Assembly (NCBI GenBank): GCA_965153285.1
Contig: OZ229115.1
DNA from: Podarcis tiliguerta
Taxonomy: Eukaryota
Reading direction: 5' to 3' (one strand)
DNA: 64,000 nt
Part shown: piece after piece, positions 1 to 64,000 of the stretch
Layout: every line of letters starts with the position of its first letter
How positions within the stretch are numbered: the stretch's first letter is position 1
Translations under genes and position numbers: made by a program
The notes under the pieces: generated by a model
The model's input: only the letters and a program-made list of their open reading frames with translations
Told to the model about the DNA's origin: nothing
Databases searched by the model: none

Positions 1-975
1 TGTGAATTAGCTGCACACAGTTCACCTAAAACTTCCTCCATTCTTCCTTGGAGGAAGTCTGTTTAGTACAAGAAATATGAAATGTCTTGTAAAGTATTAC
101 TTGATATACCTGAAAGCACTGTGCCTGACAGCACTCTGCTTAACTGTTAAATTATTGACCATATTGCCATATAGTCCCATGTGCCTCAGTGCTATTGCTA
201 GCTTTTTAGGTATGGGATTATATTTTCTCATATTGAAGAAGCTACCCCCTTCTCTTTATTTTTTAATAGTCCTGATCCAAGCAACGTGACAAAGTGCAAA
301 ACCCTGCAAATGAAATTGGGTGCAAACCAGGAGAGCCATTTTACCTCCTATGAACAGTTACGTGAAGCACAAGGTGGGAAGGGTCAGAATAAGCAAGCTG
401 AAAACATCGTCTGCTTTGAGTAGCCCTTGGGAGTAAATGTGCATGTTCATTAAGAGGACACTGTCATTAACGAGATTCAAAAGTGGGTTTGCACAACCTG
501 CTTGATTCATCTAGCAGCCCTGGGAAAATCTCTGCCAGGTTCTCCTGGTGTTCTTAAGGCTTTGCTCCTGGTGGTAGGATAACATGCACCATCCCTGCAT
601 TCCAAGAAAGGAGCTGGGGTGAAAGACGCCCCCTAAAGTGCATCAACACCATAGGCCCGTTTGCTCCACCTCTTGGTTTATGTATACATATATAATCATG
701 TTTCAATTGACAGGTGCCTTTTCTTGCCCTGAAAGGTGTTTTCTCCCCCTCAAGGCTGGCGTGTGTGTTCAGGGCTTCTTTGGGGGTTTTGTACCATCAG
801 GCAAAATGGTCACACGTATGTATGTGTGTGTGCGTGTGTACATGATAAGGTGTGTAATTATTTTATACCGCTATGTAAATAGTGTAAGTTATTTAAAGCT
901 CCCGCTGTACATGGTTTTCCAATGAATGTGTTTGTTCCTCCTCTTAATAAATAAACATCAAAACAAGATCTGAGA
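1..975 (+). other. Terminal 3' UTR of a plus-strand gene (probably KIF21B by synteny)
   Basis: Non-coding, AU-rich terminal tract (TGTAATTATTTTATA...TGTAAATA...TATTTAAA...TGTACA) followed by overlapping AATAAA hexamers at 946-955. The identity is inferred only from human gene order (GPR25-INAVA-KIF21B convergent). Confidence 0.5.
946..955 (+). terminator. Tandem AATAAA polyadenylation signals of the plus-strand gene
   Basis: CTTAATAAATAAAC, with an upstream UGUA element (TGTACA at 906). Confidence 0.55.
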
Positions 976-2597
976 ATAATTATTTTTAATAAAAATAGAA
1001 CAGGCCATTAAGTGTAAGTTCAAAAGGCTCTTTCAGTGGTACGAAGATTGAGCTGATGAGGAAATGGATATTGATATAGGTATGAGCAAGTGGCTCTGAT
1101 CTAGGAAGTTAAAAACAAACAAACCCAGAAGCAACGAGCCTGGCCAGAATTTAAGTGTCATCTGATAACGGTATCTTCATGACCTGGCTTTTTGCCTTTT
1201 CTGTACTTAATTAACAGCACACTTTGGGGCAACAACAAAACATTGTTTTTGACTGTTTCTAAAGAACTAATTAAAGCAGAGGCAATTCCCAAATGATGAC
1301 TTGCAAAGATTAGAACACACAAGGACTCAGAAAAAGCATCCTATTCAATATAAAAATGTTCAGGTAGATTTAACACTGTTTTGAGCTGAGTCCAGGTAAC
1401 TTTAATAGTTGCACATCATACATATTCCCTCTCCCTCCACTGGCAAACCTTGTACAAATAAGTTAATATTAAGAACAGTGTTGGTTGCAAATACCACACA
1501 CACTTGATCATCATGATACCATAATTAGTGCTTTAACATCCCAAGGTTACCCCAGAAGCAAAGACCAGTATTAAAGAGAGACGGGTACTTAGAACCCATA
1601 GAAAGTAGTAGAGGTTAAGCAAAACGTCTTGTCTTTGTCCAGTCTAGGATTGCACGACAAATTAAGTACAAACTTGGCATCTGGAGAATCTGCTTTTCTT
1701 TTTCAAAACTGACATTTCTAGCCTTAAAAGCACGAAGGCTTATGCCCATTTTTTTTGCCATGACTTGTAAGTTGAAAAGGATCTGGGCTGAGACGAAACA
1801 GAGTCACTCTCAGTTCCTTGTGACATGCTTGTATAATGAGAAACCCCTTCCACGAAGTGATGGGTTTCATACAAAGATAGAGCCACACATGAAAAGGGCT
1901 CCTTTTGAGAATCGTTGTGATGTAGATACAGAACCAAGAACATGGCAAATGCTGTGAAAAGCAGTTGTGAAGGAAAAACAATAGGGAAAGGGCATGTACA
2001 CCAAACTAGACTTGGGTAAGCTTCCTTGCCTCCATTGCCTGTTTGCTACATCACACTACTTTATGCAAGAATAAAGAAGACAACAGAGGCTCCACATCTA
2101 GCACATGTGAGGGCAGGCAGATTCTGCTTCCGTGGGGGAAAGAAAATTCATCTAGTCAGGCTTGGCTCTTTTCTGAAAAGCTATAAAAAGTTCTCAAGTT
2201 CTTGCTTTCATAACCTACAGCCGGCTCCCAAGATCTTTCCACCACAGACAGACGTGAATAAATAGGCAGACAAGCAAACACTAGTTAAGAGGGGTGAGGG
2301 ATCTTGCTGTGCTCTGTATTCCGCACAGGACAGAAAACCTAGCTGTCTGTTACAGTAGTCTATTGCATCAGTTCATCACAGGAACAAAGGAAGAGACTGA
2401 GCTATATAGTCTCACATAGGTTGCAGAATAGCCCCTAAAGTGTTCTCTTTAATAAAGCAGGATCAGATGGTTGAAGAACGCAAGAAAGTTTGACACAAGC
2501 CTCGTCTTTCCAACCTGGAATGGGGAGACAGGTCGGTCTAGGCAGCCAGCCTGCTGACATTGCCGAATTGCAGGAAGTCACGGTGATTCAGCAGTCT
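965..2597 (-). other. INAVA: INAVA 3' UTR (end approximate)
   Basis: Follows the stop codon at 2598-2600. Candidate ATTAAA on the minus strand at 985-990 with a U/GU-rich tract downstream; other ATTAAA candidates exist (1401-1406). Confidence 0.5.
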
Positions 2598-2690
2598 CTA
2601 CACCTGAGTAATGATTTCTCCATTTTCTGGCACGTAGACCTGCACAGGGGCTCCCTCAGGAGACCGTTTCAGGATATGGACACGGGGAAC
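2598..2690 (-). CDS. INAVA: INAVA coding exon 9 (last): VPRVHILKRSPEGAPVQVYVPENGEIITQV*
   Basis: Acceptor TTCCAG|GTT, phase 0. Matches the human C-terminus (VLRRSPDGAPVQVFVPEKGEIISQV). Confidence 0.95.
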   Translation of the reverse strand, partial: VPRVHILKRSPEGAPVQVYVPENGEIITQV

Positions 2691-4353
2691 CTGGAAGGTT
2701 AAAAAAAGGAGCCTCTTAATGGAACTGCTGCACCAGCACATCTCCCCAGTAGCAGCAACCCCACCACCACCAAATACAAATTCCTTCATCAAACCTAAAA
2801 GCATTTGTTGCAGCTGATGGTCACTTCCTATCTTGATTGCCTCAGGAAAATGTGGCCCATGATGTTTCTCCATGCCTATAAAATAAATTCCTCCCCCACC
2901 ATTAAGCGCAGTGTAAAAATAAAGTTTCCAGGGCAATCTTTCCTATTCTTTCCATTCAGTGCCATTAAATTAAGTGTCTTTAAAATGATGTGATGTTTTC
3001 CAGCCATGATTACCATTCATGCTTTCACCTTTGGGGGTTAGACTAGAGGACCCACCACACAGAGAGTCATGGAAAGGTGGTGCTCTGGTACTTTTCAACA
3101 GGGCTGCTGCACCTGTGGCCCTTCCAAAGAGGCTGGGACTCCCAGCAGCCCCAGCTGGCATGGCCAATGATCAGAGATGATGGGCCTTGTAGTCCAGCAC
3201 CACAAGCTCCCCATCCCTGCTGTAAAACAGCTAGGTGTCTAGAGCATCCTAAAGAATACACGGAAAAAGCTGAGCCCCGGCAGGCAAATAAACAGAGCTT
3301 GCCATAGCTTTATGCATTAAGAAGGACTAAAAGAGGCTCTTAAAAGTAGCAATATTGGCATAAGATGGTCTAACTGACTACAAAGCAGCTTCTTATATTT
3401 ATATTGCCATGCATGGGTGCAAAACCAAAACAGCTTCTAACTATTAATCAACATGAAGCTTCCACGGTTTCTACCCATTATTCACAGGCATGTCCAGAGG
3501 AGAACCCACTTACAAACGTGAAGTGTGAGCTCACTCTCAGAGGGGTGGCTATTTTAGTCTGTTGCAGCAAACTGGCATCTTAAAGACTTAATAAAGTAAT
3601 GAGCTTTTGTGGACCGGAGTCTATTTCAACCGATGCTTATACAAGGAGATTGTCCTCATGGCTCCTCCTTTTAGGTGAGTAAAGCTCCCCTATCTCTTGA
3701 ATGGGGACCACAGATTTAAATGAACTGGCCAAAGGAGGTTTTGAAACAGCGTAACTGGCCTCTAGGACTCACAAATAAAACTACCTGAAAGTGCACATGT
3801 GCCCCAACTGATGGGCATAGAATTGCCAGGTATTTATTTGATGCTGCATTGTTGGGTGGTTTCCTTGTGCTGAAGATGGATTAGACAAACACGTAACGTG
3901 CAAGCTATGGTCGCTGTCTTCTCTTGCTCATGCGAATGCTTCCTAGCACAGCAAAGAGTTGTCTGATTAAAATTTCACAGCTCTGTTTCCAGGTGAGGGG
4001 AGGCATGCATTGAAGAGGGTGGGAGGAATCCAAGGGCAAGCTCTTGCTCGCATGGTTGTGGGCTTCTGCCCTGTGCTGCAGGCGAGGGAGATGCCCAAGG
4101 AAGAGAGAACTGTGCTTCATTGTGCAACAGTTTTGCACATCGAAAGAACATAATTCTCCAAGCGGAACCACCCCCCCCCCAAACCGGGATTCATATCTTT
4201 CAGAATTTCTCTCACTGACTATGTTTCTCAAGGAACAGCGTGCAGAGTTGCCAGAAGGCAATGCTGTTGTCACCAACCATCAGAACAAAGGAGCAGCAAC
4301 ATAACCTTTTCCTATCTAACAAACTGCCCAACAAGCATACAGTAAAAAATACA

Positions 4354-4425
4354 GTAAAGGACCCGTGGACAGTTAAGTCCAGTCAAAGGCGACTATGGGA
4401 TGTGGCGCTCATCTCACTTTCAGAA
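4354..4425 (-). mobile_element. Sauria SINE 3' fragment
   Basis: GTAAAGGACCCGTGGACAGTTAAGTCCAGTC...GCGCTCATCTC, the reverse of the SINE 3' end. Confidence 0.6.
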
Positions 4426-5886
4426 CCAAGAACTAGAACAAGCTTAAGGACTACTGGACTTTACTGAGGTTCAAGGAAGTGGATACTACTTAATGTGTTG
4501 TATTCAGTGCTAGTCCTACTTAGATTTGACCTACCGCCATTAAGGAGCCTGTTAGTCTTGTCCAGTGACTTCAATGGGTCTACTCCTGAGTAGGATTAAC
4601 ACTGGATACAACTCTATTATTTTTAAAATTACCTGGGCAGAGAACTTGGAAATTTCCCCTCTACCACAAACATGAGTCAACTCTTACAGGCTCTGAGCCA
4701 GAAGACTCCTCTTCATGAGTAATTTGGAACACTCAAACAGCTCTCAGTGCAAACAAACATCTGAAACTGGGGTGGTGATTTGAAGCAGCTGAATGGCCCT
4801 TGGGAAAAGGCTTAGGCACCCCTCCCACGATCTACCGTTCTCAAGTCCCCATCCCAATCCATCCCAAAGCACTATCTTATTACTTTAAATTGAATTTGTG
4901 GTAGTGTTGCATGCATTTGTGCTTAACTTCTAATTAGTCGTAGGGCTGTGCCAAATGTCTGTTCCAAAGCATAGTGCTTTCAGTGGACCTGTAAATGCAC
5001 TTTTAAAATAATAATAATAATAAAGCTTTTCACAACATTGCTAGAAAATAGCACAAAGGAAGCAGCCAAACCCACTAGCTGTGTATGTTTCTCCAGTGCT
5101 GCCCCCCCCCAAGCCCATAAGCTATAAAAAGGCCCAGCAGTGCAGTGCGCCTTTGTGAGGCGACAGCAGTCTGTGGAATCTGCTTTTCCCTGAGCCTGAG
5201 GATGGCTCTCCAACTCACGGAGAGCAGGCCATGTTTCTTGGTTGCCATGAGCGAATACTGCTTCCACCAACACACATTCTGGTGGGGTGCCAAAACAGCA
5301 GCTTTTGCCCATGAATATGTAAGACAGTCGACATTTTGGTAGCCATAGCAGGCCGCAAAAAACTGAAAAGAAACATAACAACCTGAGCAGTGAAGTGAAT
5401 CGCACCTGAGAGGCACCTGCCTTCATCTTACAGGAGGCAGCACTATAGCATGCTTCTACAGATCTGCTAGTACTCATGAAAGCCTTCCTCTATTTTTCCT
5501 ATTCACATGGGCGCACACACAGAGCTTTCAATTCCTTGTGTGGCCAGATACTACCAGCCTGTAAAGTAGGAATGGAAACCTGTAGTCTAGCAACATCTGG
5601 AGAGCTACAAGATCCATCATGCTGACTATTAGCCCTGCTGGCTGGGGCTGATGGGAGTTGGAGTCCCAGTAACATCTGGGGGCTGCAGATTCCCGATTCC
5701 CCACAGCCGTTAAGAGGCTTCTGCACTAATTTGTTAATAGAAAATGAGCTTATCTATGAACATGGCACATTAGCATGTTCTCCTTAATCAGGTCTAGCTG
5801 GAATATTGAGGAAACTCTTGCCGAAACAGTAAATAAGAGGCTGGCTCTTCTCTCCCCAAGACACCTTCCTGCCCAAAGATCCTCAC

Positions 5887-6604
5887 CTGAATTTGCTGCC
5901 CCATGGAACAGGAGGGGCGCAACTCTCGGCCGGGCCCGCTGCGCATGCGAAAGGCCCCTTGTCTGTCCAGGGAATGTGGCCGCGCATTACGCAGCCGAGT
6001 CCGTTCGTGCCATGATTTTAGCTCTTCTGTCACGGCTGACTTGGAGAGGACTCGGGGCCCCATCGGGGAGCAGTCCTTCAGAGATGGGGTGCGCACCACC
6101 CTGCTGTGAGAAACAACCGACCGGTGGAACCGCACAGGCACCGCCTCTTCCTTGTAGGCAAAATGGGTGGAGCTTACAGACAGGAAGGGCGGCCGGCTGT
6201 GGCCGAGCTCACGCCCAGCCGGCAGGTGGTTGTCATATTCTACGGCAGAGAAGTAGCCCAGCGGTGAGAGCAGCTTCTGAGGACACTGGCAGTGGTATTC
6301 GGGTCCATTCCCCTTGGAGGTCTGGTTCTGAAACGGCTGCAGGGGCTCCTCCACGGGGACCGAGGAGCTTGGCTTCAGGAAGGAGATGTCGGGGCTGCTG
6401 CTACCGGCAGAGGTGGTATAGGAGATGCTGGAGACATCCGAATTGCTGTCTTCTGAGGCGGAGTGGTAGGTGGGCTTGGCGGCTGGGTTGGCCTTGGGCA
6501 CAGAGAAGCAGTACTCGGGGACGGTGACAGTGTAGTAGGTGGGACGCCGCCTTGGCAATGCGCTTCTTCCACGGGACTCGAAGCCTTCCCGGGATGAACA
6601 CACC
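5887..6604 (-). CDS. INAVA: INAVA coding exon 8 (718 nt)
   Basis: Acceptor CTCCAG|G, donor CAG|GTGAGG. Encodes RGRSALPRRRPTYYTVTVP, SEDSNSDVSSIS, RTPSLKD and LSKSAVTEELKSWHERTRLRNARPHSLDRQGAFR, all INAVA-conserved blocks. Confidence 0.95.
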
Positions 6605-6801
6605 CTGGAGGCCAGAAGGAGAGAGTTAAGACCATCTATCAGGAGCTCGCAATGGCCACCTTAACACCTTTGAAGCACTTCCCCCTAAGGATTATGGGAG
6701 GTGTAGTTCATTCAGGGCACTGAGAGTCGTTAGGAGGCCCCCTTCCCCTCACACACCTACAGTTCTTAGAGTTCCCTACAAGGAAGGATTGATTGTTAAA
6801 T

Positions 6802-6901
6802 CCAGGGCTTTTTTCACCCGGAACTCAGTGATGGCACCTCTCAGGTGGGCGCCATTGCCATTACAAGAGAACAAGGGAGCAGTTTAGAAAAAACAGCACT
6901 G
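6802..6901. mobile_element. Small non-autonomous DNA element (CAG[G/T]GCT TIR)
   Basis: CAGGGCTTTTTT...AAAAAACAGCACTG inverted ends; related to the element at 52945-53110. Confidence 0.5.
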
Positions 6902-7434
6902 GTTAAACCACTCTAGGAATTGCCAGGAGAACTCCAAGAACATGATGTCAGATGTGGGGAGGAGAAAGGAGAAATGCTTACACTGTCACAGCAATCTCCT
7001 TAGAGCTACTTTGCATTATTATATGCTTCCTTTGTATAGTTTATTCTGCACGCAATTGGAAAAAGGAGGGTCATGAAACAATGCAGGGCACTGAAGCCCC
7101 AACCCTTAACGGCTGGAAATCCTGTTTGCCCTTCCTCTAGCTTCCAACATATTCCCAAACATTGCTCATTTGCCTTCAAGCCTATTTTCATAGCTAGGAG
7201 GACTAGAAAACCCTTTTTGCAAAATAATAATAACAACAAAAATAACCGAGAGCTGAGATTCCCAAAACGCTGAATTTTAAATTTTGCATTTGTGAGGCCT
7301 GATAATAGAAGCACAACGTACATATAGCCTCACCCCAAGGTATCTGACATGTTCAAACTTCAAAGAGTGATTAGGTAACAACAGGCAGGGCCACCTGCTT
7401 GAGTACGTGAATTGACCCTAAGTCCATAGAGTAC

Positions 7435-7608
7435 CTCATGAGTTGAGGTTGTCCTCTCCTTCCCAGGAACTCAGGTGTCTGTGGGGCACTGGAACCAGCC
7501 TGTTTCCTTACTTCCAGCTTCCTGGGAGGAACAAAGTGGCATGGCGATGCCTCAGCAGTTGTCTGAGGGGTACGGCTGGGTGACGGTTGAGACAGCAGGC
7601 CTGGACTG
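7435..7608 (-). CDS. INAVA: INAVA coding exon 7 (174 nt)
   Basis: Acceptor TTACAG|C, donor GAG|GTACTC, phase 2-2. SSAPQTPEFLGRRGQPQLMR resembles human TSAPATPEIQGRRGQSQSLR. Confidence 0.9.
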
Positions 7609-8138
7609 CTGTAACAGAACACAATAAGAACATCAAGTGAGAGACTGCCTGCAGTCCTGTCATCTTTCTTTGTGTGCAAAGGAGTGAGAGGCTCTGGTCA
7701 AGGGTCAAATCCCCCTCCCTTTCATCTCCCCTAAGAGTGAAAAACAGGAGTAAAAAGAGAAAGCAAGACTCAAGTGGGTCCACAAAACCCGCTGTTCTGG
7801 CTTAGTTAATTGGACTACTAAGTTTCTAGGTCAGTGGTTCTCAGAGGACACTTTCCCCAATGCAATTGTGAAGCCTATATTGGCTGGGATTAACATGCAA
7901 TTTCATGTTATTAAATTAAGCAACTTTAAGGTGGATTTGTGGAAATAAAAAAATGGAAACATTGCACAATCACAATAAAGCAGCAAAACAATACAATGCT
8001 TATTGTTCTTAAAATGAAGTAACGGACAGACTCTACAGTAGCTTCCATGTTACATGCATGCAAACAAACATTAACAGAGGCTGATCTGAAGACCACGCAA
8101 GCATATCCAAAGAAGAGCGAGAGAAGAAAGGTCTTGAC

Positions 8139-8373
8139 CTTGGCACACTGCTGGGCTCAGTGGATTTCTTTGGCTTTTCATAAGGCTTGTCCAGACTGGT
8201 CTCTTTCCATGGGCTGTTTTGGATGGGAGAGCACTCCACGTCAGTGGCTTGGTAGTGGGTTTGCCCTTCTAGTAGCGCAGAACGCAGAGGCTGAGCCGAA
8301 GAACCAGGCGGGGGTTGGAGGCGAGCTGAAGCTGTGAGCATTGGCGGAAGATGGGCGCTCAGCACCTGGGATT
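8139..8373 (-). CDS. INAVA: INAVA coding exon 6 (235 nt)
   Basis: Acceptor CTTTTCCTTTTCTGAAG|AA, donor AAG|GTCAAG. Contains PIQNSPWKETSLDKPYEKPKKS. Confidence 0.9.
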
Positions 8374-8479
8374 CTTCAGAAAAGGAAAAGGAAAGAACTG
8401 CAGCATTCCAACGCTAAAACCTGGATGGTAGCATTATCTACTGAGTTACATTCCAGGGGCTGGAACTGGTGTACAAATC

Positions 8480-8930
8480 CCCATGCATCTTGGGACCAGG
8501 GTACCTAAAATATCATCTCACCCCTTACAAACCCACTCAATCACTGCACTCTGCAGGTGAGGGCCTCCTGCAAATACCATATTGTAATGGGGTCAACCCT
8601 GCACAATACAGGAATCGGGCCTTTAGTGTGCTGGAATCTGCCCCTTGGAATTCCCTCTGTTGTGTTTTCAGCACCTGTGAAGACTTTCCAGTTCCAACAA
8701 GCCATTTAAATGGAGGACTTCATCCCAAACTGCATCTATACTGGAACTACTTTTAACAGTTTTCATATGTGGAATTGTTTGTAATTGTTTTATGTACGGA
8801 ACTGTTTTTAACTGTTTTACACTTTTCTTGTTTTATAGTTGTGACTATTTTGCTTGTTTCAAAACTGTTTATTTTATTGCTGTAGTCTGGCACCTTATAG
8901 TAAAAGGCAAGTAAGATATCTAATAATAGA
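8480..8930 (+). mobile_element. L2 LINE 3' fragment
   Basis: Degenerate LGPGYLK..L.PY.P...L.S...LL..P...RAFSV..P..WNSL reading, followed by a T-rich 3' UTR. Confidence 0.65.
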
Positions 8931-9344
8931 TTTTTTTAAAAGCATGAATAACCACTGGTTTAGGCTATATCATTCAAAATATACCAAATCACTTATCACA
9001 GACTCTTATCACTCTAGATTAAACCAAAACAGGATGTGGAATTTAGCAGATATCCACAGTCATAAAAGACCCACTTATCAGTCACCTTTGTACTTGAATC
9101 TTTTGAAAATTTAGATGAGATCCATTCACTAACTCTCTTCTCTGTCTTGCAAGTCTAGCTGGCTGCTGTGGCCTAATTCTTAGTCATGTGGTATGAATCA
9201 GGGCCAAACCTCGACAAGATGTCAGAGAGCAGTGATCAGATACAGTTTGTCTCTTCAAAGGCTTAACTACCACTTTACGCTAGGTGAAGGAAAGTCACAA
9301 GCACCCTGTAATGACAGTGCAGAGATCACAGTTATCTAGTTTAC

Positions 9345-9398
9345 CTTCTTCTACCGCAACAGCATCCAACAAGGAGTTCTCATCAGAGGCACTGAACC
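9345..9398 (-). CDS. INAVA: INAVA coding exon 5 (54 nt): GFSASDENSLLDAVAVEE
   Basis: Acceptor TTCCCCAG|GG, donor AAG|GTAAAC, phase 1-1. Resembles human ELSASDDSSLSDGLLLEE. Too short for the ORF track. Confidence 0.88.
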
Positions 9399-10201
9399 CT
9401 GGGGAAGACACAAGAATTGGCACAGACAAGGAGGAACAATGATCAGATTTTCAAGCAGTTATTAGAACCCTCTGGTGCTCCCTAGAAATATGTGCTCATA
9501 ACTCCCACTGAGCTTCTAGAAAGGGGAAATAAAAGCTCCCTCTCCCTCTCTCTCACACACACTTCTTAGTTCTGAGCTAATTCCCAGAGCCTCAAACCAC
9601 ATCATTCAAAGCCCCGCATTCACACACACTTAAGCTCCTCAAAGAGATATTCCCTGATGCAGTGAATTAATAGTAATGGGGGGGGGGGATTTAGAGTCAT
9701 ATTTTGGGAATCTTCTTCCCAAACAGGCAAAACACTTAATTATGAATTAATATTTTAAAAATTCTTTCACTCTTCAAATGCAGTATGGATGCTATAAACT
9801 GGCCGTAATCCAATGCAGAGTTAAGTGCCCTCAAGCTGATTGATTTTCGGAGGCCTTAAGCATGCTTAATTCTGTGTTGAAATGCAGCTGCCAGCCACTG
9901 AGTTTCTTTTACTGCCTGCCCCCAGGCGATTCTGTGGCCAACGGGAGGGTCAGATGGCCTCATTCAGAAGCTGAGACCTCTTGCCTAATCTGCCTAGACA
10001 TCTCGTCCATCAGCAGGGCAGCTGTGGGATTCCTCAGGCAAGCGGCAGAGGAGGGAAGCAGCAATTTCTCACGTGCAAACATGCATCTTCCTGCAGTCTT
10101 GCGCAAAAAACACTGGACAGAGAATATAAGCAACCGCCCACCCACACCAGTGGACCTATTATCAATATAGATGCTTCCTTAATGGAATACCTGGGCAAGA
10201 A

Positions 10202-10596
10202 CCATCAGAATGTAAGACGAGTCTGCTGGATCGGGCCAGTGGCCAATGGCCCACCTTGTCCAGCATCCTGTTCTCACGGTGGCCAACCAGACACACAAGG
10301 GAAGCCTGCAAGCCAGAACATGAGCAGCCTGCCCACCTGTGGGTCCCAGGAACTGGTATTCAGAGTCATGGTGCCTCTGACAGCAGAGGCAGAAAATAGC
10401 AACCATGGCTAGATAGCCTTGCCCTCCACGAATTTGTCCAATCCTCTAACAAAGCCATCCAAACTGGGGGCCACTACTGCCTCCTGTTGGAGCAAATTCC
10501 ATAGTTTAACGATGCACTGTGTGAAGTGAACTGCATGGTCCTTCATCTTCCAATATTCAGCTTCATTGAGTGCCTGCAGTTTCTAGTGTTATGAGA
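10202..10596 (-). mobile_element. CR1 LINE 3' fragment
   Basis: CTGCTGGATC..GGCCAGTGGCC..TCCAGCATCCTGTTCTCAC.GTGGCCAACCAG, the squamate CR1 end in reverse. A short copy also lies at ~20743-20840. Confidence 0.65.
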
Positions 10597-11296
10597 GTGG
10601 ATCTATAGGTCGGGGGGGGGGGTAGAGTGAGTGTTACAATGCCATCCCCTGCATGCTTATTTCCCACTGCACCCTATGCAGCAAACTTCCCCCAAGTCCC
10701 TATAAAACCAAGAGATTTGGATCCAGAGCTATCTAACTTTCTACGCCTTCCTAAGGGTTAATCTGGCACTTCAGGTCTTTGCGTCATTCGCTGCAGGTTT
10801 CTACATGCTTCCTCCTCCAGCTGGCTCTCCCTGTTCTTGATTGAGCTCACTTTGGCAACCGCTGACAGAAAACTGCAGTTTGCGTAGATTACATGGGCAG
10901 GAAGAAGCCATAAAAGGTCAGTTTCCTCCCTTGAACTGGGATGAATTCCAACTAAACCACGCCTGTCAGAAGCCTGTCTGACCTACTTCTGATTTCTAGG
11001 GACAGATATTTAATCCCAGACTCTGTCTTCATTTCCTGACAACTCAAGGTTTTTTGGTTGGGTTTTTTTTTTTAATTAATTAATAAACCCTCTTCCTTAT
11101 ACTTACTCATTTCAATTTATCACCATTCAATTTTGTCCTCCTGTGCAGTGGCCACAAAGAACAATTTTACTATACCTCCCTTTGTATATTTTTATGGTCA
11201 TTATCACCACACGCAAAGGACCCATTTCTCAGACCTGCCTCTCTAGGCCCTTGTGTTGATCTCAAGGCCACTGTAGGATGCTGAGCTCCTGCTCAC

Positions 11297-11525
11297 CTTG
11301 TAAGGCTGGCGCACTGGCCCTCAGCTGTGACGAATGCCTGGCTGCCTGGCGGCACTCTGTGACAGACTGCTCCAGATCCTTCAGCTTCTTTTCCTCCTTC
11401 AGCACAGCACTTTTGCGGCGCTTCCGAACCTGCTTGGTGAGATTCTCTTCCCGGGACAGACATCGCGCTGCTTCAGCAATTTGCAGCTGCAGAGCTAGGT
11501 CTCTCTCCAACATGCTCAGAGGATC
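11297..11525 (-). CDS. INAVA: INAVA coding exon 4 (229 nt), CUPID coiled coil
   Basis: Acceptor CCGCAG|GAT, donor AAG|GTGAGC. Encodes DPLSMLERDLALQLQIAEAARCLSREENLTKQVRKRRK. Confidence 0.95.
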
Positions 11526-11656
11526 CTGCGGAGGAGAACAGACACGGATTCCAAACGATGAAACTCTCTGGAAAGGATGGAGCGACCCAGCGTTTCAAAA
11601 GGGGGCACACGAGGACTAAAGTGGCAGAATCCAAAATCACAGCAATGGAGAAGCCT

Positions 11657-11970
11657 GGGGAAAGGCTGTACAGCTCAGTGGAAGAGCTTGCAAGAGATCC
11701 TAGGTTCAATTTCCAGCATCTTCAGCTAGGGCTGGGAAAGTCTGCTGCCTGCCAGTTTGTAATAGACCAGGGTTTCCCAAACATGGGTCTCTAGCTGTTT
11801 TTGGACTACAACTCCCATCATCCCTAGCTAGCAGGCACCAGTGGTCAGGGATAATGGGAACTGTAGTCCAAAAACAGCTAGAGACCCAATTTTGAGAAAC
11901 ACGGGTGTAGACAATACTGAACTAGATGGACCAATGGTCCGATTGGGCATTAGGCAGCTTCTTGTATTTC
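11657..11970 (+). mobile_element. tRNA-derived SINE interrupted by a hairpin MITE (11768-11903)
   Basis: A/B boxes (AGCTCAGTGG, GGTTCAATTTCC). The SINE body resumes at GTGTAGACAATACTGAACTAGATGGACC after a near-perfect palindromic insert. Confidence 0.7.
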
Positions 11971-13387
11971 TAGGGCACTCTTGGCAGCTGGATGCTTCCA
12001 AGACATTACTACCATTACCCCATCCCCTGCTTCAACTCATAAATCATAGGCTCCTTCCTTACGTCCTTTGGTAGATCAAATCAGATACTGAGTATGACTT
12101 TCATGCATCTCCCAGTTACATTCCATGTGCGTTCTAGAGTGGTCGGATGAAAAGATAGCAGGGTTCTTGCATTTTTAATAGCTGCATAGAAGTGGGAAGC
12201 TCAGTAAATGTAGCTTGCATGACACCAGCTGCAATTCAACTATTAAAAGCACACGAGCCCAAATGTCTTCTTTTGCATCTGAGCGCCCCAGTGCATTCAA
12301 CTAGTGTAGAAAGGCATCACAGGCTGAGCTAAATCTTCCTGTCTCACTCACAGTCAGGATAATTAAATAACAATAGACGGGTGATTTCCCACTCCTTCAA
12401 TGCCTGCTTATGAGCAGAATGGAGATTCTAATCCAGTTTAGGGATTTGTGAATCCTGAGCCAGGGATGGTAATTATTCAGGATTTAAGAAATCCGCAGGG
12501 GTGTGTTCTTCTGTATGAGCCATAGGACTGATGTCCTGGGCCCAGTTCCCAGCTGTCTGCCCTGCCCAGGTTTCTGAAGGAGGAAAACTATCCACAGACT
12601 AAGTGGAAATGTTCTATGTTTCTGGGGCAAGAGCTTCCTAATGGCTGGGGAAAGTGAGCAAAAAGGCAGGTCGGTAGGCGACATTCGGCAAGGTGAAGGT
12701 GAAATGAAAAGCTTTCCAAAGTTACGCTAAGTGTGTGTGAGAGAGAAAGAAGCTATGGTAAGCAAGAACACTTGTACAAAACACACACAATTCCACTTGG
12801 AGCCCACACCCTGTGCCACCCACTATGGGCACACAGCAAAAAAATAATAAGCAGCACCACACCTAGGCCGCCTCCTACTAAGATTATTATTAAAACAGAC
12901 GACAGGGGAGAGAAAGAGAGAGTGAGACTGCATAGCTGAAGAGTCAACAGATCCCACACCTTTGATGGAAATGAGGCCTAACTCCCTCTGTGTGTTTGGA
13001 GCCTGAAGCGTCTCTGTCCCTTTGGGAGTTTCTAACAGGATGCTGAACCCGAACAACCTCATCATTCCCAAAAGTCCTCTTTTAGCTGACAGCTGCTTCC
13101 TGGCACTGTATCGTCTTCAGTGGGAGTTCACAGCATAATCCTAATGCAAGCCATCCCTTCTCAACAAAGAATCGTGGTTGGTTTTTTCCTGGATTAGTTT
13201 AACTTGGTTTCAAAAATGGTGAAAACAAACAAACAAACAAAATCCCCCACTTCTATAAAGGCTGCCTGCCTGTTAAGAACTGCAGGATTATGTAGACAAT
13301 TGGTGAAAGGGATTACAGATGTACATGCCCTCACCAGGGGGAAATTCACTTTTCACCCTCTTGCACTTGATACAGAAAACTCTTTTA

Positions 13388-13661
13388 CAGTGGTGCCTCG
13401 CAAGACGAAATTAATTCGTTCTGTGAGTTTTTTCGTCTTGTGAATTTTTCGTCTTGAGAAGCACGGTTTCCCATAGGAAATGCATTGACGGTTTCCTATA
13501 GGAATGCATTGACGGTTTTAAGAAAAAGGCGCAAGACCTTTTCGTCTTGCGAAGCAAGCCCATAGGGAAATTCGTCTTGCGAAGCAACTCAAAAAACAAA
13601 AAACTCTTTCGTCTTGCGAGTTTTTCGTCTTGCGAGGCATTCGTCTTGCGAGGTACCACTG
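13388..13661. mobile_element. Tc1/mariner-type MITE
   Basis: TA|CAGTGGTGCCTCGCAAGACGAA...TTCGTCTTGCGAGGTACCACTG|TA, with internal TTCGTCTTGCGA repeats. Confidence 0.85.
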
Positions 13662-14030
13662 TACTGTGCAAATTGAAATTGTGTGGCTTTTTGTTATCTC
13701 TGGCTGTAAAGGCTCTCAGAAGAAACCAGTTTGATTCTCAGTGAGGTGGTTTGCTGGCAATTGCCAGTATAGAGGGGAAGTTGCTTTTGAATTACAGCTT
13801 CACCTGCCAGAAAAAAAATGGTCTGGTGACTCTAGTATCAGCAGCACAACATTTTTCTTCCCATCTCCTTCTGGACACTTCTGTGCTCGCAGCAAGGGTT
13901 GCCATGACAGCTGATAGTGACTCCCACCACAAGCAGATTTCCAAGCAGCGCCCTGGATAATTGGAAATGTTGTTTCTGCCCATATTCCCTAAACTCAGGA
14001 GGAGAAGCACCTCAGCAATATTCTCCTTAC

Positions 14031-14153
14031 CACTCCTCTGGAGAGAAAGGCCTTCTCATCCAATCTGAAAGCAGCACCAATTCGACGTCGGACCTTTGGG
14101 GCCACTTCTCCTGGTTTCAGAGGATACTCTGAAGGAAGCAATCCTGTCAGTTC
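14031..14153 (-). CDS. INAVA: INAVA coding exon 3 (123 nt): [41 protein letters not shown]
   Basis: Acceptor TTGACAG|GAA, donor GTG|GTAAGG. Carries the CUPID (DUF3338) signature ELTGxLPxEYPLxPGExxPxVRRRIG. Confidence 0.95.
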
Positions 14154-15512
14154 CTGTCAAGAAAACAGCAAAGGGAAGGTTCAGTTCCTAGAACTGTGTA
14201 TTTTCAGTCACACCCTGGGTCTTCAGAGCATCTTACAAAATACCTGTCTATCAATCTCCCTCTCTAAATAGGATCTCATGCCATTATTTTGTTAGCTTGG
14301 CAGCTTCTTCTTATTTCCTCAGTGTCCCATGACATCAAGTTAACCTCAGGCACAGAAGACAGCCATAGATAGATGCCACACAAAATAACCAGGCCTGAGT
14401 TCATTCCAAACCAAAGCTGCTTTTTTTTAAGTGCAGCCAGATCCAAAATGGACAGTTACTGGATGGGGGGAAATGGGCGGTTCAAAAATTCAAATCATGC
14501 AAAAGTTATAATATGTTAGGTGATGAAAAAAGTGACTGATAAAAATGTGAAAAGTAATTTAAGTCCAGACTCCCGCAGACCAGGCCCTGTTCAACCATAC
14601 CAATTTCTCTTCCCTTTGCCAAAGACATGCCCCACACTCCACTGCTAGCTGGGAGTTCAAGATGCCTCTTGGGTGAAGTTTGTCTATAACACTCTTCTGC
14701 ATTAGTGGGCCAGATTCCCAGTTCTGGGGATTTTCTCCCACCCTTTGTAGGCTTCCAAATGTCATGAAATGTGTCTCTAAGCAAGAAAGTATGTATGTGC
14801 ACGCACACACACACACACACACAGAGAGAAGTAATAGAAAGTTCCGGAAAACATTCCCTAAAACATTCAAGAGAGCAAGGTACAGTTCTGGTGTCCTGCA
14901 AAACCAACCAACCAAACAAAACCCCATTTGTTTTGTACTCTTTTAACTGAGGGTAATAGCAATAGGCTAGAAAGGGTAGTTTATTGTTTTAATTATTTTC
15001 TCCTTGACGCATTAAAATACCACAACTAATAGTGGTTGGTTTGATGGGTTGGTTTTGATCCAGGGGGCCCAGAAAATTTTCTCTGGGAGAAACTTCCACG
15101 TTCAATTTTTAACTATTTGCGGTATCTCAGGTCAGGAGGGAAAAGTTACCTCATCAGATTCACTTGCAGCATATGGCTAGGCTCGCTTAATTAAGCTTGT
15201 TAATTATGGGTTGCTTTAGAAGTTAACGTCTTGAATAATGCAGGAGCAACTCTCCAATGGGGAAAGTGTTCTTGATACAGTCTTTGCCCTTTCTTCGCCC
15301 CCAGATATTTTCTCCTAGTACTACCTTTGGGTTACATTGCCCCTCCCTCATGTCCGAATGTCTTTGATCTCTGAGGAAAGCTTCTCCAGTTTCTGTGAGC
15401 GTCCGAGTCCAAAGAACTACAGCCCTTAAAGATGGACCCTCTTTACTTTAGCAGGACGCCTCCTGCAGCCCAAACGGTGTGTGGCAACCCTGCAGACTTC
15501 CTGGCCCCTTAC

Positions 15513-15637
15513 CGCTTCGCGCAAACACAGCCTGCGCAGCTCCTGCACACAGGCCTCTAGTCGCTCCTCCAGCGCCTTCTGCTGCTTCCTCATAGCTTGC
15601 GTCAGATCCTTCATTGGAGACATGGGGCTGTCTAGTC
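15513..15637 (-). CDS. INAVA: INAVA coding exon 2 (125 nt)
   Basis: Acceptor CTTCCAG|GA, donor GCG|GTAAGG. Encodes DSPMSPMKDLTQAMRKQQKALEERLEACVQELRRLCLREA. Confidence 0.95.
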
Positions 15638-17042
15638 CTGGAAGGGTTGAGACAGACACAGACTGATGACCTGTCAGGTGCTACGGGCGGGAAGGGAAGC
15701 AGCAATATTTAATGACCCATACAGAGATGCCCTTGGGCAACTTTCTGGAGCCAGCTGCAGGTCTTGCGAATGCATCTTAAAGACCGGTGTCATTAGCAGT
15801 TATCATAAAAATGGCATGGGACATCAAAGGAGAGGCTGTCCTGACAGCTCATCAGGTGGGGTATGGAATGTGGACAACAGCCAGGACTGATTAGCTCTTA
15901 CTTCCAAGCTGCAGGCACCTCAAGGTCATCGCAGATCAGATAAGGAGGAGACTCCATGGTGATAGTCCTGATCATTAAGTTTATTACAGAACTAAGCAAA
16001 CAGATTTGCTGCTCTGCTCACAGACCGGAACAAAAAGGAGTCTTTGATATTTGTAAGCCTTAAGACAGCAGTTCCAGAAGATTTTAGCTCATGCTGCTTC
16101 TTCCACAGATCAGAGGCACTCGGCCAGATTGTTGACTCCTCACAAGCCACTTAAAGGTCAGATCTAAACCCACACTAGCTCATTCATACAGGACAATAGG
16201 AGACCATTCCCTCATAAGTGTAGGGGTGGGTGCAGGGTTGTGTGAAACCATACAACACTTTCTGAGTGGTGATGGTAGAAGAAACGTCTCCAGTTTAGAA
16301 CTAACTTGCTAAACTGGGAGCAGTTTCTATTCAGATGTGCCCTGAGATATCAAATAAGCACATGGGGTTGCAAAAGGAATCAGACTAGGAAGTGGATGCT
16401 GAACTCTCCTATTATTTTGTTTGTCTGGATCCCCTGCTGCAACTCCTGCTTAGAGCTGCCATGCACTATAGATCCCAAAGTAGTGCTGTTCACTGGCATG
16501 AGCCCACCCTATGAAAAAAGATTACCATTCCTTGTCTGTACACACAGATAGTTCAAAACCATTAAGAGATGCATCATATGCCATAGCTTCCTACATGAGA
16601 GGGAATCTTGTTGTATATACAACATTGCATCTTAAGTGTGGCCTGATTATTTACTTCTACCACAAGTATGTTGTTCAGCACTTTTACGCTAATTGTTCAT
16701 GGAAGCAGTTTCTAAAGTTTATATATAACTAAGTACAATGATCAGGTATTACTCATGCAGAAAGTATGCCACATACCGGGCAGCCGAAGGATTTTAGTGA
16801 AATAGTCTCCTACGGAGTCATCAGTAGGGATTATGTCCACTTTGCAACACCCCGGATAGTATTCAACTAAGTTTTACTCAGAGTAATCCCAATGAAATCA
16901 ATAAGCATGACTAAGTTAGGTCCATTAATTTCAATGGGTCTACCCTGAGTAAGTTGAACACTACCCTCTGCCTGTATTTCAATGCTACTAATATTTTTTG
17001 AAAAGAAATCTTTTATGATGAGGAACCAGTTATATTACAAGA

Positions 17043-17183
17043 TAGAAACATAGAATTGCAGAGTTGGAAAGGGACCAAAAGGATCATCTAGTCCAACCCC
17101 CTGCAATGGAGGAATATTTTACCCAATGTGGGGCTCAAACCCACAACCCTGAGATTAAGAGTCTCGTGCTCTACCAGCTGAGA
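17043..17183 (-). mobile_element. tRNA(Lys)-like head + CR1-tail SINE
   Basis: Reverse strand reads CTCAGCTGGTAGAGCACGAGACTCTTAATCTCAGGGTTGTGGGTTTGAGCCCCAC...TTCCAACTCT..ATTCTAT. Other copies at 39688-39815 (-) and 43425-43502 (+). Confidence 0.7.
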
Positions 17184-17773
17184 AGCATGGTACTTTAAAC
17201 TGGTTGGGGGAGGGGGAACTGTGGTCTTTCGGATATTGCTGGACTATAGTTCTCATAATCCCTTAACATTGGCCAAGTTGGCTGCACTTAACGGGAGTCC
17301 AACAACATTTGACATGTCACACTCCTGTTTATAAAGCACTAGGATTCCACCATGTAACACCAGTCCCCAAAATCCAAGACCACCCTTGATAGCCCTTGCT
17401 CCTGTCTCCGTGTGTCCACGCAAGATCACACTCTTTTCTGGTATCCTGGGCATCCCCAGCTGAACACTTTGGGCTACATCATAGCCCGGCTAGGACGAAG
17501 CCAGACTGAAATAGAATCAACAAGGAGCCAGCCATGACTAATGAGTCAGAGGGTTCTTTTCACAGCTGTGCTTTTATCTTCGTGCAGCTGTGGTGATGCC
17601 TTCTAGTCTAATCTTCTATGGTAAGTTTACAGGCTTGGGGCAGAAAGAAGACCCCCCACCCACCCCAAACAGTGCAGTCATTCTTGCTTAAACCTGTTGA
17701 CACAGGAACAAATCCAGGAGACGATGCTGGCACTACATGATAATGAGCAGGAATTTCCCCATCCGTCACTCAC

Positions 17774-17828
17774 CTGACTGTACTATGATCCCACTGTCTG
17801 TGTCACTGGTCTCATCCTTACTCTTCAT
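17774..17828 (-). CDS. INAVA: INAVA coding exon 1 (start): MKSKDETSDTDSGIIVQS(G)
   Basis: GCC-ATG context, acceptor CCTCCCTCCGTAG| 9 nt upstream (exon starts at 17837), donor CAG|GTGAGT. Resembles human MESKDEVSDTDSGIILQSG. Confidence 0.93.
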
Positions 17829-20800
17829 GGCCAAGCTCTACGGAGGGAGGCAGTAGGACCACACCTGGAAAGTGCCGTGATGTCTCCTGCTAACACAATA
17901 AGGCAAAGACTGAGGTGTGCTACACACACATTATTTATATAATTATGCCACATCTTCACTCCAGTTCACATACGACCCCTCTATAGAGCTTCCACACGGT
18001 CAGAGCCTCTATGTTGCTAAAGGACCTACCAGTTCCAAAGTTCAGGGCCGGCTCTACGCTTAGGTATAGTGGGGCAACTGCCTCAAGCAGCTGAACTTGG
18101 CCGTCATGAAAGGGCAGCAAATTATTAGCTATTTAATTTCTGGCCGTTGTATTTTGACTGCCAGAAAGTGGGGAGAGAAGCACTTGTGGCTGTTCCCCTC
18201 ACCCCACAATCCTTGAATACTGTGCACCATGACTGTGGGAGGGGCTTTCATTGCTACGTTTTGGGGAAGAAAATGCCTTGGCCCAGTGCTGCAGAAATTC
18301 CTGTAATGATTTTCTTGGTTCTGACTACTACAAGGAGGAAATTCAGGTCCTGGAAGAAGGGAGCAGGCAAGTGGCAATAACAGGGCTGAGAGAAGGCAAG
18401 ATATGGGCTCTCTATCAATTGCTGCAGCAGCTGTCATAAGTGACACATGAAATAGTCACCTAGAAGCATCTGACCATGTGGAGCCTCACTTTAGGGCTCC
18501 TGTGTAAACTGGGCCTTTGGCAAACCCAAACCCAGGATTCCATGCTGCTTATCTATTCAGCAAAGATAAAATATAAAAGCTGGTCTGGGCCACTACAGCC
18601 TGGCTGTTGTGCAATCCAACGCACTATGTGAGACCAAAATTGGCCCACACAGCAGAACAGCAGATGTCTTGGCACTTTGTTTGGGGCACCCAAACAAAGG
18701 CAGGGAAAGCTCCTGTTCAGAAACCCCCATAAACGTCTGCAAATCAACATGCAGGATTATCAATCTTTGTCTGTAACCCTACTGCACAGGTAATATTTAT
18801 CCGATGCATACAAAGTTGGACATTCATATTATAACCCAATTCAAGTGTAGCAGCACACAGAGCATGAACTGTAACAGACACTTGATAATAATTTAGAATT
18901 GATATAGCGTTTTCCTAGTTTTCAAAACACTTTACTTACATTTTTGTTGTTGCACATCACACAGCAACCCTATAAAGTAGGTCAGTGATATTATTCTGTA
19001 TGGCAGATGGGAGGGAGGCGAAGGGCTTGGCCTCAGAGAAAGAGACTTGCCTAAGGCTGCAGAGTGAATTCATGGCAGAGTGAGAAGCAAACTGGGGACA
19101 TCCTGGTTTGTAGCTTGGCCTCTAGGCGCCACCAGCTCTTTATATCTACACCGGAAAGCAGAATTTCTGGTTTGGGGAAAGTTGCGGGGAGGCAGGGGCA
19201 GATTTATTCTTTGGCCTCAGGTCCATGTCTTAGCAGCACTACATAGTCCTTGAAGCAAATATTCATGCTGTGTTCTGTCACAGTTAACTGCAATTTATGA
19301 GGGCTTCCAGAAGGAAACCTGATTGGCAATTCTCAGCTCCCCATGTGCTTGACTAGTTCACCTGCTACTCTTCTCTTTCCTGCTAGGCTGGGAGGGGAAA
19401 CGTTGTGGGGAGCCTCCTCTCAATCCTGGGGGGTGTGCTAAGCAAACAGCTCCTCAGCTCCGGCAATGAATGAAAGGCGCTTCCCCATGTCAAGAATACT
19501 CCTCCATCCTCCAACCCAAGCTCCAGTAACAGAAGACCTGCTCAAGGTCCCATTGCAGATGTTGGGACATGCCATTCAGCAGGGATAGTCTCTTACTTTC
19601 CCTACAGTTGGGGGTGGCTCCAAGCCTACCTCCTGCAGCAAACGCTCAGTGTTTACACGCCACTCCCCTGCCCCAACCTGGGTGAGTCAATTTGAGAGTC
19701 ACACTGAGTTTCTGTCTGGAGCTTATCCTGGCCCTACCAGTCTCCTGGTAAACAAAACGTAAAGGGGGCTGGCCTGGGCGGACAAGGTTCACAGCACTGA
19801 GCAGAGATCTGCTATAGGGCAACACTGCTTCAGACCTTTGTAGATTATTCCTCGCTCCAATCAGGAGATTGTGTGGATGCGAATTTGTTCCTCTGCCTGC
19901 CATCCATAAAACTGAGTTAAGCGACACAGTGGCAATGGCAGAGTGTACTCCCCTCAGAACTACAAAATGCCACAACTCTGCAGCTGATCCCAATGCAGCT
20001 ACGGGAAGGTGGCCAGAAGCAAGAGAGGACAAGGCTGCTGCACTTTCAGTAATTATGTCAAGGAGGAGAGTCCATCAGAAGGTTGTTGTGGACATCCTCT
20101 ATCTGCAAAAATTCCCTCTTCTACCAAAGCTGCCTAGGGAGGCATGCTGAATGTCAGGGTTCCTGTTACTGGGGTTGCTTACAACTGACAAAGGAGGTAG
20201 TGGGGGACGGAGGTTTTGTGGGTGCCAGGGAAAGTCCTAAAGGGCACAATTGTGCCCGCAGGCACCTTACTGGGGATCCCTGTTACTGTGAATATGCCTG
20301 CATAAGCTTCCCATGAACACTAATAAAGTATTGTTCATTTCAGAGCTGTCTATTCACAGCACTCGCAATTCAACAAGGTTGGGTTTTCACTTTGACTTTC
20401 ATAGCAAAACCTATTATATTTCAAAGATCCACAGTAAGACTAGTGCCAAGATGGTCAAGTTTTTTAGTCTAGCTTTTAAAAAAAGGTGGGGAGGAGAGAA
20501 ACAATGCTACATATCTCTTTTCAAAATGAAATATTGTCTAAAGTGTGCATGCTCACATGGGGTTTCTCAAGGCTCACATGTGCTAAATCTCCACATCTGA
20601 TCAATGCGGATAAAAAAATGGGCAGCAATGGGAAATTGCAGGGCCAGGTCAGATGAACAGCAGACAAGGAACACACCTTTGCTGCCTCCATCCATTCTGC
20701 AGATATCACTTACTGCACTTTGCATTTAGTGATGAGATAAGCACATAAGCATGTATTAAGAGCCCTGCTGGATCAGACCATCTAGTCCAGCATCCTTGCA

Positions 20801-21256
20801 TGGGCCAAACAGGTATGAAACCAGCAGGACTTGATCCTGCCCTGTGAACATGTGCCAACACTCCTTTGCCATTACTCTGATTAAGCTTCAAAGTGTTCCT
20901 TCACCAAAGTTGTGCAGTTCATACATCCACAATTTCACACATTCAGACAGATATCACCATGAAACAAAGCAGAAGTTAGTTAACGTGGACAAGGAGAAAG
21001 ACAAGAGCCACCAAGGAAGGGGTGGCTGAAGCAGGACCATGAACTGTGCCTGTTTCCTATTTGCAACATTTCACTGATGATGAAGCCCACCTATGTTCTG
21101 TGATTACAGGCATGACTGGAGAGTGACACTCCAAAGAAACGAAAAGGACAGCCATTCCAAATTCTACTGTATTGCTAAGGGATCAAGTGGCATGAATAAA
21201 GAGAAATATCCAAGCCAAAATCCAGTGGGGAACTGGATCTGGCTGTTAAGTTAGTC

Positions 21257-21517
21257 CAGGGGTCAGCAAACTTTTTCAGCAGGAGGCCAGTCCACTGTCC
21301 CTCAGACCTTGTGGTGGGGTAGTGGACTATATTTTTGGGGTGTGTGTGTGTGAATGAACGAATTCCTATGCCCCACAAATAACCCAGAGATGCATTTTAA
21401 ATAAAAGGACACATTCTACTCATGTAAAAACATGCTGATTCCTGGGCCTTCCGCGGGCCAGATTTAGAAGGCGATTGGGCTGGATCCGGCCCCCAGGCCT
21501 TAGTCTGCCTACCCATG
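21257..21517 (+). mobile_element. hAT-type MITE (family with 3 copies in the window)
   Basis: TIRs CAGGGGTCAGCAAACT / AGTCTGCCTACCCATG; 8-bp TSD AGTTAGTC/GGTTAGAC. Confidence 0.85.
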
Positions 21518-24500
21518 GGTTAGACCCTTATATCCCTATGACATCACAATGACACCAGGTGACCTGTTTTAGCCCACGTGGTTTTTAATCAAACTGCACA
21601 GGCAAAGGCAGAGTGTTTTGCAAGCCCCAATGAAAGGGATGATAAGCCAAACTTAAAGAGCCCTGTGGGAGGCCCCAAAGATCAGCATAAAATCCAGAAC
21701 GCAATTCTACTTGAACAAAGAGATGCAACCTTTGCATACTGAAACTTTTGCAGTCCACGGAAAATAAAAACATAACACAGCATAATAAACTGACGTGTAG
21801 GAATAACATCCAACCAAGCAATAAAGCCACAACCCCTGAATCCTAATCTGCTCTGTAGGGTGAACTGGCTGCAATTTTTCAGTCAACAAAGTTTTCAAGT
21901 CAAGGGGCTTCTGAAGGAAACATTCATTCAAGTCAGTTTCCATTCTCTCCTATTCTGAATTCAAAGACTGACATGATCATCCATGTACACGATAAGGCTA
22001 CATACTTCTAACTGGTCCTTCCTGCCTCCAGTCCCATCCTAAGGACATGTCCAAGCATGTTAAAGCACCACCAAAACTGAAGAGACCCATTCTGATGCAA
22101 GACATTACGTTACCAGGAATCCATGCAGCCCTTAAGTAGGTTATTCCCAGTTTGATTGCAAAAATAAGCAGAGATGCTAGGCAGCTAAGCAAGTTTAGTT
22201 CCAACAATTCACACACACCCCTCCTGAATATATTCAGCTGCCCAATTCCTATCCAAATATTCCAAGTCTACACCCTCTCTTTTGTTCTGCCCGCACTGGG
22301 CTGTTACCCTGCTGACTTGGCCTCTTTAAAGCTGCACAAACAGCTCTCAATGCCTGGGAAAGACGAGAAGAGGGTTGTGCAACATATAAGGCAAGGTCCT
22401 TTAGGCAACCTATGGACTTGTTAGAATCCCGAGACTTCCCAGTTTTCATTTTAAAAAGCACCAGCACATTTCTAACACTCATGGTTGTAGAGAAAAGTGC
22501 AGATATGTGATGGCAAACAACATTTCCAGTGTGGTCCTCTGTGCCAAATAAGCTTATCTCGCCTGTGGATTAGACTCACGCTGCCTGTTTGCTAGCCAAG
22601 AGGAAGTTTGCTTCAGGCAGCCGCTGAGTAGATGCATAAACCTTTCTACCAGAGAAGAACTAGTTTCCCTGGGCACAGAGCCCAGTTTTTATTTAACTCC
22701 TGAGCATGTACGTAATATCAAATATACCAAGCTGGGAAGCAGACTGTGGAATTCCAGGTTCCTTGTAAAAGAGCAAGAGTGGAATAGGAAGTATTGTAAA
22801 AGTTGTCTCGGTGGTCTGTTCTCGTCCAGGTTACCCTCCTCCTGAGTTCCGCTCTAACGAGCAGGAATCACTGGCAAACTCCAAGCATTTCCCAGCAAAA
22901 TCTGGAAGGCAGTTGTGTGCCCTCTGAAAACTTTTAGCACCCAAAGGTGTGTCTGCATGCTCCTGTAGAGAAACCGTGCTCATGCCATAAACCTTGGCGT
23001 CTTGAACCAAAACAAGATGTTTTATAATTGAGTAATCAAACCTCTGTTGTGTTGCAATGGAACCACATGACTCCCCCTCCTCAAGGAAGGGAAATCTCAG
23101 GGTAGGAAGTCAGCTAGACGGAGGGGATGCCAACTCATTATAATCAAATGCATCTATTAGAGCCCCACCACCATCATTATCATTAAAGAAAAGCGACATG
23201 CCAAAACATCTCCCTGCCTGTTGTTTCACTGCTGCAAATAGCTGGGAAAGTGGCTTCCCCGCCCCCCCCCCCAAAAAAGAAGAGGAATATAGCACCAGGG
23301 CTCACTTGTGCGTAACATGCAGTCGACATCTAAGTGCCTGCCCCTCTTCACATTCATGTGTGATGTGGGAGTCACTTTCTTTTGGCTTGATGTCCCATGC
23401 TAATGCACATGGGTGTTGGCACCAGAAGAACCATGTGGGTGAGGCTAATTGCAGGTGACTTTCCCACCTAATTGGTGGCCTGCACACAACCAGCTCAGTG
23501 CATGAATGTCCAATTTCATGTGGAGTTGCAGTAACCAATATGAGGCTAATGGTTATGGGAATCAGCCTCCGTATCCTTCTATGTCTGCAGAATCCCCATT
23601 GGAAGATTAGAAATGCTGGACATGCCTACTCGGGGGAAGCACATTCACCATCAAGCATCGGAGCCAAAATTCCAAAGGGCTGGTGGTGTCCCACCTGCAG
23701 CTCTGCAAAGAAAATTAGTTATCTTCTACGAATTTCTTGCCCAACTACTCAGCCTGACAAAACTCCCTCCGGGATATGTTTGCAGCTTTGACCTACTGAC
23801 ACATACTCAGGGGCTTTCCAGATAACAGCAATGAATAAAGTTTGGTTTGCTTGTTTAAATAAGAGGGGTTATTAGTTGGACTCAGTGGAGCAATGTCCTG
23901 CCTAAGGGTTTGAGAGAAATTATGTTTGGTTCACATTTCAGTTCGAAACTCCCTGTTCCACACTTCCTAAAACATGCAAACTGAAACACAGTTATCCTTA
24001 GAAATTTGGATTTCTCCAGATTTTGTGAAGCAGTTGTCAAGCCAAAGAATGTATCCAAAAATGGGTACATCAGGGAACAGTGTGCATGAAGTGCATATAC
24101 ATGTGAAAACTACATACAAAATGCATTATGTTAGGGATAATTGCTTCCCCCAAAAATGTGTTTAGCAGGGGAGATTTGCACTAAAACGCTGATGAACATT
24201 TATGAGGACTTGAGGAATTTGAAGGAAGAAGCACAGAATAATGAGAAACTCTGGGAAACGGACATTGGCAGATCCATCCATCCTTAGCCCTACTCCCTGC
24301 TCTCCATGCTCAAATTTCAGGGTGGCCAGAGGGGATGATGGTGAGCCTCAGGCCTGGAGGCCAAATAGCTATCATTTTTAGAAGTGGCAGCGAAACTGTG
24401 ATTTAGCTAAAATGCAGGCAGGTGTGGTTTCACCGAAAGCCCCCTACCTGTACTTAGAACACTGCTTTTGTTTTTGAACACAAGATGTTCCAGGGCTGAA

Positions 24501-24744
24501 GAAAATAAGTGTGCAGCCTGGAACTGGGGGGGGGGGGGGAGACTGGTGGTGGTAAGATTAACAAACTGGTGGGACCTGGGTGTGATGAAGCTCTCTTGTG
24601 CTGGAATAATACAGCAAGGGCACATTCTACTCCAGAGAAATAAGTACAGCAGCAGCAACAAAACACACCACCCACCCACCAGTTTATAGAATTGTGCAAG
24701 ACTGGGAAGGGAAATGTGTGGCAGCGTTACTGGGACATAATCTC

Positions 24745-24927
24745 AGAGTTGTGGCTCAGTGGCATAGCACACACTTGACATGTAAAAGGTTCCAAATTCA
24801 ATCCCAGCATCTCTAGGTAGGACTAGGAGAGAGCCCTGAAACCCTGGAGAGCAGCTGCCAGTCCGTGTAGACAGTAATGAGCTAAGCACACCAGTCGTTG
24901 GGCTCAGGAAGCCTCCCATGTCCCTAT
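24745..24927 (+). mobile_element. tRNA-derived SINE (same family as 11657 and 59053)
   Basis: GGCTCAGTGG...TTCAATCCCAGCATCTC...CTGCCAGTCCGTGTAGACA. Confidence 0.65.
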
Positions 24928-26689
24928 GACGAATGCTGCTTGCCACCAGCAATGTCAAAAACAATAGACAGTGAACCTATGACCCTCCTTGTTGGACTTC
25001 AGCTCCCATCATTCCTGACTATTGGCCGTACTAGCTTGGGGATGATGGGAGTGGGAGTCCCATGACAACACCTGGAAGGCCACAGTTTCTCTACCCATCT
25101 CTGCAATAGAGACAAAACAGTATCATAGTCCAGACAGAGCTGAACGCTACAAATAGATGGGCGAGCTATGACAAGTGTGTTACAATTCCACATCACAGCA
25201 ATTCGTGTGCTCAGAAAACACAATATCCCTGGCCAGAACAGACCCCCTACTTCAGGAAAGACATGTCAGACATTTAACACCATAATATGGACAACTGTGT
25301 GTTTATCGTGCAATAAACCAATAATCCGGAAAAGTCTTCCAGGTGCCCAATCCCAGACTGTGAGTCAAAGCCCTCCTCCTGCCCCCACCATAGTCACAGA
25401 GATGTTTAAACAACCCCCTGGGCAGTTTTAAAAGTAACTCATGCTGAGTGAGCTATTTTTCGTTTGTCTTCTACACACCAAGCCAGAAACAGGGCTGCCA
25501 ACTGGCTGAAATATTATTTTTAATTAACTGTGCAGTTTTAATTGATTAATTGAACAATTAAGAGATTAAAATCTCAATACTAAGCAATAATTATCACCAC
25601 CTTTCCCCCAAGGAGCCTCCCAGATACCCCACACCCTGAAAAGCTTGGCTGTCTATTTTGCCTCCGCTGAAGGAAGGGTTCCACATAGCCAGGTGGGAGC
25701 TCCCACAATTCAATACCTTCCCATTATACCTTTTTTGCGATATTCTCCCTGTTTGTATCAGCTGCCAACGTGCAGCTAAAATATACTCAGCACTGAAGCG
25801 TATCTTCAAAATGTTATCTGTTTGACTGGAAGAATACCACAGACTTCAGAAAACCAGAAAAATGATTGCACCAAAAATGGATTCTGTGGCGTTGCAGCTG
25901 CGAAACCACCAAACCCCAATTGCTGGGCAACACCAGCCCAGAGTTGGCACAATATATTTTGCTGCCCGAGGTGAAGCAGCAAGTGGCACCCGTTCCACCT
26001 CAAGCCACACTGCATCCCAGGCTGGAAATGTTATGTTTACACCCGAGGCAGCAAATCCCAAAAGCAACCCCTATAGCAGGAAAAATATAATAATGGGAAA
26101 AATTTGAGAATTTGCTGCCCTTGCATGACATACACAACCAGCTGCCTGAGGTGGTGGCCCTACTCTGTGCAATGGCAGGGCTGGCCCTGCCTGCCTCCAA
26201 CAAGAATGGCTGCTACACTTCCTTCAGTACAGGGATGTGGAGGTCTGGTGTCCTGGATAGCAAGCGGATAGTGCCTTTAGCAGCAATACTAGTTGTCAAG
26301 TTACTCCCTGTGCCATTTTGAAATGGCTTATATGTACACGCCCTCCCCCCAAATGTTTACGGATCCTCCCCACAATCCCACTGCCACTGAAGGCTGTGTG
26401 TTCCCCATTTGCGCTGCTCAAGCAAACACTTCCTACAAATGAAGAACACCACCACTAACCCCAGCCATACCAAGACTATCCCCAGCCCAGTTCCATAATG
26501 TGGAGTTGGCCAGCAAATGTGTAGGACCAGGAGATCGCCTGAAGCAGCTGGCAGCAGATGAGGCAGTGCGCTTATAAGGGGCGCTCAGTGCACTGAGGAC
26601 CTTGAATGGTGGCCAAGGGGTAAGGGGCCCCTATCTGACAAATTAGTGCCCGGGGAATGTGAGGGTGCTAAGTCAGCACCTTGCAGGTA

Positions 26690-26903
26690 CAGCCATACCT
26701 TGGAAGTTAAACAGAATCCGTTCCGGAAGTCCATTCGACTTCCAAAATGTTCGAAAATCAAATCTTCCTGCAGCCAACCAGAAGCCGCAAAAGCCTCATT
26801 GGACGTTCGGGTTCCAAAAAGTGGAACGATCACTTCTGGGTATGCGGCGTTCAGGAGCCAAAACGTCCGAGTTCCAGGGCATTCAGGATCCAAGGTACGA
26901 CGG
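26690..26903. mobile_element. Tc1/mariner-type MITE
   Basis: TA|CAGCCATACCTTGGA...TCCAAGGTACGACGG|TA; CpG-rich interior. Confidence 0.75.
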
Positions 26904-28581
26904 TATTTGACACCCATTGTTGGCTGCTGGTATCATAGCTCATGCCCACACTTGGGGGGTGCCAGCTAGTCAGCTGCCATATGCCTGCAGACCTAGCAGC
27001 CCCTATATCTCTGCTGCCACATCCCTCTGGTAAAGGCACCTAAGCACACCGGCCCTTTGGTAATCCCTCATTAGTGGCAGCCTCTCACTTCCCCATGCAT
27101 CCCTTCACCAGTTACTACTGGCTGGATAAAAGCCTCGTGAAATAACCTCAGTTTTGCAGGACCTATGTGCATACAGCCCCTGCCAAAGACCTCAAATGCT
27201 CCTTACTCCCACCAGGCAAGATAATCAGCACGGAAAGTGATTTTGTCTTGAGGCCCTTTCTGTCTCTGTTCTGCCTCTAGTCACCGGGCTGCCTTCCCAC
27301 CTTTTAGCCCAGGAGAGCTTCCTCTGCATTGTCCCGCAGAAACAGGGAGGACTGAGAGAGAGAGAGAACAACAGGGCAGCGCCCAGGGTCTCAGCAGACG
27401 AAGAGCTGCACCTCATATTACGGATTTCCAATACAAAAGCAACTTCCATGTAAGAAATCACAGGCAGGCAGCATGTAGATGTAACCGCATACACTCAGAA
27501 GCCACAACCAGGACAAAAAGCTTGCACATGTAACACATGGCAACCCATCTGTGGATTTTAATGCTATAGTTGTGACTTCCTTTAAGCAGGGAATCTGCAA
27601 CATGTGAAATAACCCATAGAGAAGAGGAAGAGAATTGCCGATTTCACCAGAGCTCTGTTGTTGTTTTTTAATGTAACCAAGTATTAATGGATTCACCCCA
27701 ATAAAGTAGCAGTTCCCATTCTATGTCTAATTATCTCATGAACACCAGGAAGCTGGATACTTACATTCCGAAAAATAAATACTCCACAACATTTTCTAAT
27801 GATTTGGAAATATTGATCATCAATAAACCACAGCCCTCTCTCCCTTTTCGAATCAGAAAGCAACAGGACTCCCTTACCTGCTGGGCTCGGTCCCTGATTC
27901 AGAATAGCTGGTATCAGGAGAAAAATGAGCGAGAGGAAGCCAGTTCTGCTCTGGTGTTCCAATCTCCAAAGCTGCTGGATTTTTCGTTGAGTTCACACTT
28001 CCGACCCCTCGGCTGCTTCCCTCTTCCAGGCACTGTCTTGCTCTGCCAAAGAAACTGCGTTACTAGTTTTGACTTGAGTCAGAGGGGAGGGGCAGGTGAG
28101 CAATACCTTTTCAGCCACAGTGGAATCAGCACAGCCAAATCCTTCCAGGCACAGAAGGACAAGCCAACACATGGCACCAAAGGGGAGGGACTAGAGGGAC
28201 AGCCTCTTTCTTGCAAAAGGCTCCCAGGAATCCCTCCCTCGCCCCTGAACTGATCCTCAAGAAAAAGAGAAAACAGCAGTATGTTTGCTTTCACCTCAGC
28301 CAGCTCCAGACCAACACACAGGCATTGCATACCCAAAATTAATTTGATTCCACACTTATAACTCATTGCAATATAAACATACTCTGAGCCCTCTGATGAT
28401 AATGAGATCATTAGTATTTGGATACCAGATGTTGCTACACTTCAGAAAGCTCAGGGGCCACTTTTTATAACACTGTTTTGTACTTGGTACTGAGGGTAAA
28501 ACTACTATGCATTACATTCAAACACATTTAACAATACCCTGACAGCTGCTGCTGCTGCTACTACTACTACTGCTGCTACTA

Positions 28582-28823
28582 CAATGGTACCTCAGGTTAA
28601 GTACTTAATTCGTTCCGGAGGTCCGTTCTTAACCTGAAACTGTTCTTAACCTGAAGCACCACTTTAGTTAATGGGGCTTCCTGCTGCCGCCGGGCCGCCG
28701 GAGCACGATTTCTGTTCTCATCCTGAAGCAAAGTTCTTAACTCGAGATACTATTTCTGGGTTACCGGAGTCTGTAACCTGAAGCGTCTGTAACCTGAGAC
28801 GTCTGTAACCTGAGGTACCACTG
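28582..28823. mobile_element. Tc1/mariner-type MITE (same family as 52106-52332, opposite orientation)
   Basis: TA|CAATGGTACCTCAGGTTA...TAACCTGAGGTACCACTG|TA; preceded by a (CTA/CTG)n microsatellite at 28543-28580. Confidence 0.85.
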
Positions 28824-31604
28824 TACTAAGGAAAAACAACTTAGGGAAGATGGTGATCTGCAGCAGTGAAGGAGGGGTGCTTTCCTCTCCCCACATCTGC
28901 CACTATTTCACTGCTCCTCCTTCCCTTTCCCTGCAATACATTTTCCTCTCCAAGGTTTTTTCTTCCTGATCATGTTTACCTTCGCAAGCAAGGAAAACAG
29001 CCTCTGGGCAGAAATTGCAGTGAGAAAGAAATAGGCAGGGGAAGGGTCAAGCCCCCCTTCCTCCCACAGCTGTTTCAAACTGCAGGGGGGGCAGAGTGCT
29101 CTTGTGCTCAGGTCCTGCTCGTTTCCCACAAGCATCTGGCTGGCCATTGGGATGCTGACTGGCCTGATCCAGCCAGCTCAAGGTGGGACTGAGGCCAGAA
29201 GCTGTGTGGGTCCGGCTGCATTTCCCTTTGGACAGCACAGCAAATAAGAGGGGAGGGGTGTGTGGGTGGGTGACAGCTAATTCAAAGGCAAAAAGAGGAG
29301 GGCATTTGCTATCATTTTTCAAACCCACTGGTTATACTGTCCCCAGTCAGTCTCAAAGGTCTCACTACTTCTACACAGAAGCTGCCTTGCAGCCTGGGCT
29401 GACGTGGAGAAAGTGAAGCGTTGATGAAGAGACGTTGCTTGGAGATGATTTTTAAGACACCTGCTCCAGTAGTGTACTTCAGAATAGGGCGCAGAAAATC
29501 AAGTTGTTTCCTATATTGCCAAGACCCAGTCGCTCTCTGTGCAGCTGTTTCCTCACTCGTTCCCAACCAAACACCAGAAACAACAAATACAGTTATTTGA
29601 GCATAGATTCCCCATACTGCCCTTTGGAAACAACCTGCTATTACAGTCTGGGCTCCTTGTTTTCATACCCAACGCTTAACCACTAGTGGGATCTGCAGGT
29701 AGATGTTCCATAGTGGTAGCTGAACTCCAGGGGGAGGTTCACAGTAAGTATTCTCAGGCCCTGGGTGCTCAATAAAGGCTTGCCCAGGCTAGTTATTGGA
29801 AACTCCAGTATAAGAAGGCTTCCTGTTGCAGCTGAATCTTGTTTGAGAAACAATACCTTCCTAGTCTTTGCATGCTTTTGATATCTTGGTTGCTCTTTGG
29901 TTGTGGCTTGCTTGTTGATTCTGCCTCCCTGTTTTTCCTACAGTCCTGACTTGCTTTTCAGCCCTAAGGTCTGGCTTCTTCTTGATCCAGCCAATTTCCC
30001 ATCTTGTTCCTGAACCCTGATTCCCAGTTTGTCCTTTGGTTCTGACGATTTAGTTCTACGGTTCTTGATTCCCACCTCAGACTGCTGCTCTTGGCTCAGC
30101 CCTTGCAAGACCACACTGGATAAAATGTGAACCTTGGAACTTTTGAAGACTTCGAAAATTCAGCCAATGGGCTCCCTTGAGCAAATTTTGCTTCTCTGCC
30201 CCCATCCCCCATCTGCAAAGCAGGAATAACCTGTACTATAGTGTTGGGTGAATAAGATGGTGCTTGCAAAATGATTGCCACTTAGGCATGGTATAAATTA
30301 ATTCATTTTAATTAAGATTATCAGTCATAACAACTGCTTCCTCTTAGTCCGCTCTGAGCAACTAATTTGCAGTTCAGGCAAACATGAGGAACAGCTCAAA
30401 AATCTTACCCTGGAAACTTTACTCACTCTGCTCTATGGGTTACTGAAGAAATGTGTGGTGTGTATTTAGAGGAAGAAACTCTCTGGGCTTGTTTACCACA
30501 CTTCAAGGTAAAATGCCAAAGTATATTTGTGGTAATCTTCCCTTCAACTCTGACCGTCATACAATACGGCCACTGATTAGGCTTATCAGTAATCTATCTA
30601 TATACTATGGAGTTGTGGGAGCAGCTGTAGAGTTAAGGCAGCTGGCTTTTTCCATATTATATCATTATAAAGCCTGAAAATTCTGCTCATTGTAAGTGTG
30701 AAGAATCTGTCTCACAAGGGGTATAATGTAACAGACAAACTGAAGCTCAATCAAGGCAAGATGGAGGTTCTGGCAGAGCAGCTTTTCACAGAATCCAGCC
30801 CATTCTGAAGGGAGTTGCAGTCCCCTCTTAAGGAGCAAATTTGCAACTTGGAAGCACGTCCGAGTCCACCGCGGCCTCTGAATTGACAAGTGACAGCTGT
30901 GGCCAAGGGTGCTTTTCCACAATATTGGGGATGTGCCAGCTGCAAATTGTCCTGAGGAAGGCAGACTTTGCCACAGTCACACGTACTAGACTAATGTAAC
31001 ACACTTTACATGGCGCTGCCTTGCTGAGGCAGATCAGCATAAGCATTTGTAATTGCCAGACAGAACTATTCTGTTTCTCCTCTCCCTATGTTCTGTTCTG
31101 GGGGGTTCTCCTGACTCTCCAGAGTGGATTTGGGGGGAAGTCCCATTGCACTAGCAGGAGCCTTAGCTCTGGCAAAGTGGGCAGAACAATGAATGTAGTT
31201 TTTACCTTTGTACAGTACGCTAGTTTCGACATACACATCTCCCTCTCTCCTCCATTTAGGCAAGCAATAATCAGTCTGAGAGCTCAAGGGCACATTGCAG
31301 CCCAGCCAAAAAACACTCAAGAAGGGTGTGAGGTAAAGCCGGTGGGTGGTATTGCCTGGAAAGAGCCCTAAGGGCAGATGGAGGGACCCAGATTACCACA
31401 TTTGGCCCCTGGGCCTGAAATAAGCAGCAAACACATACTACAATCTCATATATTTCGCTCATTTGCAACATGCTGCACCCAATTGCTCCATTATCTTTCT
31501 ACCCCAAACACCCTAATTCATGCATACGTCCCCCTAACTGCACTTTTTTGAGGAAACAGTGGGTGCCACCAGCCAGCTAGGTATTTGGCTGCAGATACAG
31601 ACAA

Positions 31605-31957
31605 GGGACGCAGATGGCGCTGTGGGTTAAACCACAGAGCCTAGGACTTGCTGATCAGAAGGTCGGCAGTTTGAATCCCTGTGATGGGGTGAGCTCCCAT
31701 TGCTCAGTCCCTGCTCCTGCCAACCTAGCAGTTCAAAGGCACATCAAAGTACAAGTAGATAAATAGGTACCGCTCCGGCAGGAAGGTAAACGGCGTTTCT
31801 GTGTGCTGCTCTGGTTCGCCAGAAGTGGCTTAGTCATGCTGGCCACATGACCCGGAAACTGTATGCCGGCTCCCTTGGCCAATAAAGCGAGATGAGCGCC
31901 GCAACCCCAGAGTCGGTCACGACTGGACCTAATGGTCAGGGGTCCCTTTACCTTTAC
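31605..31957 (+). mobile_element. Sauria SINE, full length
   Basis: GGGACGCAGATGGCGCTGTGGGTTAAACCACAGAGC...(ACCTTT)n tail; TSD TACAGACAAGG (31596-31606 / 31955-31965). Confidence 0.92.
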
Positions 31958-32739
31958 AGACAAGGCTGCAGGGTGACTAAAAACTTTCAAACGTTTACGG
32001 AAGGTGTAGTATGTTCTTTCTTTACCAGAGAGTATTACATCTCCAATGGACAAGGCCACACAATTTGATATATAGCATCCGAAGAGGCTATTCCACTCAG
32101 ATGCTCTAAAGTCAGTGTGCAAACCAAGTTCCGAAAGTGCCAGCCAACAGAACGCATATTTCAAAGAAACAGTCAGCGACTAATCTAATCACCCATTGTG
32201 TACCTATTTAGAGACAGTGACTGATGCATGACTTTTGCCTTTTCTGGTGATGGTGTGAAGATTTCCTGGATCACGCAGACAGATGCAGACAGCAAGCACA
32301 GAAAGAAAGGCCCAGCACATGGCCAGGGATGGATCATCATCTTTTTCCCAGACAGAATTTGAAAGTTTTGTCTAGGTGCAAAACTGGACTGGCCCTGCCA
32401 CACAGCAGGATGATGTGTGTTCAGACAGCATCACGGGAGGCGGGGGGTGACCACTAAAGTCTGGAACTGGTGTCTGGAGGGCACAGCAAGACTTTTATAA
32501 GTGTTTGCTAGGGATGGAGGAGAAATAATTTTTCAAAAGCACTTTAATGAGGAACTACCAAATCAGCGCCTCTTGAACGCAGGGCTCACCCAGACTTCCT
32601 TCTGCGCTGCGCTTTCCAGGCACAGGTCTGCACTTTAAAGCTCCATATCTGAGCAGGGTTTTTGTTTTTGTTTGCCTTGGCTCTTTCTCTGTGAAATCCC
32701 ATGCTTTACCGCTGAATCGGAGCAAACAGCAATCCATAG

Positions 32740-33070
32740 AAAACACAATTGCCAACATGTTTAATTAGAGAAAAATAATTACTAATGTTTGATAAGGATT
32801 GGAAATTTCTTATGGATTTTTTGCGTGAAAGAGAAAATGACCTTGTAATATCTGGATTTGAAGATTGAAAAAATACTGGTTTATAGAATATAGAATGGTT
32901 GGATCTTAAAGAATGAATATCATATGTACAGGTAGCTGCAGAGAGCCAGAAGTCCTTTTATTTTACCCTCTATCTTTCTTTAGTTTTTTCTTGCTTTCTC
33001 CTTTAGATTTCTCATTTTCTTATATTTTCTTCCTTCTGACTTAGCTACTTAATCTAAAAAAGAGCAGTTT
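32740..33070 (+). mobile_element. L1-like LINE 3' fragment
   Basis: Degenerate ORF2 end (..FDKDWKFLMDFL..) followed by a T-rich UTR and A tail. Confidence 0.5.
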
Positions 33071-33419
33071 TATGTTGCAAACAGGCTGCTTAGGTACCAC
33101 AAATGAGTCACTGGAAACAGGTTTTCCACCTCCCTCAGATTTCCCTTGAAAAGGATAAATAAAGATTAAATGGGGAAAAATACAGGCCAGCATTTTGATG
33201 CCAACGTGTGAGTGTTTTGAAAAAAAATATGCATGCATGTGTAGCACCCATCAGACAACACCCCCATGTCTGGAAGCACCCTACAAACACAGCACAGGAT
33301 CCTCTGCTCTCTGGCCCTAATCTGTTTCTTTATATTTAATATTTGAGTGGGGGGTTTTATACGGCAGGGCAACAAGGGAGCAGCTGTTTTCGAACACTAG
33401 CAAATTGTTTTCTTTTGGT

Positions 33420-33609
33420 GAGAGCGTCAGTGTGGTGCAGCAGTTAGAACGCTGAACCCAGGAGACCAGGGTTCAAATCTCTACTCAGCCGTGAAACCTT
33501 GGGCCCTTCCCTATCACTTAACCTAGCCTACCTCACAGGGTTGCTGTGAGGATAAAATGACTTCCTTGGAGTAAAGGCGGGATACAGATGTAATAATAAA
33601 TAAATAAAA
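33420..33609 (+). mobile_element. CORE-type SINE (Squam3/MIR-like)
   Basis: tRNA-like head (GGTTCAAATC), CCTACCTCACAGGGTTG.TGTGAGGATAAAATG core, (TAAA)n tail. Confidence 0.7.
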
Positions 33610-33769
33610 CTGACCTGCAACACAGGCAAAGTTTTTTCCAAGATGTAGTGATGAGAAATGCTCAAAAGCAGCTTGCTGGGTGAAGTGGATTGATTATGCT
33701 AGATTCCTGGCAGGTGGGATGCTCTTGGCTTACTGGGAAGAAGCAAGGTGAGGAGGTCAGTAAAGTGCT

Positions 33770-34030
33770 AATAAATAATAAATAATAATAAATAATAATA
33801 ATAGTAACAATAATAATACCCCGCCCATCTTGCTGGGTTTCCCCAGCCACTCTGGGCAGCTCCCAACAGAATATTAAAAACACAATAAAACATCAAACAT
33901 TAAAAACTTCCCTAAACAAGGCTGCCTTCAGATGTCTTCTAAAAGTCAGATAGTTGTTCATTTCCTTGACATCTGATGGGAGGGCGTTCCACAGGGCGGG
34001 CGCCACAACCAAGAAGGCCCTTTGCCTGGC
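33770..34030 (-). mobile_element. L2 LINE 3' end with (TTA)n tail
   Basis: RQRAFLVVAPALWNALPSDVKEMNNYLTFRRHLKAALFREVF is the L2 ORF C-terminus. Confidence 0.85.
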
Positions 34031-35281
34031 AAGCACATCAATGCCACCAATTTGGCATTCCAGCAGGTGCATTTCTACCAATCCACCCTTTGTGCAGGTA
34101 AATAATAGAGACCCTCCTGCCAAGAACTTAGCATGGCAGCTCCACCTCACCTGGCTAGCCATTTCTAGAAATGCTTCACTCTTTTAAATGTTTGCTGGGA
34201 ATGCAGGTGTTAATGGCAAAGGAGTTTCTGCAGGAAAAAGGTGGCAAGCATACACAAGAAAGGGCCCCAGAAGTAAACTGTTTGTCCAATATGTACTGAT
34301 AAGCTGATCTGCCCCTGGCAATTTTCACTTCCCAAGTGCTTAAAGGAACATCAAGAAACAATGTCTGGGATCTAACCACCTCCTGATGAAACCAAGTCAA
34401 GGTCTTCTGAAAATGACTTAGATAACCTCCAACTCTGCTTCTTCTCTTTGATTCTTCTCAAAGAATAAATAGGCAAGGTTGTGCAACAAACAAGCTAGAG
34501 AACTTCTATTTATAAGGAATGGGTTTATATGTGTATTTCCAGTCCAGGACATTTTTGCATGTTGCAATGATCTGAAATTTCTTTTTAACTTCCTCTCAAA
34601 AGAAGATACATAAATACATACTTTGATGCATATTTAAATGTGTATTTTCTCTCAAAATACAATTTAAATGTATAGATACATGTTTATTTCAAAATATGTA
34701 TCTAAATGCATTTTTAAAAATGTTTAAACCAACCTTCCTCAACGTGTAGACTCCAAATATCTTGGACACTGGAGGATCCACTTTATATTACCAGAAACTA
34801 GGTAAAAACTCATGTTAAAAAAAGGTATTTAAAGGCTGATGTCATTTTTTATGTTGTGATGCTGCTAATTATGTTTTTTTATGTGCTGTATAATTATTTT
34901 TAATGTTTCTGCTTATAATGTACAGTATGATGTTTCATATTGCTTTTCTTTTGTTGCAAACTGTCCTGTGGTCATTTTTGGTGAATGTCAGTCCAGAAAT
35001 CTATTTAATAAATAAATGAAACACTCATCAGCACAAATATTCATTCCAATATTTGGTGGATAGCTAAGCTCCAATCTGCATAAAAGGCCAAGAGATACAG
35101 ATCAGGTAGAAAAATCTGCAGACTGAATTCCTCAAGCACTTTCTGTTTCTACTACTGTATTTGCATTATTTGAATAATTATACTTGTGCCAGTAGAGGTC
35201 GCTAGTATGCAGCATCTTCTGTTCCTTCCGCCCTGTCCCCAGCAAGAAAGAAATGTGGGGTTAGATTATGCTTATTACTCC

Positions 35282-35850
35282 AGCGAGGGTGGTGCTGTGG
35301 GTTAAACCACAGAGCCTAGGGCATGGGTAGGCAAACTAAGGCCTGGGGGCTGCATCTGGCCCAATTGCCTTCTCAATCCGGCCCGCAGACGGTCCAGGAA
35401 TCAGCGTGTTTTTACATCAGTAGAATGTGTGCTTTTATTTAAAATGCATCTCTGGGTTATTTGTGGGGCATAGGTATTCATTCTTTTTTTCTTCTTCAAA
35501 ATATAGTTCAGCCCCCCACAAGGTCTGAGGGACAGTGGACCGGCCCCCTGCTGGGAAAGTTTGCTGACCCCTGGCCTAGGACTTGCCAATCAGAAGGTCG
35601 GCAGTTCGAATCCCCGTGACAGGGTGAGCTCCAGCACATCAAAGTGCAAGTAGATAAATAGGTACCGCTCCGGTAGGAAGGTAAATGGCATTTCCGTGCG
35701 CTGCTCTGGTTCGCCAGAAGTGGCTTAGTCATGCTGGCCACATGACCCGGAAGTTGTACGCCGGCTCCCTCGGCTAATAAAGTGAGATGAGCGCCACAAC
35801 CCCAGAGATATCCGCAACTGGACCTAATGGTCAGGGGTCCCTTTACCTTT
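35282..35850 (+). mobile_element. Sauria SINE with nested hAT MITE
   Basis: SINE TSD TTATTACTCC (35272-35281 / 35849-35858); the body is split at GCCTAGG. Confidence 0.9.
35322..35573 (-). mobile_element. hAT-type MITE nested in the Sauria SINE
   Basis: Same family as 21257, inverted; TSD GCCTAGGG/GCCTAGGA. Confidence 0.9.
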
Positions 35851-36223
35851 ATTACTCCTGGACAGGTGGTGAATGCCTTCTACTGTGATGATAACCTATG
35901 TTTTGGCCTTGGAGTGGGTGGGAGGGTGAGGGAGGCTGGGAGTGGCAATTGCTCCTTGCAATTTGGTAGACTTTTCTATTGGTCTGACCAATATATTCAT
36001 TCCACTTACTTTTAAGAGAACAGAATCTTGGTGAACTGATAGGCCAAATTACACATTACATTAAATGTGCGACTGCATTTGATGTATTTCAAAAATAGCA
36101 ATTCCAGGCGTCCTCCATCAAGATTGTAAGGCGAAGGGATTTTAAAGCCTTTCCTCTCTAAGCCAGTCCCAAGAGCAGCTTACTTCCTACAGTAAATAAT
36201 ATTTTGGCAGGGGAGGGAAGGAG

Positions 36224-37349
36224 TAGGGTTGCCACCCATCCCTAGAAAAAGGGAATCGCCCCATTTTTGGACAAGGACATCCTTGTCCTGTCTTGCTTAA
36301 GCAAGATAAAACATAGTTTCTTTATGCAACAACTGCAGCAAGAATATTATTGGCCCAAAGATGGAAGCAGGAAGAAATTCCAATGAAAGAAGAGTGGCAG
36401 ATGAAGATAATGGACTATGTTGAATTGGCAAAATTAACTGGGAAGATTTGGAACCAGCAGGACCGGACCTTTCTGAAAGACTGGAATAAATTTTTGTTGT
36501 ATTTGAAAGACAATTGTAAACAATTAACATCGCTAAGTAGGGCTACAAGAAGTTTTGTAGGGTCAAATTTATCAATTATTATCAAGTATGATTTTTAATT
36601 GATTTATTTAAGAGTAGGATTTAAGGATAATAATAACAAAATGCAATATTGGAGCATAAATAAGAAAAATAAATAAGAATAAATAAGTCGAGGAGGAGGG
36701 AAGTCTAAGGCCGAGATGGTCAATTGGTCTTTATGTATTATATATAAGATGTATGTCATGTTTAAAAATATTTGGAAAAATTAATAAAAAATATTATATG
36801 TATTTAAAAAGTATCCTTGTCCTGTTTGGACTTCAAGCCTTTTTCCCATATTTAAGCTCAGCCGGCCCCAAATGGCGGTTGTGTCACTGTGGGTGCGGCT
36901 GATGAGGAGCCCAGACCAGTGAGAGCAGAAGAAGGGGGACAAAATGACCTTCCTCTTCCTCCCTCTCCCCCTCCTTCCCTCTCACTGGTTCTCCTCAGCC
37001 CCCGCCTGACGGTCTAGCATGGTGTGGGTCTGCCGCTGCTTGGCTCCCTCCGCCACCCCAACCTGACCTCTCCTCTTCCTCTGCGCTCAAGTCTCTTCCG
37101 ATACCAGCATGGGCGAAAAGCTGGAGCTGTGGCTCAAATTGCCCATGGGAGCTGGCCGGCTAACCCTGGCCCCTGCCCATCTATGTGACTTGAGGGGAAG
37201 AGCGGGGCCAGGGTGGTGAGGGAGGTGGGAGGGTAAATGCAGGGAGCCCCCATCCCAAAGTGTTGGAGGATCTGGCCCCATGAGTGTGTGTGCATGCCTC
37301 AACCCCCCAACCTGTGTCTTATTTTGCCTGACTGAAGGTGGCAACCCTG
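36224..37349. mobile_element. Non-autonomous hAT element carrying a nested L1 fragment
   Basis: TIRs TAGGGTTGCCACC / GGTGGCAACCCTG; TSD GGAAGGAG/GGAGGGAG. Confidence 0.75.
36292..36812 (+). mobile_element. 5'-truncated L1 LINE
   Basis: ORF2 C-terminus (ARILLAQRWKQEEIP..EW..K...Y.ELAKLT...F.KDWNKF..YL), AATAAA, and a 13-bp TSD ATCCTTGTCCTGT (36279-36291 / 36813-36825). Confidence 0.85.
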
Positions 37350-37560
37350 GGAGGGAGCATGGTATGTTTAAGGGGGAGCGTAATCTGTTGTTTTTAATTC
37401 TGAATATTAAATTGTTATAACCCACCCTGGGACCTGCTGGTGACGGGCAGGTAATAAATTTAAAGATAATAACAACTCTTCCCTCTGTGCTGTGGTGCCA
37501 ATCTTGATCATGCCTCCTTTGGGTGCTGGGTTCATTTTAAGTGCCACACATTTAACACAT

Positions 37561-37925
37561 GGGGGGATGTGGGTGGCGCTGTGGGTAAAAGCCTCAGCGC
37601 CTAGGGCTTGCCGATCGAAAGGTCGGCGGCTTGAATCCCCGCGGCGGGGTGCGCTCCCGTTGTTCGGTCCCAGCACCTGCCAACCTAGCAGTTCGAAAGC
37701 ACCTCCGGGTGCAAGTAGATAAATAGGGACCGCTTACTAGCAGGAAGGTAAACGGCGTTCCGTGTGCTGCGCTGGCTCGCCAGATGCAGCTTGTCACGCT
37801 GGCCATGTGACCCGGAAGTGTCTCCGGACAGCGCTGGCCCCCGGCCTCTTGAGTGAGATGGGCGCACAACCCTAGAGTTTGTCAAGACTGGCCCGTACGG
37901 GCAGGGGTACCTTTACCTTTACCTT
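37561..37925 (+). mobile_element. Sauria SINE, young CpG-rich subfamily
   Basis: GGTGGCGCTGTGGGTAAAAGCCTCAGCGCC...(ACCTTT)n; TSD ATTTAACACAT (37550-37560 / 37926-37936). Confidence 0.92.
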
Positions 37926-37933
37926 ATTTAACA

Positions 37934-38023
37934 CATAGCTGTCAACGTTTCCCTTTTTTTAAGGGAAATTCCCTTATTCTGAATAGGATTCCTTGCAAGA
38001 AAAGGGAAAAGTTTACAGCTATG
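37934..38023. mobile_element. 90-bp hAT MITE (CATAGCTGTCAAC TIR)
   Basis: CATAGCTGTCAAC...GTTTACAGCTATG; imperfect TSD ATTTAACA/ATTTAATG. Confidence 0.75.
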
Positions 38024-41000
38024 ATTTAATGTAATGTATCGTTTGGCCCTGTGAGAGTTACTGTAGGGGCTGCTGAGAGAAGTGGAATGGTGCTGTTTTC
38101 GTTTGTGCTTTAAAAAAGTGACTCTGTAGTTATTTTAACAATGTGGGGGTTCACAAAGTACAACATAACTGTGCACCCAGTATAAGAACAGAAATGGCCA
38201 CCAGCCAACTCCATCTGCCACCCACAGTTCACACATTATACTTCTCCTTGTCAGCATGGACATATGTGTACTTCATGACTCTGGGATGTAGGAGAAAGAA
38301 CACTCTGAACTTTCCCCAATACTTCTGTCAATGGGAAACCATTTTTTTGGAATTCCCTAACTTACTCGATGAAAGGGCAACAGTCATTATGAAAAATAGG
38401 AATCATATATTACAGGGCCTGTTAAAATAAATAAAAGCCCCCGCTTGCTTGCTCCTTGGGCTCTTTGTTGAGGTATTTATCCAGCAACCACAACTGAGCG
38501 TTGGAGGATGCATGTGAAACGTTCTGTTTTGAACACTCTGTGGAGGTGCCACTGGATAAAGAATCTGTTGATCTGCAAACAGCGACCTCTTCTTTTGAGC
38601 TTTGTATGCCTGTCTCTGAGAATTGGGCTGGCTTCTAAGCCAGCTATTCCTCCCCTCCCTTTCAAGCTTCCCCCTGCCAAAGGAAACACTGTACAAAATA
38701 ACCTGTGTTACACTGCGCTTTCCGGAGAGGCTTCCCAGCCACACTATGAGGAGGAAGTTTATCATAAATACTCCAATCATCCCTCTTGGCTCTCCTCCCA
38801 AAGAGCCATGTCCCATCTTCCCTTCTCCCAGGCTCTGTCGGCTTCGACAGCCACGCAGGAGGGAACGCCACAACACTGAAGGGATTCATTTCGCTCTCTC
38901 CGCTGGCTGCCAGACGTGCCCTCCGAAAATAAAGAACACTGAAGGACAAATGCCCTTTTAGTGCCCCCTGCATGCAAGCCATCCATCATCCCATCAAGGC
39001 CGGGAGGAGAGGCCAACTTCTCTGCTCCAGAGAGATAAAGGCCACTGCAGTTGCCTACTTCCCATCCTGCATGGAACCTGCAACATTCCACCCACCAACC
39101 AAGCCGATTTCACACTAGCAGAGGCTTTGATGAATTGTTGTCCCCCATGCAACGGGAGCTTCAGAATTGATGGTGAAGACTTTCAGCAACTGAGGGGGTG
39201 GGGACAGAAGCCTCAGTCTGCACATGGATCTCAAGGGACTGTCATACTTCGCCTTAGTGCCGATGCTCCAGTGCTCTGTAGGCAAAGGCTTCTGTGTGCA
39301 TGATACAGAGTGGAAAAGCTGGGATAGGTGCGAAGAAGTGAAGGTGGTGGTCTGATCTGAGAAATCTGGGTTTCAAGTCTCATCTCTTGCAAAACTGTTT
39401 TGTGGGTGAACTGCTATGCCAACCTGTTTCCCAACCTCCAAAGTCTATGGGACTCAGCAGACTTTAGGCTGCCTAATTGCAGCCTAAACCACCTCATGGT
39501 GAATTCCACATACATTAGCTATAGCATGTGCCTATATAGTCAGTATACCTAAGCTGTAACTTCGTAAGCATGCTTACTAGGAAGTAAAAGCCCATTGATA
39601 TCCACTGGATTTAATTCTGAATAAAATGCTGAGGACTCTATCACTAAGGTCCTTCAACTTCTTCATAAACAGGTGCATTAAAAAATGATCATAGAATTGT
39701 AGGGTTGGAAGGGGCCACAAGGGTCATCTAGTCCAACCCTCTGCAATGCAGGAATCTTTTGCCGAACATGGGGTCCATGATCCAGAGATTAAGATTCTCA
39801 TGCTCTGCCAACCGAATGTGACCTTGTTGCAACTGCACTGAGCCCCTGATGCAGGCAAACAAACTAAGCAACAGCCAAGGGTCACAGGTCATAGAAGCAC
39901 AGCACTAGAAAAACACACCCAAAATTACCTTGTGCAAAGTTACTATGCAAATCCATTTTAAAAAGTAAAAGTGCACTGATTAAAGGAACCCTTTCCATCA
40001 CTCGGTGAGATGTTAAAGCAAGGAATGATAAGCAGAGTGAGAAATCAGAAATCCAATGCCACAGATCTGGCCCAACTTTACAACATGTAAGCTTAATGCA
40101 AGGAACAAAAATGCTGTGTGTGGTGTGAGAGATCATATAGCTCAGGACCGCCTAGACGTATTTCCTGCCCTACTCCCAGATGTGTGGGGGCTTCTTGACA
40201 TTGCATTGTGGTAAGGATGTGCATTGTGCACATGCTTACAGGGACTTTTAAGTTAGTTTTGTACATGCACTTAGGCTGTGCCCCATTATCCAGCCAGGTT
40301 CTGCTCCATTATCCAGTTAGGTTCTGCCATTCAGCCCTGGTTCAAATTAAGCCACACGCATGCTTCTCAGTAATAGTCCTTAACTTCTGTGTTTGTTGCT
40401 ATGTGCCAAAAATGTTATAGCAACCACCTGAAGATTCAACCCTCAGAACTTTTAACTCACATGGAAAGCAGAACACAGTAAAAAACAAACAAGGAAAAAT
40501 ATGTCCTTGAGATTTGCCCCCTTAAGAAGCTTTTTGTGGTCAGAAACAATAATTTTCTTTCTTAAAACAAAGGAACCATGCAAGCTACCACTAGGCCACA
40601 GTTCTATTCTGGAGGAGGAAGCAGTCAAATACAGGGCAGCTGATTTAAATCAGGAGAAGGCAGTAGATAGATCAGGATCTATTGGGAGACCGCCAACTGA
40701 TTTGCAAGAGATTGGCAAGTGTCTCTGACACCCAATCATTTAACAATAATAACAACTCCCCCTCCCCCCCAATTTAGGCTACTGAAATAAATTTAAAAAG
40801 CTAACTAGGACTGAACTTCTGTGGGAAAGGGCTGTAAGTGCAATTCAAACCCCAACATAAATGAAATCCCAAGGCTCAGGGGTACCCTGTTCTTTAATAC
40901 TAAGTTCTATGTCTTTTGCATCTGGCTCTGGTTGGTTGATATTGGAGAGATCTAGGAAAAACCCCAGCAATAAACAAAGTAGACCCAACAAACCCAGAGT

Positions 41001-41371
41001 TCACCCACCTCTGATCTAAATGAAGAGGCAATTTCAGACAAGCTGCTCACCTAAACATGTATCTTACAAGTAGTAATTTGAAATCACGGTGCCTATTCCC
41101 GCCCCCTCCCCAACCATAAACCTGAAAACATTTCCCGCAGAGCTATGGCATTCATTTGTTCAGGTCCTAAATCTCTGGAAGTCAAAGAAACTCCGCAGAA
41201 GCTTTAGTCTGCTCTTTCCATTAAAGGCAGCGCCAATCAGAAAATTTCAGGAAACTACAACTGGGAAGAAAACGACAATTGGGCAGTCGCAGATTACTTC
41301 CAGGAACCAGCTAATTCAGCAGTGCTCATTGCTTATTTCTCTTTAGCTCCAAGGAATGCACGCTTACTCAC

Positions 41372-41700
41372 CTGGTGTGAGCTGCTAGAAGTTCTAAATT
41401 TTACAGTTACGAAAAGTTCTGCTCTGTTTCCACTTACCTTTGTGTATGTGTGTGTGATTTGCTCAGTTTATTTGAGTTTCCCCGTTACCCCCCGGGAGCG
41501 CGAGCTTCTCCGCTGCCATGCTTCTGGTGCGCTTGCTTAAATTCTCCACCCCCCCTTGCGGTATTTCATTTAACTTCGGCATCGGCGGCATCCCAAATGT
41601 TAAAAAGATCTGAAGACATCTGTCCCTGGGGCATACCACTCCCTGCAAGGAAAGAGGGGTGAATGCCTTGCTTGCCCTTCTCCTTTTCCAACCGGGATGT
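41372..41700 (-). other. INAVA: Probable INAVA non-coding first exon with two alternative donors; contains a uORF
   Basis: Consensus donors AAG|GTAAGT (exon end 41438) and CAG|GTGAGT (exon end 41372) at the edge of a CpG island; MPKLNEIP match to the human long isoform. The 5' end is approximate. Confidence 0.6.
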
Positions 41701-42110
41701 GAAATCCCCGAGAGCGTCTCTGTGAAATGCGGCGTGAAAAAACAACAACACGCCAGGCCCGACCGAGTTTTTGTTTGCTAGGTTGGTGGTTTTCATTAAT
41801 TTCGCCCTTTGAGGGAACAGCCTCCCTTCAGGGACCCCCCTTTTCCACAGCCAGGATTGCCTCGGCCCTGGCGGTAGGAAAGAGTCATTTGCTGAATCAA
41901 AGCGCTTCTTCCAAGCCACACAATGACCCCCCTGTGGTTGCTTTTCTGCGGGGAGACCCGGGGCGAACGTGCGAAAGAATGGCCGCGGGGAGAGAGCGGC
42001 GCTTCTCCCTCAGGGCAGCCCAGAAGGAAAGTGTGCGCGGCAGCTGGCTATTAATGTCGCATTAGTGATGGATTAGCAGCACTCTCGGCCCAACGCACAA
42101 TGGCAAACTA
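41460..42110. promoter_or_regulatory. CpG-rich promoter region of INAVA
   Basis: High CpG density in non-repeat sequence directly upstream of the strong donors; ATCAAAG TCF/LEF-type motif at 41896-41902. Confidence 0.65.
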
Positions 42111-44809
42111 ACAAGAAGTTAGCCAGGAAAGGTTGACACTGAGAGGAGGCCCTGCGAAGCAAGAGATATTTCATGTTATTGCTCTGTGGCGCCAAGGCGC
42201 TTTCGTTTGCATTTCTCTGGAAAGCCCTGCTGGTGTGCGATGGCAGATGTCACCCACCTGAGATCTATCTTGGAACCCTCTAAAAACAACCACACCGAAT
42301 CCTTTTTAAACCCTCCAAGTAGCTAGTTGACACGGGTCGCTAAATAAATGGTCTGGCCCGAGGAAGGTTGCAGATCCAGCTGTAGACCAGCGCAGCAACA
42401 AGCAGGAATTCAGCCGGTGAAGCTGTCAGAAGCTTTATGGGTTGAGTCGGCCCATGAACCAGCTGTGGATCAGTGATCAGGCAGAAATCCAACAGGTGAG
42501 GCTTTATCCGTCATTGAATACCCATTACAGGAAGGGCTTTATCTCTGAAATCTCTGTCTGTGGACCAAGTGAGGACCAGCAAAGCCGAGAGCAGAAATGC
42601 AACAGGTGAAGCTTTCCCATCACTGAATTCCCAGGATAAGAAAGCTTTTATCTAGTGAATTTCTGCATTCATCCAGTTACTAAAGACACAGGAGGCCTGC
42701 GTGTTATTGTTGTTGTTTTAAAAGCAACCCCACAAGTAAAGCACTATGCTAGATTTAAGGACCGTTTCAATATTACATGGTAGCAAACAAACACACCTGC
42801 TGCTGTGGCTATTGAGTTTACACTTGTTGTTTATCATCATCAGCAGCAGCATCATCAGCAGCATTATTATCTGTTTTTAACCCCCTTCTAAACAAGCATC
42901 TCAAGATGATTTACACTTAATAGGGAACAGGGCTGGCCCAATATTTTTTTCCTGCCTGAGATGAAAGTCAAGATGGCACTGCCTTCCCTCCTGTGCACAG
43001 AAGCCAGCAAGAAGGGCAGTCGAATCTTCCTTCAACCCTGGTGACAGGATAGCGTCTTCCACCACACCTGAAGCAGCAGAGGAGAATAGCTGAGGCACTC
43101 AGAAGGAACAGCTGGAGGCATCTTGCTGTCCAGGTGGTTGTCTCCTGCTTAATGGAAAGGTCACCTCTAATAGAGACCCCCCCCCCACTGATTATTGCTT
43201 CTTGACCAGTGTACTGTATGAGACACAGGCAGCCAATGCACTAAATGCATATATATATGCGTGTGTGTAAAATGTAATGCAGCACTTTCAGTTGCCTCAC
43301 TTTGTTAGGCTTTCCACCCTGTATGGATTTATCCCTCGTACTGCTTCCCTGATTAACTTCCAGAGTTCCTTCAAACTCATGGCACTAAATACTGTACATG
43401 CAAAAACAAAATAAAAAAACAAGAAAGGTTCCTGCATTGCAGGGGTTTGGACTATATGACCTTCATAGCCTCTTCCAACTCTACAATTCTCTGATTCTAT
43501 GACTACCCAGAGAGCTCTGCTAGAAGGCAGATGTTCAGTCTGGCTACTAGTCAGGAGACTCTTGCTCCTAAATATACTACCCAGTACCGTACAAAGAAGG
43601 GCAGCTTAGAACTCTTTTTTCCTGCTGACTTTTTCTTCTTTAGTGAGAATCTTGGTTTTGTGTAGAGATTTTGTTTGTTTTCCACTTTCAAGGGTTGTGT
43701 TTTATCCTGCACCAATGCCCATGGCGGCAGAGTAGAGATGCTTACTCAGGGCAGGGACAAATAGGGAGTTCTTGACGTAGCTTTTATTTTTCGTGTGGCT
43801 GTTTAATGGAAGGTGTGCACTTGCCAATACCACTCTTACAACAGGAGAAGCTCAGTGACGTGTGGGATAAGAGGAACTTGCATACATAAATTTTAACCCA
43901 CTTTTTAAAAAGCAGTTATGCCACCGCAAATTTTCCAGATGTGCCATGTCTCCCACACAACAGCAGCAAAACATGGGGAGAGGTTTTTTCCTATGTACGA
44001 AAAGGCCTTGAAATGGATCCCAGCTCAGCAAATTCATAATCGGAGCTGCTGATTCTGCAAAATTACAAACATTTTTGTTCTTCTTTCTGCCGCTAATCTG
44101 CTGCCTGGTGCTAGTCCATATCCTTTTCAGCTTTCTTAATCCTATTTGTGGAACACAATGTCTTTGAAGAACAACCTGTCATTTACTAGGGATTTGTGTA
44201 ATGGTTAGAAGAATGGATGTTAGCTCACATAAGGAAACAGTAAACCTCTGCAGAAGGTTTTTGCGGTGTCTGAAAAATATACTCAGCTTGTGCTGGTGCT
44301 GTAAGTGTTTTAGGCTGGTTTATGTAGCTGTCTAGAGTGCATTGACCACATATACAACTGCAGTGTTTATGCATGACATGGGGGTTTCCACCCCTGCCAT
44401 ATATAGAGACTTGTGTCCATTTGTGTAACATGATGACAGCACTGATAAGACCAAAACTAGTGAAAAGCTGGCACTTTAAAAATCTAGCTTAATTTCAACC
44501 TAGAATGAAAAAAATAGTTGCCTGTGTCTTGTCTTCCTGTGCTAGTCTTCCAGAGTACCACCTTGGGGTACTAACAACATCTGATAAAGTAAAGCGGGTA
44601 AACATGCTCCACTATCTTACACACACTGTGTACTGACTTACAATTTTGATTAGATGCCTATTTTAACAACTTGGTTCTGTGTGGCTGTAAATTCTAAACC
44701 TTTAATTTTGACAACCAACCTCTTGCAAAGCTTGTCTTAAAAACTTGCTTATTATATCCTGCCTTCCTTCCAGCATGGACCCCAAGGCAACATATATGTG
44801 GTTCCCAGG

Positions 44810-45745
44810 CATAGCTGTCAACTTACAGATTTGAAAATAAGGGACCAGCAGCCTTGAAAATAAGGGATCAGCAGCCAAAATAAGGGATTTTAGACAACCA
44901 GCTGAAATATGAAGTTAAAAGGGACCAAATAATTTTGGAGAACAGCGCCAGTTTTTAGTCCATCGTTTCCAGAGGTTGCTGCTCAAGACACCAGCTGACG
45001 AAACACTGCAATTAAATAACTGCAAGCAGCAACCACTTTTCGCGCAAAACGAAGTCCAAGCTACGAAGATGCTGCTGCAGTTCTGTATCTTTTCTCTCGT
45101 GCTCCATCTGCAGCTCTCAGTTCCATCAGGCGGGGCGGGAGGAATAGCACCCAAAGTAAACCCGCAGATCAGACCATCTATGCTAGTCTACCACTACAAA
45201 TCTATGGGAGAAGCGCTTTCGGTCCTTCCTCCTCTTTCCCCCTCTATGGTTAGCCCTTAGAACACCTGCCTGCGCCTCCGCCTCCTCCTCTCTCTGAACT
45301 GCTTTCTCTATGGTTGCCCTCGCTCTCCTCTCAAGGCTCCTCAGCAATTCATAGGCCACGCCAGGCTGCCCATCTCATCTGGGTTCTTTGGTGGCGCAGC
45401 CACAGTACGGCCTAGCGGTGGCGGCGGGCAAAGGGGAGGCCCCAGGCAGAGACGCTCAGTTCAGCGGCCACAAGGAGGATGGCGGCGGAAGGGCCCGAGG
45501 GTCCCACCAGTCCTGGTGGGGAGGGACTCCCGGGGGCCAAGGCTGGTGAGAGGAGGCCGGAGGGGGGCGGGCTGGGCAGCCAAGCAACACAGTTGGAGCC
45601 TCCCTGGCCGGCAGAGAGGGAGGGAGAGGAGCTGCTTCCTTTGAAACCCGGGAATTTAAGGGACATCATCAATAAGGGACAGCAGCGGGACACGGTGCTG
45701 GGATAAGGGAGTTTCCCGCCAAATAAGGGACGGTTGACAGCTATG
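44810..45745. mobile_element. 936-bp non-autonomous hAT transposon, recent insertion
   Basis: Perfect TIRs CATAGCTGTCAAC/GTTGACAGCTATG, perfect 8-bp TSD TTCCCAGG, subterminal AATAAGGGA repeats, intact CpGs. Confidence 0.9.
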
Positions 45746-47737
45746 TTCCCAGGTAGTCACCTATCCAGACACTGACCAAGTCCAGACCTGCTTTAGCATT
45801 GGGCATGCTGGGTAGGGTTAATGGGAGTTGTAGTCCAAAACACCTGGAGGGTGCCAGCTTGAGGCAGATGGGTCCTTATCTTATGTGAGTTTACAGAAGT
45901 AATGAAATAGTTGTAAAAACTGGGAAGCTCCATCTTACTGGTCCAGTTCCTGATAAATATAATGTATTTCAAGAATCTTTGTCTGTCTGTCTGTCCTTCA
46001 CATGCTCCTACCCAGCTGAAGGCCACAGGATCCTGGCCCACAACTGTAAGTAACTATGTCTTTTATTTCTAAGTTATTTCGGATGCTAGGTGACTTAGAA
46101 GTTAGGTCATGCTAGGGAACTTACAAATTCTTTTCAGTAATTATATGGGCTGGAGGATGCTAGGAGGAGGCCAAATCTTCAGGTCAGATGGGTATTGTAC
46201 TTTGGATGAAGAATTATACATCACCAAAGCGATGAATTCGTTTTAAGTTACTACCTTGAGTGTGTGCTTATCTTTTCCCACTACAGTAACTGTGTTTTGC
46301 TCCCCATTGCACTGAAAATATGAACCTCGATTAGATCACCAAATTAGCAAGTCTGGCATTGATCATCCCTGACCTGGAAGAATTTACAGCCAGGTCAAGT
46401 CAGAAGGAACCAGTGTGCTGCCTAGGTAAAACCATGCTGGGACCCAAGAGAACTATACTATACTATAATGTTGCTGCTTCCTCTGTAGGCTCAAGGGGTA
46501 CAGACCAGGAGGCTCCTGGTATGAATCCCCAACTGATCCCAACACCCCTGGGCCAACTCTCCCAAATGCTGTCTGCTGATCAGCACTAATTATGTCAAAC
46601 ACAGTTATGGGTGGCACAACCAAATCACACTCTAGAAAAGTTGTTGGAGCTTCAGACTTCAAACTGGAAGTCTGCTGCTGATACACACACACATGAATCT
46701 GTTCCAGCTTCTACACTCCTTGGTTCTGCTGCTGAAATGAATGGAATTCAGCAGTTTCCAGCTGATGTCAATGCCTCTGAAGGCATCTCAATCAGCCAAA
46801 TTCCACTGTTCTGGTCTAGTTCAGTTGTATCAGGCGACTGCAAGTCCACAGCTGAATTGCACTCTGAGAATAACTTGGTCACGTTCCTTGTGAAGTGCTT
46901 GCTGTTTTTTCTCCCAACAAAAGTCAGAGCAGGTGGCTGAAGTCTTAGGGCATATCTAGGTTGCCCTGTCTGTGTACCCCATGAGAAAATGCTCTTGCAG
47001 GTATCCACAAGGTATGTGATATGAATCAGACACCGAAAATGAAGTTTTTTGCTGAGCTGACCACATCCTGAGTGGTTGGCAGAGTAGGCAGTAGGAAATT
47101 TTTGTCTCGGGCCATCTGAACACTGCTGGTATGGGCAAAGCCACAATTTAAATAAAATATAAAACGGTAGACTATGTACCAGTTTGCCTGTAAACATCCT
47201 GTAACATTCATGCAATAGCAATGGAACATCAGGAGGAAGAATAAGAGACTTGTATCCTCATTGCAAGACGGTGAGTTCTGGGGGCTTTCTTCTTATAGCT
47301 TGTTCTGGCTGTTGGTTCTTCAGCTTATGCATTGCAGTTAGAATCATAGAGTTAAGGCCCATTCTCTCAACAACTTTGACATATGGTGGTTATGAGAAAA
47401 AGCCAGTACACACAGCTGGTGATTTTCAGCATTGTGCTAGGCAGCCCATTGGGTGCATCTGCCACCATGTGCTAATTTTTTAATTTTTTTATTGCAAACC
47501 CTATTTAGAGAGAAGGATGACTTGTTTGAGTCCTTAAGGCATGGGACTTTTGTGCCGTTAGGATTAGCACTGCCTGGCTGTGCAATGCCTTCTGCACTCC
47601 TATGGCTGCTCAACCTGCACGTCTGCAGATCGGCACCATAAGTCTCTAGTGCTTTTCACTCCAAGACAACTCCATCCTGTAAAAGCAGGAGTAACTGTGG
47701 GAAGCAGGAGACTTCTTTGCCATATATATTTGTTTAT

Positions 47738-47738
47738 T

Positions 47739-47783
<45 letters not shown>
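47738..47783. repeat. Compound (TA)n(TG)n microsatellite
   Basis: Direct reading of the sequence. Confidence 0.9.
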
Positions 47784-47784
<1 letters not shown>

Positions 47785-50700
47785 ACCACTGTATCATAAA
47801 AATACACCACGGCAGTTTACAACAATATAAAAACATAAAACCAAGCAATAAAATCACAAAAAGTTAAAAAAACCAGTTAAAAGCAAAAAGTGATTAAAAA
47901 CAAACATCAATAGACCATTGTGGGATGTGTAACTCTTAATTGCCTGCATACTGCAAACTCACCTGCAAAAAACAACATCCCCAAATGAAATGTTACCGCA
48001 AGTGGTGTGAGGAGCTGCTCTTTGTTGTGGGGTTGGGGAGAGAATGGGAGTCATGTACAGAGTCCCACTGGGCTGTTAGTCGTGCAGTCCTCTAGACTGT
48101 GCCCACTCTAGTTTCATCTTTCCACTCCTATCAACCGATATGGAAACCCTTTTTTTGCTTAATTCTGCCTTCTTTGAGAACCTGTAACTTGAAAAATTGC
48201 TTGCAATACTTAAATGACTAGTTAGGCCACTAAAAGCAATCACCATGCTTCCTCTGCATTTCTTGGGACATAAAATTTCTGGGCTGGCAAACTCTGTGGA
48301 GGTCGTATTCTCAGTGTGTGTGTGTGGGGGGGGGTCCTTTCAATACATGTATGACTGGCTCCATCAGTTCAAGCTTTTAACAAAGTTTTAAAAACTCATT
48401 TGCTTTCTGTGGCTTTTAATTGAAGGTTTTACCATATATATGCTACTGCTGGAGTTTTTTGTTGGTTGCTGTTGAATAGCATTGTACCAGTCTTATTGAT
48501 TGTAATTTGAATTATAAGTCAGTGTTTATTGATAAAATTGTATGTTGTTAACTGCCTTGGAACAGCTATAATCTTAAAATACTTCAGTATTTGGGACATA
48601 TCCACATCTTGCATTGGCTTACTGTTTTAGCACTGAAAAGGAAGCAAGCATCAAAAGAATGATACCCTACTCTATTGCACCAAACATTAAGAATTGGTTG
48701 GAAATATTGAATTTTATTTTAAATTGGATCAGCACAAAGGTTGCTGACTCCACCCAGTTTTTTAGCTGTCTCTAGCCAGATGCCCCCGAGGAGCTCATAG
48801 GGAAGGCATGATAGAGATGCATGATATGTGCAGCAAACAAAGATATACTAGGTCTGATTAGGGAGGCTCCATTTTTTTTGCTGCTATTGATAATAACTAT
48901 TAGTAAAAAATAAAATTCTTGTTCTCAAATAATTTTTCTAAACCCTTAAAACTAATCTATGGTAATGGCAGTACTGTAGTTATATCTGTGGCAATGAATT
49001 ATATATCATGCAGCAATAAACTATGTGCAATGAAGTTCTTTCTTTTCCTTGCCCTGACTTAGTGCCAATCAGTTTCAGTAGATGACCCTGAATTATACTG
49101 TTCTTGTGATGAAGAATTTCTCCCAACCCACACTTTCCATGTTAAAATGGGAAGAATCATTTGATTCCAATCTAGATTAGTTTCATCTGATTTATAGCAC
49201 AATCCTGTGCATATGTTTACTCAGAATAAAGTTCCTCTTATGTTCACCTCGTAAGTGTCTTTAGGATTGCAGCCCTGAATTATTTTTTCTGGATTCTGCT
49301 GAAACTTCCAGTTTGAGATCCAAAATCCCTTTTCACATTCTAATTCCACAGCAGCGTGAAAGAGAGCCCTCCATACATGCATAGAAAGAGTTGACACTGC
49401 TCAGGATACCTCTAGGCAAGGGTCTCCAGTATGCTATTGCAATAATGCAGGTAAATGCATTTTCAGCTGTTATAACATACCAGCAGTCTCTGTGCATGTG
49501 GATTGACACTTTAAAAAACTTGGCATGTTTTTGCATTGTGTATATTATGTGCCAGATTCCCTGTGGCATCAAAACTGGTTCCGTGATTCCCATGTAGAAT
49601 AGTGGGGGAATAACGCTAGAATCTACATAATTGCAAAACAATGGGCACAGATCACATCCCTTCCCTCTCCACATGCACACTGCATCAGAATCTGAGTCTT
49701 TCTCATGGTGCCACTAGGGGACACCCTAATCCTTAAGGTACTGCAGGGTGCCTGTCTGTTAGCTGCTACTTCAACATCACATGTTCTTCTTTCTGAAAGA
49801 ATACACACAGAGATCCTAGGTTACCAGCCAGCATAATTCTGAAAACCTGGGTTTTGTCAGACACGAATTTTACAATCCGCTTCAGGTTAAGATTTTAGCA
49901 GTTATGCATTACAGACCCACAACATATTAAAACTGTGATGTTTGAACAAGAGAGAATTACTTCTGAGTAAACATGCATAGCATTGGACTTTAAAGCTGCC
50001 ATCCTAAACACACAATGCAATTCAGAAGGAAGCCCCACTTTTGTGTGTGTTGTTTAAAAGCTTACTCATTGTAGAAAGACTATGCAAGGTGCAGGGACCA
50101 CACAGAGGTCTTTAGCAAGTACTGATCAAAACAGCAATTTGAGACATGTCTAGTAAAGTGTTGCATGCTCACCTAGGAGTAGCACAGTAGGCATTACTCC
50201 TGGGTAAACATACATTGGATTGGGCTGTAAGGCTGCTGCAATCAACACACTGAATTAAGAGAAAGTTCATTTCAATTCAGTGGGAATTACTTCTGAACAG
50301 ACTTGCATAGGATGATGGTTGCATATTTCTGACCATTCTGAGCCCACAAATAGGCTGCACCCAATCAGACCAAATGCTTATTTTTTCCGCTGGGTGTGCA
50401 ACCTGACCGCCTAAAGCTGTGGTGGATGAGGGGGAGCCTGTGCAGTTATTTGCAGCTCACTGTGACCGCAATACATCCCACCTCAGCACATAATGCTCTC
50501 TTGAGAAAACAGGGTTATGAGCAGGTTCAGCTCAAGGCATCATCCCTGGGTGCTTATATACAGTATTATATATCCCTGGCTGTTTATATTTTCTGGTCAC
50601 CTCCAAGTTGGTCAGTATTTTGTGGGAGAGAGTCAAGTGCAAATGTAGGTTTGTAGGATTAAGGTATTCTTGTCCTAGCACCTCAAACCCACTTAAAAAA

Positions 50701-52105
50701 ACAGCAATGGGTTTTTTGCAGTTAGGGAAGCAACAGGGAAACCCACTGAGAAATGTCAGATGAATGAATGATTAATGGGAAGATGTATAACTGCCACACA
50801 AATACAACCTCCCAGCAAACAAATCAGAACAAATGCCAAATAAAGACCAGATGTAATCTAAACTCCACATAAGTTTTGTGTAAGCAAATCAAGGGGAATA
50901 CTCAGTAGACAAGTCCTCTGGAGGACCTTCTGTCATTTGATGCTGCTGGTATATCGCTAACATGAATGAATGTTGCCCTTTTAGAACTGAGAAACTGCAG
51001 AATTGTAAACCTGATGAAGTAATCCAAATACAGGATAACTGCCAAATAATTTTTTTTTGTGGTCCGTGTTGATTTCTTGGTTTCTTTCTGCCTGTTCCAA
51101 GTACAATTCTAGACCTATTCACAGGCCAGCTCTACCATTGGGCAGGGTGAGATGGTTCAGGTGCTGCAGGGCAAAGAGCAGTGGTAGGACGACGTTGGAG
51201 GACAGAGTGGCATGTGCCACATGGCCCATCCTATTTTTTCCCTAAAGTAATCCTAATTTCATCTAAATTAGCCTGCTACTCTCAGGTGTGGTGGGAGATG
51301 CTGCCCTATCACCAGTGTTGGCATAAGATTCAGCTGGCAGTCTGGTTACCTTCTGTGCACAGAAGTGGGTGCCATCCTGTCTTTTGCTTCAGGCAGGAAA
51401 AGGTGTTGTGCCAGCCCTGCCCAGAGCTGTCTTTCCCATTGGTCTTAGTGGTTCGTTGTGCCAGGGCGCTGGCCTCTCAGGGGCGCCCTAGTGAGTGGAG
51501 GAGCTGTGCGGCTATGCCGGCAGCCTTCCCTTTCCCTGCATGCTCGCCAGCTGCGCCCCACCAACTATATGGCTGGCGGGTGCGCAGCTTCCCTCCCAAG
51601 CCTCTGCATCTGCTAAAGATGGCCCTGCTCCCGGTCATTGTCCTCCTCCTGCTTCCTGGCGAAAGGCAGCGCACAGCCTTCCCAGGCTGCCTTCTCGGAC
51701 ACCCAGGTGCTGGAGAGTTTGTCCGCCAGCACCTTTTCCTGCTTGATCATCGCCACCACGCTGGGGATCAGGGTGGTGGGGGAGGCAGAGGACATTTTCT
51801 ATCGCGCCCTCCCTTGTTTTGGAGTTGCTTGGGGGGGGCACCAGATGGATCTTTGCACCACGGTGCCAGATATGCTTAAGACGGCCCTGGCTTCACCTCT
51901 GTCACATCACCATTACATCCTGCATTGGGGCCCAACTTCTGTGTCAGGACCTTTGCTCATGTGGGATTCCTGCATGATTTACTAACATGAGTATAGAAGC
52001 CCCCTGCTGCAGAAGTCCAACCCCTAATGTGTGGAGGGCAGCAAACCTGATAACACAGAGGGGGCAGAGAGTGGCTGTCTAAGGGCAAGCAAGTAGTTAC
52101 AAATA

Positions 52106-52332
52106 CAGTGGTACCTCAGGTTACAGACGCTTCAGGTTACAGACTCCGCTAACCCAGAAATATTACCTCGGGTTAAGAACTTTGCTTCAGGATGAGAACA
52201 GAAATTGTGCTCCAGCGGCGTGGTGGTGGCAGGAGGCCCCATTAGCTAAAGTGGTACTTCAGTGGTAAGAACAGTTTCATGTTAAGAACGGACCTCCAGA
52301 ACGAATTAAGTTCTTAACCTGAGGTACCACTG
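52106..52332. mobile_element. Tc1/mariner-type MITE
   Basis: TA|CAGTGGTACCTCAGGTTA...TAACCTGAGGTACCACTG|TA. Confidence 0.88.
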
Positions 52333-52944
52333 TAGTGCCTTCTCTATGATGGCACAGCCCATGGAGTCTGCTTCCTATTTAAATTCACCAAGCCTTGATG
52401 TTTTTTGGGTTTAGGGATTTGGCCCAAATCTGAGTTTTTAGGAAGGCCTTCAGCTGGAAAGCATTTCTCCACTTATTATGAATATGTTAGAATTATTTTC
52501 CTTTTTCTTTACCTTTGCTTCGTTTTTCCTTGGTGTTGAGTTGTTTGTTAGTTTTGTCAATTTTGGATTTCTGTTCTTACGATTTTGCTATTTTCTGATG
52601 GTTGTCAATGTATTTTGTGGGGTTTTATTTTATCGCAAGAAGCTTAGAATTTCTCTTTTGGGGGGATAAAAAGCAGGATGTAAGTTTTAGATGAATATCA
52701 TTATTACTATTTTAGCAAACTTCTGAAACTTGAGACTGGGCTCATTCATACCTTGGCATCTCATGGAATAATGCTGCCTGTTCTTGCAGATGCTCAAAAC
52801 CAGAAGATAATAAATTAGGCTTCAGCCAGGGCGGCAGTATCTCAGGAGCTTTGTTTATTCAGAGACCCTGGTCATATCTTCCCTAAAAAAAAAAAATCTC
52901 TTTCTGAGAAATTGCTGGTGAACTAAGCCTTGAATGTGTTCTAA

Positions 52945-53110
52945 ACAGTGCTTTTTCTGGGGGGACGCGCCTTAGACATTTTGTGAATCTTTATACTTTT
53001 GTTCATTTACTGTATTTATTTTCCCCGATTTGAACTATAAAATGCTGATTTTCTTGAGTCAAAATGAGAGTACCCCCTAAACATTTTTTTTAAAAAGAAA
53101 ACAAACATTG
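52945..53110. mobile_element. Non-autonomous DNA element (CAGTGCTTTTT TIR)
   Basis: CAGTGCTTTTTCTGGGGGG...GAGTACCCCCTAAACATTTTTTT...AAACATTG. Confidence 0.55.
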
Positions 53111-53179
53111 GTTCTAAAAGTATGGTGTTGTGGATGTGCCCCCTGGGCTTTGAGATTTTGAAGGCAGGACATGTCCCCG

Positions 53180-53660
53180 CGCAGAAGCAGCATCTCCATT
53201 CTTTTTCCCCAGGCTGTTTCCTGTCCGATATATCAAAGCGCCCACGCTGCTGCGCGCTAGCTGGGCGGCGGAGGCGTAGCGGCTTCATCCCCGCGGAGCC
53301 TTTCGACGCGCGGTTTTACAGAGAGGTTTTTGCTCCAAGTGCTGTTTTATCCTTCAGGAGGCACGGAGAGCAGAAAAACGTGCCATGATGATAAGCGGCC
53401 AGGGTTTTTCTCCTCGAAATTGTTCGTTTCTTTTTTTAAAAAAAAGCAACCCTATCCATATTTGAGTGTTTTCTAATTCTCTTTTGGGTTTCCCCCCTCG
53501 CCGTCCCGTTAAAGATCTGTGCTGCTCCTAAATTTAAGGCGGGTGGCCGTGTTTGTTATAGAAAAAAACAAGAGGGTCTTCGAGCGTATATTCTCTTTGT
53601 TGTTGTAGTGGGATCATCGCTACCAGAAAAGCCACAGAGGTTGAAAAGTGCGTGGGTTTT
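53180..53660. promoter_or_regulatory. Orphan CpG-rich element between GPR25 and INAVA
   Basis: Dense CpG/CGCG cluster at 53226-53400 with no terminal inverted repeats or target-site duplication seen; ATCAAAG at 53232-53238. Confidence 0.4.
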
Positions 53661-54349
53661 TGTTTGTTTGAGTGGGGGAAGGTGTGCTTTAGGTTTTTTA
53701 AGGGAAAATATTTTATATTAATGTTACTATCCTGAACATACCTGCTCTGAAGTAAGTTTCCTTAACTTTTAAGTAAGCATGCTTAGCAATGCAGCTTTAT
53801 TTTAATGCAAACAACAAAGCTGAAATTGATTGTTGCATACAGTAATAGATTTTCGATGGATCATTGCACTGCATTCAACAAGCAGTGATTTGGGCTAATT
53901 CTTTTCTCTAAGTGCATTTAGCCTCAGAGCTAAATGCTAAGAACCTAAGTTTCAGCAAACCTTATGATAAACCTGTTTTAAAAAAAAATCAAAGTCTCTG
54001 TGAAAGTCTGTGTTTCATAATTAGTCAGTGCAGGTCTAAGAATCGGCATTTCTCCCACACCCCAGCCCAGTCATTTCTATTTCTTTTTTGGCAATAGAAA
54101 CTTGCTGTGTGTTTTTTTAAGCCTGGCTGCAGCCACACAGTACATTTAAAGCATATCTGCCCCTCCAAAATCCTGGGAACTGCAGTTTGTTAAAGCTGCT
54201 GGGAATTGTGCCAGAGTTGAAGAGCTTCCCCCCCTTATATTTACAAAACTTGTTTTATTTTTAAAGTCTGTTAGGAAAAGGGATAGCGTAACGTGAGTGG
54301 AGTTACACCATAACATGAAATGAGTTATCTCATATAAGGCCTGTACAGC

Positions 54350-54745
54350 TCAGGACCAGGCAAGGTGAGAGACTACCTTATTATGGTATCCCTTATATAC
54401 CCAGTAAGTCAGTGAGGTCTGCGGCAGAGCTTCTGCAGGTTCAAAAGATGTCAGAGGTCTGTTCCATGGTAACTGGAAGCAGCAAATTTGGTGCAGCTGC
54501 CTCTGTTCTTCAGAATAGTATGAGATATGTCAGGCACCTATTCTCTGCACTTTCTGGAAACAACTGAAGACCTTTTTGTCTGATAGGCTTTCCCAGCTAG
54601 ATGAATGGGTCTCTGGCATGAGTGCCTATTTTGTAATGTATTGTTTCTTAAATATATCTGTGGTGCTTTTAAAACGCTTTTTGCTGTTTTAATTGTACAT
54701 CACATTGAGATGCTTGTATATGGTGATGAATAACAACAAGAATAT
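54350..54745 (+). mobile_element. Old L2 LINE 3' fragment
   Basis: Same layout as 8480-8930 (CAGGACCAGG...CTGAAGACCTTTTTGT...TTTTAA..TTGTAC). Confidence 0.5.
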
Positions 54746-55431
54746 TAAATACATTTCAAGCACATCCCCTCAAAGAATCCTGAGAACTGTAGTTTACCCC
54801 ACACAGAGCTATAATTCCCAGCACCCTTTAACTACAGTTCCCAGGATTCTTCAGGTGGGGGGAGCTTTGAATATACTTTAAAGGTACATTAAAGGTATAT
54901 AGCTTAAGAATTAAATATGTGCCCCTGTTTCAATAGGAAATAGGTGTATGCGTATTATGTGTGAAGAACATGTAATTGCATGTGGGACTAGCCTTGCCCA
55001 CTCTTGAAATGTGACCCCCAGCAGCTGTCCACTGTGGTAATATTGTCCTCAACCTCAAAAACACTCACCCTTGCGTTATGGCTTCAAGCTGGCCAGTCTC
55101 CCCACCCCACCCCATTTTCCTTTTAGTTGACACCTTCAACATTTCATGACTTAGCTGCTCTCAGCCATAGACTTGAATTATGTGAAAGGTAGTCTTGAAT
55201 TTATTGTTGTGTGAAGAGTTTTCCTGCTTTTGGTTAAGGAACAAGGTCACACAAATTTGCAGAGTTATATATTTTTAAAACAAAATTAAGAAAGCTTACT
55301 GTAAGAAACCCAGACTTCAGGGGAACAAAACTGTTTGAAAAATTAAATTAGAACAGCTTCATCATGGTAACAGGACATTTAAAACAAAACAAAATAAAAT
55401 GCATAGTTTTTGTTTAGTTAAACATACAATG

Positions 55432-55437
55432 TTTATT
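55432..55437 (-). terminator. GPR25: GPR25 polyadenylation signal (AATAAA)
   Basis: TTTATT on the plus strand ~600 nt past the stop codon, followed on the minus strand by a U/GU-rich tract. Confidence 0.6.
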
Positions 55438-56030
55438 GCTTTTTTGGCAGGTGGTTTTTCACATTATTGCTTCAAATAATATTTGCTATAGAATTACACA
55501 ACAACTTTTTTCATCTTCCTTCTCTATTCATTTAAGCATATTTTCAATCAAGGATCAACAGCTGTTCATCAAACTAGTAAAAGCTACATGAAATCTAGAT
55601 ATGGGGAGATAAGCAGATGGCAAGCAACTGTACATACAGCTAAAAGCATTCACTTTTCACCAGCATATATTACTGTAATTGCAACTATTTAAATATATAA
55701 TACCACCACTTTAGACAGCTGAAATCATTTTATGAAGTCTTACATAGGTTAAATCTGCCTTCTTATTGTGCAGTAGCAATTGGTGGGCAATTTACATAAG
55801 TGGGAGTTGATTTTATGCATTTGATATACATGTTTGGATAACTGAATTCTACCTCCTTGATATTACTGTGATTTACATGAAATGGTCAGAATCTTTATAC
55901 CCATTCCTTTGGCATACTTAGTACAGGCTTCTAACTCATCTCCCTGCGCTCCTTTCCCCAACTAGCATAGCCCAGAAATCTTGCTGGCTTTTCACAGCAG
56001 TCCAGCCAACATTATACCACTTTTGGAGGC

Positions 56031-57152
56031 TTACAAACCTACCCCATTGCTCTCTGGGTCTCCTACCCGAGCTGATGTTGCTGGTGTGGGCTTCTTCCTG
56101 CTGGCAAATAGGAGGCTCGTGTCTGTGGATGAAAAGGACAGGGCTGAACTTTGCACATTTTCCCTTTTGCTGCAGAAAGCAGGGAAATGCTTCAGGGCCT
56201 GCTGTCGGAATTGCTGATCCATAAAGACATAGATGATAGGGTTAACACAGCTGTTTGCGAATGCCAGGCAAGCACTGATGGTCAGCCCCCACGTGAGAGC
56301 CATCATTGCTGAGCAGCGGAGATGGATGTCCTGGGCCATGGTGAAGACGAAGAATGCCTTTAACACGTTGAAGGGCAGCCAAGAACAGATGAATGCTCCA
56401 ACGATGGCAAAGATGATCTTGAGGGCATTGTTTCTCCTCTTGCCTAGGTGGACATGGCTCCGAAGCTTGGAGAAGATAGAGCAGTAGCAGAACAAGATTA
56501 CTCCCAAAGGCAGGAGGAAGGTCAAGATGAGCATGATCAAGCTGAAGGTGGGGGAGGGCTCGTCATGGCACAAATACTTGTCATCCACCGGGTTCAACTT
56601 TCTGTAGAATAGAGATGGCATCCCCAGCAGAAGGGAGAACACCCAGATGCAACCACAGCTCATAGCTATGCTCTTCTTGGTGCTGATGGTCCTGGAATCC
56701 CACTGCTTGGTCATCACGAGGAAGCGTTCCACACTCATGCCCATCAGGAACAAGATGCTAGAGCAACGGTTCACAGTGATGGCGTAGCTACTCAACTTGC
56801 ATAGCCCCTCGCCAAAGCACCAGTAACCGAGGGCTTTTGATACAGCCCAGAAAGGCAGGGTGCATACGAAGACCAGGTCAGCCACGGCCAGGTTGAGGAC
56901 AAAGGTGTCCACGAGCCTCTTCCGGCCTTCCTTTCGTGCCATCAACAGGATCACAAAGAGGTTCCCGAAGAAACCAATGAGGAAAGTAATGTAGTAGACG
57001 GTGGGGATAAAGATATAGGCAAATGGCAGTTCTTGCAGGTGGCAAGTGTCATAATTCACCAGGTCACCATAATTGTCTATAGCGGATGACTCATAATCTC
57101 CGCTCCAGGTTTCAGTCATCGATGATCCAGTCACCATCTGAGCAGGTTCCAT
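56031..57152 (-). CDS. GPR25: G protein-coupled receptor 25 (class A, 7TM), intronless CDS, 373 aa; alternative starts at 57137 or 57119
   Basis: GN (TM1), LAVADL, TLPFW, WCFGEGLCKLSS, MSVERF, CSWLPF, LAFANSCVNPIIY. KRLVDTFVLNLA corresponds to GPR25 RRLVDTFVLHLA; adjacent to INAVA as in human. Confidence 0.95.
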   Translation of the reverse strand: MEPAQMVTGSSMTETWSGDYESSAIDNYGDLVNYDTCHLQELPFAYIFIPTVYYITFLIGFFGNLFVILLMARKEGRKRLVDTFVLNLAVADLVFVCTLPFWAVSKALGYWCFGEGLCKLSSYAITVNRCSSILFLMGMSVERFLVMTKQWDSRTISTKKSIAMSCGCIWVFSLLLGMPSLFYRKLNPVDDKYLCHDEPSPTFSLIMLILTFLLPLGVILFCYCSIFSKLRSHVHLGKRRNNALKIIFAIVGAFICSWLPFNVLKAFFVFTMAQDIHLRCSAMMALTWGLTISACLAFANSCVNPIIYVFMDQQFRQQALKHFPAFCSKRENVQSSALSFSSTDTSLLFASRKKPTPATSARVGDPESNGVGL

Positions 57153-59052
57153 CTCTTGTCAAGGACCAACCAAAGAGTGTTAAGTTGCTGCTATTGCATA
57201 GGCTGGCCAAAGCACTATGATCTGTAACAGGCTGGGTGTCTTTCTTTTTTAAAAAAAAAAATGGAGAAGTTGTTTTCTTGTTGGTTTTAACGATCTGTGG
57301 TGACTTCCTTTTGTTTTCAAGAAGAGTTAAAGGGTGGGGCCAAGCTAGAAGGTATCAGATCAACCTAATTTTGGAAACCCAAGATTGCAGAAAGTGGGTA
57401 TTGGCATTCCTGGGTGTGGTCAGGGGCACATACGCAATCAGTGGTGTGGAGTGTGCCACGATGTGCAAACTCAATGACAACTTCTTTTCTCGTTGCAGAA
57501 TTTTGATTTTATTTTTTTAAGTGCGATGAATCACTGGCCATAAACATGCACAAAACTTTTAGATGGAGATGTTAGTATCTATAATGGATTTGAATATATA
57601 GTTTTATATATGTTTTTATTAAATAGCATTGTTTTCAGGATGCCTCATGTGAAGTGATTCTTAAACAAAATGATCATCATATACAAAATTGTTTGTCTTC
57701 ACACAGAGTATAATGTCAAGCTCTGCTCTTTGACACTACTGCTGTATTTGCAATAGGGTTTCCACCTGAGCTCTCAAATCTATTAAACTGCTAGTGTTAA
57801 ATTAGGTGCCAGGCAAAAACCCAAGCTTTTGGCTTATTAAACAACTGATGGCTTTTTAAAGTGTATGAGGGTGAATGTATTGCTTTTCTTTGTTACTGGG
57901 GTATGTGCTTTGTGTTTTTATATTGTCAACCGCCCTGTGATCTTCAGAGGACGGGCGGTATAGAAAGAAGAAGAAGAAGAAAACAAGTGTTGCCTGAAAT
58001 CACCAGAAGAAAATGCCCTTCTTAAACCTTATGTTTTCCCACAAATCCTTCATGTTTCCTCTCCTGCTTCCTGCTCATTATGTTAAAATAAGGCCCTGGA
58101 CATCTGTCCCCAAATCCTGCCTTGATGGCACCACTGGATGTGGGACACAGGTCTGAGGCTGACTGCCCATTGGGAAGATCAGGTTTCTTCCCATAGTACT
58201 ATGGGAGGATTGAAAGAGCATCTTTAACGAATGCAAACATTTCTGAGAGGCTGGTTTGTTTTCCTTTTAAGGTACTGGAGAGCCAACAACTCAAAAGCAT
58301 TTAAGTTCACCAGATTGCTTTTCTGTGGTGTTTGAATTTAGCGTCAACAAAACTAAAGCTATCAGCTTCAAGGAAGGGGCACTCCAGTTTCAGCTGCCAC
58401 GGCAAAACTGCAGGTACCCTATTAAAAGTGAATCCCAATGAATCTGCTTGTTAGTGTATTTTAATGCCCTAGGAAAGGAATAACCGAAGGCTGACTCTGC
58501 ACTGAGAAAAGAAGATTTACATATACTTCATATATGTATACTACATATCCAGACTGTTACATGGGTGTTTTTTAAAAAAATAATAAAATCACCAAACAGA
58601 ATATACTGGTACTTAAGATGAGGAAAGAAGCACTGGGCAAGGCAACATCGGCTGTTTGGCCCACATTCCTGCCCATTCAGATACCTAACCACTGAAGCCC
58701 ACCGCTCATTATGGTTCTGTGGGGCTAAGGTTGGCTAACACATCTGCTCTGCTTCAGGACAGGCACTTCCTTTGGTTATTTCCACAACTAAAGCTGGGAA
58801 ATCTCTCTTCTCCCCACCTGTGTGTGACCTCACTGTACATGATTTAAGTGCAATATAGGTGTTCACTGTGCCTCCTATACATGAGCATACCCTTTGCCCC
58901 ACCCCAGATATTAGATCCTTGGATAGATGTTTTTTTTCTGAGCTCATCTAGAAGTATGGTGGTCATTTACACATTGCCAAAGTGGATGAAATTTGTCACC
59001 CACACACCAAAAGGACAAAGATAGATTTGCATGTGCTAATTTGTATTCCCTT

Positions 59053-59160
59053 TTGAGAAGGACCTTAGCTTAGTGGTAGAGCAGCTGATTTGCATGCAGA
59101 AGGGCCAAGGTCCAATCCTTGACATCTCTCCAGGTAGGCCTGGTAAAGATTGCCCTCTTC
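59053..59160 (+). mobile_element. tRNA-derived SINE 5' part
   Basis: TAGCTTAGTGGTAGAGCAGCTGATTTGCATGCAGAAGG...CAATCC. Confidence 0.65.
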
Positions 59161-60303
59161 TCCCTGCTTTGTCTTCAAACTGGGCTTGGACTGGCCAGCC
59201 CACCCAACAGAGGATGCCTTCAAAGAGAGGAGTGTGAAAGGGCGCATGGGCAGCCTGTCTCGAAGAGAGATCTATATAAATGATGAATAATGAGAGCAAT
59301 AAGTGTAACGTATGCTGAAACCAACTGATGGCAGCGTCTCCAGATGAACAGGTCAAATAGCAGCATGAACTGTAACTCACCTCCTGCTAGCAATTTCGTT
59401 GTGGTTCTTACCAGTACTCCCGGATAAGATAAACAACCAGTCCTGCCTCCACACCTGCATTTTTGATTCTTTGCCCGGCTAAGCTTGCATTTTGAACTCT
59501 TTGCCAGGCTAAGGAAGCTTCCCAACCCTTTCCCACCATCTCAAACCATCCCAAGTTCATCCGCCTGTTATTTGTGCCTCTACTTGAGTATCTCACCACC
59601 CTTAATGCTTTTCTCCTGGATAGTGACCTGTGAGACACTTGAAATCGTTCCCTTAATTCTATAAGTAGGAAATTGAGGACAGCAGAAAACACTATCTGGC
59701 GTATATTATAGATCCATGATCCTAATACAGCTGCAAACATGTATCTCCCCACTAGACCATTCATGTTTCTCCATGCCAAAGTTAGCTTTAATGGTGGGTT
59801 ATATCTCAATCTAAGCATAGAAAATTTGACACTGGAGCTATCAGGTAAGAGTATTATCAACTTTTTTACAAAGAGAAAAGAGAGGCCTGGATCAGGTGAG
59901 AGCCTAGTAAGGCTTGGAATGCAAAAAAGAAAAGAAGAAGAGTGTTTTCTTTGTAATGATGCATTACTGAATAGCAAAACAAACAACAAACAACCCTCCC
60001 CCCCTAAAAAAACTAAAAAGGCAGCCATGCCAAGTCACCGCCTCCACTGCAGATTCCAATCTGCCCTTTCATCTCCATGTTTCCTTAACTGTCATGGCTG
60101 AATGACAACCAGCCTCCACCCAAAGCCACCACGAGGCTAGTCCTTGCTTCCGACTTTCTCCAGCTGCCCAGTGCCTGAGGTTAACCTGAGCAGGGGCTCT
60201 GCAGGCCAGCAAGGGGAGGCTGTGATGCATCTTAGGATTCCTCCGTGTGATCTTCCATCAAGGAGCCATTCGGATAGAAACTGCACTTGCGGTCACCTGG
60301 CTC

Positions 60304-60420
60304 TCATGTCTGCCTGATGTCCGTTTCTGTAGACAGCTTTATCTTCCTCAGGCTCTCTTTGACGAGGATGAACTCAGGCCGGCCATCTTGCTCGCCCTTC
60401 AAGACCAGCTCCCTTTCATA
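60304..60420 (-). CDS. FAM107-family gene, last coding exon: YERELVLKGEQDGRPEFILVKESLRKIKLSTETDIRQT*
   Basis: Acceptor CCTTTACAG|TAT, phase 0. PEFxxVKxxLR is the FAM107 (DUF1151) C-terminal motif. Not in the ORF track. Confidence 0.88.
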   Translation of the reverse strand, partial: YERELVLKGEQDGRPEFILVKESLRKIKLSTETDIRQT

Positions 60421-60669
60421 CTGTAAAGGAGGGGAAATGTTCAACATCTTTTCATTGGTTCTAGCCAGAGAGACAATTCTGCACAGACATGAGGCTGCAG
60501 CCTATTGCAAAACCAACGCCCCTATTGTTTGATTAAATGAAAGTCGTACACTCACACCTGAGCTTCATTGACACTGGATTTAGCAGCAGTTTTGATAGGA
60601 CTGAAAATGCTTGAGGGAGGCATTGCTCCCCATGGTTTACACACACACACACACACACAATATGACTTC

Positions 60670-60990
60670 CCTTCCACCCTTTTCCTGGTTCCTTTGCTTT
60701 TCTACTACTGCACTTAATCCACATCTTTTTAATCATCCAATTTGTTACCTATTAAATACTCTATTTCAACTCTGCTGGATTTACTCGAGACCTGCTAAGC
60801 TATGTTTTTGCTTATATTGGTTCTTAAAATATTCAGTAAACATTGTCCATTCCTCCTTGTATTCCTTATCTTCATTTTTTCTTATCCTGTTCTTCAGACC
60901 AGCCAGTTCAGCATATTCAAACGTTTTACACTTCCTTTCTTCCTCAGTGGGTACTATACTTGCTCTCCACCTTTGTGTCCCATTGTCACT
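60670..60990 (-). mobile_element. L1 LINE 3' fragment in a FAM107-like intron
   Basis: QRWR...VPTEEE..K..EYAELA.L...I......Y.EEW..F.EY.K, the same ORF2 end as 36292. Confidence 0.75.
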
Positions 60991-61490
60991 TCTGATTAAA
61001 ACTGATTTGGTATGTTTTTGAAACAGTAAAAACACAGCAATATCTGCTTACCAGAAGGGAAGAGGTGCTTGGAGGACAGGGTCTGCGTAATATCAAAACT
61101 GTGTGTGTGTTTGGGCCTGGAAGGAGAACTGGCTATCTTTACTTCTGAAGATGAACGATGGAGAAGGAACTGAGAGAGGAGATGCTGGTCACACCTGAGG
61201 GGAAGGCTGCCACAAGGGAGAAGGGTTCTATACAATGTAGATACTACATCCCCTAATAATCCTGGGAACTGTAGTTTAAGGGTGCTGGGAATTGTATCTC
61301 TGTGGGGGTAAAATGGATTCTTTGTGATTAGATGCTGTTTTTGCTAGGAAGACAAATAAGCCTTGATGAGCTGGGTGTGTGTTAGGGATTAATAATATGG
61401 ACTGATCACAGTAGGATGAAGGAGGTTATAAGACAAACTTGATGTTGTGATACATCCAGAAAAACTAAATGGGGAACGGATGGTAAAGAC

Positions 61491-61635
61491 CTGGTCAAGC
61501 TTCTGCTGTCGTTTTCTTAGCTCTTCTTCCAGATCTGTCAAGGGCTTTTGGGTTTCTTCCTGCTGCTTCAGCTGCTTGATTCTTCTGGCTTCTAGAACTC
61601 TCTGAAGCTCAGGCTTGTGTTCTGGAAGGATCCCC
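61491..61635 (-). CDS. FAM107-family gene, middle exon: (R)GILPEHKPELQRVLEARRIKQLKQQEETQKPLTDLEEELRKRQQKLDQ
   Basis: Acceptor TTCTGTAG|G, donor CAG|GTCTTT, phase 2-0. KPELQRVLE and DLExELxKRQQKL motifs. Confidence 0.9.
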
Positions 61636-62017
61636 CTACAGAAAGGACAACACAGCACAAAAGCAGAAGTTGATGAGCCTTTCTTCTCTTCCACAATGCC
61701 TGTCATTCTACACCCCCTCCTTCATCCCATTGACTTTCACCAGATTCCATGATAACCCAGGGTTCTCCTAACTTATCAGACCTATGAAGAACTAAATATG
61801 GGCTCTGTAAGAATTGGACTGTTATATTCCAAGCCCTCCTCCTCCAGTGCCTAGTCAAGTTGATTGGGAGTCCCAGTGTGGTTTCTCTCCTGTGTATTGG
61901 GCAAAAATCCCTTTCTTATTTGGCTTAGTGGATACCCCGAGTCGCCATACTAGATGCTAGATTTAAGTGCTTTTGAGAGATATCTCATGGACCCACACCC
62001 AATGGAGATTGTGCTAC

Positions 62018-62358
62018 TAAACCACAGAGCCTAGGGCTTGCCAATCGGAAGGCTGGCAGTTCGAATCCCCACGACGGGGTGAGCTCCCATTGTTCGGTCC
62101 CAGCTCCTGCCAACCTAGAAGTTCGAAAGCACATCAAAGTACAAGTAGATAAATAGGTACGGCTCTGGCGGGAAGGTAAATGGCGTTTCCGTGCGCTGCT
62201 CTGGTTCGCCAGAAGTGGCTTAGTCATGCTGGCCACATGAACTGGATGCTGTCTGCGGACAAACGCCGGCTCCCTCGGCCTATAGAGCAAGATGAGCGTG
62301 CAACCTCAGAGTCGTCCACAACTGGACCTAACGGTCCTTACCTTACCTTTACCTTTAC
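62018..62358 (+). mobile_element. Sauria SINE (5'-truncated) in a FAM107-like intron
   Basis: AAACCACAGAGCCTAGGG...GTAGATAAATAGGTAC...(ACCTT)n tail. Confidence 0.9.
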
Positions 62359-62693
62359 TTATAACTATGACAACTCTACCCATGAAAAAGAGGACACATC
62401 CTGGAAAAAGAGGACATATGGCAACCCTCTGGAATCTCCTAGGTTCTACACCACCCTGGTATGATTCAGAGCAGCCCATGCCCTCTGGCAGCCTTGGATT
62501 CTCACGCCAACGGTCATGTAAGATTGAGTTGATTCCCCGCCTTGTTCCCAATGCAGATCTTCACTCAACTTTTCTTCCCTGGCCAGGGAGGCACCATTTT
62601 GTGGTACACCTCAGGGGCCAATGCATGGTATGTTCTCTGTTCAAAGCTTTAGTGCCTAAACTACTGCAATTCCTGGATTAAAGACACTCTCAC

Positions 62694-62841
62694 CTCCTCT
62701 GAGTGAAAATCAGTTCCCGGTGTAACTCGCGATGGTGCTTGGACTCCCTCACTGGGTTTGGCAGTTTCTTAGGCTCAATGAGGCTCCTGTGGCTTTCAGA
62801 TGCCTGGTAGGTGCCATGCTCAAAGCTTCTGCTGTCTCCTT
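62694..62841 (-). CDS. FAM107-family gene, exon with LIEPKKLPNPVRESKHHRELHRELIFTQRR
   Basis: Acceptor GTTCCAG|AA (phase 1), donor GAG|GTGAGA (phase 2). Resembles FAM107A [30 protein letters not shown]. Confidence 0.88.
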
Positions 62842-63081
62842 CTGGAACATAATGGCATGACAACAGTTTTGAAGCCTTCAGAAAATTCATTACAAATTTT
62901 CCTCTCTGCTTTCATACTGTAAATTGGCTACAAAGCTGCTCAGCATCAATTCGTTGAAAGTATTTTTAACCTGCTCTTCTTTAAGGGTTCCAGAGTGGTG
63001 TAAAGTAGGACCTAATGTCAACAGCACTCTCCCCACAGAGAGTCATTCTCTCTTCCCCTCTGAATCCCTGGCCTCACCCAC

Positions 63082-63190
63082 TGAAGTTGGGGGAGTCTGA
63101 CCCCCAGGGTCCTAACACCCTGAAGCTGCTCCCTCTCTGGTCCGTGGGTGGGGCTAGCTTGGTCTTCCCGTTGCTGTATTCTTGAACCAT
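63082..63190 (-). CDS. Candidate start exon of the FAM107-like gene (MVQEYSNGKTKLAPPTDQRGSSFRVLGPWGSDSPNF)
   Basis: Acceptor TTTCCACAG| at 63219 and AGAATGG Kozak context. In frame with the next exon only via the CA|GTGGGT donor (63082); the stronger GG|GTGAGG donor (63078) is out of phase. Confidence 0.35.
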
Positions 63191-63279
63191 TCTTGTCCCC
63201 TAACTATTCCAGCAGTGAGCTGTGGAAAGATCTCTAAATGTTAATGAAATGGCTTGGATAGGCGTATCATAGTGTAGAT

Positions 63280-63534
63280 CAGGGGTCAGCAACCTTTTCC
63301 AGCCGTGGGCTGGTCCACCGTCCCTCAGACCATGTGGTGGGCCAGGCTATTATTTTGAAGGGGGGGTGGAATGAACGAATTTATATGCCCCACAAATAAC
63401 CCAGAGATGCATTTTAAATAAAAGGACACATTCTACTCATGTAAAAACATGCTGATTCCCGGACCATCTGCGGGCTGGATTGAGAAGGCGATTGGGCCGG
63501 ATCCAGCCTGCGGGCCTTAGTTTGCCTACCCATG
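63280..63534 (+). mobile_element. hAT-type MITE (third copy)
   Basis: TIRs CAGGGGTCAGCAA / TTTGCCTACCCATG; TSD GTGTAGAT/GTGTAAAT. Confidence 0.88.
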
Positions 63535-63969
63535 GTGTAAATCTTCCTCAATACCTGGGGCTTACTGAATGACTTGGTTGAGAACAAGGCAATTCATATG
63601 CAGTTGAAGTGCGGGCTTGAATGTTCTTCCATTTCTGAGATCCTTTAAGACAGGGTTGGCATTGTAATGCAAATGACACATCAGGTCAGTCACAGATGGT
63701 CCATCAAGACTTCTGTTATGTTAAGTCTTCCACACAGATTATTATTATACAAATGCACCCCCATGTGGCGAAACCACAAATTCCAACACTGAACATTTCA
63801 GTACCTGAAATCTATGGTTGCTACCTCTTTTTTCACCACTCCGGGGCACAATTATACCATTATTTAACCATGAAAACCTTGATAAACTGTTTATAATTCC
63901 ATTAAAAAATGATCATGTGAATGACATTTAAAAGAGGAAATTTTATGGAGGTTTTAAAAAGGGTTTCAC

Positions 63970-64000
63970 AATCATAGAATCATAGAATCATAGAATCATA
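63970..64000 (-). repeat. (ATCATAGA)n octamer tail of a CR1 or CR1-mobilised SINE running off the window
   Basis: The reverse complement (TTCTATGA)n is the canonical CR1 3' microsatellite. Confidence 0.75.

What the first reader, a model, noticed from the sequence alone, without database searches (positions are those of the whole stretch)
41463..41591. Conserved MPKLNEIP reading frame is a terminated uORF here but the N-terminus of long INAVA in human
Seen: the minus strand reads ATG CCG CCG ATG CCG AAG TTA AAT GAA ATA CCG (MPPMPKLNEIP...), a 42-aa ORF ending in TGA at 41463. That stop lies 25 nt before the first strong donor (41438) and ~24 kb upstream of the main ATG. The frame that would join exon 17837 in phase contains a TAA and no ATG. 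Known (from memory): the 663-aa human INAVA isoform begins MLQMPKLNEIPPG. Inference: an 8-codon identity between lizard and human without fusion to the main CDS suggests either a conserved peptide uORF/microprotein controlling INAVA translation, or a conserved DNA element that is only incidentally translated in human. In both cases the human N-terminal extension would be derived.
Basis: partly seen in the sequence, partly recalled or inferred. Interest (0 to 1): 0.7.

Follow-up and report, generated by a model that had tools for sequence, protein, structure and literature searches.

The report
Conserved leader DNA became INAVA's N-terminus
An 82-base stretch at the front of a lizard's INAVA gene (a bowel-disease risk gene in people) matches the start of the long placental-mammal protein but is frameshifted and stops early in the lizard, so it is likely an old control sequence that placental mammals alone appear to have recruited as the protein's front end.

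Summary
The 42-codon ORF is real and lies in a spliced, non-coding first exon of lacertid INAVA, but it is not a conserved microprotein. In RNA-type contigs of a close relative, 3 of 3 covering the site have one G fewer, which cuts the ORF to 17 codons. The lizard–mammal match is an 82-bp block (41634–41553). Its upstream half matches the placental codons MPQGTDVLGSLTFG at 40 of 41 bases, but only across frameshifting indels, so the constraint is likely on nucleotides. One contig splices donor 41438 to an unlisted 118-nt exon closed in all three frames. The fused N-terminus is not human-specific: 51 of 115 placental INAVA sequences carry it (all four superorders), against 0 of 195 non-placental ones. 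A wombat model reads the same block from another AUG in a shifted frame. Best reading: an old promoter/first-exon element whose AUG was likely fused to the coding sequence in the placental stem, giving the long isoform reported to form IL-1β condensates. Not shown: start site, translation, binding factors, synonymous-site pattern. The scan's index held no earlier INAVA note.

The parts
41553..41634 (-). 82-bp block conserved with placental mammals; holds 5 ATGs (41634, 41619, 41591, 41582, 41569) in all three frames
   Evidence: 76 bases compatible, 4 mismatched, 3 gap positions against the back-translated elephant 27-mer; scores; ATG list
41463..41591 (-). 42-codon upstream ORF of the finding; only its first 13 codons lie in the conserved block
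41549..41555 (-). G7 run, one base shorter in the relative's contigs; ORF then ends at TAA 41539 after 17 codons
   Evidence: table 4 (X1, X2, X5)
41438..41863 (-). Distal first exon / promoter region of INAVA; 5' end unknown; CpG o/e 0.67 against 0.28 for the window; used donor at 41438 (second perfect-consensus donor at 41372, use not seen); (CA)n tract before the donor varies in length
   Evidence: contigs cover 41441-41863 and none covers 41150-41421
33615..33732 (-). 118-nt non-coding exon spliced to donor 41438; starts with TAA, stops in all three frames, no ATG; polypyrimidine tract + CAG before, CAG|GTCAGT after (3' end from consensus only)
   Evidence: loose end of contig X9 matches 13 of 14 bases at 33732-33719; context; frames
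34380..34436 (-). Part of another 5' exon, homologous to the N-terminal exon of two Anolis carolinensis models
   Evidence: tblastn 79% over 19 aa, E 1e-6 within the window
17774..17889 (-). First coding exon: main ATG 17828 (MKSKD...), acceptors at 17837 (-9) and predicted NAGNAG 17889/17886; in-frame TAG lies between them
   Evidence: Anolis and Pogona model pairs differing by one Q
2598..17828 (-). INAVA coding span (several exons)

Best explanation
This is an 82-bp block in the spliced first exon of lizard INAVA that is conserved with mammals regardless of reading frame, so it likely works as a promoter-proximal DNA control element, and its AUG was likely fused to the coding sequence only in the ancestor of placental mammals. 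In lacertids every AUG in it opens a short frame that stops inside exon 1 (shown from sequence). The exon is spliced to a further non-coding exon (shown, one contig), so protein starts at MKSKD (inferred; it agrees with the lacertid gene models examined that hold this exon). The uORFs would dampen translation of messages that start above them (inferred). In placentals the same exon joins an acceptor about 32 codons above MESKD. The extension is therefore inferred to be a patchwork: 13-27 residues dictated by the element, about 40 from GC-rich leader, and about 30 read through the pyrimidine tract of the older -9 acceptor.
For: (1) Frame-independent conservation: upstream 14 placental codons match 40 of 41 bases with a 1-nt and a 2-nt indel; the in-frame 13 codons match 36 of 39; the next 14 codons do not match. 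(2) ORF length not kept: 3 of 3 contigs covering 41549 (two studies) lack a G, giving 17 codons; the tract before the donor also differs in length (table 7). (3) Splice to a closed non-coding exon. (4) Motif in 51 of 115 placental and 0 of 195 non-placental sequences, 153 of which hold the first coding exon; 0 of 22 marsupial. (5) Wombat X1 starts MKSLRGG, compatible with EIPPGRE in a shifted frame (7-residue run, 5 of 300 shuffles), then resembles the placental extension in that shifted frame. (6) Among 26 placentals the block is 96-99% identical, above the CUPID region (87%), while the rest of the extension is 62-68%. (7) Same place in the exon: 154 nt from ATG to donor here, about 159 in bonobo; single copy; CpG-rich.
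Against: No DNA outside lacertids was obtained (searches found nothing), so synonymous against flat conservation was not measured; back-translation hides third positions. Read by hand, the wombat peptide implies two or three third-position differences from the lizard in the I-P-x codons, which would be silent in the MPKLNEIP frame: a weak sign of peptide constraint. The G-run shift falls after the conserved codons, so it does not touch an 8-11-residue core. It is a homopolymer at depth 2.5-4.2, so an error in either sequence is possible; X1 and X2 are one sample and X2 has the site only 23 bases from its end. The splice rests on 14 visible bases of one contig. Absence in non-placentals is absence from gene models. 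No binding factor or start site was shown.
Confidence: 0.6

Rival explanations
1. The block is kept as an RNA-level AUG cluster: five start codons in three frames that throttle translation, or trigger decay, of messages from the distal promoter, whatever the peptides are.
For: 5 ATGs in 82 nt: reached by 1.6% of window positions and 21 of 2000 dinucleotide shuffles. Three appear as Met in placentals, a fourth as the wombat start. Contigs X1 and X2 extend about 200 nt above the block.
Against: Bases between the ATGs are conserved too, which an AUG cluster alone does not need. The block was chosen after looking. The contig shown to be spliced begins at 41543, below all five ATGs; X1 and X2 are not shown spliced. 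It is compatible with the best explanation as a second layer.
Confidence: 0.2
2. A short conserved peptide (MPKLNEIP core) is the selected unit, acting as a nascent-chain or free signal, with a free tail.
For: 8 identical codons lizard to placentals; the implied wombat differences would be silent in this frame (by hand); the frameshift in the relative spares the core.
Against: Equal conservation in the frameshifted upstream half; 3 of 13 codons differ by amino acid; stop position not kept; no homologue; INAVA absent from the human Ribo-seq ORF table searched (controls found). Stalling peptides are usually conserved next to their stop (recalled).
Confidence: 0.12
3. The fused long isoform is ancestral to amniotes and was lost in squamates and other lines; the lizard ORF is its stump.
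For: Same exon position and length; with the shorter G run the frame falls in phase with the -9 acceptor; wombat frame arithmetic also leaves it in phase.
Against: 0 of 195 non-placental sequences carry it, which would need several losses; the placental extension reads through a pyrimidine tract; phase has a 1-in-3 chance and changes with the variable tract before the donor.
Confidence: 0.06

Closest known systems
Human INAVA isoform 1 (NP_060735.3) and INAVA-S (NP_001136041.1); PMC6226287, PMC8276315 (passages read)
   Same: Same gene; the 99-aa segment they describe equals the 14+85 residues seen in placental models, and its first 27 codons are this block.
   Different: In those passages only the long form makes IL-1beta puncta and boosts TRAF6/NF-kB signalling (overexpressed constructs); its origin is not discussed there. 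The lizard has no fused form.
Translated 5'UTR regions / clade-restricted N-terminal extensions (PMC11317171; abstract and passages read)
   Same: GC-rich upstream sequence read in frame, with frameshifts or stops in outgroups.
   Different: Most of theirs use non-AUG starts and are not conserved beyond simians; this one uses AUG, spans all placentals and sits on DNA at least as old as amniotes. INAVA is not in that paper's main text.
Conserved peptide uORFs such as PLAG1 c8riboseqorf50 (row seen in PMC10032668 supplement)
   Same: AUG-initiated ORF in a non-coding first exon with cross-species peptide identity.
   Different: Here length and stop are not kept, and conservation extends outside the frame.

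Membership tests
Conserved peptide uORF / microprotein | AUG-to-stop ORF in the leader of the same spliced mRNA | tested here: inconclusive
   Exon is spliced (X9) and X1 spans AUGs to the donor, but the spliced contig starts below the AUGs
Conserved peptide uORF / microprotein | Length and stop position conserved | tested here: not met
   42 against 17 codons in a close relative
Conserved peptide uORF / microprotein | Conservation confined to the reading frame | tested here: not met
   40 of 41 bases match upstream across frameshifts
Conserved peptide uORF / microprotein | Excess of synonymous change | tested here: inconclusive
   No outgroup DNA; weak positive hint from wombat
Conserved peptide uORF / microprotein | Ribosome occupancy or peptide detection | not testable with these tools
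   No Ribo-seq; INAVA absent from the human table searched
Conserved non-coding promoter-proximal element | Frame-independent nucleotide conservation between distant lineages | tested here: met
   (through back-translation)
Conserved non-coding promoter-proximal element | Single copy at the orthologous position, promoter-like composition | tested here: met
   One match in the genome; 154 against about 159 nt to the donor; CpG o/e 0.67-0.68 against 0.28
Conserved non-coding promoter-proximal element | Start site nearby, factor binding, reporter activity | not testable with these tools
   Contigs cannot show starts; no motif library or chromatin data
Clade-restricted N-terminal extension from 5' leader | Upstream AUG fused in frame in one clade, absent in outgroups | tested here: met
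   51 of 115 placental against 0 of 195 other sequences, from gene models
Clade-restricted N-terminal extension from 5' leader | Endogenous protein with the extension | not tested
   Passages read describe tagged constructs only
Structured cis-regulatory RNA | Folding stronger than shuffles | tested here: not met
   z = -1.63, 0.71, -1.19, -0.75 for four stretches; covariation not testable

The most novel reading that the evidence does not exclude
The signalling-competent long INAVA is a placental invention stitched from an amniote promoter element, GC-rich leader and a splice-acceptor tract. Its near-invariant first 27 residues are held by DNA, not protein; the condensate activity lies in the variable R/G/W-rich part; and the same five-AUG block is an ancient translational brake that one AUG escaped by fusion.
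Probability: 0.35. Interest if true: 0.65.

Novelty: new variant of a known kind. Interest (0 to 1): 0.42.

Why it matters
PMC8276315 states that how INAVA's N-terminal region enables condensate assembly is unknown. This finding predicts that the most conserved-looking residues are the wrong place to look, that coding edits there would also disturb transcription, and that reptiles, birds and marsupials have only the short, junctional form. It is also a clear case of peptide identity over deep time arising from a non-coding constraint.

Tried and rejected
Protein searches with the ORF: none scored among longer proteins (31 candidates), none among similar lengths, none among 1.84 billion representatives with a 60-aa frame; these are weak blanks for so short a match, since known placental matches were missed too. 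Two metagenome pattern scans for other vertebrates' DNA found nothing. Run search: no holder on record as RNA; 4 of 16 runs were laid, on one 1-kb stretch; no DNA run and no junction to the coding exon were laid. A hairpin enclosing both AUGs folds at -9.9 kcal/mol, but 12 of 200 shuffles do as well: rejected. A frameshift in the shrew leader was suspected from its model but was not significant (33 and 99 of 300 shuffles). The bacterial promoter scan was uninformative. Resemblances to E-box and AP-2 sites are recalled and untested. Literature: searches INAVA+isoform, C1orf106+upstream open reading (0), C1orf106/INAVA/promoter/transcription start, INAVA+lizard, INAVA+uORF, a six-term uORF/extension search and C1orf106/first exon/alternative promoter listed no paper on this element; Yan 2017 and Mohanan 2018 were not held and may bear on isoform use.

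Full report
Observation. The minus strand from 41591 reads a 42-codon ORF ending in TGA at 41463, 25 nt before the donor at 41438. The downstream gene is INAVA; exon 6603-5887 is 97% identical to Podarcis muralis, so the window is a lacertid. The 231-bp stretch has one match in the genome.

Who has the fused N-terminus. One search found 310 proteins and listed the best 120; 26 of these carry the PKL[ND]E motif, all placental by their source names. Three cluster look-ups on 30 of the 120 added members (at most 15 listed per cluster). After dropping 9 GPR25 rows, 310 INAVA sequences were tallied: 51 of 115 placental and 0 of 195 non-placental carry the motif; 153 of the 195 hold the first coding exon; 0 of 22 marsupial. 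These are redundant gene models, not species, and I classed unnamed proteins by their cluster. Afrotheria, Xenarthra, Euarchontoglires and Laurasiatheria are all represented. The extension from MLQ is 85 residues in 20 of 26. No monotreme was among the named sequences, and human itself was not retrieved; bonobo and curated mouse start MLQMPKLNEIPPG.

The conserved unit is larger than the ORF and ignores frame. Ten of the 26 models begin 14 residues earlier, MPQGTDVLGSLTFG. The lizard DNA spells this piecewise in three frames. Back-translated, it scores 44 of 57 ending at 41592, against 24 for the next best place on both strands of the window; the MLQ 13-mer scores 46.4 of 58.4; the following 14 residues find nothing here. 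Base by base, the upstream half has 40 compatible bases, 1 mismatch and indels of 1 and 2 nt; the in-frame half has 36 compatible bases and 3 mismatches, each changing a residue (degenerate positions count as compatible). Among placentals these 27 residues are 96-99% identical, more than the CUPID region (87%), while the rest of the extension is 62-68%. The wombat X1 model starts at the AUG inside the N-E codons, in a shifted frame (7-residue compatible run, 5 of 300 shuffles), and reads the first coding exon in the same shift (21 residues, 0 of 300). So marsupials have the block, but none of 22 models fuses the MPKL frame.

Transcripts. One search listed 16 runs, none on record as RNA; four guessed RNA runs of a close relative (three studies) were laid on 41150-42150. 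Each gave one contig, together covering 41441-41863, none on the intron side. X1, X2 and X5, all that reach 41549, lack one base of the G7 run; by frame arithmetic the ORF is then 17 codons. Depth is low and the site is a homopolymer, so an error is possible, but either way 42 codons is not a stable figure. The loose end of X9 continues through a longer CA/CG tract and AAAG into 14 visible bases that match 33732-33719 at 13 positions, directly after a pyrimidine tract and CAG. This 118-nt exon has stops in all three frames and no ATG. X1 and X5 cross GGG|GTGGAG unspliced. The start site is not resolved: X9 begins below all ATGs of the block and X5 at the second one, while X1 and X2 (one sample, not shown spliced) run about 200 nt above it.

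How the placental form is built (inferred from model junctions). Isoforms with different upstream parts converge either at SW[GE]NS, about 32 codons above MESKD, or at K[SF][TI]M, three codons above it, the position of the lizard 17837 acceptor. The long form uses the upper site and reads through the lower acceptor's pyrimidine tract. ATG-to-donor distance is 154 nt here and about 159 in bonobo.

Mechanism. Shown: frame-independent conservation, closed frames in the lizard, splicing to a non-coding exon, placental-only fusion in gene models. Inferred: function as a promoter-proximal element (CpG o/e 0.67-0.68 against 0.28 for the window, and 0.45 and 0.52 for two other GC-rich stretches), dampening by uORFs, and origin of the fusion in the placental stem. 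Against: no outgroup DNA; the wombat peptide hints at silent third-position changes; 5 ATGs in 82 nt (21 of 2000 shuffles) leaves an RNA-level brake open. RNA structure is unsupported.

Literature seen. PMC6226287 and PMC8276315: passages; long isoform alone forms puncta and enhances IL-1beta/TRAF6 signalling in overexpression; mechanism of the N-terminus stated as unknown. PMC11429573: passages; SMAD binding placed in intron 1, not here. PMC11317171: abstract and passages. PMC10032668: six supplementary files searched, no INAVA or C1orf106; PLAG1 and CAMSAP2 rows found as controls. Other papers: search listings only. Seven searches listed nothing on this element; subscription papers are not covered. 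The scan's own index gave no INAVA note.

Verdict. Real feature, wrong unit: not a 42-aa microprotein but an old leader element that likely seeded a placental-specific isoform. New variant of a known kind; interest 0.42.

Noticed in passing
window 61395-61721 (-): Frame with DUF1151 (PF06625, E 1.5e-13), the FAM107 family by recall, upstream of GPR25 and INAVA. FAM107A and FAM107B are recalled to lie on the FRMD4B and FRMD4A chromosome arms; this may be a third paralogue without a human counterpart at this locus.
   Followed up: partly
window 56034-57158 (-): Intronless 7TM receptor ORF (PF00001), taken as GPR25 from recalled human synteny.
   Followed up: partly
window 34380-34436 (-): Second 5' exon conserved with Anolis, with a TAA in the frame that is open in the Anolis model; suggests several INAVA promoters in squamates.
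   Followed up: partly
window 41463-41519 (-): ATG 41519 has the best Kozak context in exon 1 (A at -3, G at +4) and opens an 18-codon frame below the G run, unaffected by the shift.
   Followed up: no
P0180, P0169 (wombat), P0266 (armadillo): Models read the first coding exon in a shifted frame and rejoin the main frame at ELTHA through an alternative acceptor; seen in a marsupial and a xenarthran.
   Followed up: no
window 51151-51876 (+): GC-rich 242-codon stop-free frame with no Pfam match; possibly a decayed mobile element.
   Followed up: no

Follow-up and report, generated by a model that had tools for sequence, protein, structure and literature searches.

A probable lizard member of a third, as yet unnamed FAM107 lineage that is kept by most jawed vertebrates and was not found in mammals

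Introduction

To our knowledge, studies of the FAM107 family have so far concerned its two mammalian genes, HITS and DRR1, the latter in connection with stress, actin dynamics, and cancer, and reviews count the family as two genes. A sequence-only reading of a stretch of 64,000 nucleotides from the lizard Podarcis tiliguerta (contig OZ229115.1 of assembly GCA_965153285.1; hereafter the window, at its full length) had proposed that a further FAM107 gene lies near one end of it. Is this gene a displaced or recently copied FAM107A or FAM107B, or does it represent an ancient paralogue of its own, and which vertebrates have kept it? We consider, at a probability of roughly 0.85, that the lizard gene is an orthologue of a third FAM107 paralogue, as yet unnamed and here termed 'FAM107C' or C, which is old, functional, and kept by most jawed vertebrates, and which was not found in mammals.

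Exon structure and transcripts

The window contains the last three coding exons of the gene (A, B, and C; Table 1). When the minus strand was read directly, the splice sites were canonical and the phases compatible, with the donor of exon A splitting a codon after two bases, and the joined exons had no internal stop, which bears out the three-exon structure of the sequence-only reading. Exon A encodes ...GDSRSFEHGTYQASESHRSLIEPKKLPNPVRESKHHRELHRELIFTQR, exon B encodes GILPEHKPELQRVLEARRIKQLKQQEETQKPLTDLEEELRKRQQKLDQ, and exon C encodes YERELVLKGEQDGRPEFILVKESLRKIKLSTETDIRQT. Every FAM107/DUF1151 motif that had been named beforehand was found in these exons, namely LIEPKKLPNPV, HRELHREL, KPELQRVLE, ELRKRQQKL, and PEFILVKESLR. 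The exons were also searched separately against Pfam, where the gathering cutoff of DUF1151 (PF06625) is 25 bits. Exon A alone reached 39 bits (E 9e-10, profile positions 2-31) and exon B alone 45.8 bits (E 7e-12, profile positions 34-81), and since each of them lies above the cutoff, the match is no chance event. Exon C is too short and gave no Pfam match when searched alone. The full-length model from Zootoca, which is near-identical to the window exons, matched DUF1151 with 107.7 bits over profile positions 2-109.

Table 1. Features on the minus strand of the window, with positions counted from its first letter.
Feature	Positions	Strand	Details
Putative unspliced 5' extension of exon A	62842-62890	-	ORF 62690-62890; in-frame ATG 62890
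FAM107 gene, exon A, coding	62841-62694	-	AG 62843-62842, GT 62693-62692; phase 1 in, phase 2 out
FAM107 gene, exon B, coding	61635-61491	-	AG 61637-61636, GT 61490-61489; phase 0 out
FAM107 gene, exon C, coding, last	60420-60304	-	AG 60422-60421; TGA stop 60306-60304
FAM107 gene, 3' UTR (minimum extent)	60000-60303	-	junction-bearing contigs reach 60000-60007
Receptor, rhodopsin-type, GPR15/GPR25 kind, single exon	56031-57152	-	Pfam 7tm_1, E 1e-57
CUPID domain (PF11819), INAVA-type gene	11265-15680 (ORF bounds)	-	three consecutive exons
CUPID exon ORF	15429-15680	-	profile positions 17-62, E 1e-12
CUPID exon ORF	13998-14156	-	profile positions 63-100, E 1e-13
CUPID exon ORF	11265-11594	-	profile positions 103-136, E 5e-7
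Large ORF, 269 aa, probably last coding exon of the CUPID gene (INAVA)	5794-6603	-	

The data on transcripts are assembled contigs from four runs of four studies, and the runs are, by our guess, probable RNA. Both junctions predicted from the sequence (62694/61635 and 61491/60420) are seen in these contigs, as the joints 61634(5)/62693(4) and 60420/61491 in contigs of all four runs. The contigs leave out precisely 60421-61490 and 61635/6-62693, each segment being bounded by GT..AG. Given that the runs are probable RNA, expression of the gene and its predicted splicing are both borne out.

On the 5' side of exon A, three of the contigs continue with sequence that is absent from 62846-64000 of the window; one contig carries 2090 additional 5' letters. 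The window therefore ends short of the first coding exon. In orthologues, this exon encodes MG-x-SQSKRGEYRTQKSSLNP. The range 60304-63219 that had been given to the gene holds for the three exons, and its remainder, 62842-63219, is non-exonic in the spliced contigs. We rejected an ORF at 63074-63190 as a candidate first exon, as it had neither a Pfam match nor contig support. A hypothetical alternative start may exist in the unspliced extension of exon A, whose putative N-terminus would read MNFLKASKLLSCHYVPE..., and this segment was unused by the aligned contigs of the four runs. Comparable read-in N-termini occur in models of Anolis sagrei and Phrynosoma. At the 3' side, the stretch used for aligning the contigs stopped at 60000, and the 3' UTR extends at least to this point. 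No AATAAA occurs from 57620 to 60304 on the minus strand, and no polyadenylation signal was found there near the stop.

Distribution of orthologues

Residue by residue, the window exons are nearly the same as Zootoca XP_060133459 (47/48 for exon A, 48/48 for exon B, and 38/38 for exon C), which amounts to 133 of 134 identical residues over the three exons, and exon B is also identical to the Podarcis muralis model (48/48). Identity over the three exons is about 91% with Pogona and about 70% with turtle. Further orthologues of the third clade occur among squamates and turtles. Beyond these groups, the clade includes alligator, birds, salamanders, coelacanth, sturgeon, paddlefish, gar, bowfin, teleosts (in two subgroups), chimaera, sharks, and skates. 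The sequence-only reading had the gene kept in squamates, and this is the case; it is not squamate-specific, as it extends from chimaera and sharks to birds. The third FAM107 is kept in most jawed-vertebrate lineages.

To another explanation, a transcribed relic with no protein function, we give a negligible probability. The reading frame is intact, the lizard and turtle proteins are about 70% identical, and the clade has been kept from chimaera to squamates among the jawed vertebrates sampled; on these grounds, we rejected a pseudogene. Also, the coding differences listed between related lizards are all synonymous, comprising three positions against the contigs (62723, 62729, and 61527).

Phylogeny and age

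Databases have already modelled the gene. In RefSeq it is 'protein FAM107B-like' (birds, reptiles, salamanders, and sharks), and in Ensembl/UniProt the Podarcis, Anolis, and tortoise models are named 'Family with sequence similarity 107 member A'. One resource names the gene A and another B-like, and such names misassign its orthology. In zebrafish and other fish, members of the third clade go by the ZFIN names zgc:195245 and si:ch211-160o17.6. These genes and the RefSeq 'FAM107B-like' entries fall in the same clade as the window gene and are its orthologues or co-orthologues. A literature search under 'FAM107C' or its database names found no paper on the third clade; the third FAM107 is unnamed and unstudied, and not unseen by databases.

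In a likelihood tree of 89 rows, the third clade had a support of 97/96, its internal order matched the species tree, and it was separate from true FAM107A, from FAM107B, and from a fourth group (D). The window protein was represented in this tree by stand-ins, namely the Zootoca model (with a 7-residue read-in) and other orthologues, in place of its own joined peptide, and the Zootoca model was placed among squamates inside the third clade. The phylogeny that the sequence-only reading had proposed as a check thus puts the gene outside the A and B clades, and the approximately unbiased (AU) tests reject a lineage-specific origin.

The two lineage-specific explanations can be considered one at a time. 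On the one hand, the RefSeq name 'FAM107B-like' and some B-like motifs (DLE-EL-KRQQKL) would fit a recent, reptile-specific duplicate of FAM107B, but the clade contains sharks, ray-finned fishes, coelacanth, and salamanders, and a clade of sauropsid C with sauropsid B was rejected by the AU test (p 6.7e-5). We consider such a duplicate highly improbable and rejected it on the tree and the AU test. On the other hand, the gene could be a lizard FAM107A that has been relocated, an idea in keeping with the UniProt names and with A-like motifs (KPELQRVLE, PKKL). Against this, Podarcis muralis has a true FAM107A (P0286, P0313) alongside C (P0002, P0003), and this FAM107A groups with those of other tetrapods; a clade of sauropsid C with sauropsid A was also rejected (AU test, p 4.2e-5). 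Relocation is therefore scarcely credible, and it was rejected on the separate Podarcis muralis gene, the tree, and the AU test.

The sequence-only reading had expected FAM107A and FAM107B to exist as separate lizard genes beside C. A separate FAM107A was seen in Podarcis muralis, and a separate, true FAM107B (P0054) was seen alongside C (P0027) in Anolis carolinensis. True FAM107A and C also occur in the same species in Salvator, Rhineura, Lerista, Latimeria, Ambystoma, Callorhinchus, Acipenser, and Amia.

Concerning the age of the paralogue, FAM107A proper includes the chimaera Callorhinchus and sharks; among the FAM107B sequences, no named one came from a cartilaginous fish. Since Callorhinchus and sharks are found within both the A and the C clades, the duplication took place before the cartilaginous and bony vertebrates split, and the third paralogue predates this split. 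The proposal of an ancient third paralogue agrees with a clade that spans chimaera, sharks, and skates to squamates. In the same tree, A and D formed a clade with a support of 96/82, and FAM107B made up a grade of short, unresolved branches close to the root, because of which the pattern of two rounds of duplication is not resolved. We consider that the third paralogue most likely arose in the early vertebrate genome duplications. Group D is fast-evolving and divergent. This fourth FAM107 group had not been foreseen by the sequence-only reading.

Mammals and significance

We know of no FAM107 gene in the human interval between CAMSAP2 and GPR25. Among the best 120 of 1073 matches to the third-clade profile in protein collections, none was mammalian. 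The representatives of the third clade, where named, include no mammal, and the remainder fall inside bird or teleost subclades. According to a review of 2014, mammals have two FAM107 genes (PMC3990222). Mammals appear to lack the third FAM107; the proposed loss in mammals is consistent with these best 120 matches and with the published gene count, and the absence is presumably complete.

The case is a useful though ordinary one of an ancient paralogue that is missing from mammals, and it is solid, modest news. It means that most jawed vertebrates have a third, well-conserved, expressed FAM107 and a fourth, divergent one. If the gene were properly named and its orthology settled, the transfer of annotation in fish, bird, and reptile genomes would be corrected, and knock-out work in zebrafish and chicken would have a defined target. 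The orthology would also permit a test of whether FAM107 and CUPID genes form an old linked pair.

Comparison with FAM107A and FAM107B and predicted product

FAM107A (DRR1/TU3A) and C have in common the DUF1151 domain, a similar size, the same helical layout, and the motifs PKKL-NPV, H-ELHREL, KPELQRVLE, and PEF--V---LR. A, B, and C share the position of the intron that follows the Q-(K/R)-L-x-Q motif, as read-through models show by diverging exactly there. Long isoforms of FAM107A open with an MG---GKK exon, which is comparable to the MG-SQSKRG of C. FAM107A differs from C in making up a clade apart, which has chimaera and shark sequences of its own, and in being present in mammals, whereas C was not found there among the best 120 of 1073 profile matches. 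FAM107B (HITS) shares the domain and the exon layout with C, and the DLE-EL-KRQQKLxQ block of C is closest to FAM107B, but the FAM107B N-terminus MAEPDYI-DDNPELI is missing from C. Specific to C are the signature LIEPKKLPNPVRES, a last exon that opens with YERE, and, in tetrapods, a C-terminal tail of -IRQT.

The product would be a small, mainly helical protein with conserved N- and C-terminal segments around a central coiled coil. AlphaFold models the Pogona orthologue, at a confidence that is low overall (pLDDT 68, pTM 0.23), with helices at 55-68, 78-99, 104-131, and 134-144 and a disordered N-terminus. DRR1 is likewise small and mostly helical, with a central coiled coil (PMC6321462). Judging from its homologue FAM107A/DRR1, the product is probably an F-actin-binding and -bundling protein. 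Its main isoform starts with a Src-like MG-x-SQSK, from which we predict probable N-myristoylation and a role at membranes.

Neighbouring genes and origin

The sequence-only reading had placed the gene upstream of GPR25 and INAVA, and the window indeed has a receptor of the GPR15/GPR25 type and a CUPID gene downstream on the same strand. The receptor is 3.1 kb downstream of the FAM107 gene. Its best solved relative is GPR15 (205 bits), followed by CXCR4 (164 bits). From its position, the receptor is presumably GPR25. Atlas look-ups for it gave generic GPCR names only. Further downstream, the CUPID domain is spread over three consecutive exons of an INAVA-type gene. The large ORF with which the coding sequence of this gene probably ends had no Pfam match and no informative Atlas match, and it presumably resembles the human INAVA C-terminus.

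FAM107B is presumably linked with FRMD4A and FAM107A with FRMD4B. We tentatively propose, while holding the odds to be against it, that jawed vertebrates had four ancestral FAM107 genes (A, B, C, and D), each paired head-to-tail with a CUPID gene (one of FRMD4B, FRMD4A, INAVA, and CCDC120), and that this pairing existed before the duplications. In another explanation, the ancient paralogue came from a small-scale, tandem or segmental duplication instead of a genome duplication, and its CUPID neighbour is a coincidence. A tree that shows no two-round pattern, with FAM107B unresolved near the root, would be compatible with such an origin, and the links of B to FRMD4A and of A to FRMD4B are presumed ones. 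However, a CUPID gene of the same orientation is found downstream of C in the window, and the presence of cartilaginous fishes in the A and C clades is the timing expected of genome duplication. In addition, the four vertebrate FAM107 groups (A, B, C, and D) stand against four CUPID proteins in human (PMC6226287). We therefore regard a small-scale origin as unlikely. If the proposal of ancestral gene pairs is true, an actin-bundling FAM107 protein would by implication be coupled, in function or in regulation, to a scaffold of the cytohesin/ARF6 kind, and mammals would have lost the FAM107 partner in two of the four pairs.

Gene structure and transcripts

We read the last three coding exons of the FAM107-type gene directly on the minus strand, and their reading frame is open from end to end. 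The sequence-only reading had described three exons with canonical splice sites, matching phases and no internal stop, which was borne out, and the FAM107/DUF1151 motifs that it named are all present in frame. The spliced model was searched one exon at a time, and full-length database orthologues stood in for the joined protein. Against the Pfam domain DUF1151 (PF06625), exons A and B each scored above the curated cutoff on their own (E 9e-10, profile positions 2-31, and E 7e-12, positions 34-81, respectively), and exon C is too short for a score by itself.

Coding exons of the FAM107-type gene and neighbouring features in the window
Feature	Position	Strand	Details
Exon A	62841-62694	minus	acceptor AG 62843-62842, donor GT 62693-62692; in phase 1, out after two codon bases
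Exon B	61635-61491	minus	acceptor AG 61637-61636, donor GT 61490-61489; out in phase 0
Exon C	60420-60304	minus	acceptor AG 60422-60421; stop codon TGA 60306-60304
Single-exon receptor	56031-57152	minus	intact, 373 aa; 7tm_1 match; best solved relative GPR15
CUPID domain, three consecutive exons	~40 kb past receptor		PF11819 profile positions 17-62, 63-100, 103-136

In a run search, 18 probable RNA runs were found to hold 9-15% of the sampled words of the stretch, which by our own estimate might be about the level expected of transcripts with exons and 3′ UTR only. Contigs from four of these runs, belonging to four different studies, were aligned to the window. In each of the four runs a contig leaves out precisely 60421-61490 and 61635/6-62693, with GT..AG borders on the strand of the gene, so that both junctions proposed earlier, 62694/61635 and 61491/60420, are present. 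These contigs, from runs guessed to be RNA, show that the spliced form exists. They continue through 3′ UTR sequence as far as 60000-60007 or beyond, and their listed coding differences from the window (62723, 62729 and 61527) are all third-position and synonymous by codon reading. No AATAAA was found on the minus strand from the FAM107 stop down to 57620.

On the 5′ side, three contigs extend past exon A by 2090, 36 and 54 letters, none of which lie within 62846-64000, and three of the four runs have no coverage at all over 62948-63215, indicating that the first coding exon lies beyond the window end. The stretch 62842-63219, which fell within the range given earlier for the gene, is not exon in these transcripts from four probable RNA runs. 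In full-length orthologues, exon A is preceded by one more exon, MG-x-SQSKRGEYRTQKSSLNP, to which it is joined in phase 1. The longest extension belongs to a 2807-letter contig (record 1 of run X1, one of the four contig sets); its 2090 letters lie outside 60000-64000 and go far beyond the need of a 20-residue first exon. They could represent an extended 5′ UTR, additional exons upstream, or two transcripts merged in one contig.

Two high-copy interspersed repeats are located in intron 1 (62010-62410) and upstream of exon A (63216-63617), and over both the RNA-like runs reach a summed contig depth of 1e4-2e5, compared with 5-27 on the exons. Part of the upstream repeat was taken as coding in a Podarcis Ensembl/UniProt model (P0003). 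Intron 2 contains a (CA)n microsatellite (60632-60667), and the Podarcis muralis UniProt model P0002 has a false last exon reading through (CA)n (…CVCVCVCV…), with a repeat length different from that of the window.

Place in the FAM107 family

A word search with exon B returned 26 proteins, all with DUF1151, matching at 100% in Podarcis muralis and Zootoca vivipara and at 75-96% in other squamates and turtles. Exons A, B and C are identical to Zootoca XP_060133459 at 47/48, 48/48 and 38/38, and they show ~91% identity to Pogona and ~70% to a turtle. The names of these orthologues conflict, being 'FAM107B-like' in RefSeq versus 'FAM107A' in UniProt/Ensembl, and neither name implies the correct orthology.

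With the Pogona orthologue as query, a full HMMER search gave 318 representatives, which formed three large groups in a quick tree. A careful tree was built from 89 rows over 134 columns, and two SH3-DUF1151 proteins, of which one is from the brachiopod Lingula, served as its root; in this tree the third clade received 97/96 support. Its inner order mirrors the species tree, with cartilaginous fishes followed by coelacanth and ray-fins, and then by salamanders and sauropsids. FAM107A together with a fast-evolving fourth group received 96/82, FAM107A proper, with chimaera and sharks inside, 92/84, and FAM107B formed an unresolved grade of short branches close to the root. AU tests rejected a clade of the sauropsid third-clade proteins with sauropsid FAM107B (p 6.7e-5) or with sauropsid FAM107A (p 4.2e-5), which excludes a recent duplicate of FAM107B or a relocated FAM107A. 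The split of the third clade predates the jawed-vertebrate radiation. The separate third lineage proposed earlier is thus upheld by the clade support and the AU tests, with orthologues in place of the joined peptide.

The fourth group (P0134, P0142-P0144, P0150, P0151, P0156, P0158, P0163 and P0164; not in the window) is sister to FAM107A, with its own support of 98/95. Many members start with MQQELWL-AK-QVL, and DUF1151 was present in all three named members checked (P0142, P0144 and P0151). It was found in the gecko Sphaerodactylus (LOC125429493), the tarpon Megalops and the frog Engystomops, which also has a true FAM107A. Additionally, P0135 (Lingula anatina) and P0168 carry an N-terminal SH3 domain fused to DUF1151; no SH3 domain was found in the vertebrate FAM107 members listed.

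Species distribution

Third-clade membership was taken from the names of representatives and from a search with the clade profile (best 120 of 1073 matches). The clade includes sauropsids (squamates, turtles, Alligator and many birds), salamanders (Lissotriton, Pleurodeles and Ambystoma), teleost models named zgc:195245 and si:ch211-160o17.6, other bony fishes (Latimeria, sturgeon, paddlefish, gar and bowfin) and cartilaginous fishes (Callorhinchus, sharks and skates). Among these best 120 matches there were no mammals, and an absence of the third gene from mammals fits all the evidence from protein-level searches. Frogs were also lacking among them, in contrast to the three salamanders; frogs carry FAM107A and the fourth group, and a second, independent loss may have occurred in anurans.

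A platypus FAM107A query recovered true FAM107A from squamates (Podarcis muralis, Salvator, Rhineura, Lerista, geckos and snakes) and from tuatara, turtles, birds, Ambystoma, Latimeria, Acipenser, Amia and Callorhinchus, and the third gene is present in many of these species too, P. muralis among them. In Anolis carolinensis, a true FAM107B exists in addition to the third gene.

Many annotated genomes already contain a model of the third gene, which is thus not unseen. A literature search found no paper naming or studying it. As a member of a known family, the window gene is new or at least has no name of its own.

Neighbouring genes

On the same strand, 3.1 kb separate the FAM107 stop from the receptor downstream. 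GPR15 is the sister of GPR25, and the receptor is of the GPR15/GPR25 type. A 269-aa open frame (5794-6603) probably corresponds to the INAVA C-terminus, which it resembles. In human, FAM107B presumably adjoins FRMD4A, and we take FAM107A to be on the same arm as FRMD4B. Since four human proteins have the CUPID domain, namely INAVA, FRMD4A, FRMD4B and CCDC120 (PMC6226287), the earlier argument that the gene belongs to an INAVA paralogon is plausible. An ancient paralogue without a mammalian member is a common evolutionary pattern, and would be more notable if a four-fold FAM107-CUPID pairing is true.

Predicted function

FAM107A/DRR1 has bundling, capping and nucleating activity on actin (PMC6321462). 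In the AlphaFold model of the Pogona orthologue, which is of moderate confidence, the N-terminus is disordered and helices span 55-68, 78-99, 104-131 and 134-144. Considering that the third clade retains the blocks conserved at either end of the domain, its protein could bind and bundle actin by homology, a proposal to which we give roughly even odds.

The first exon of the third paralogue, MG-x-SQSKRG..., is kept from skates to lizards (proteins P0004, P0006, P0007, P0010, P0018, P0028, P0032 and P0036). In the main isoform, this MG-x-SQSK start resembles Src-type N-myristoylation signals, from which we infer that the protein may be membrane-anchored through an exon outside the window. Since in frogs and fishes the long isoforms of FAM107A have a similar start, an MG---GKK exon, the MG-type first exon may be ancestral to the FAM107 family.
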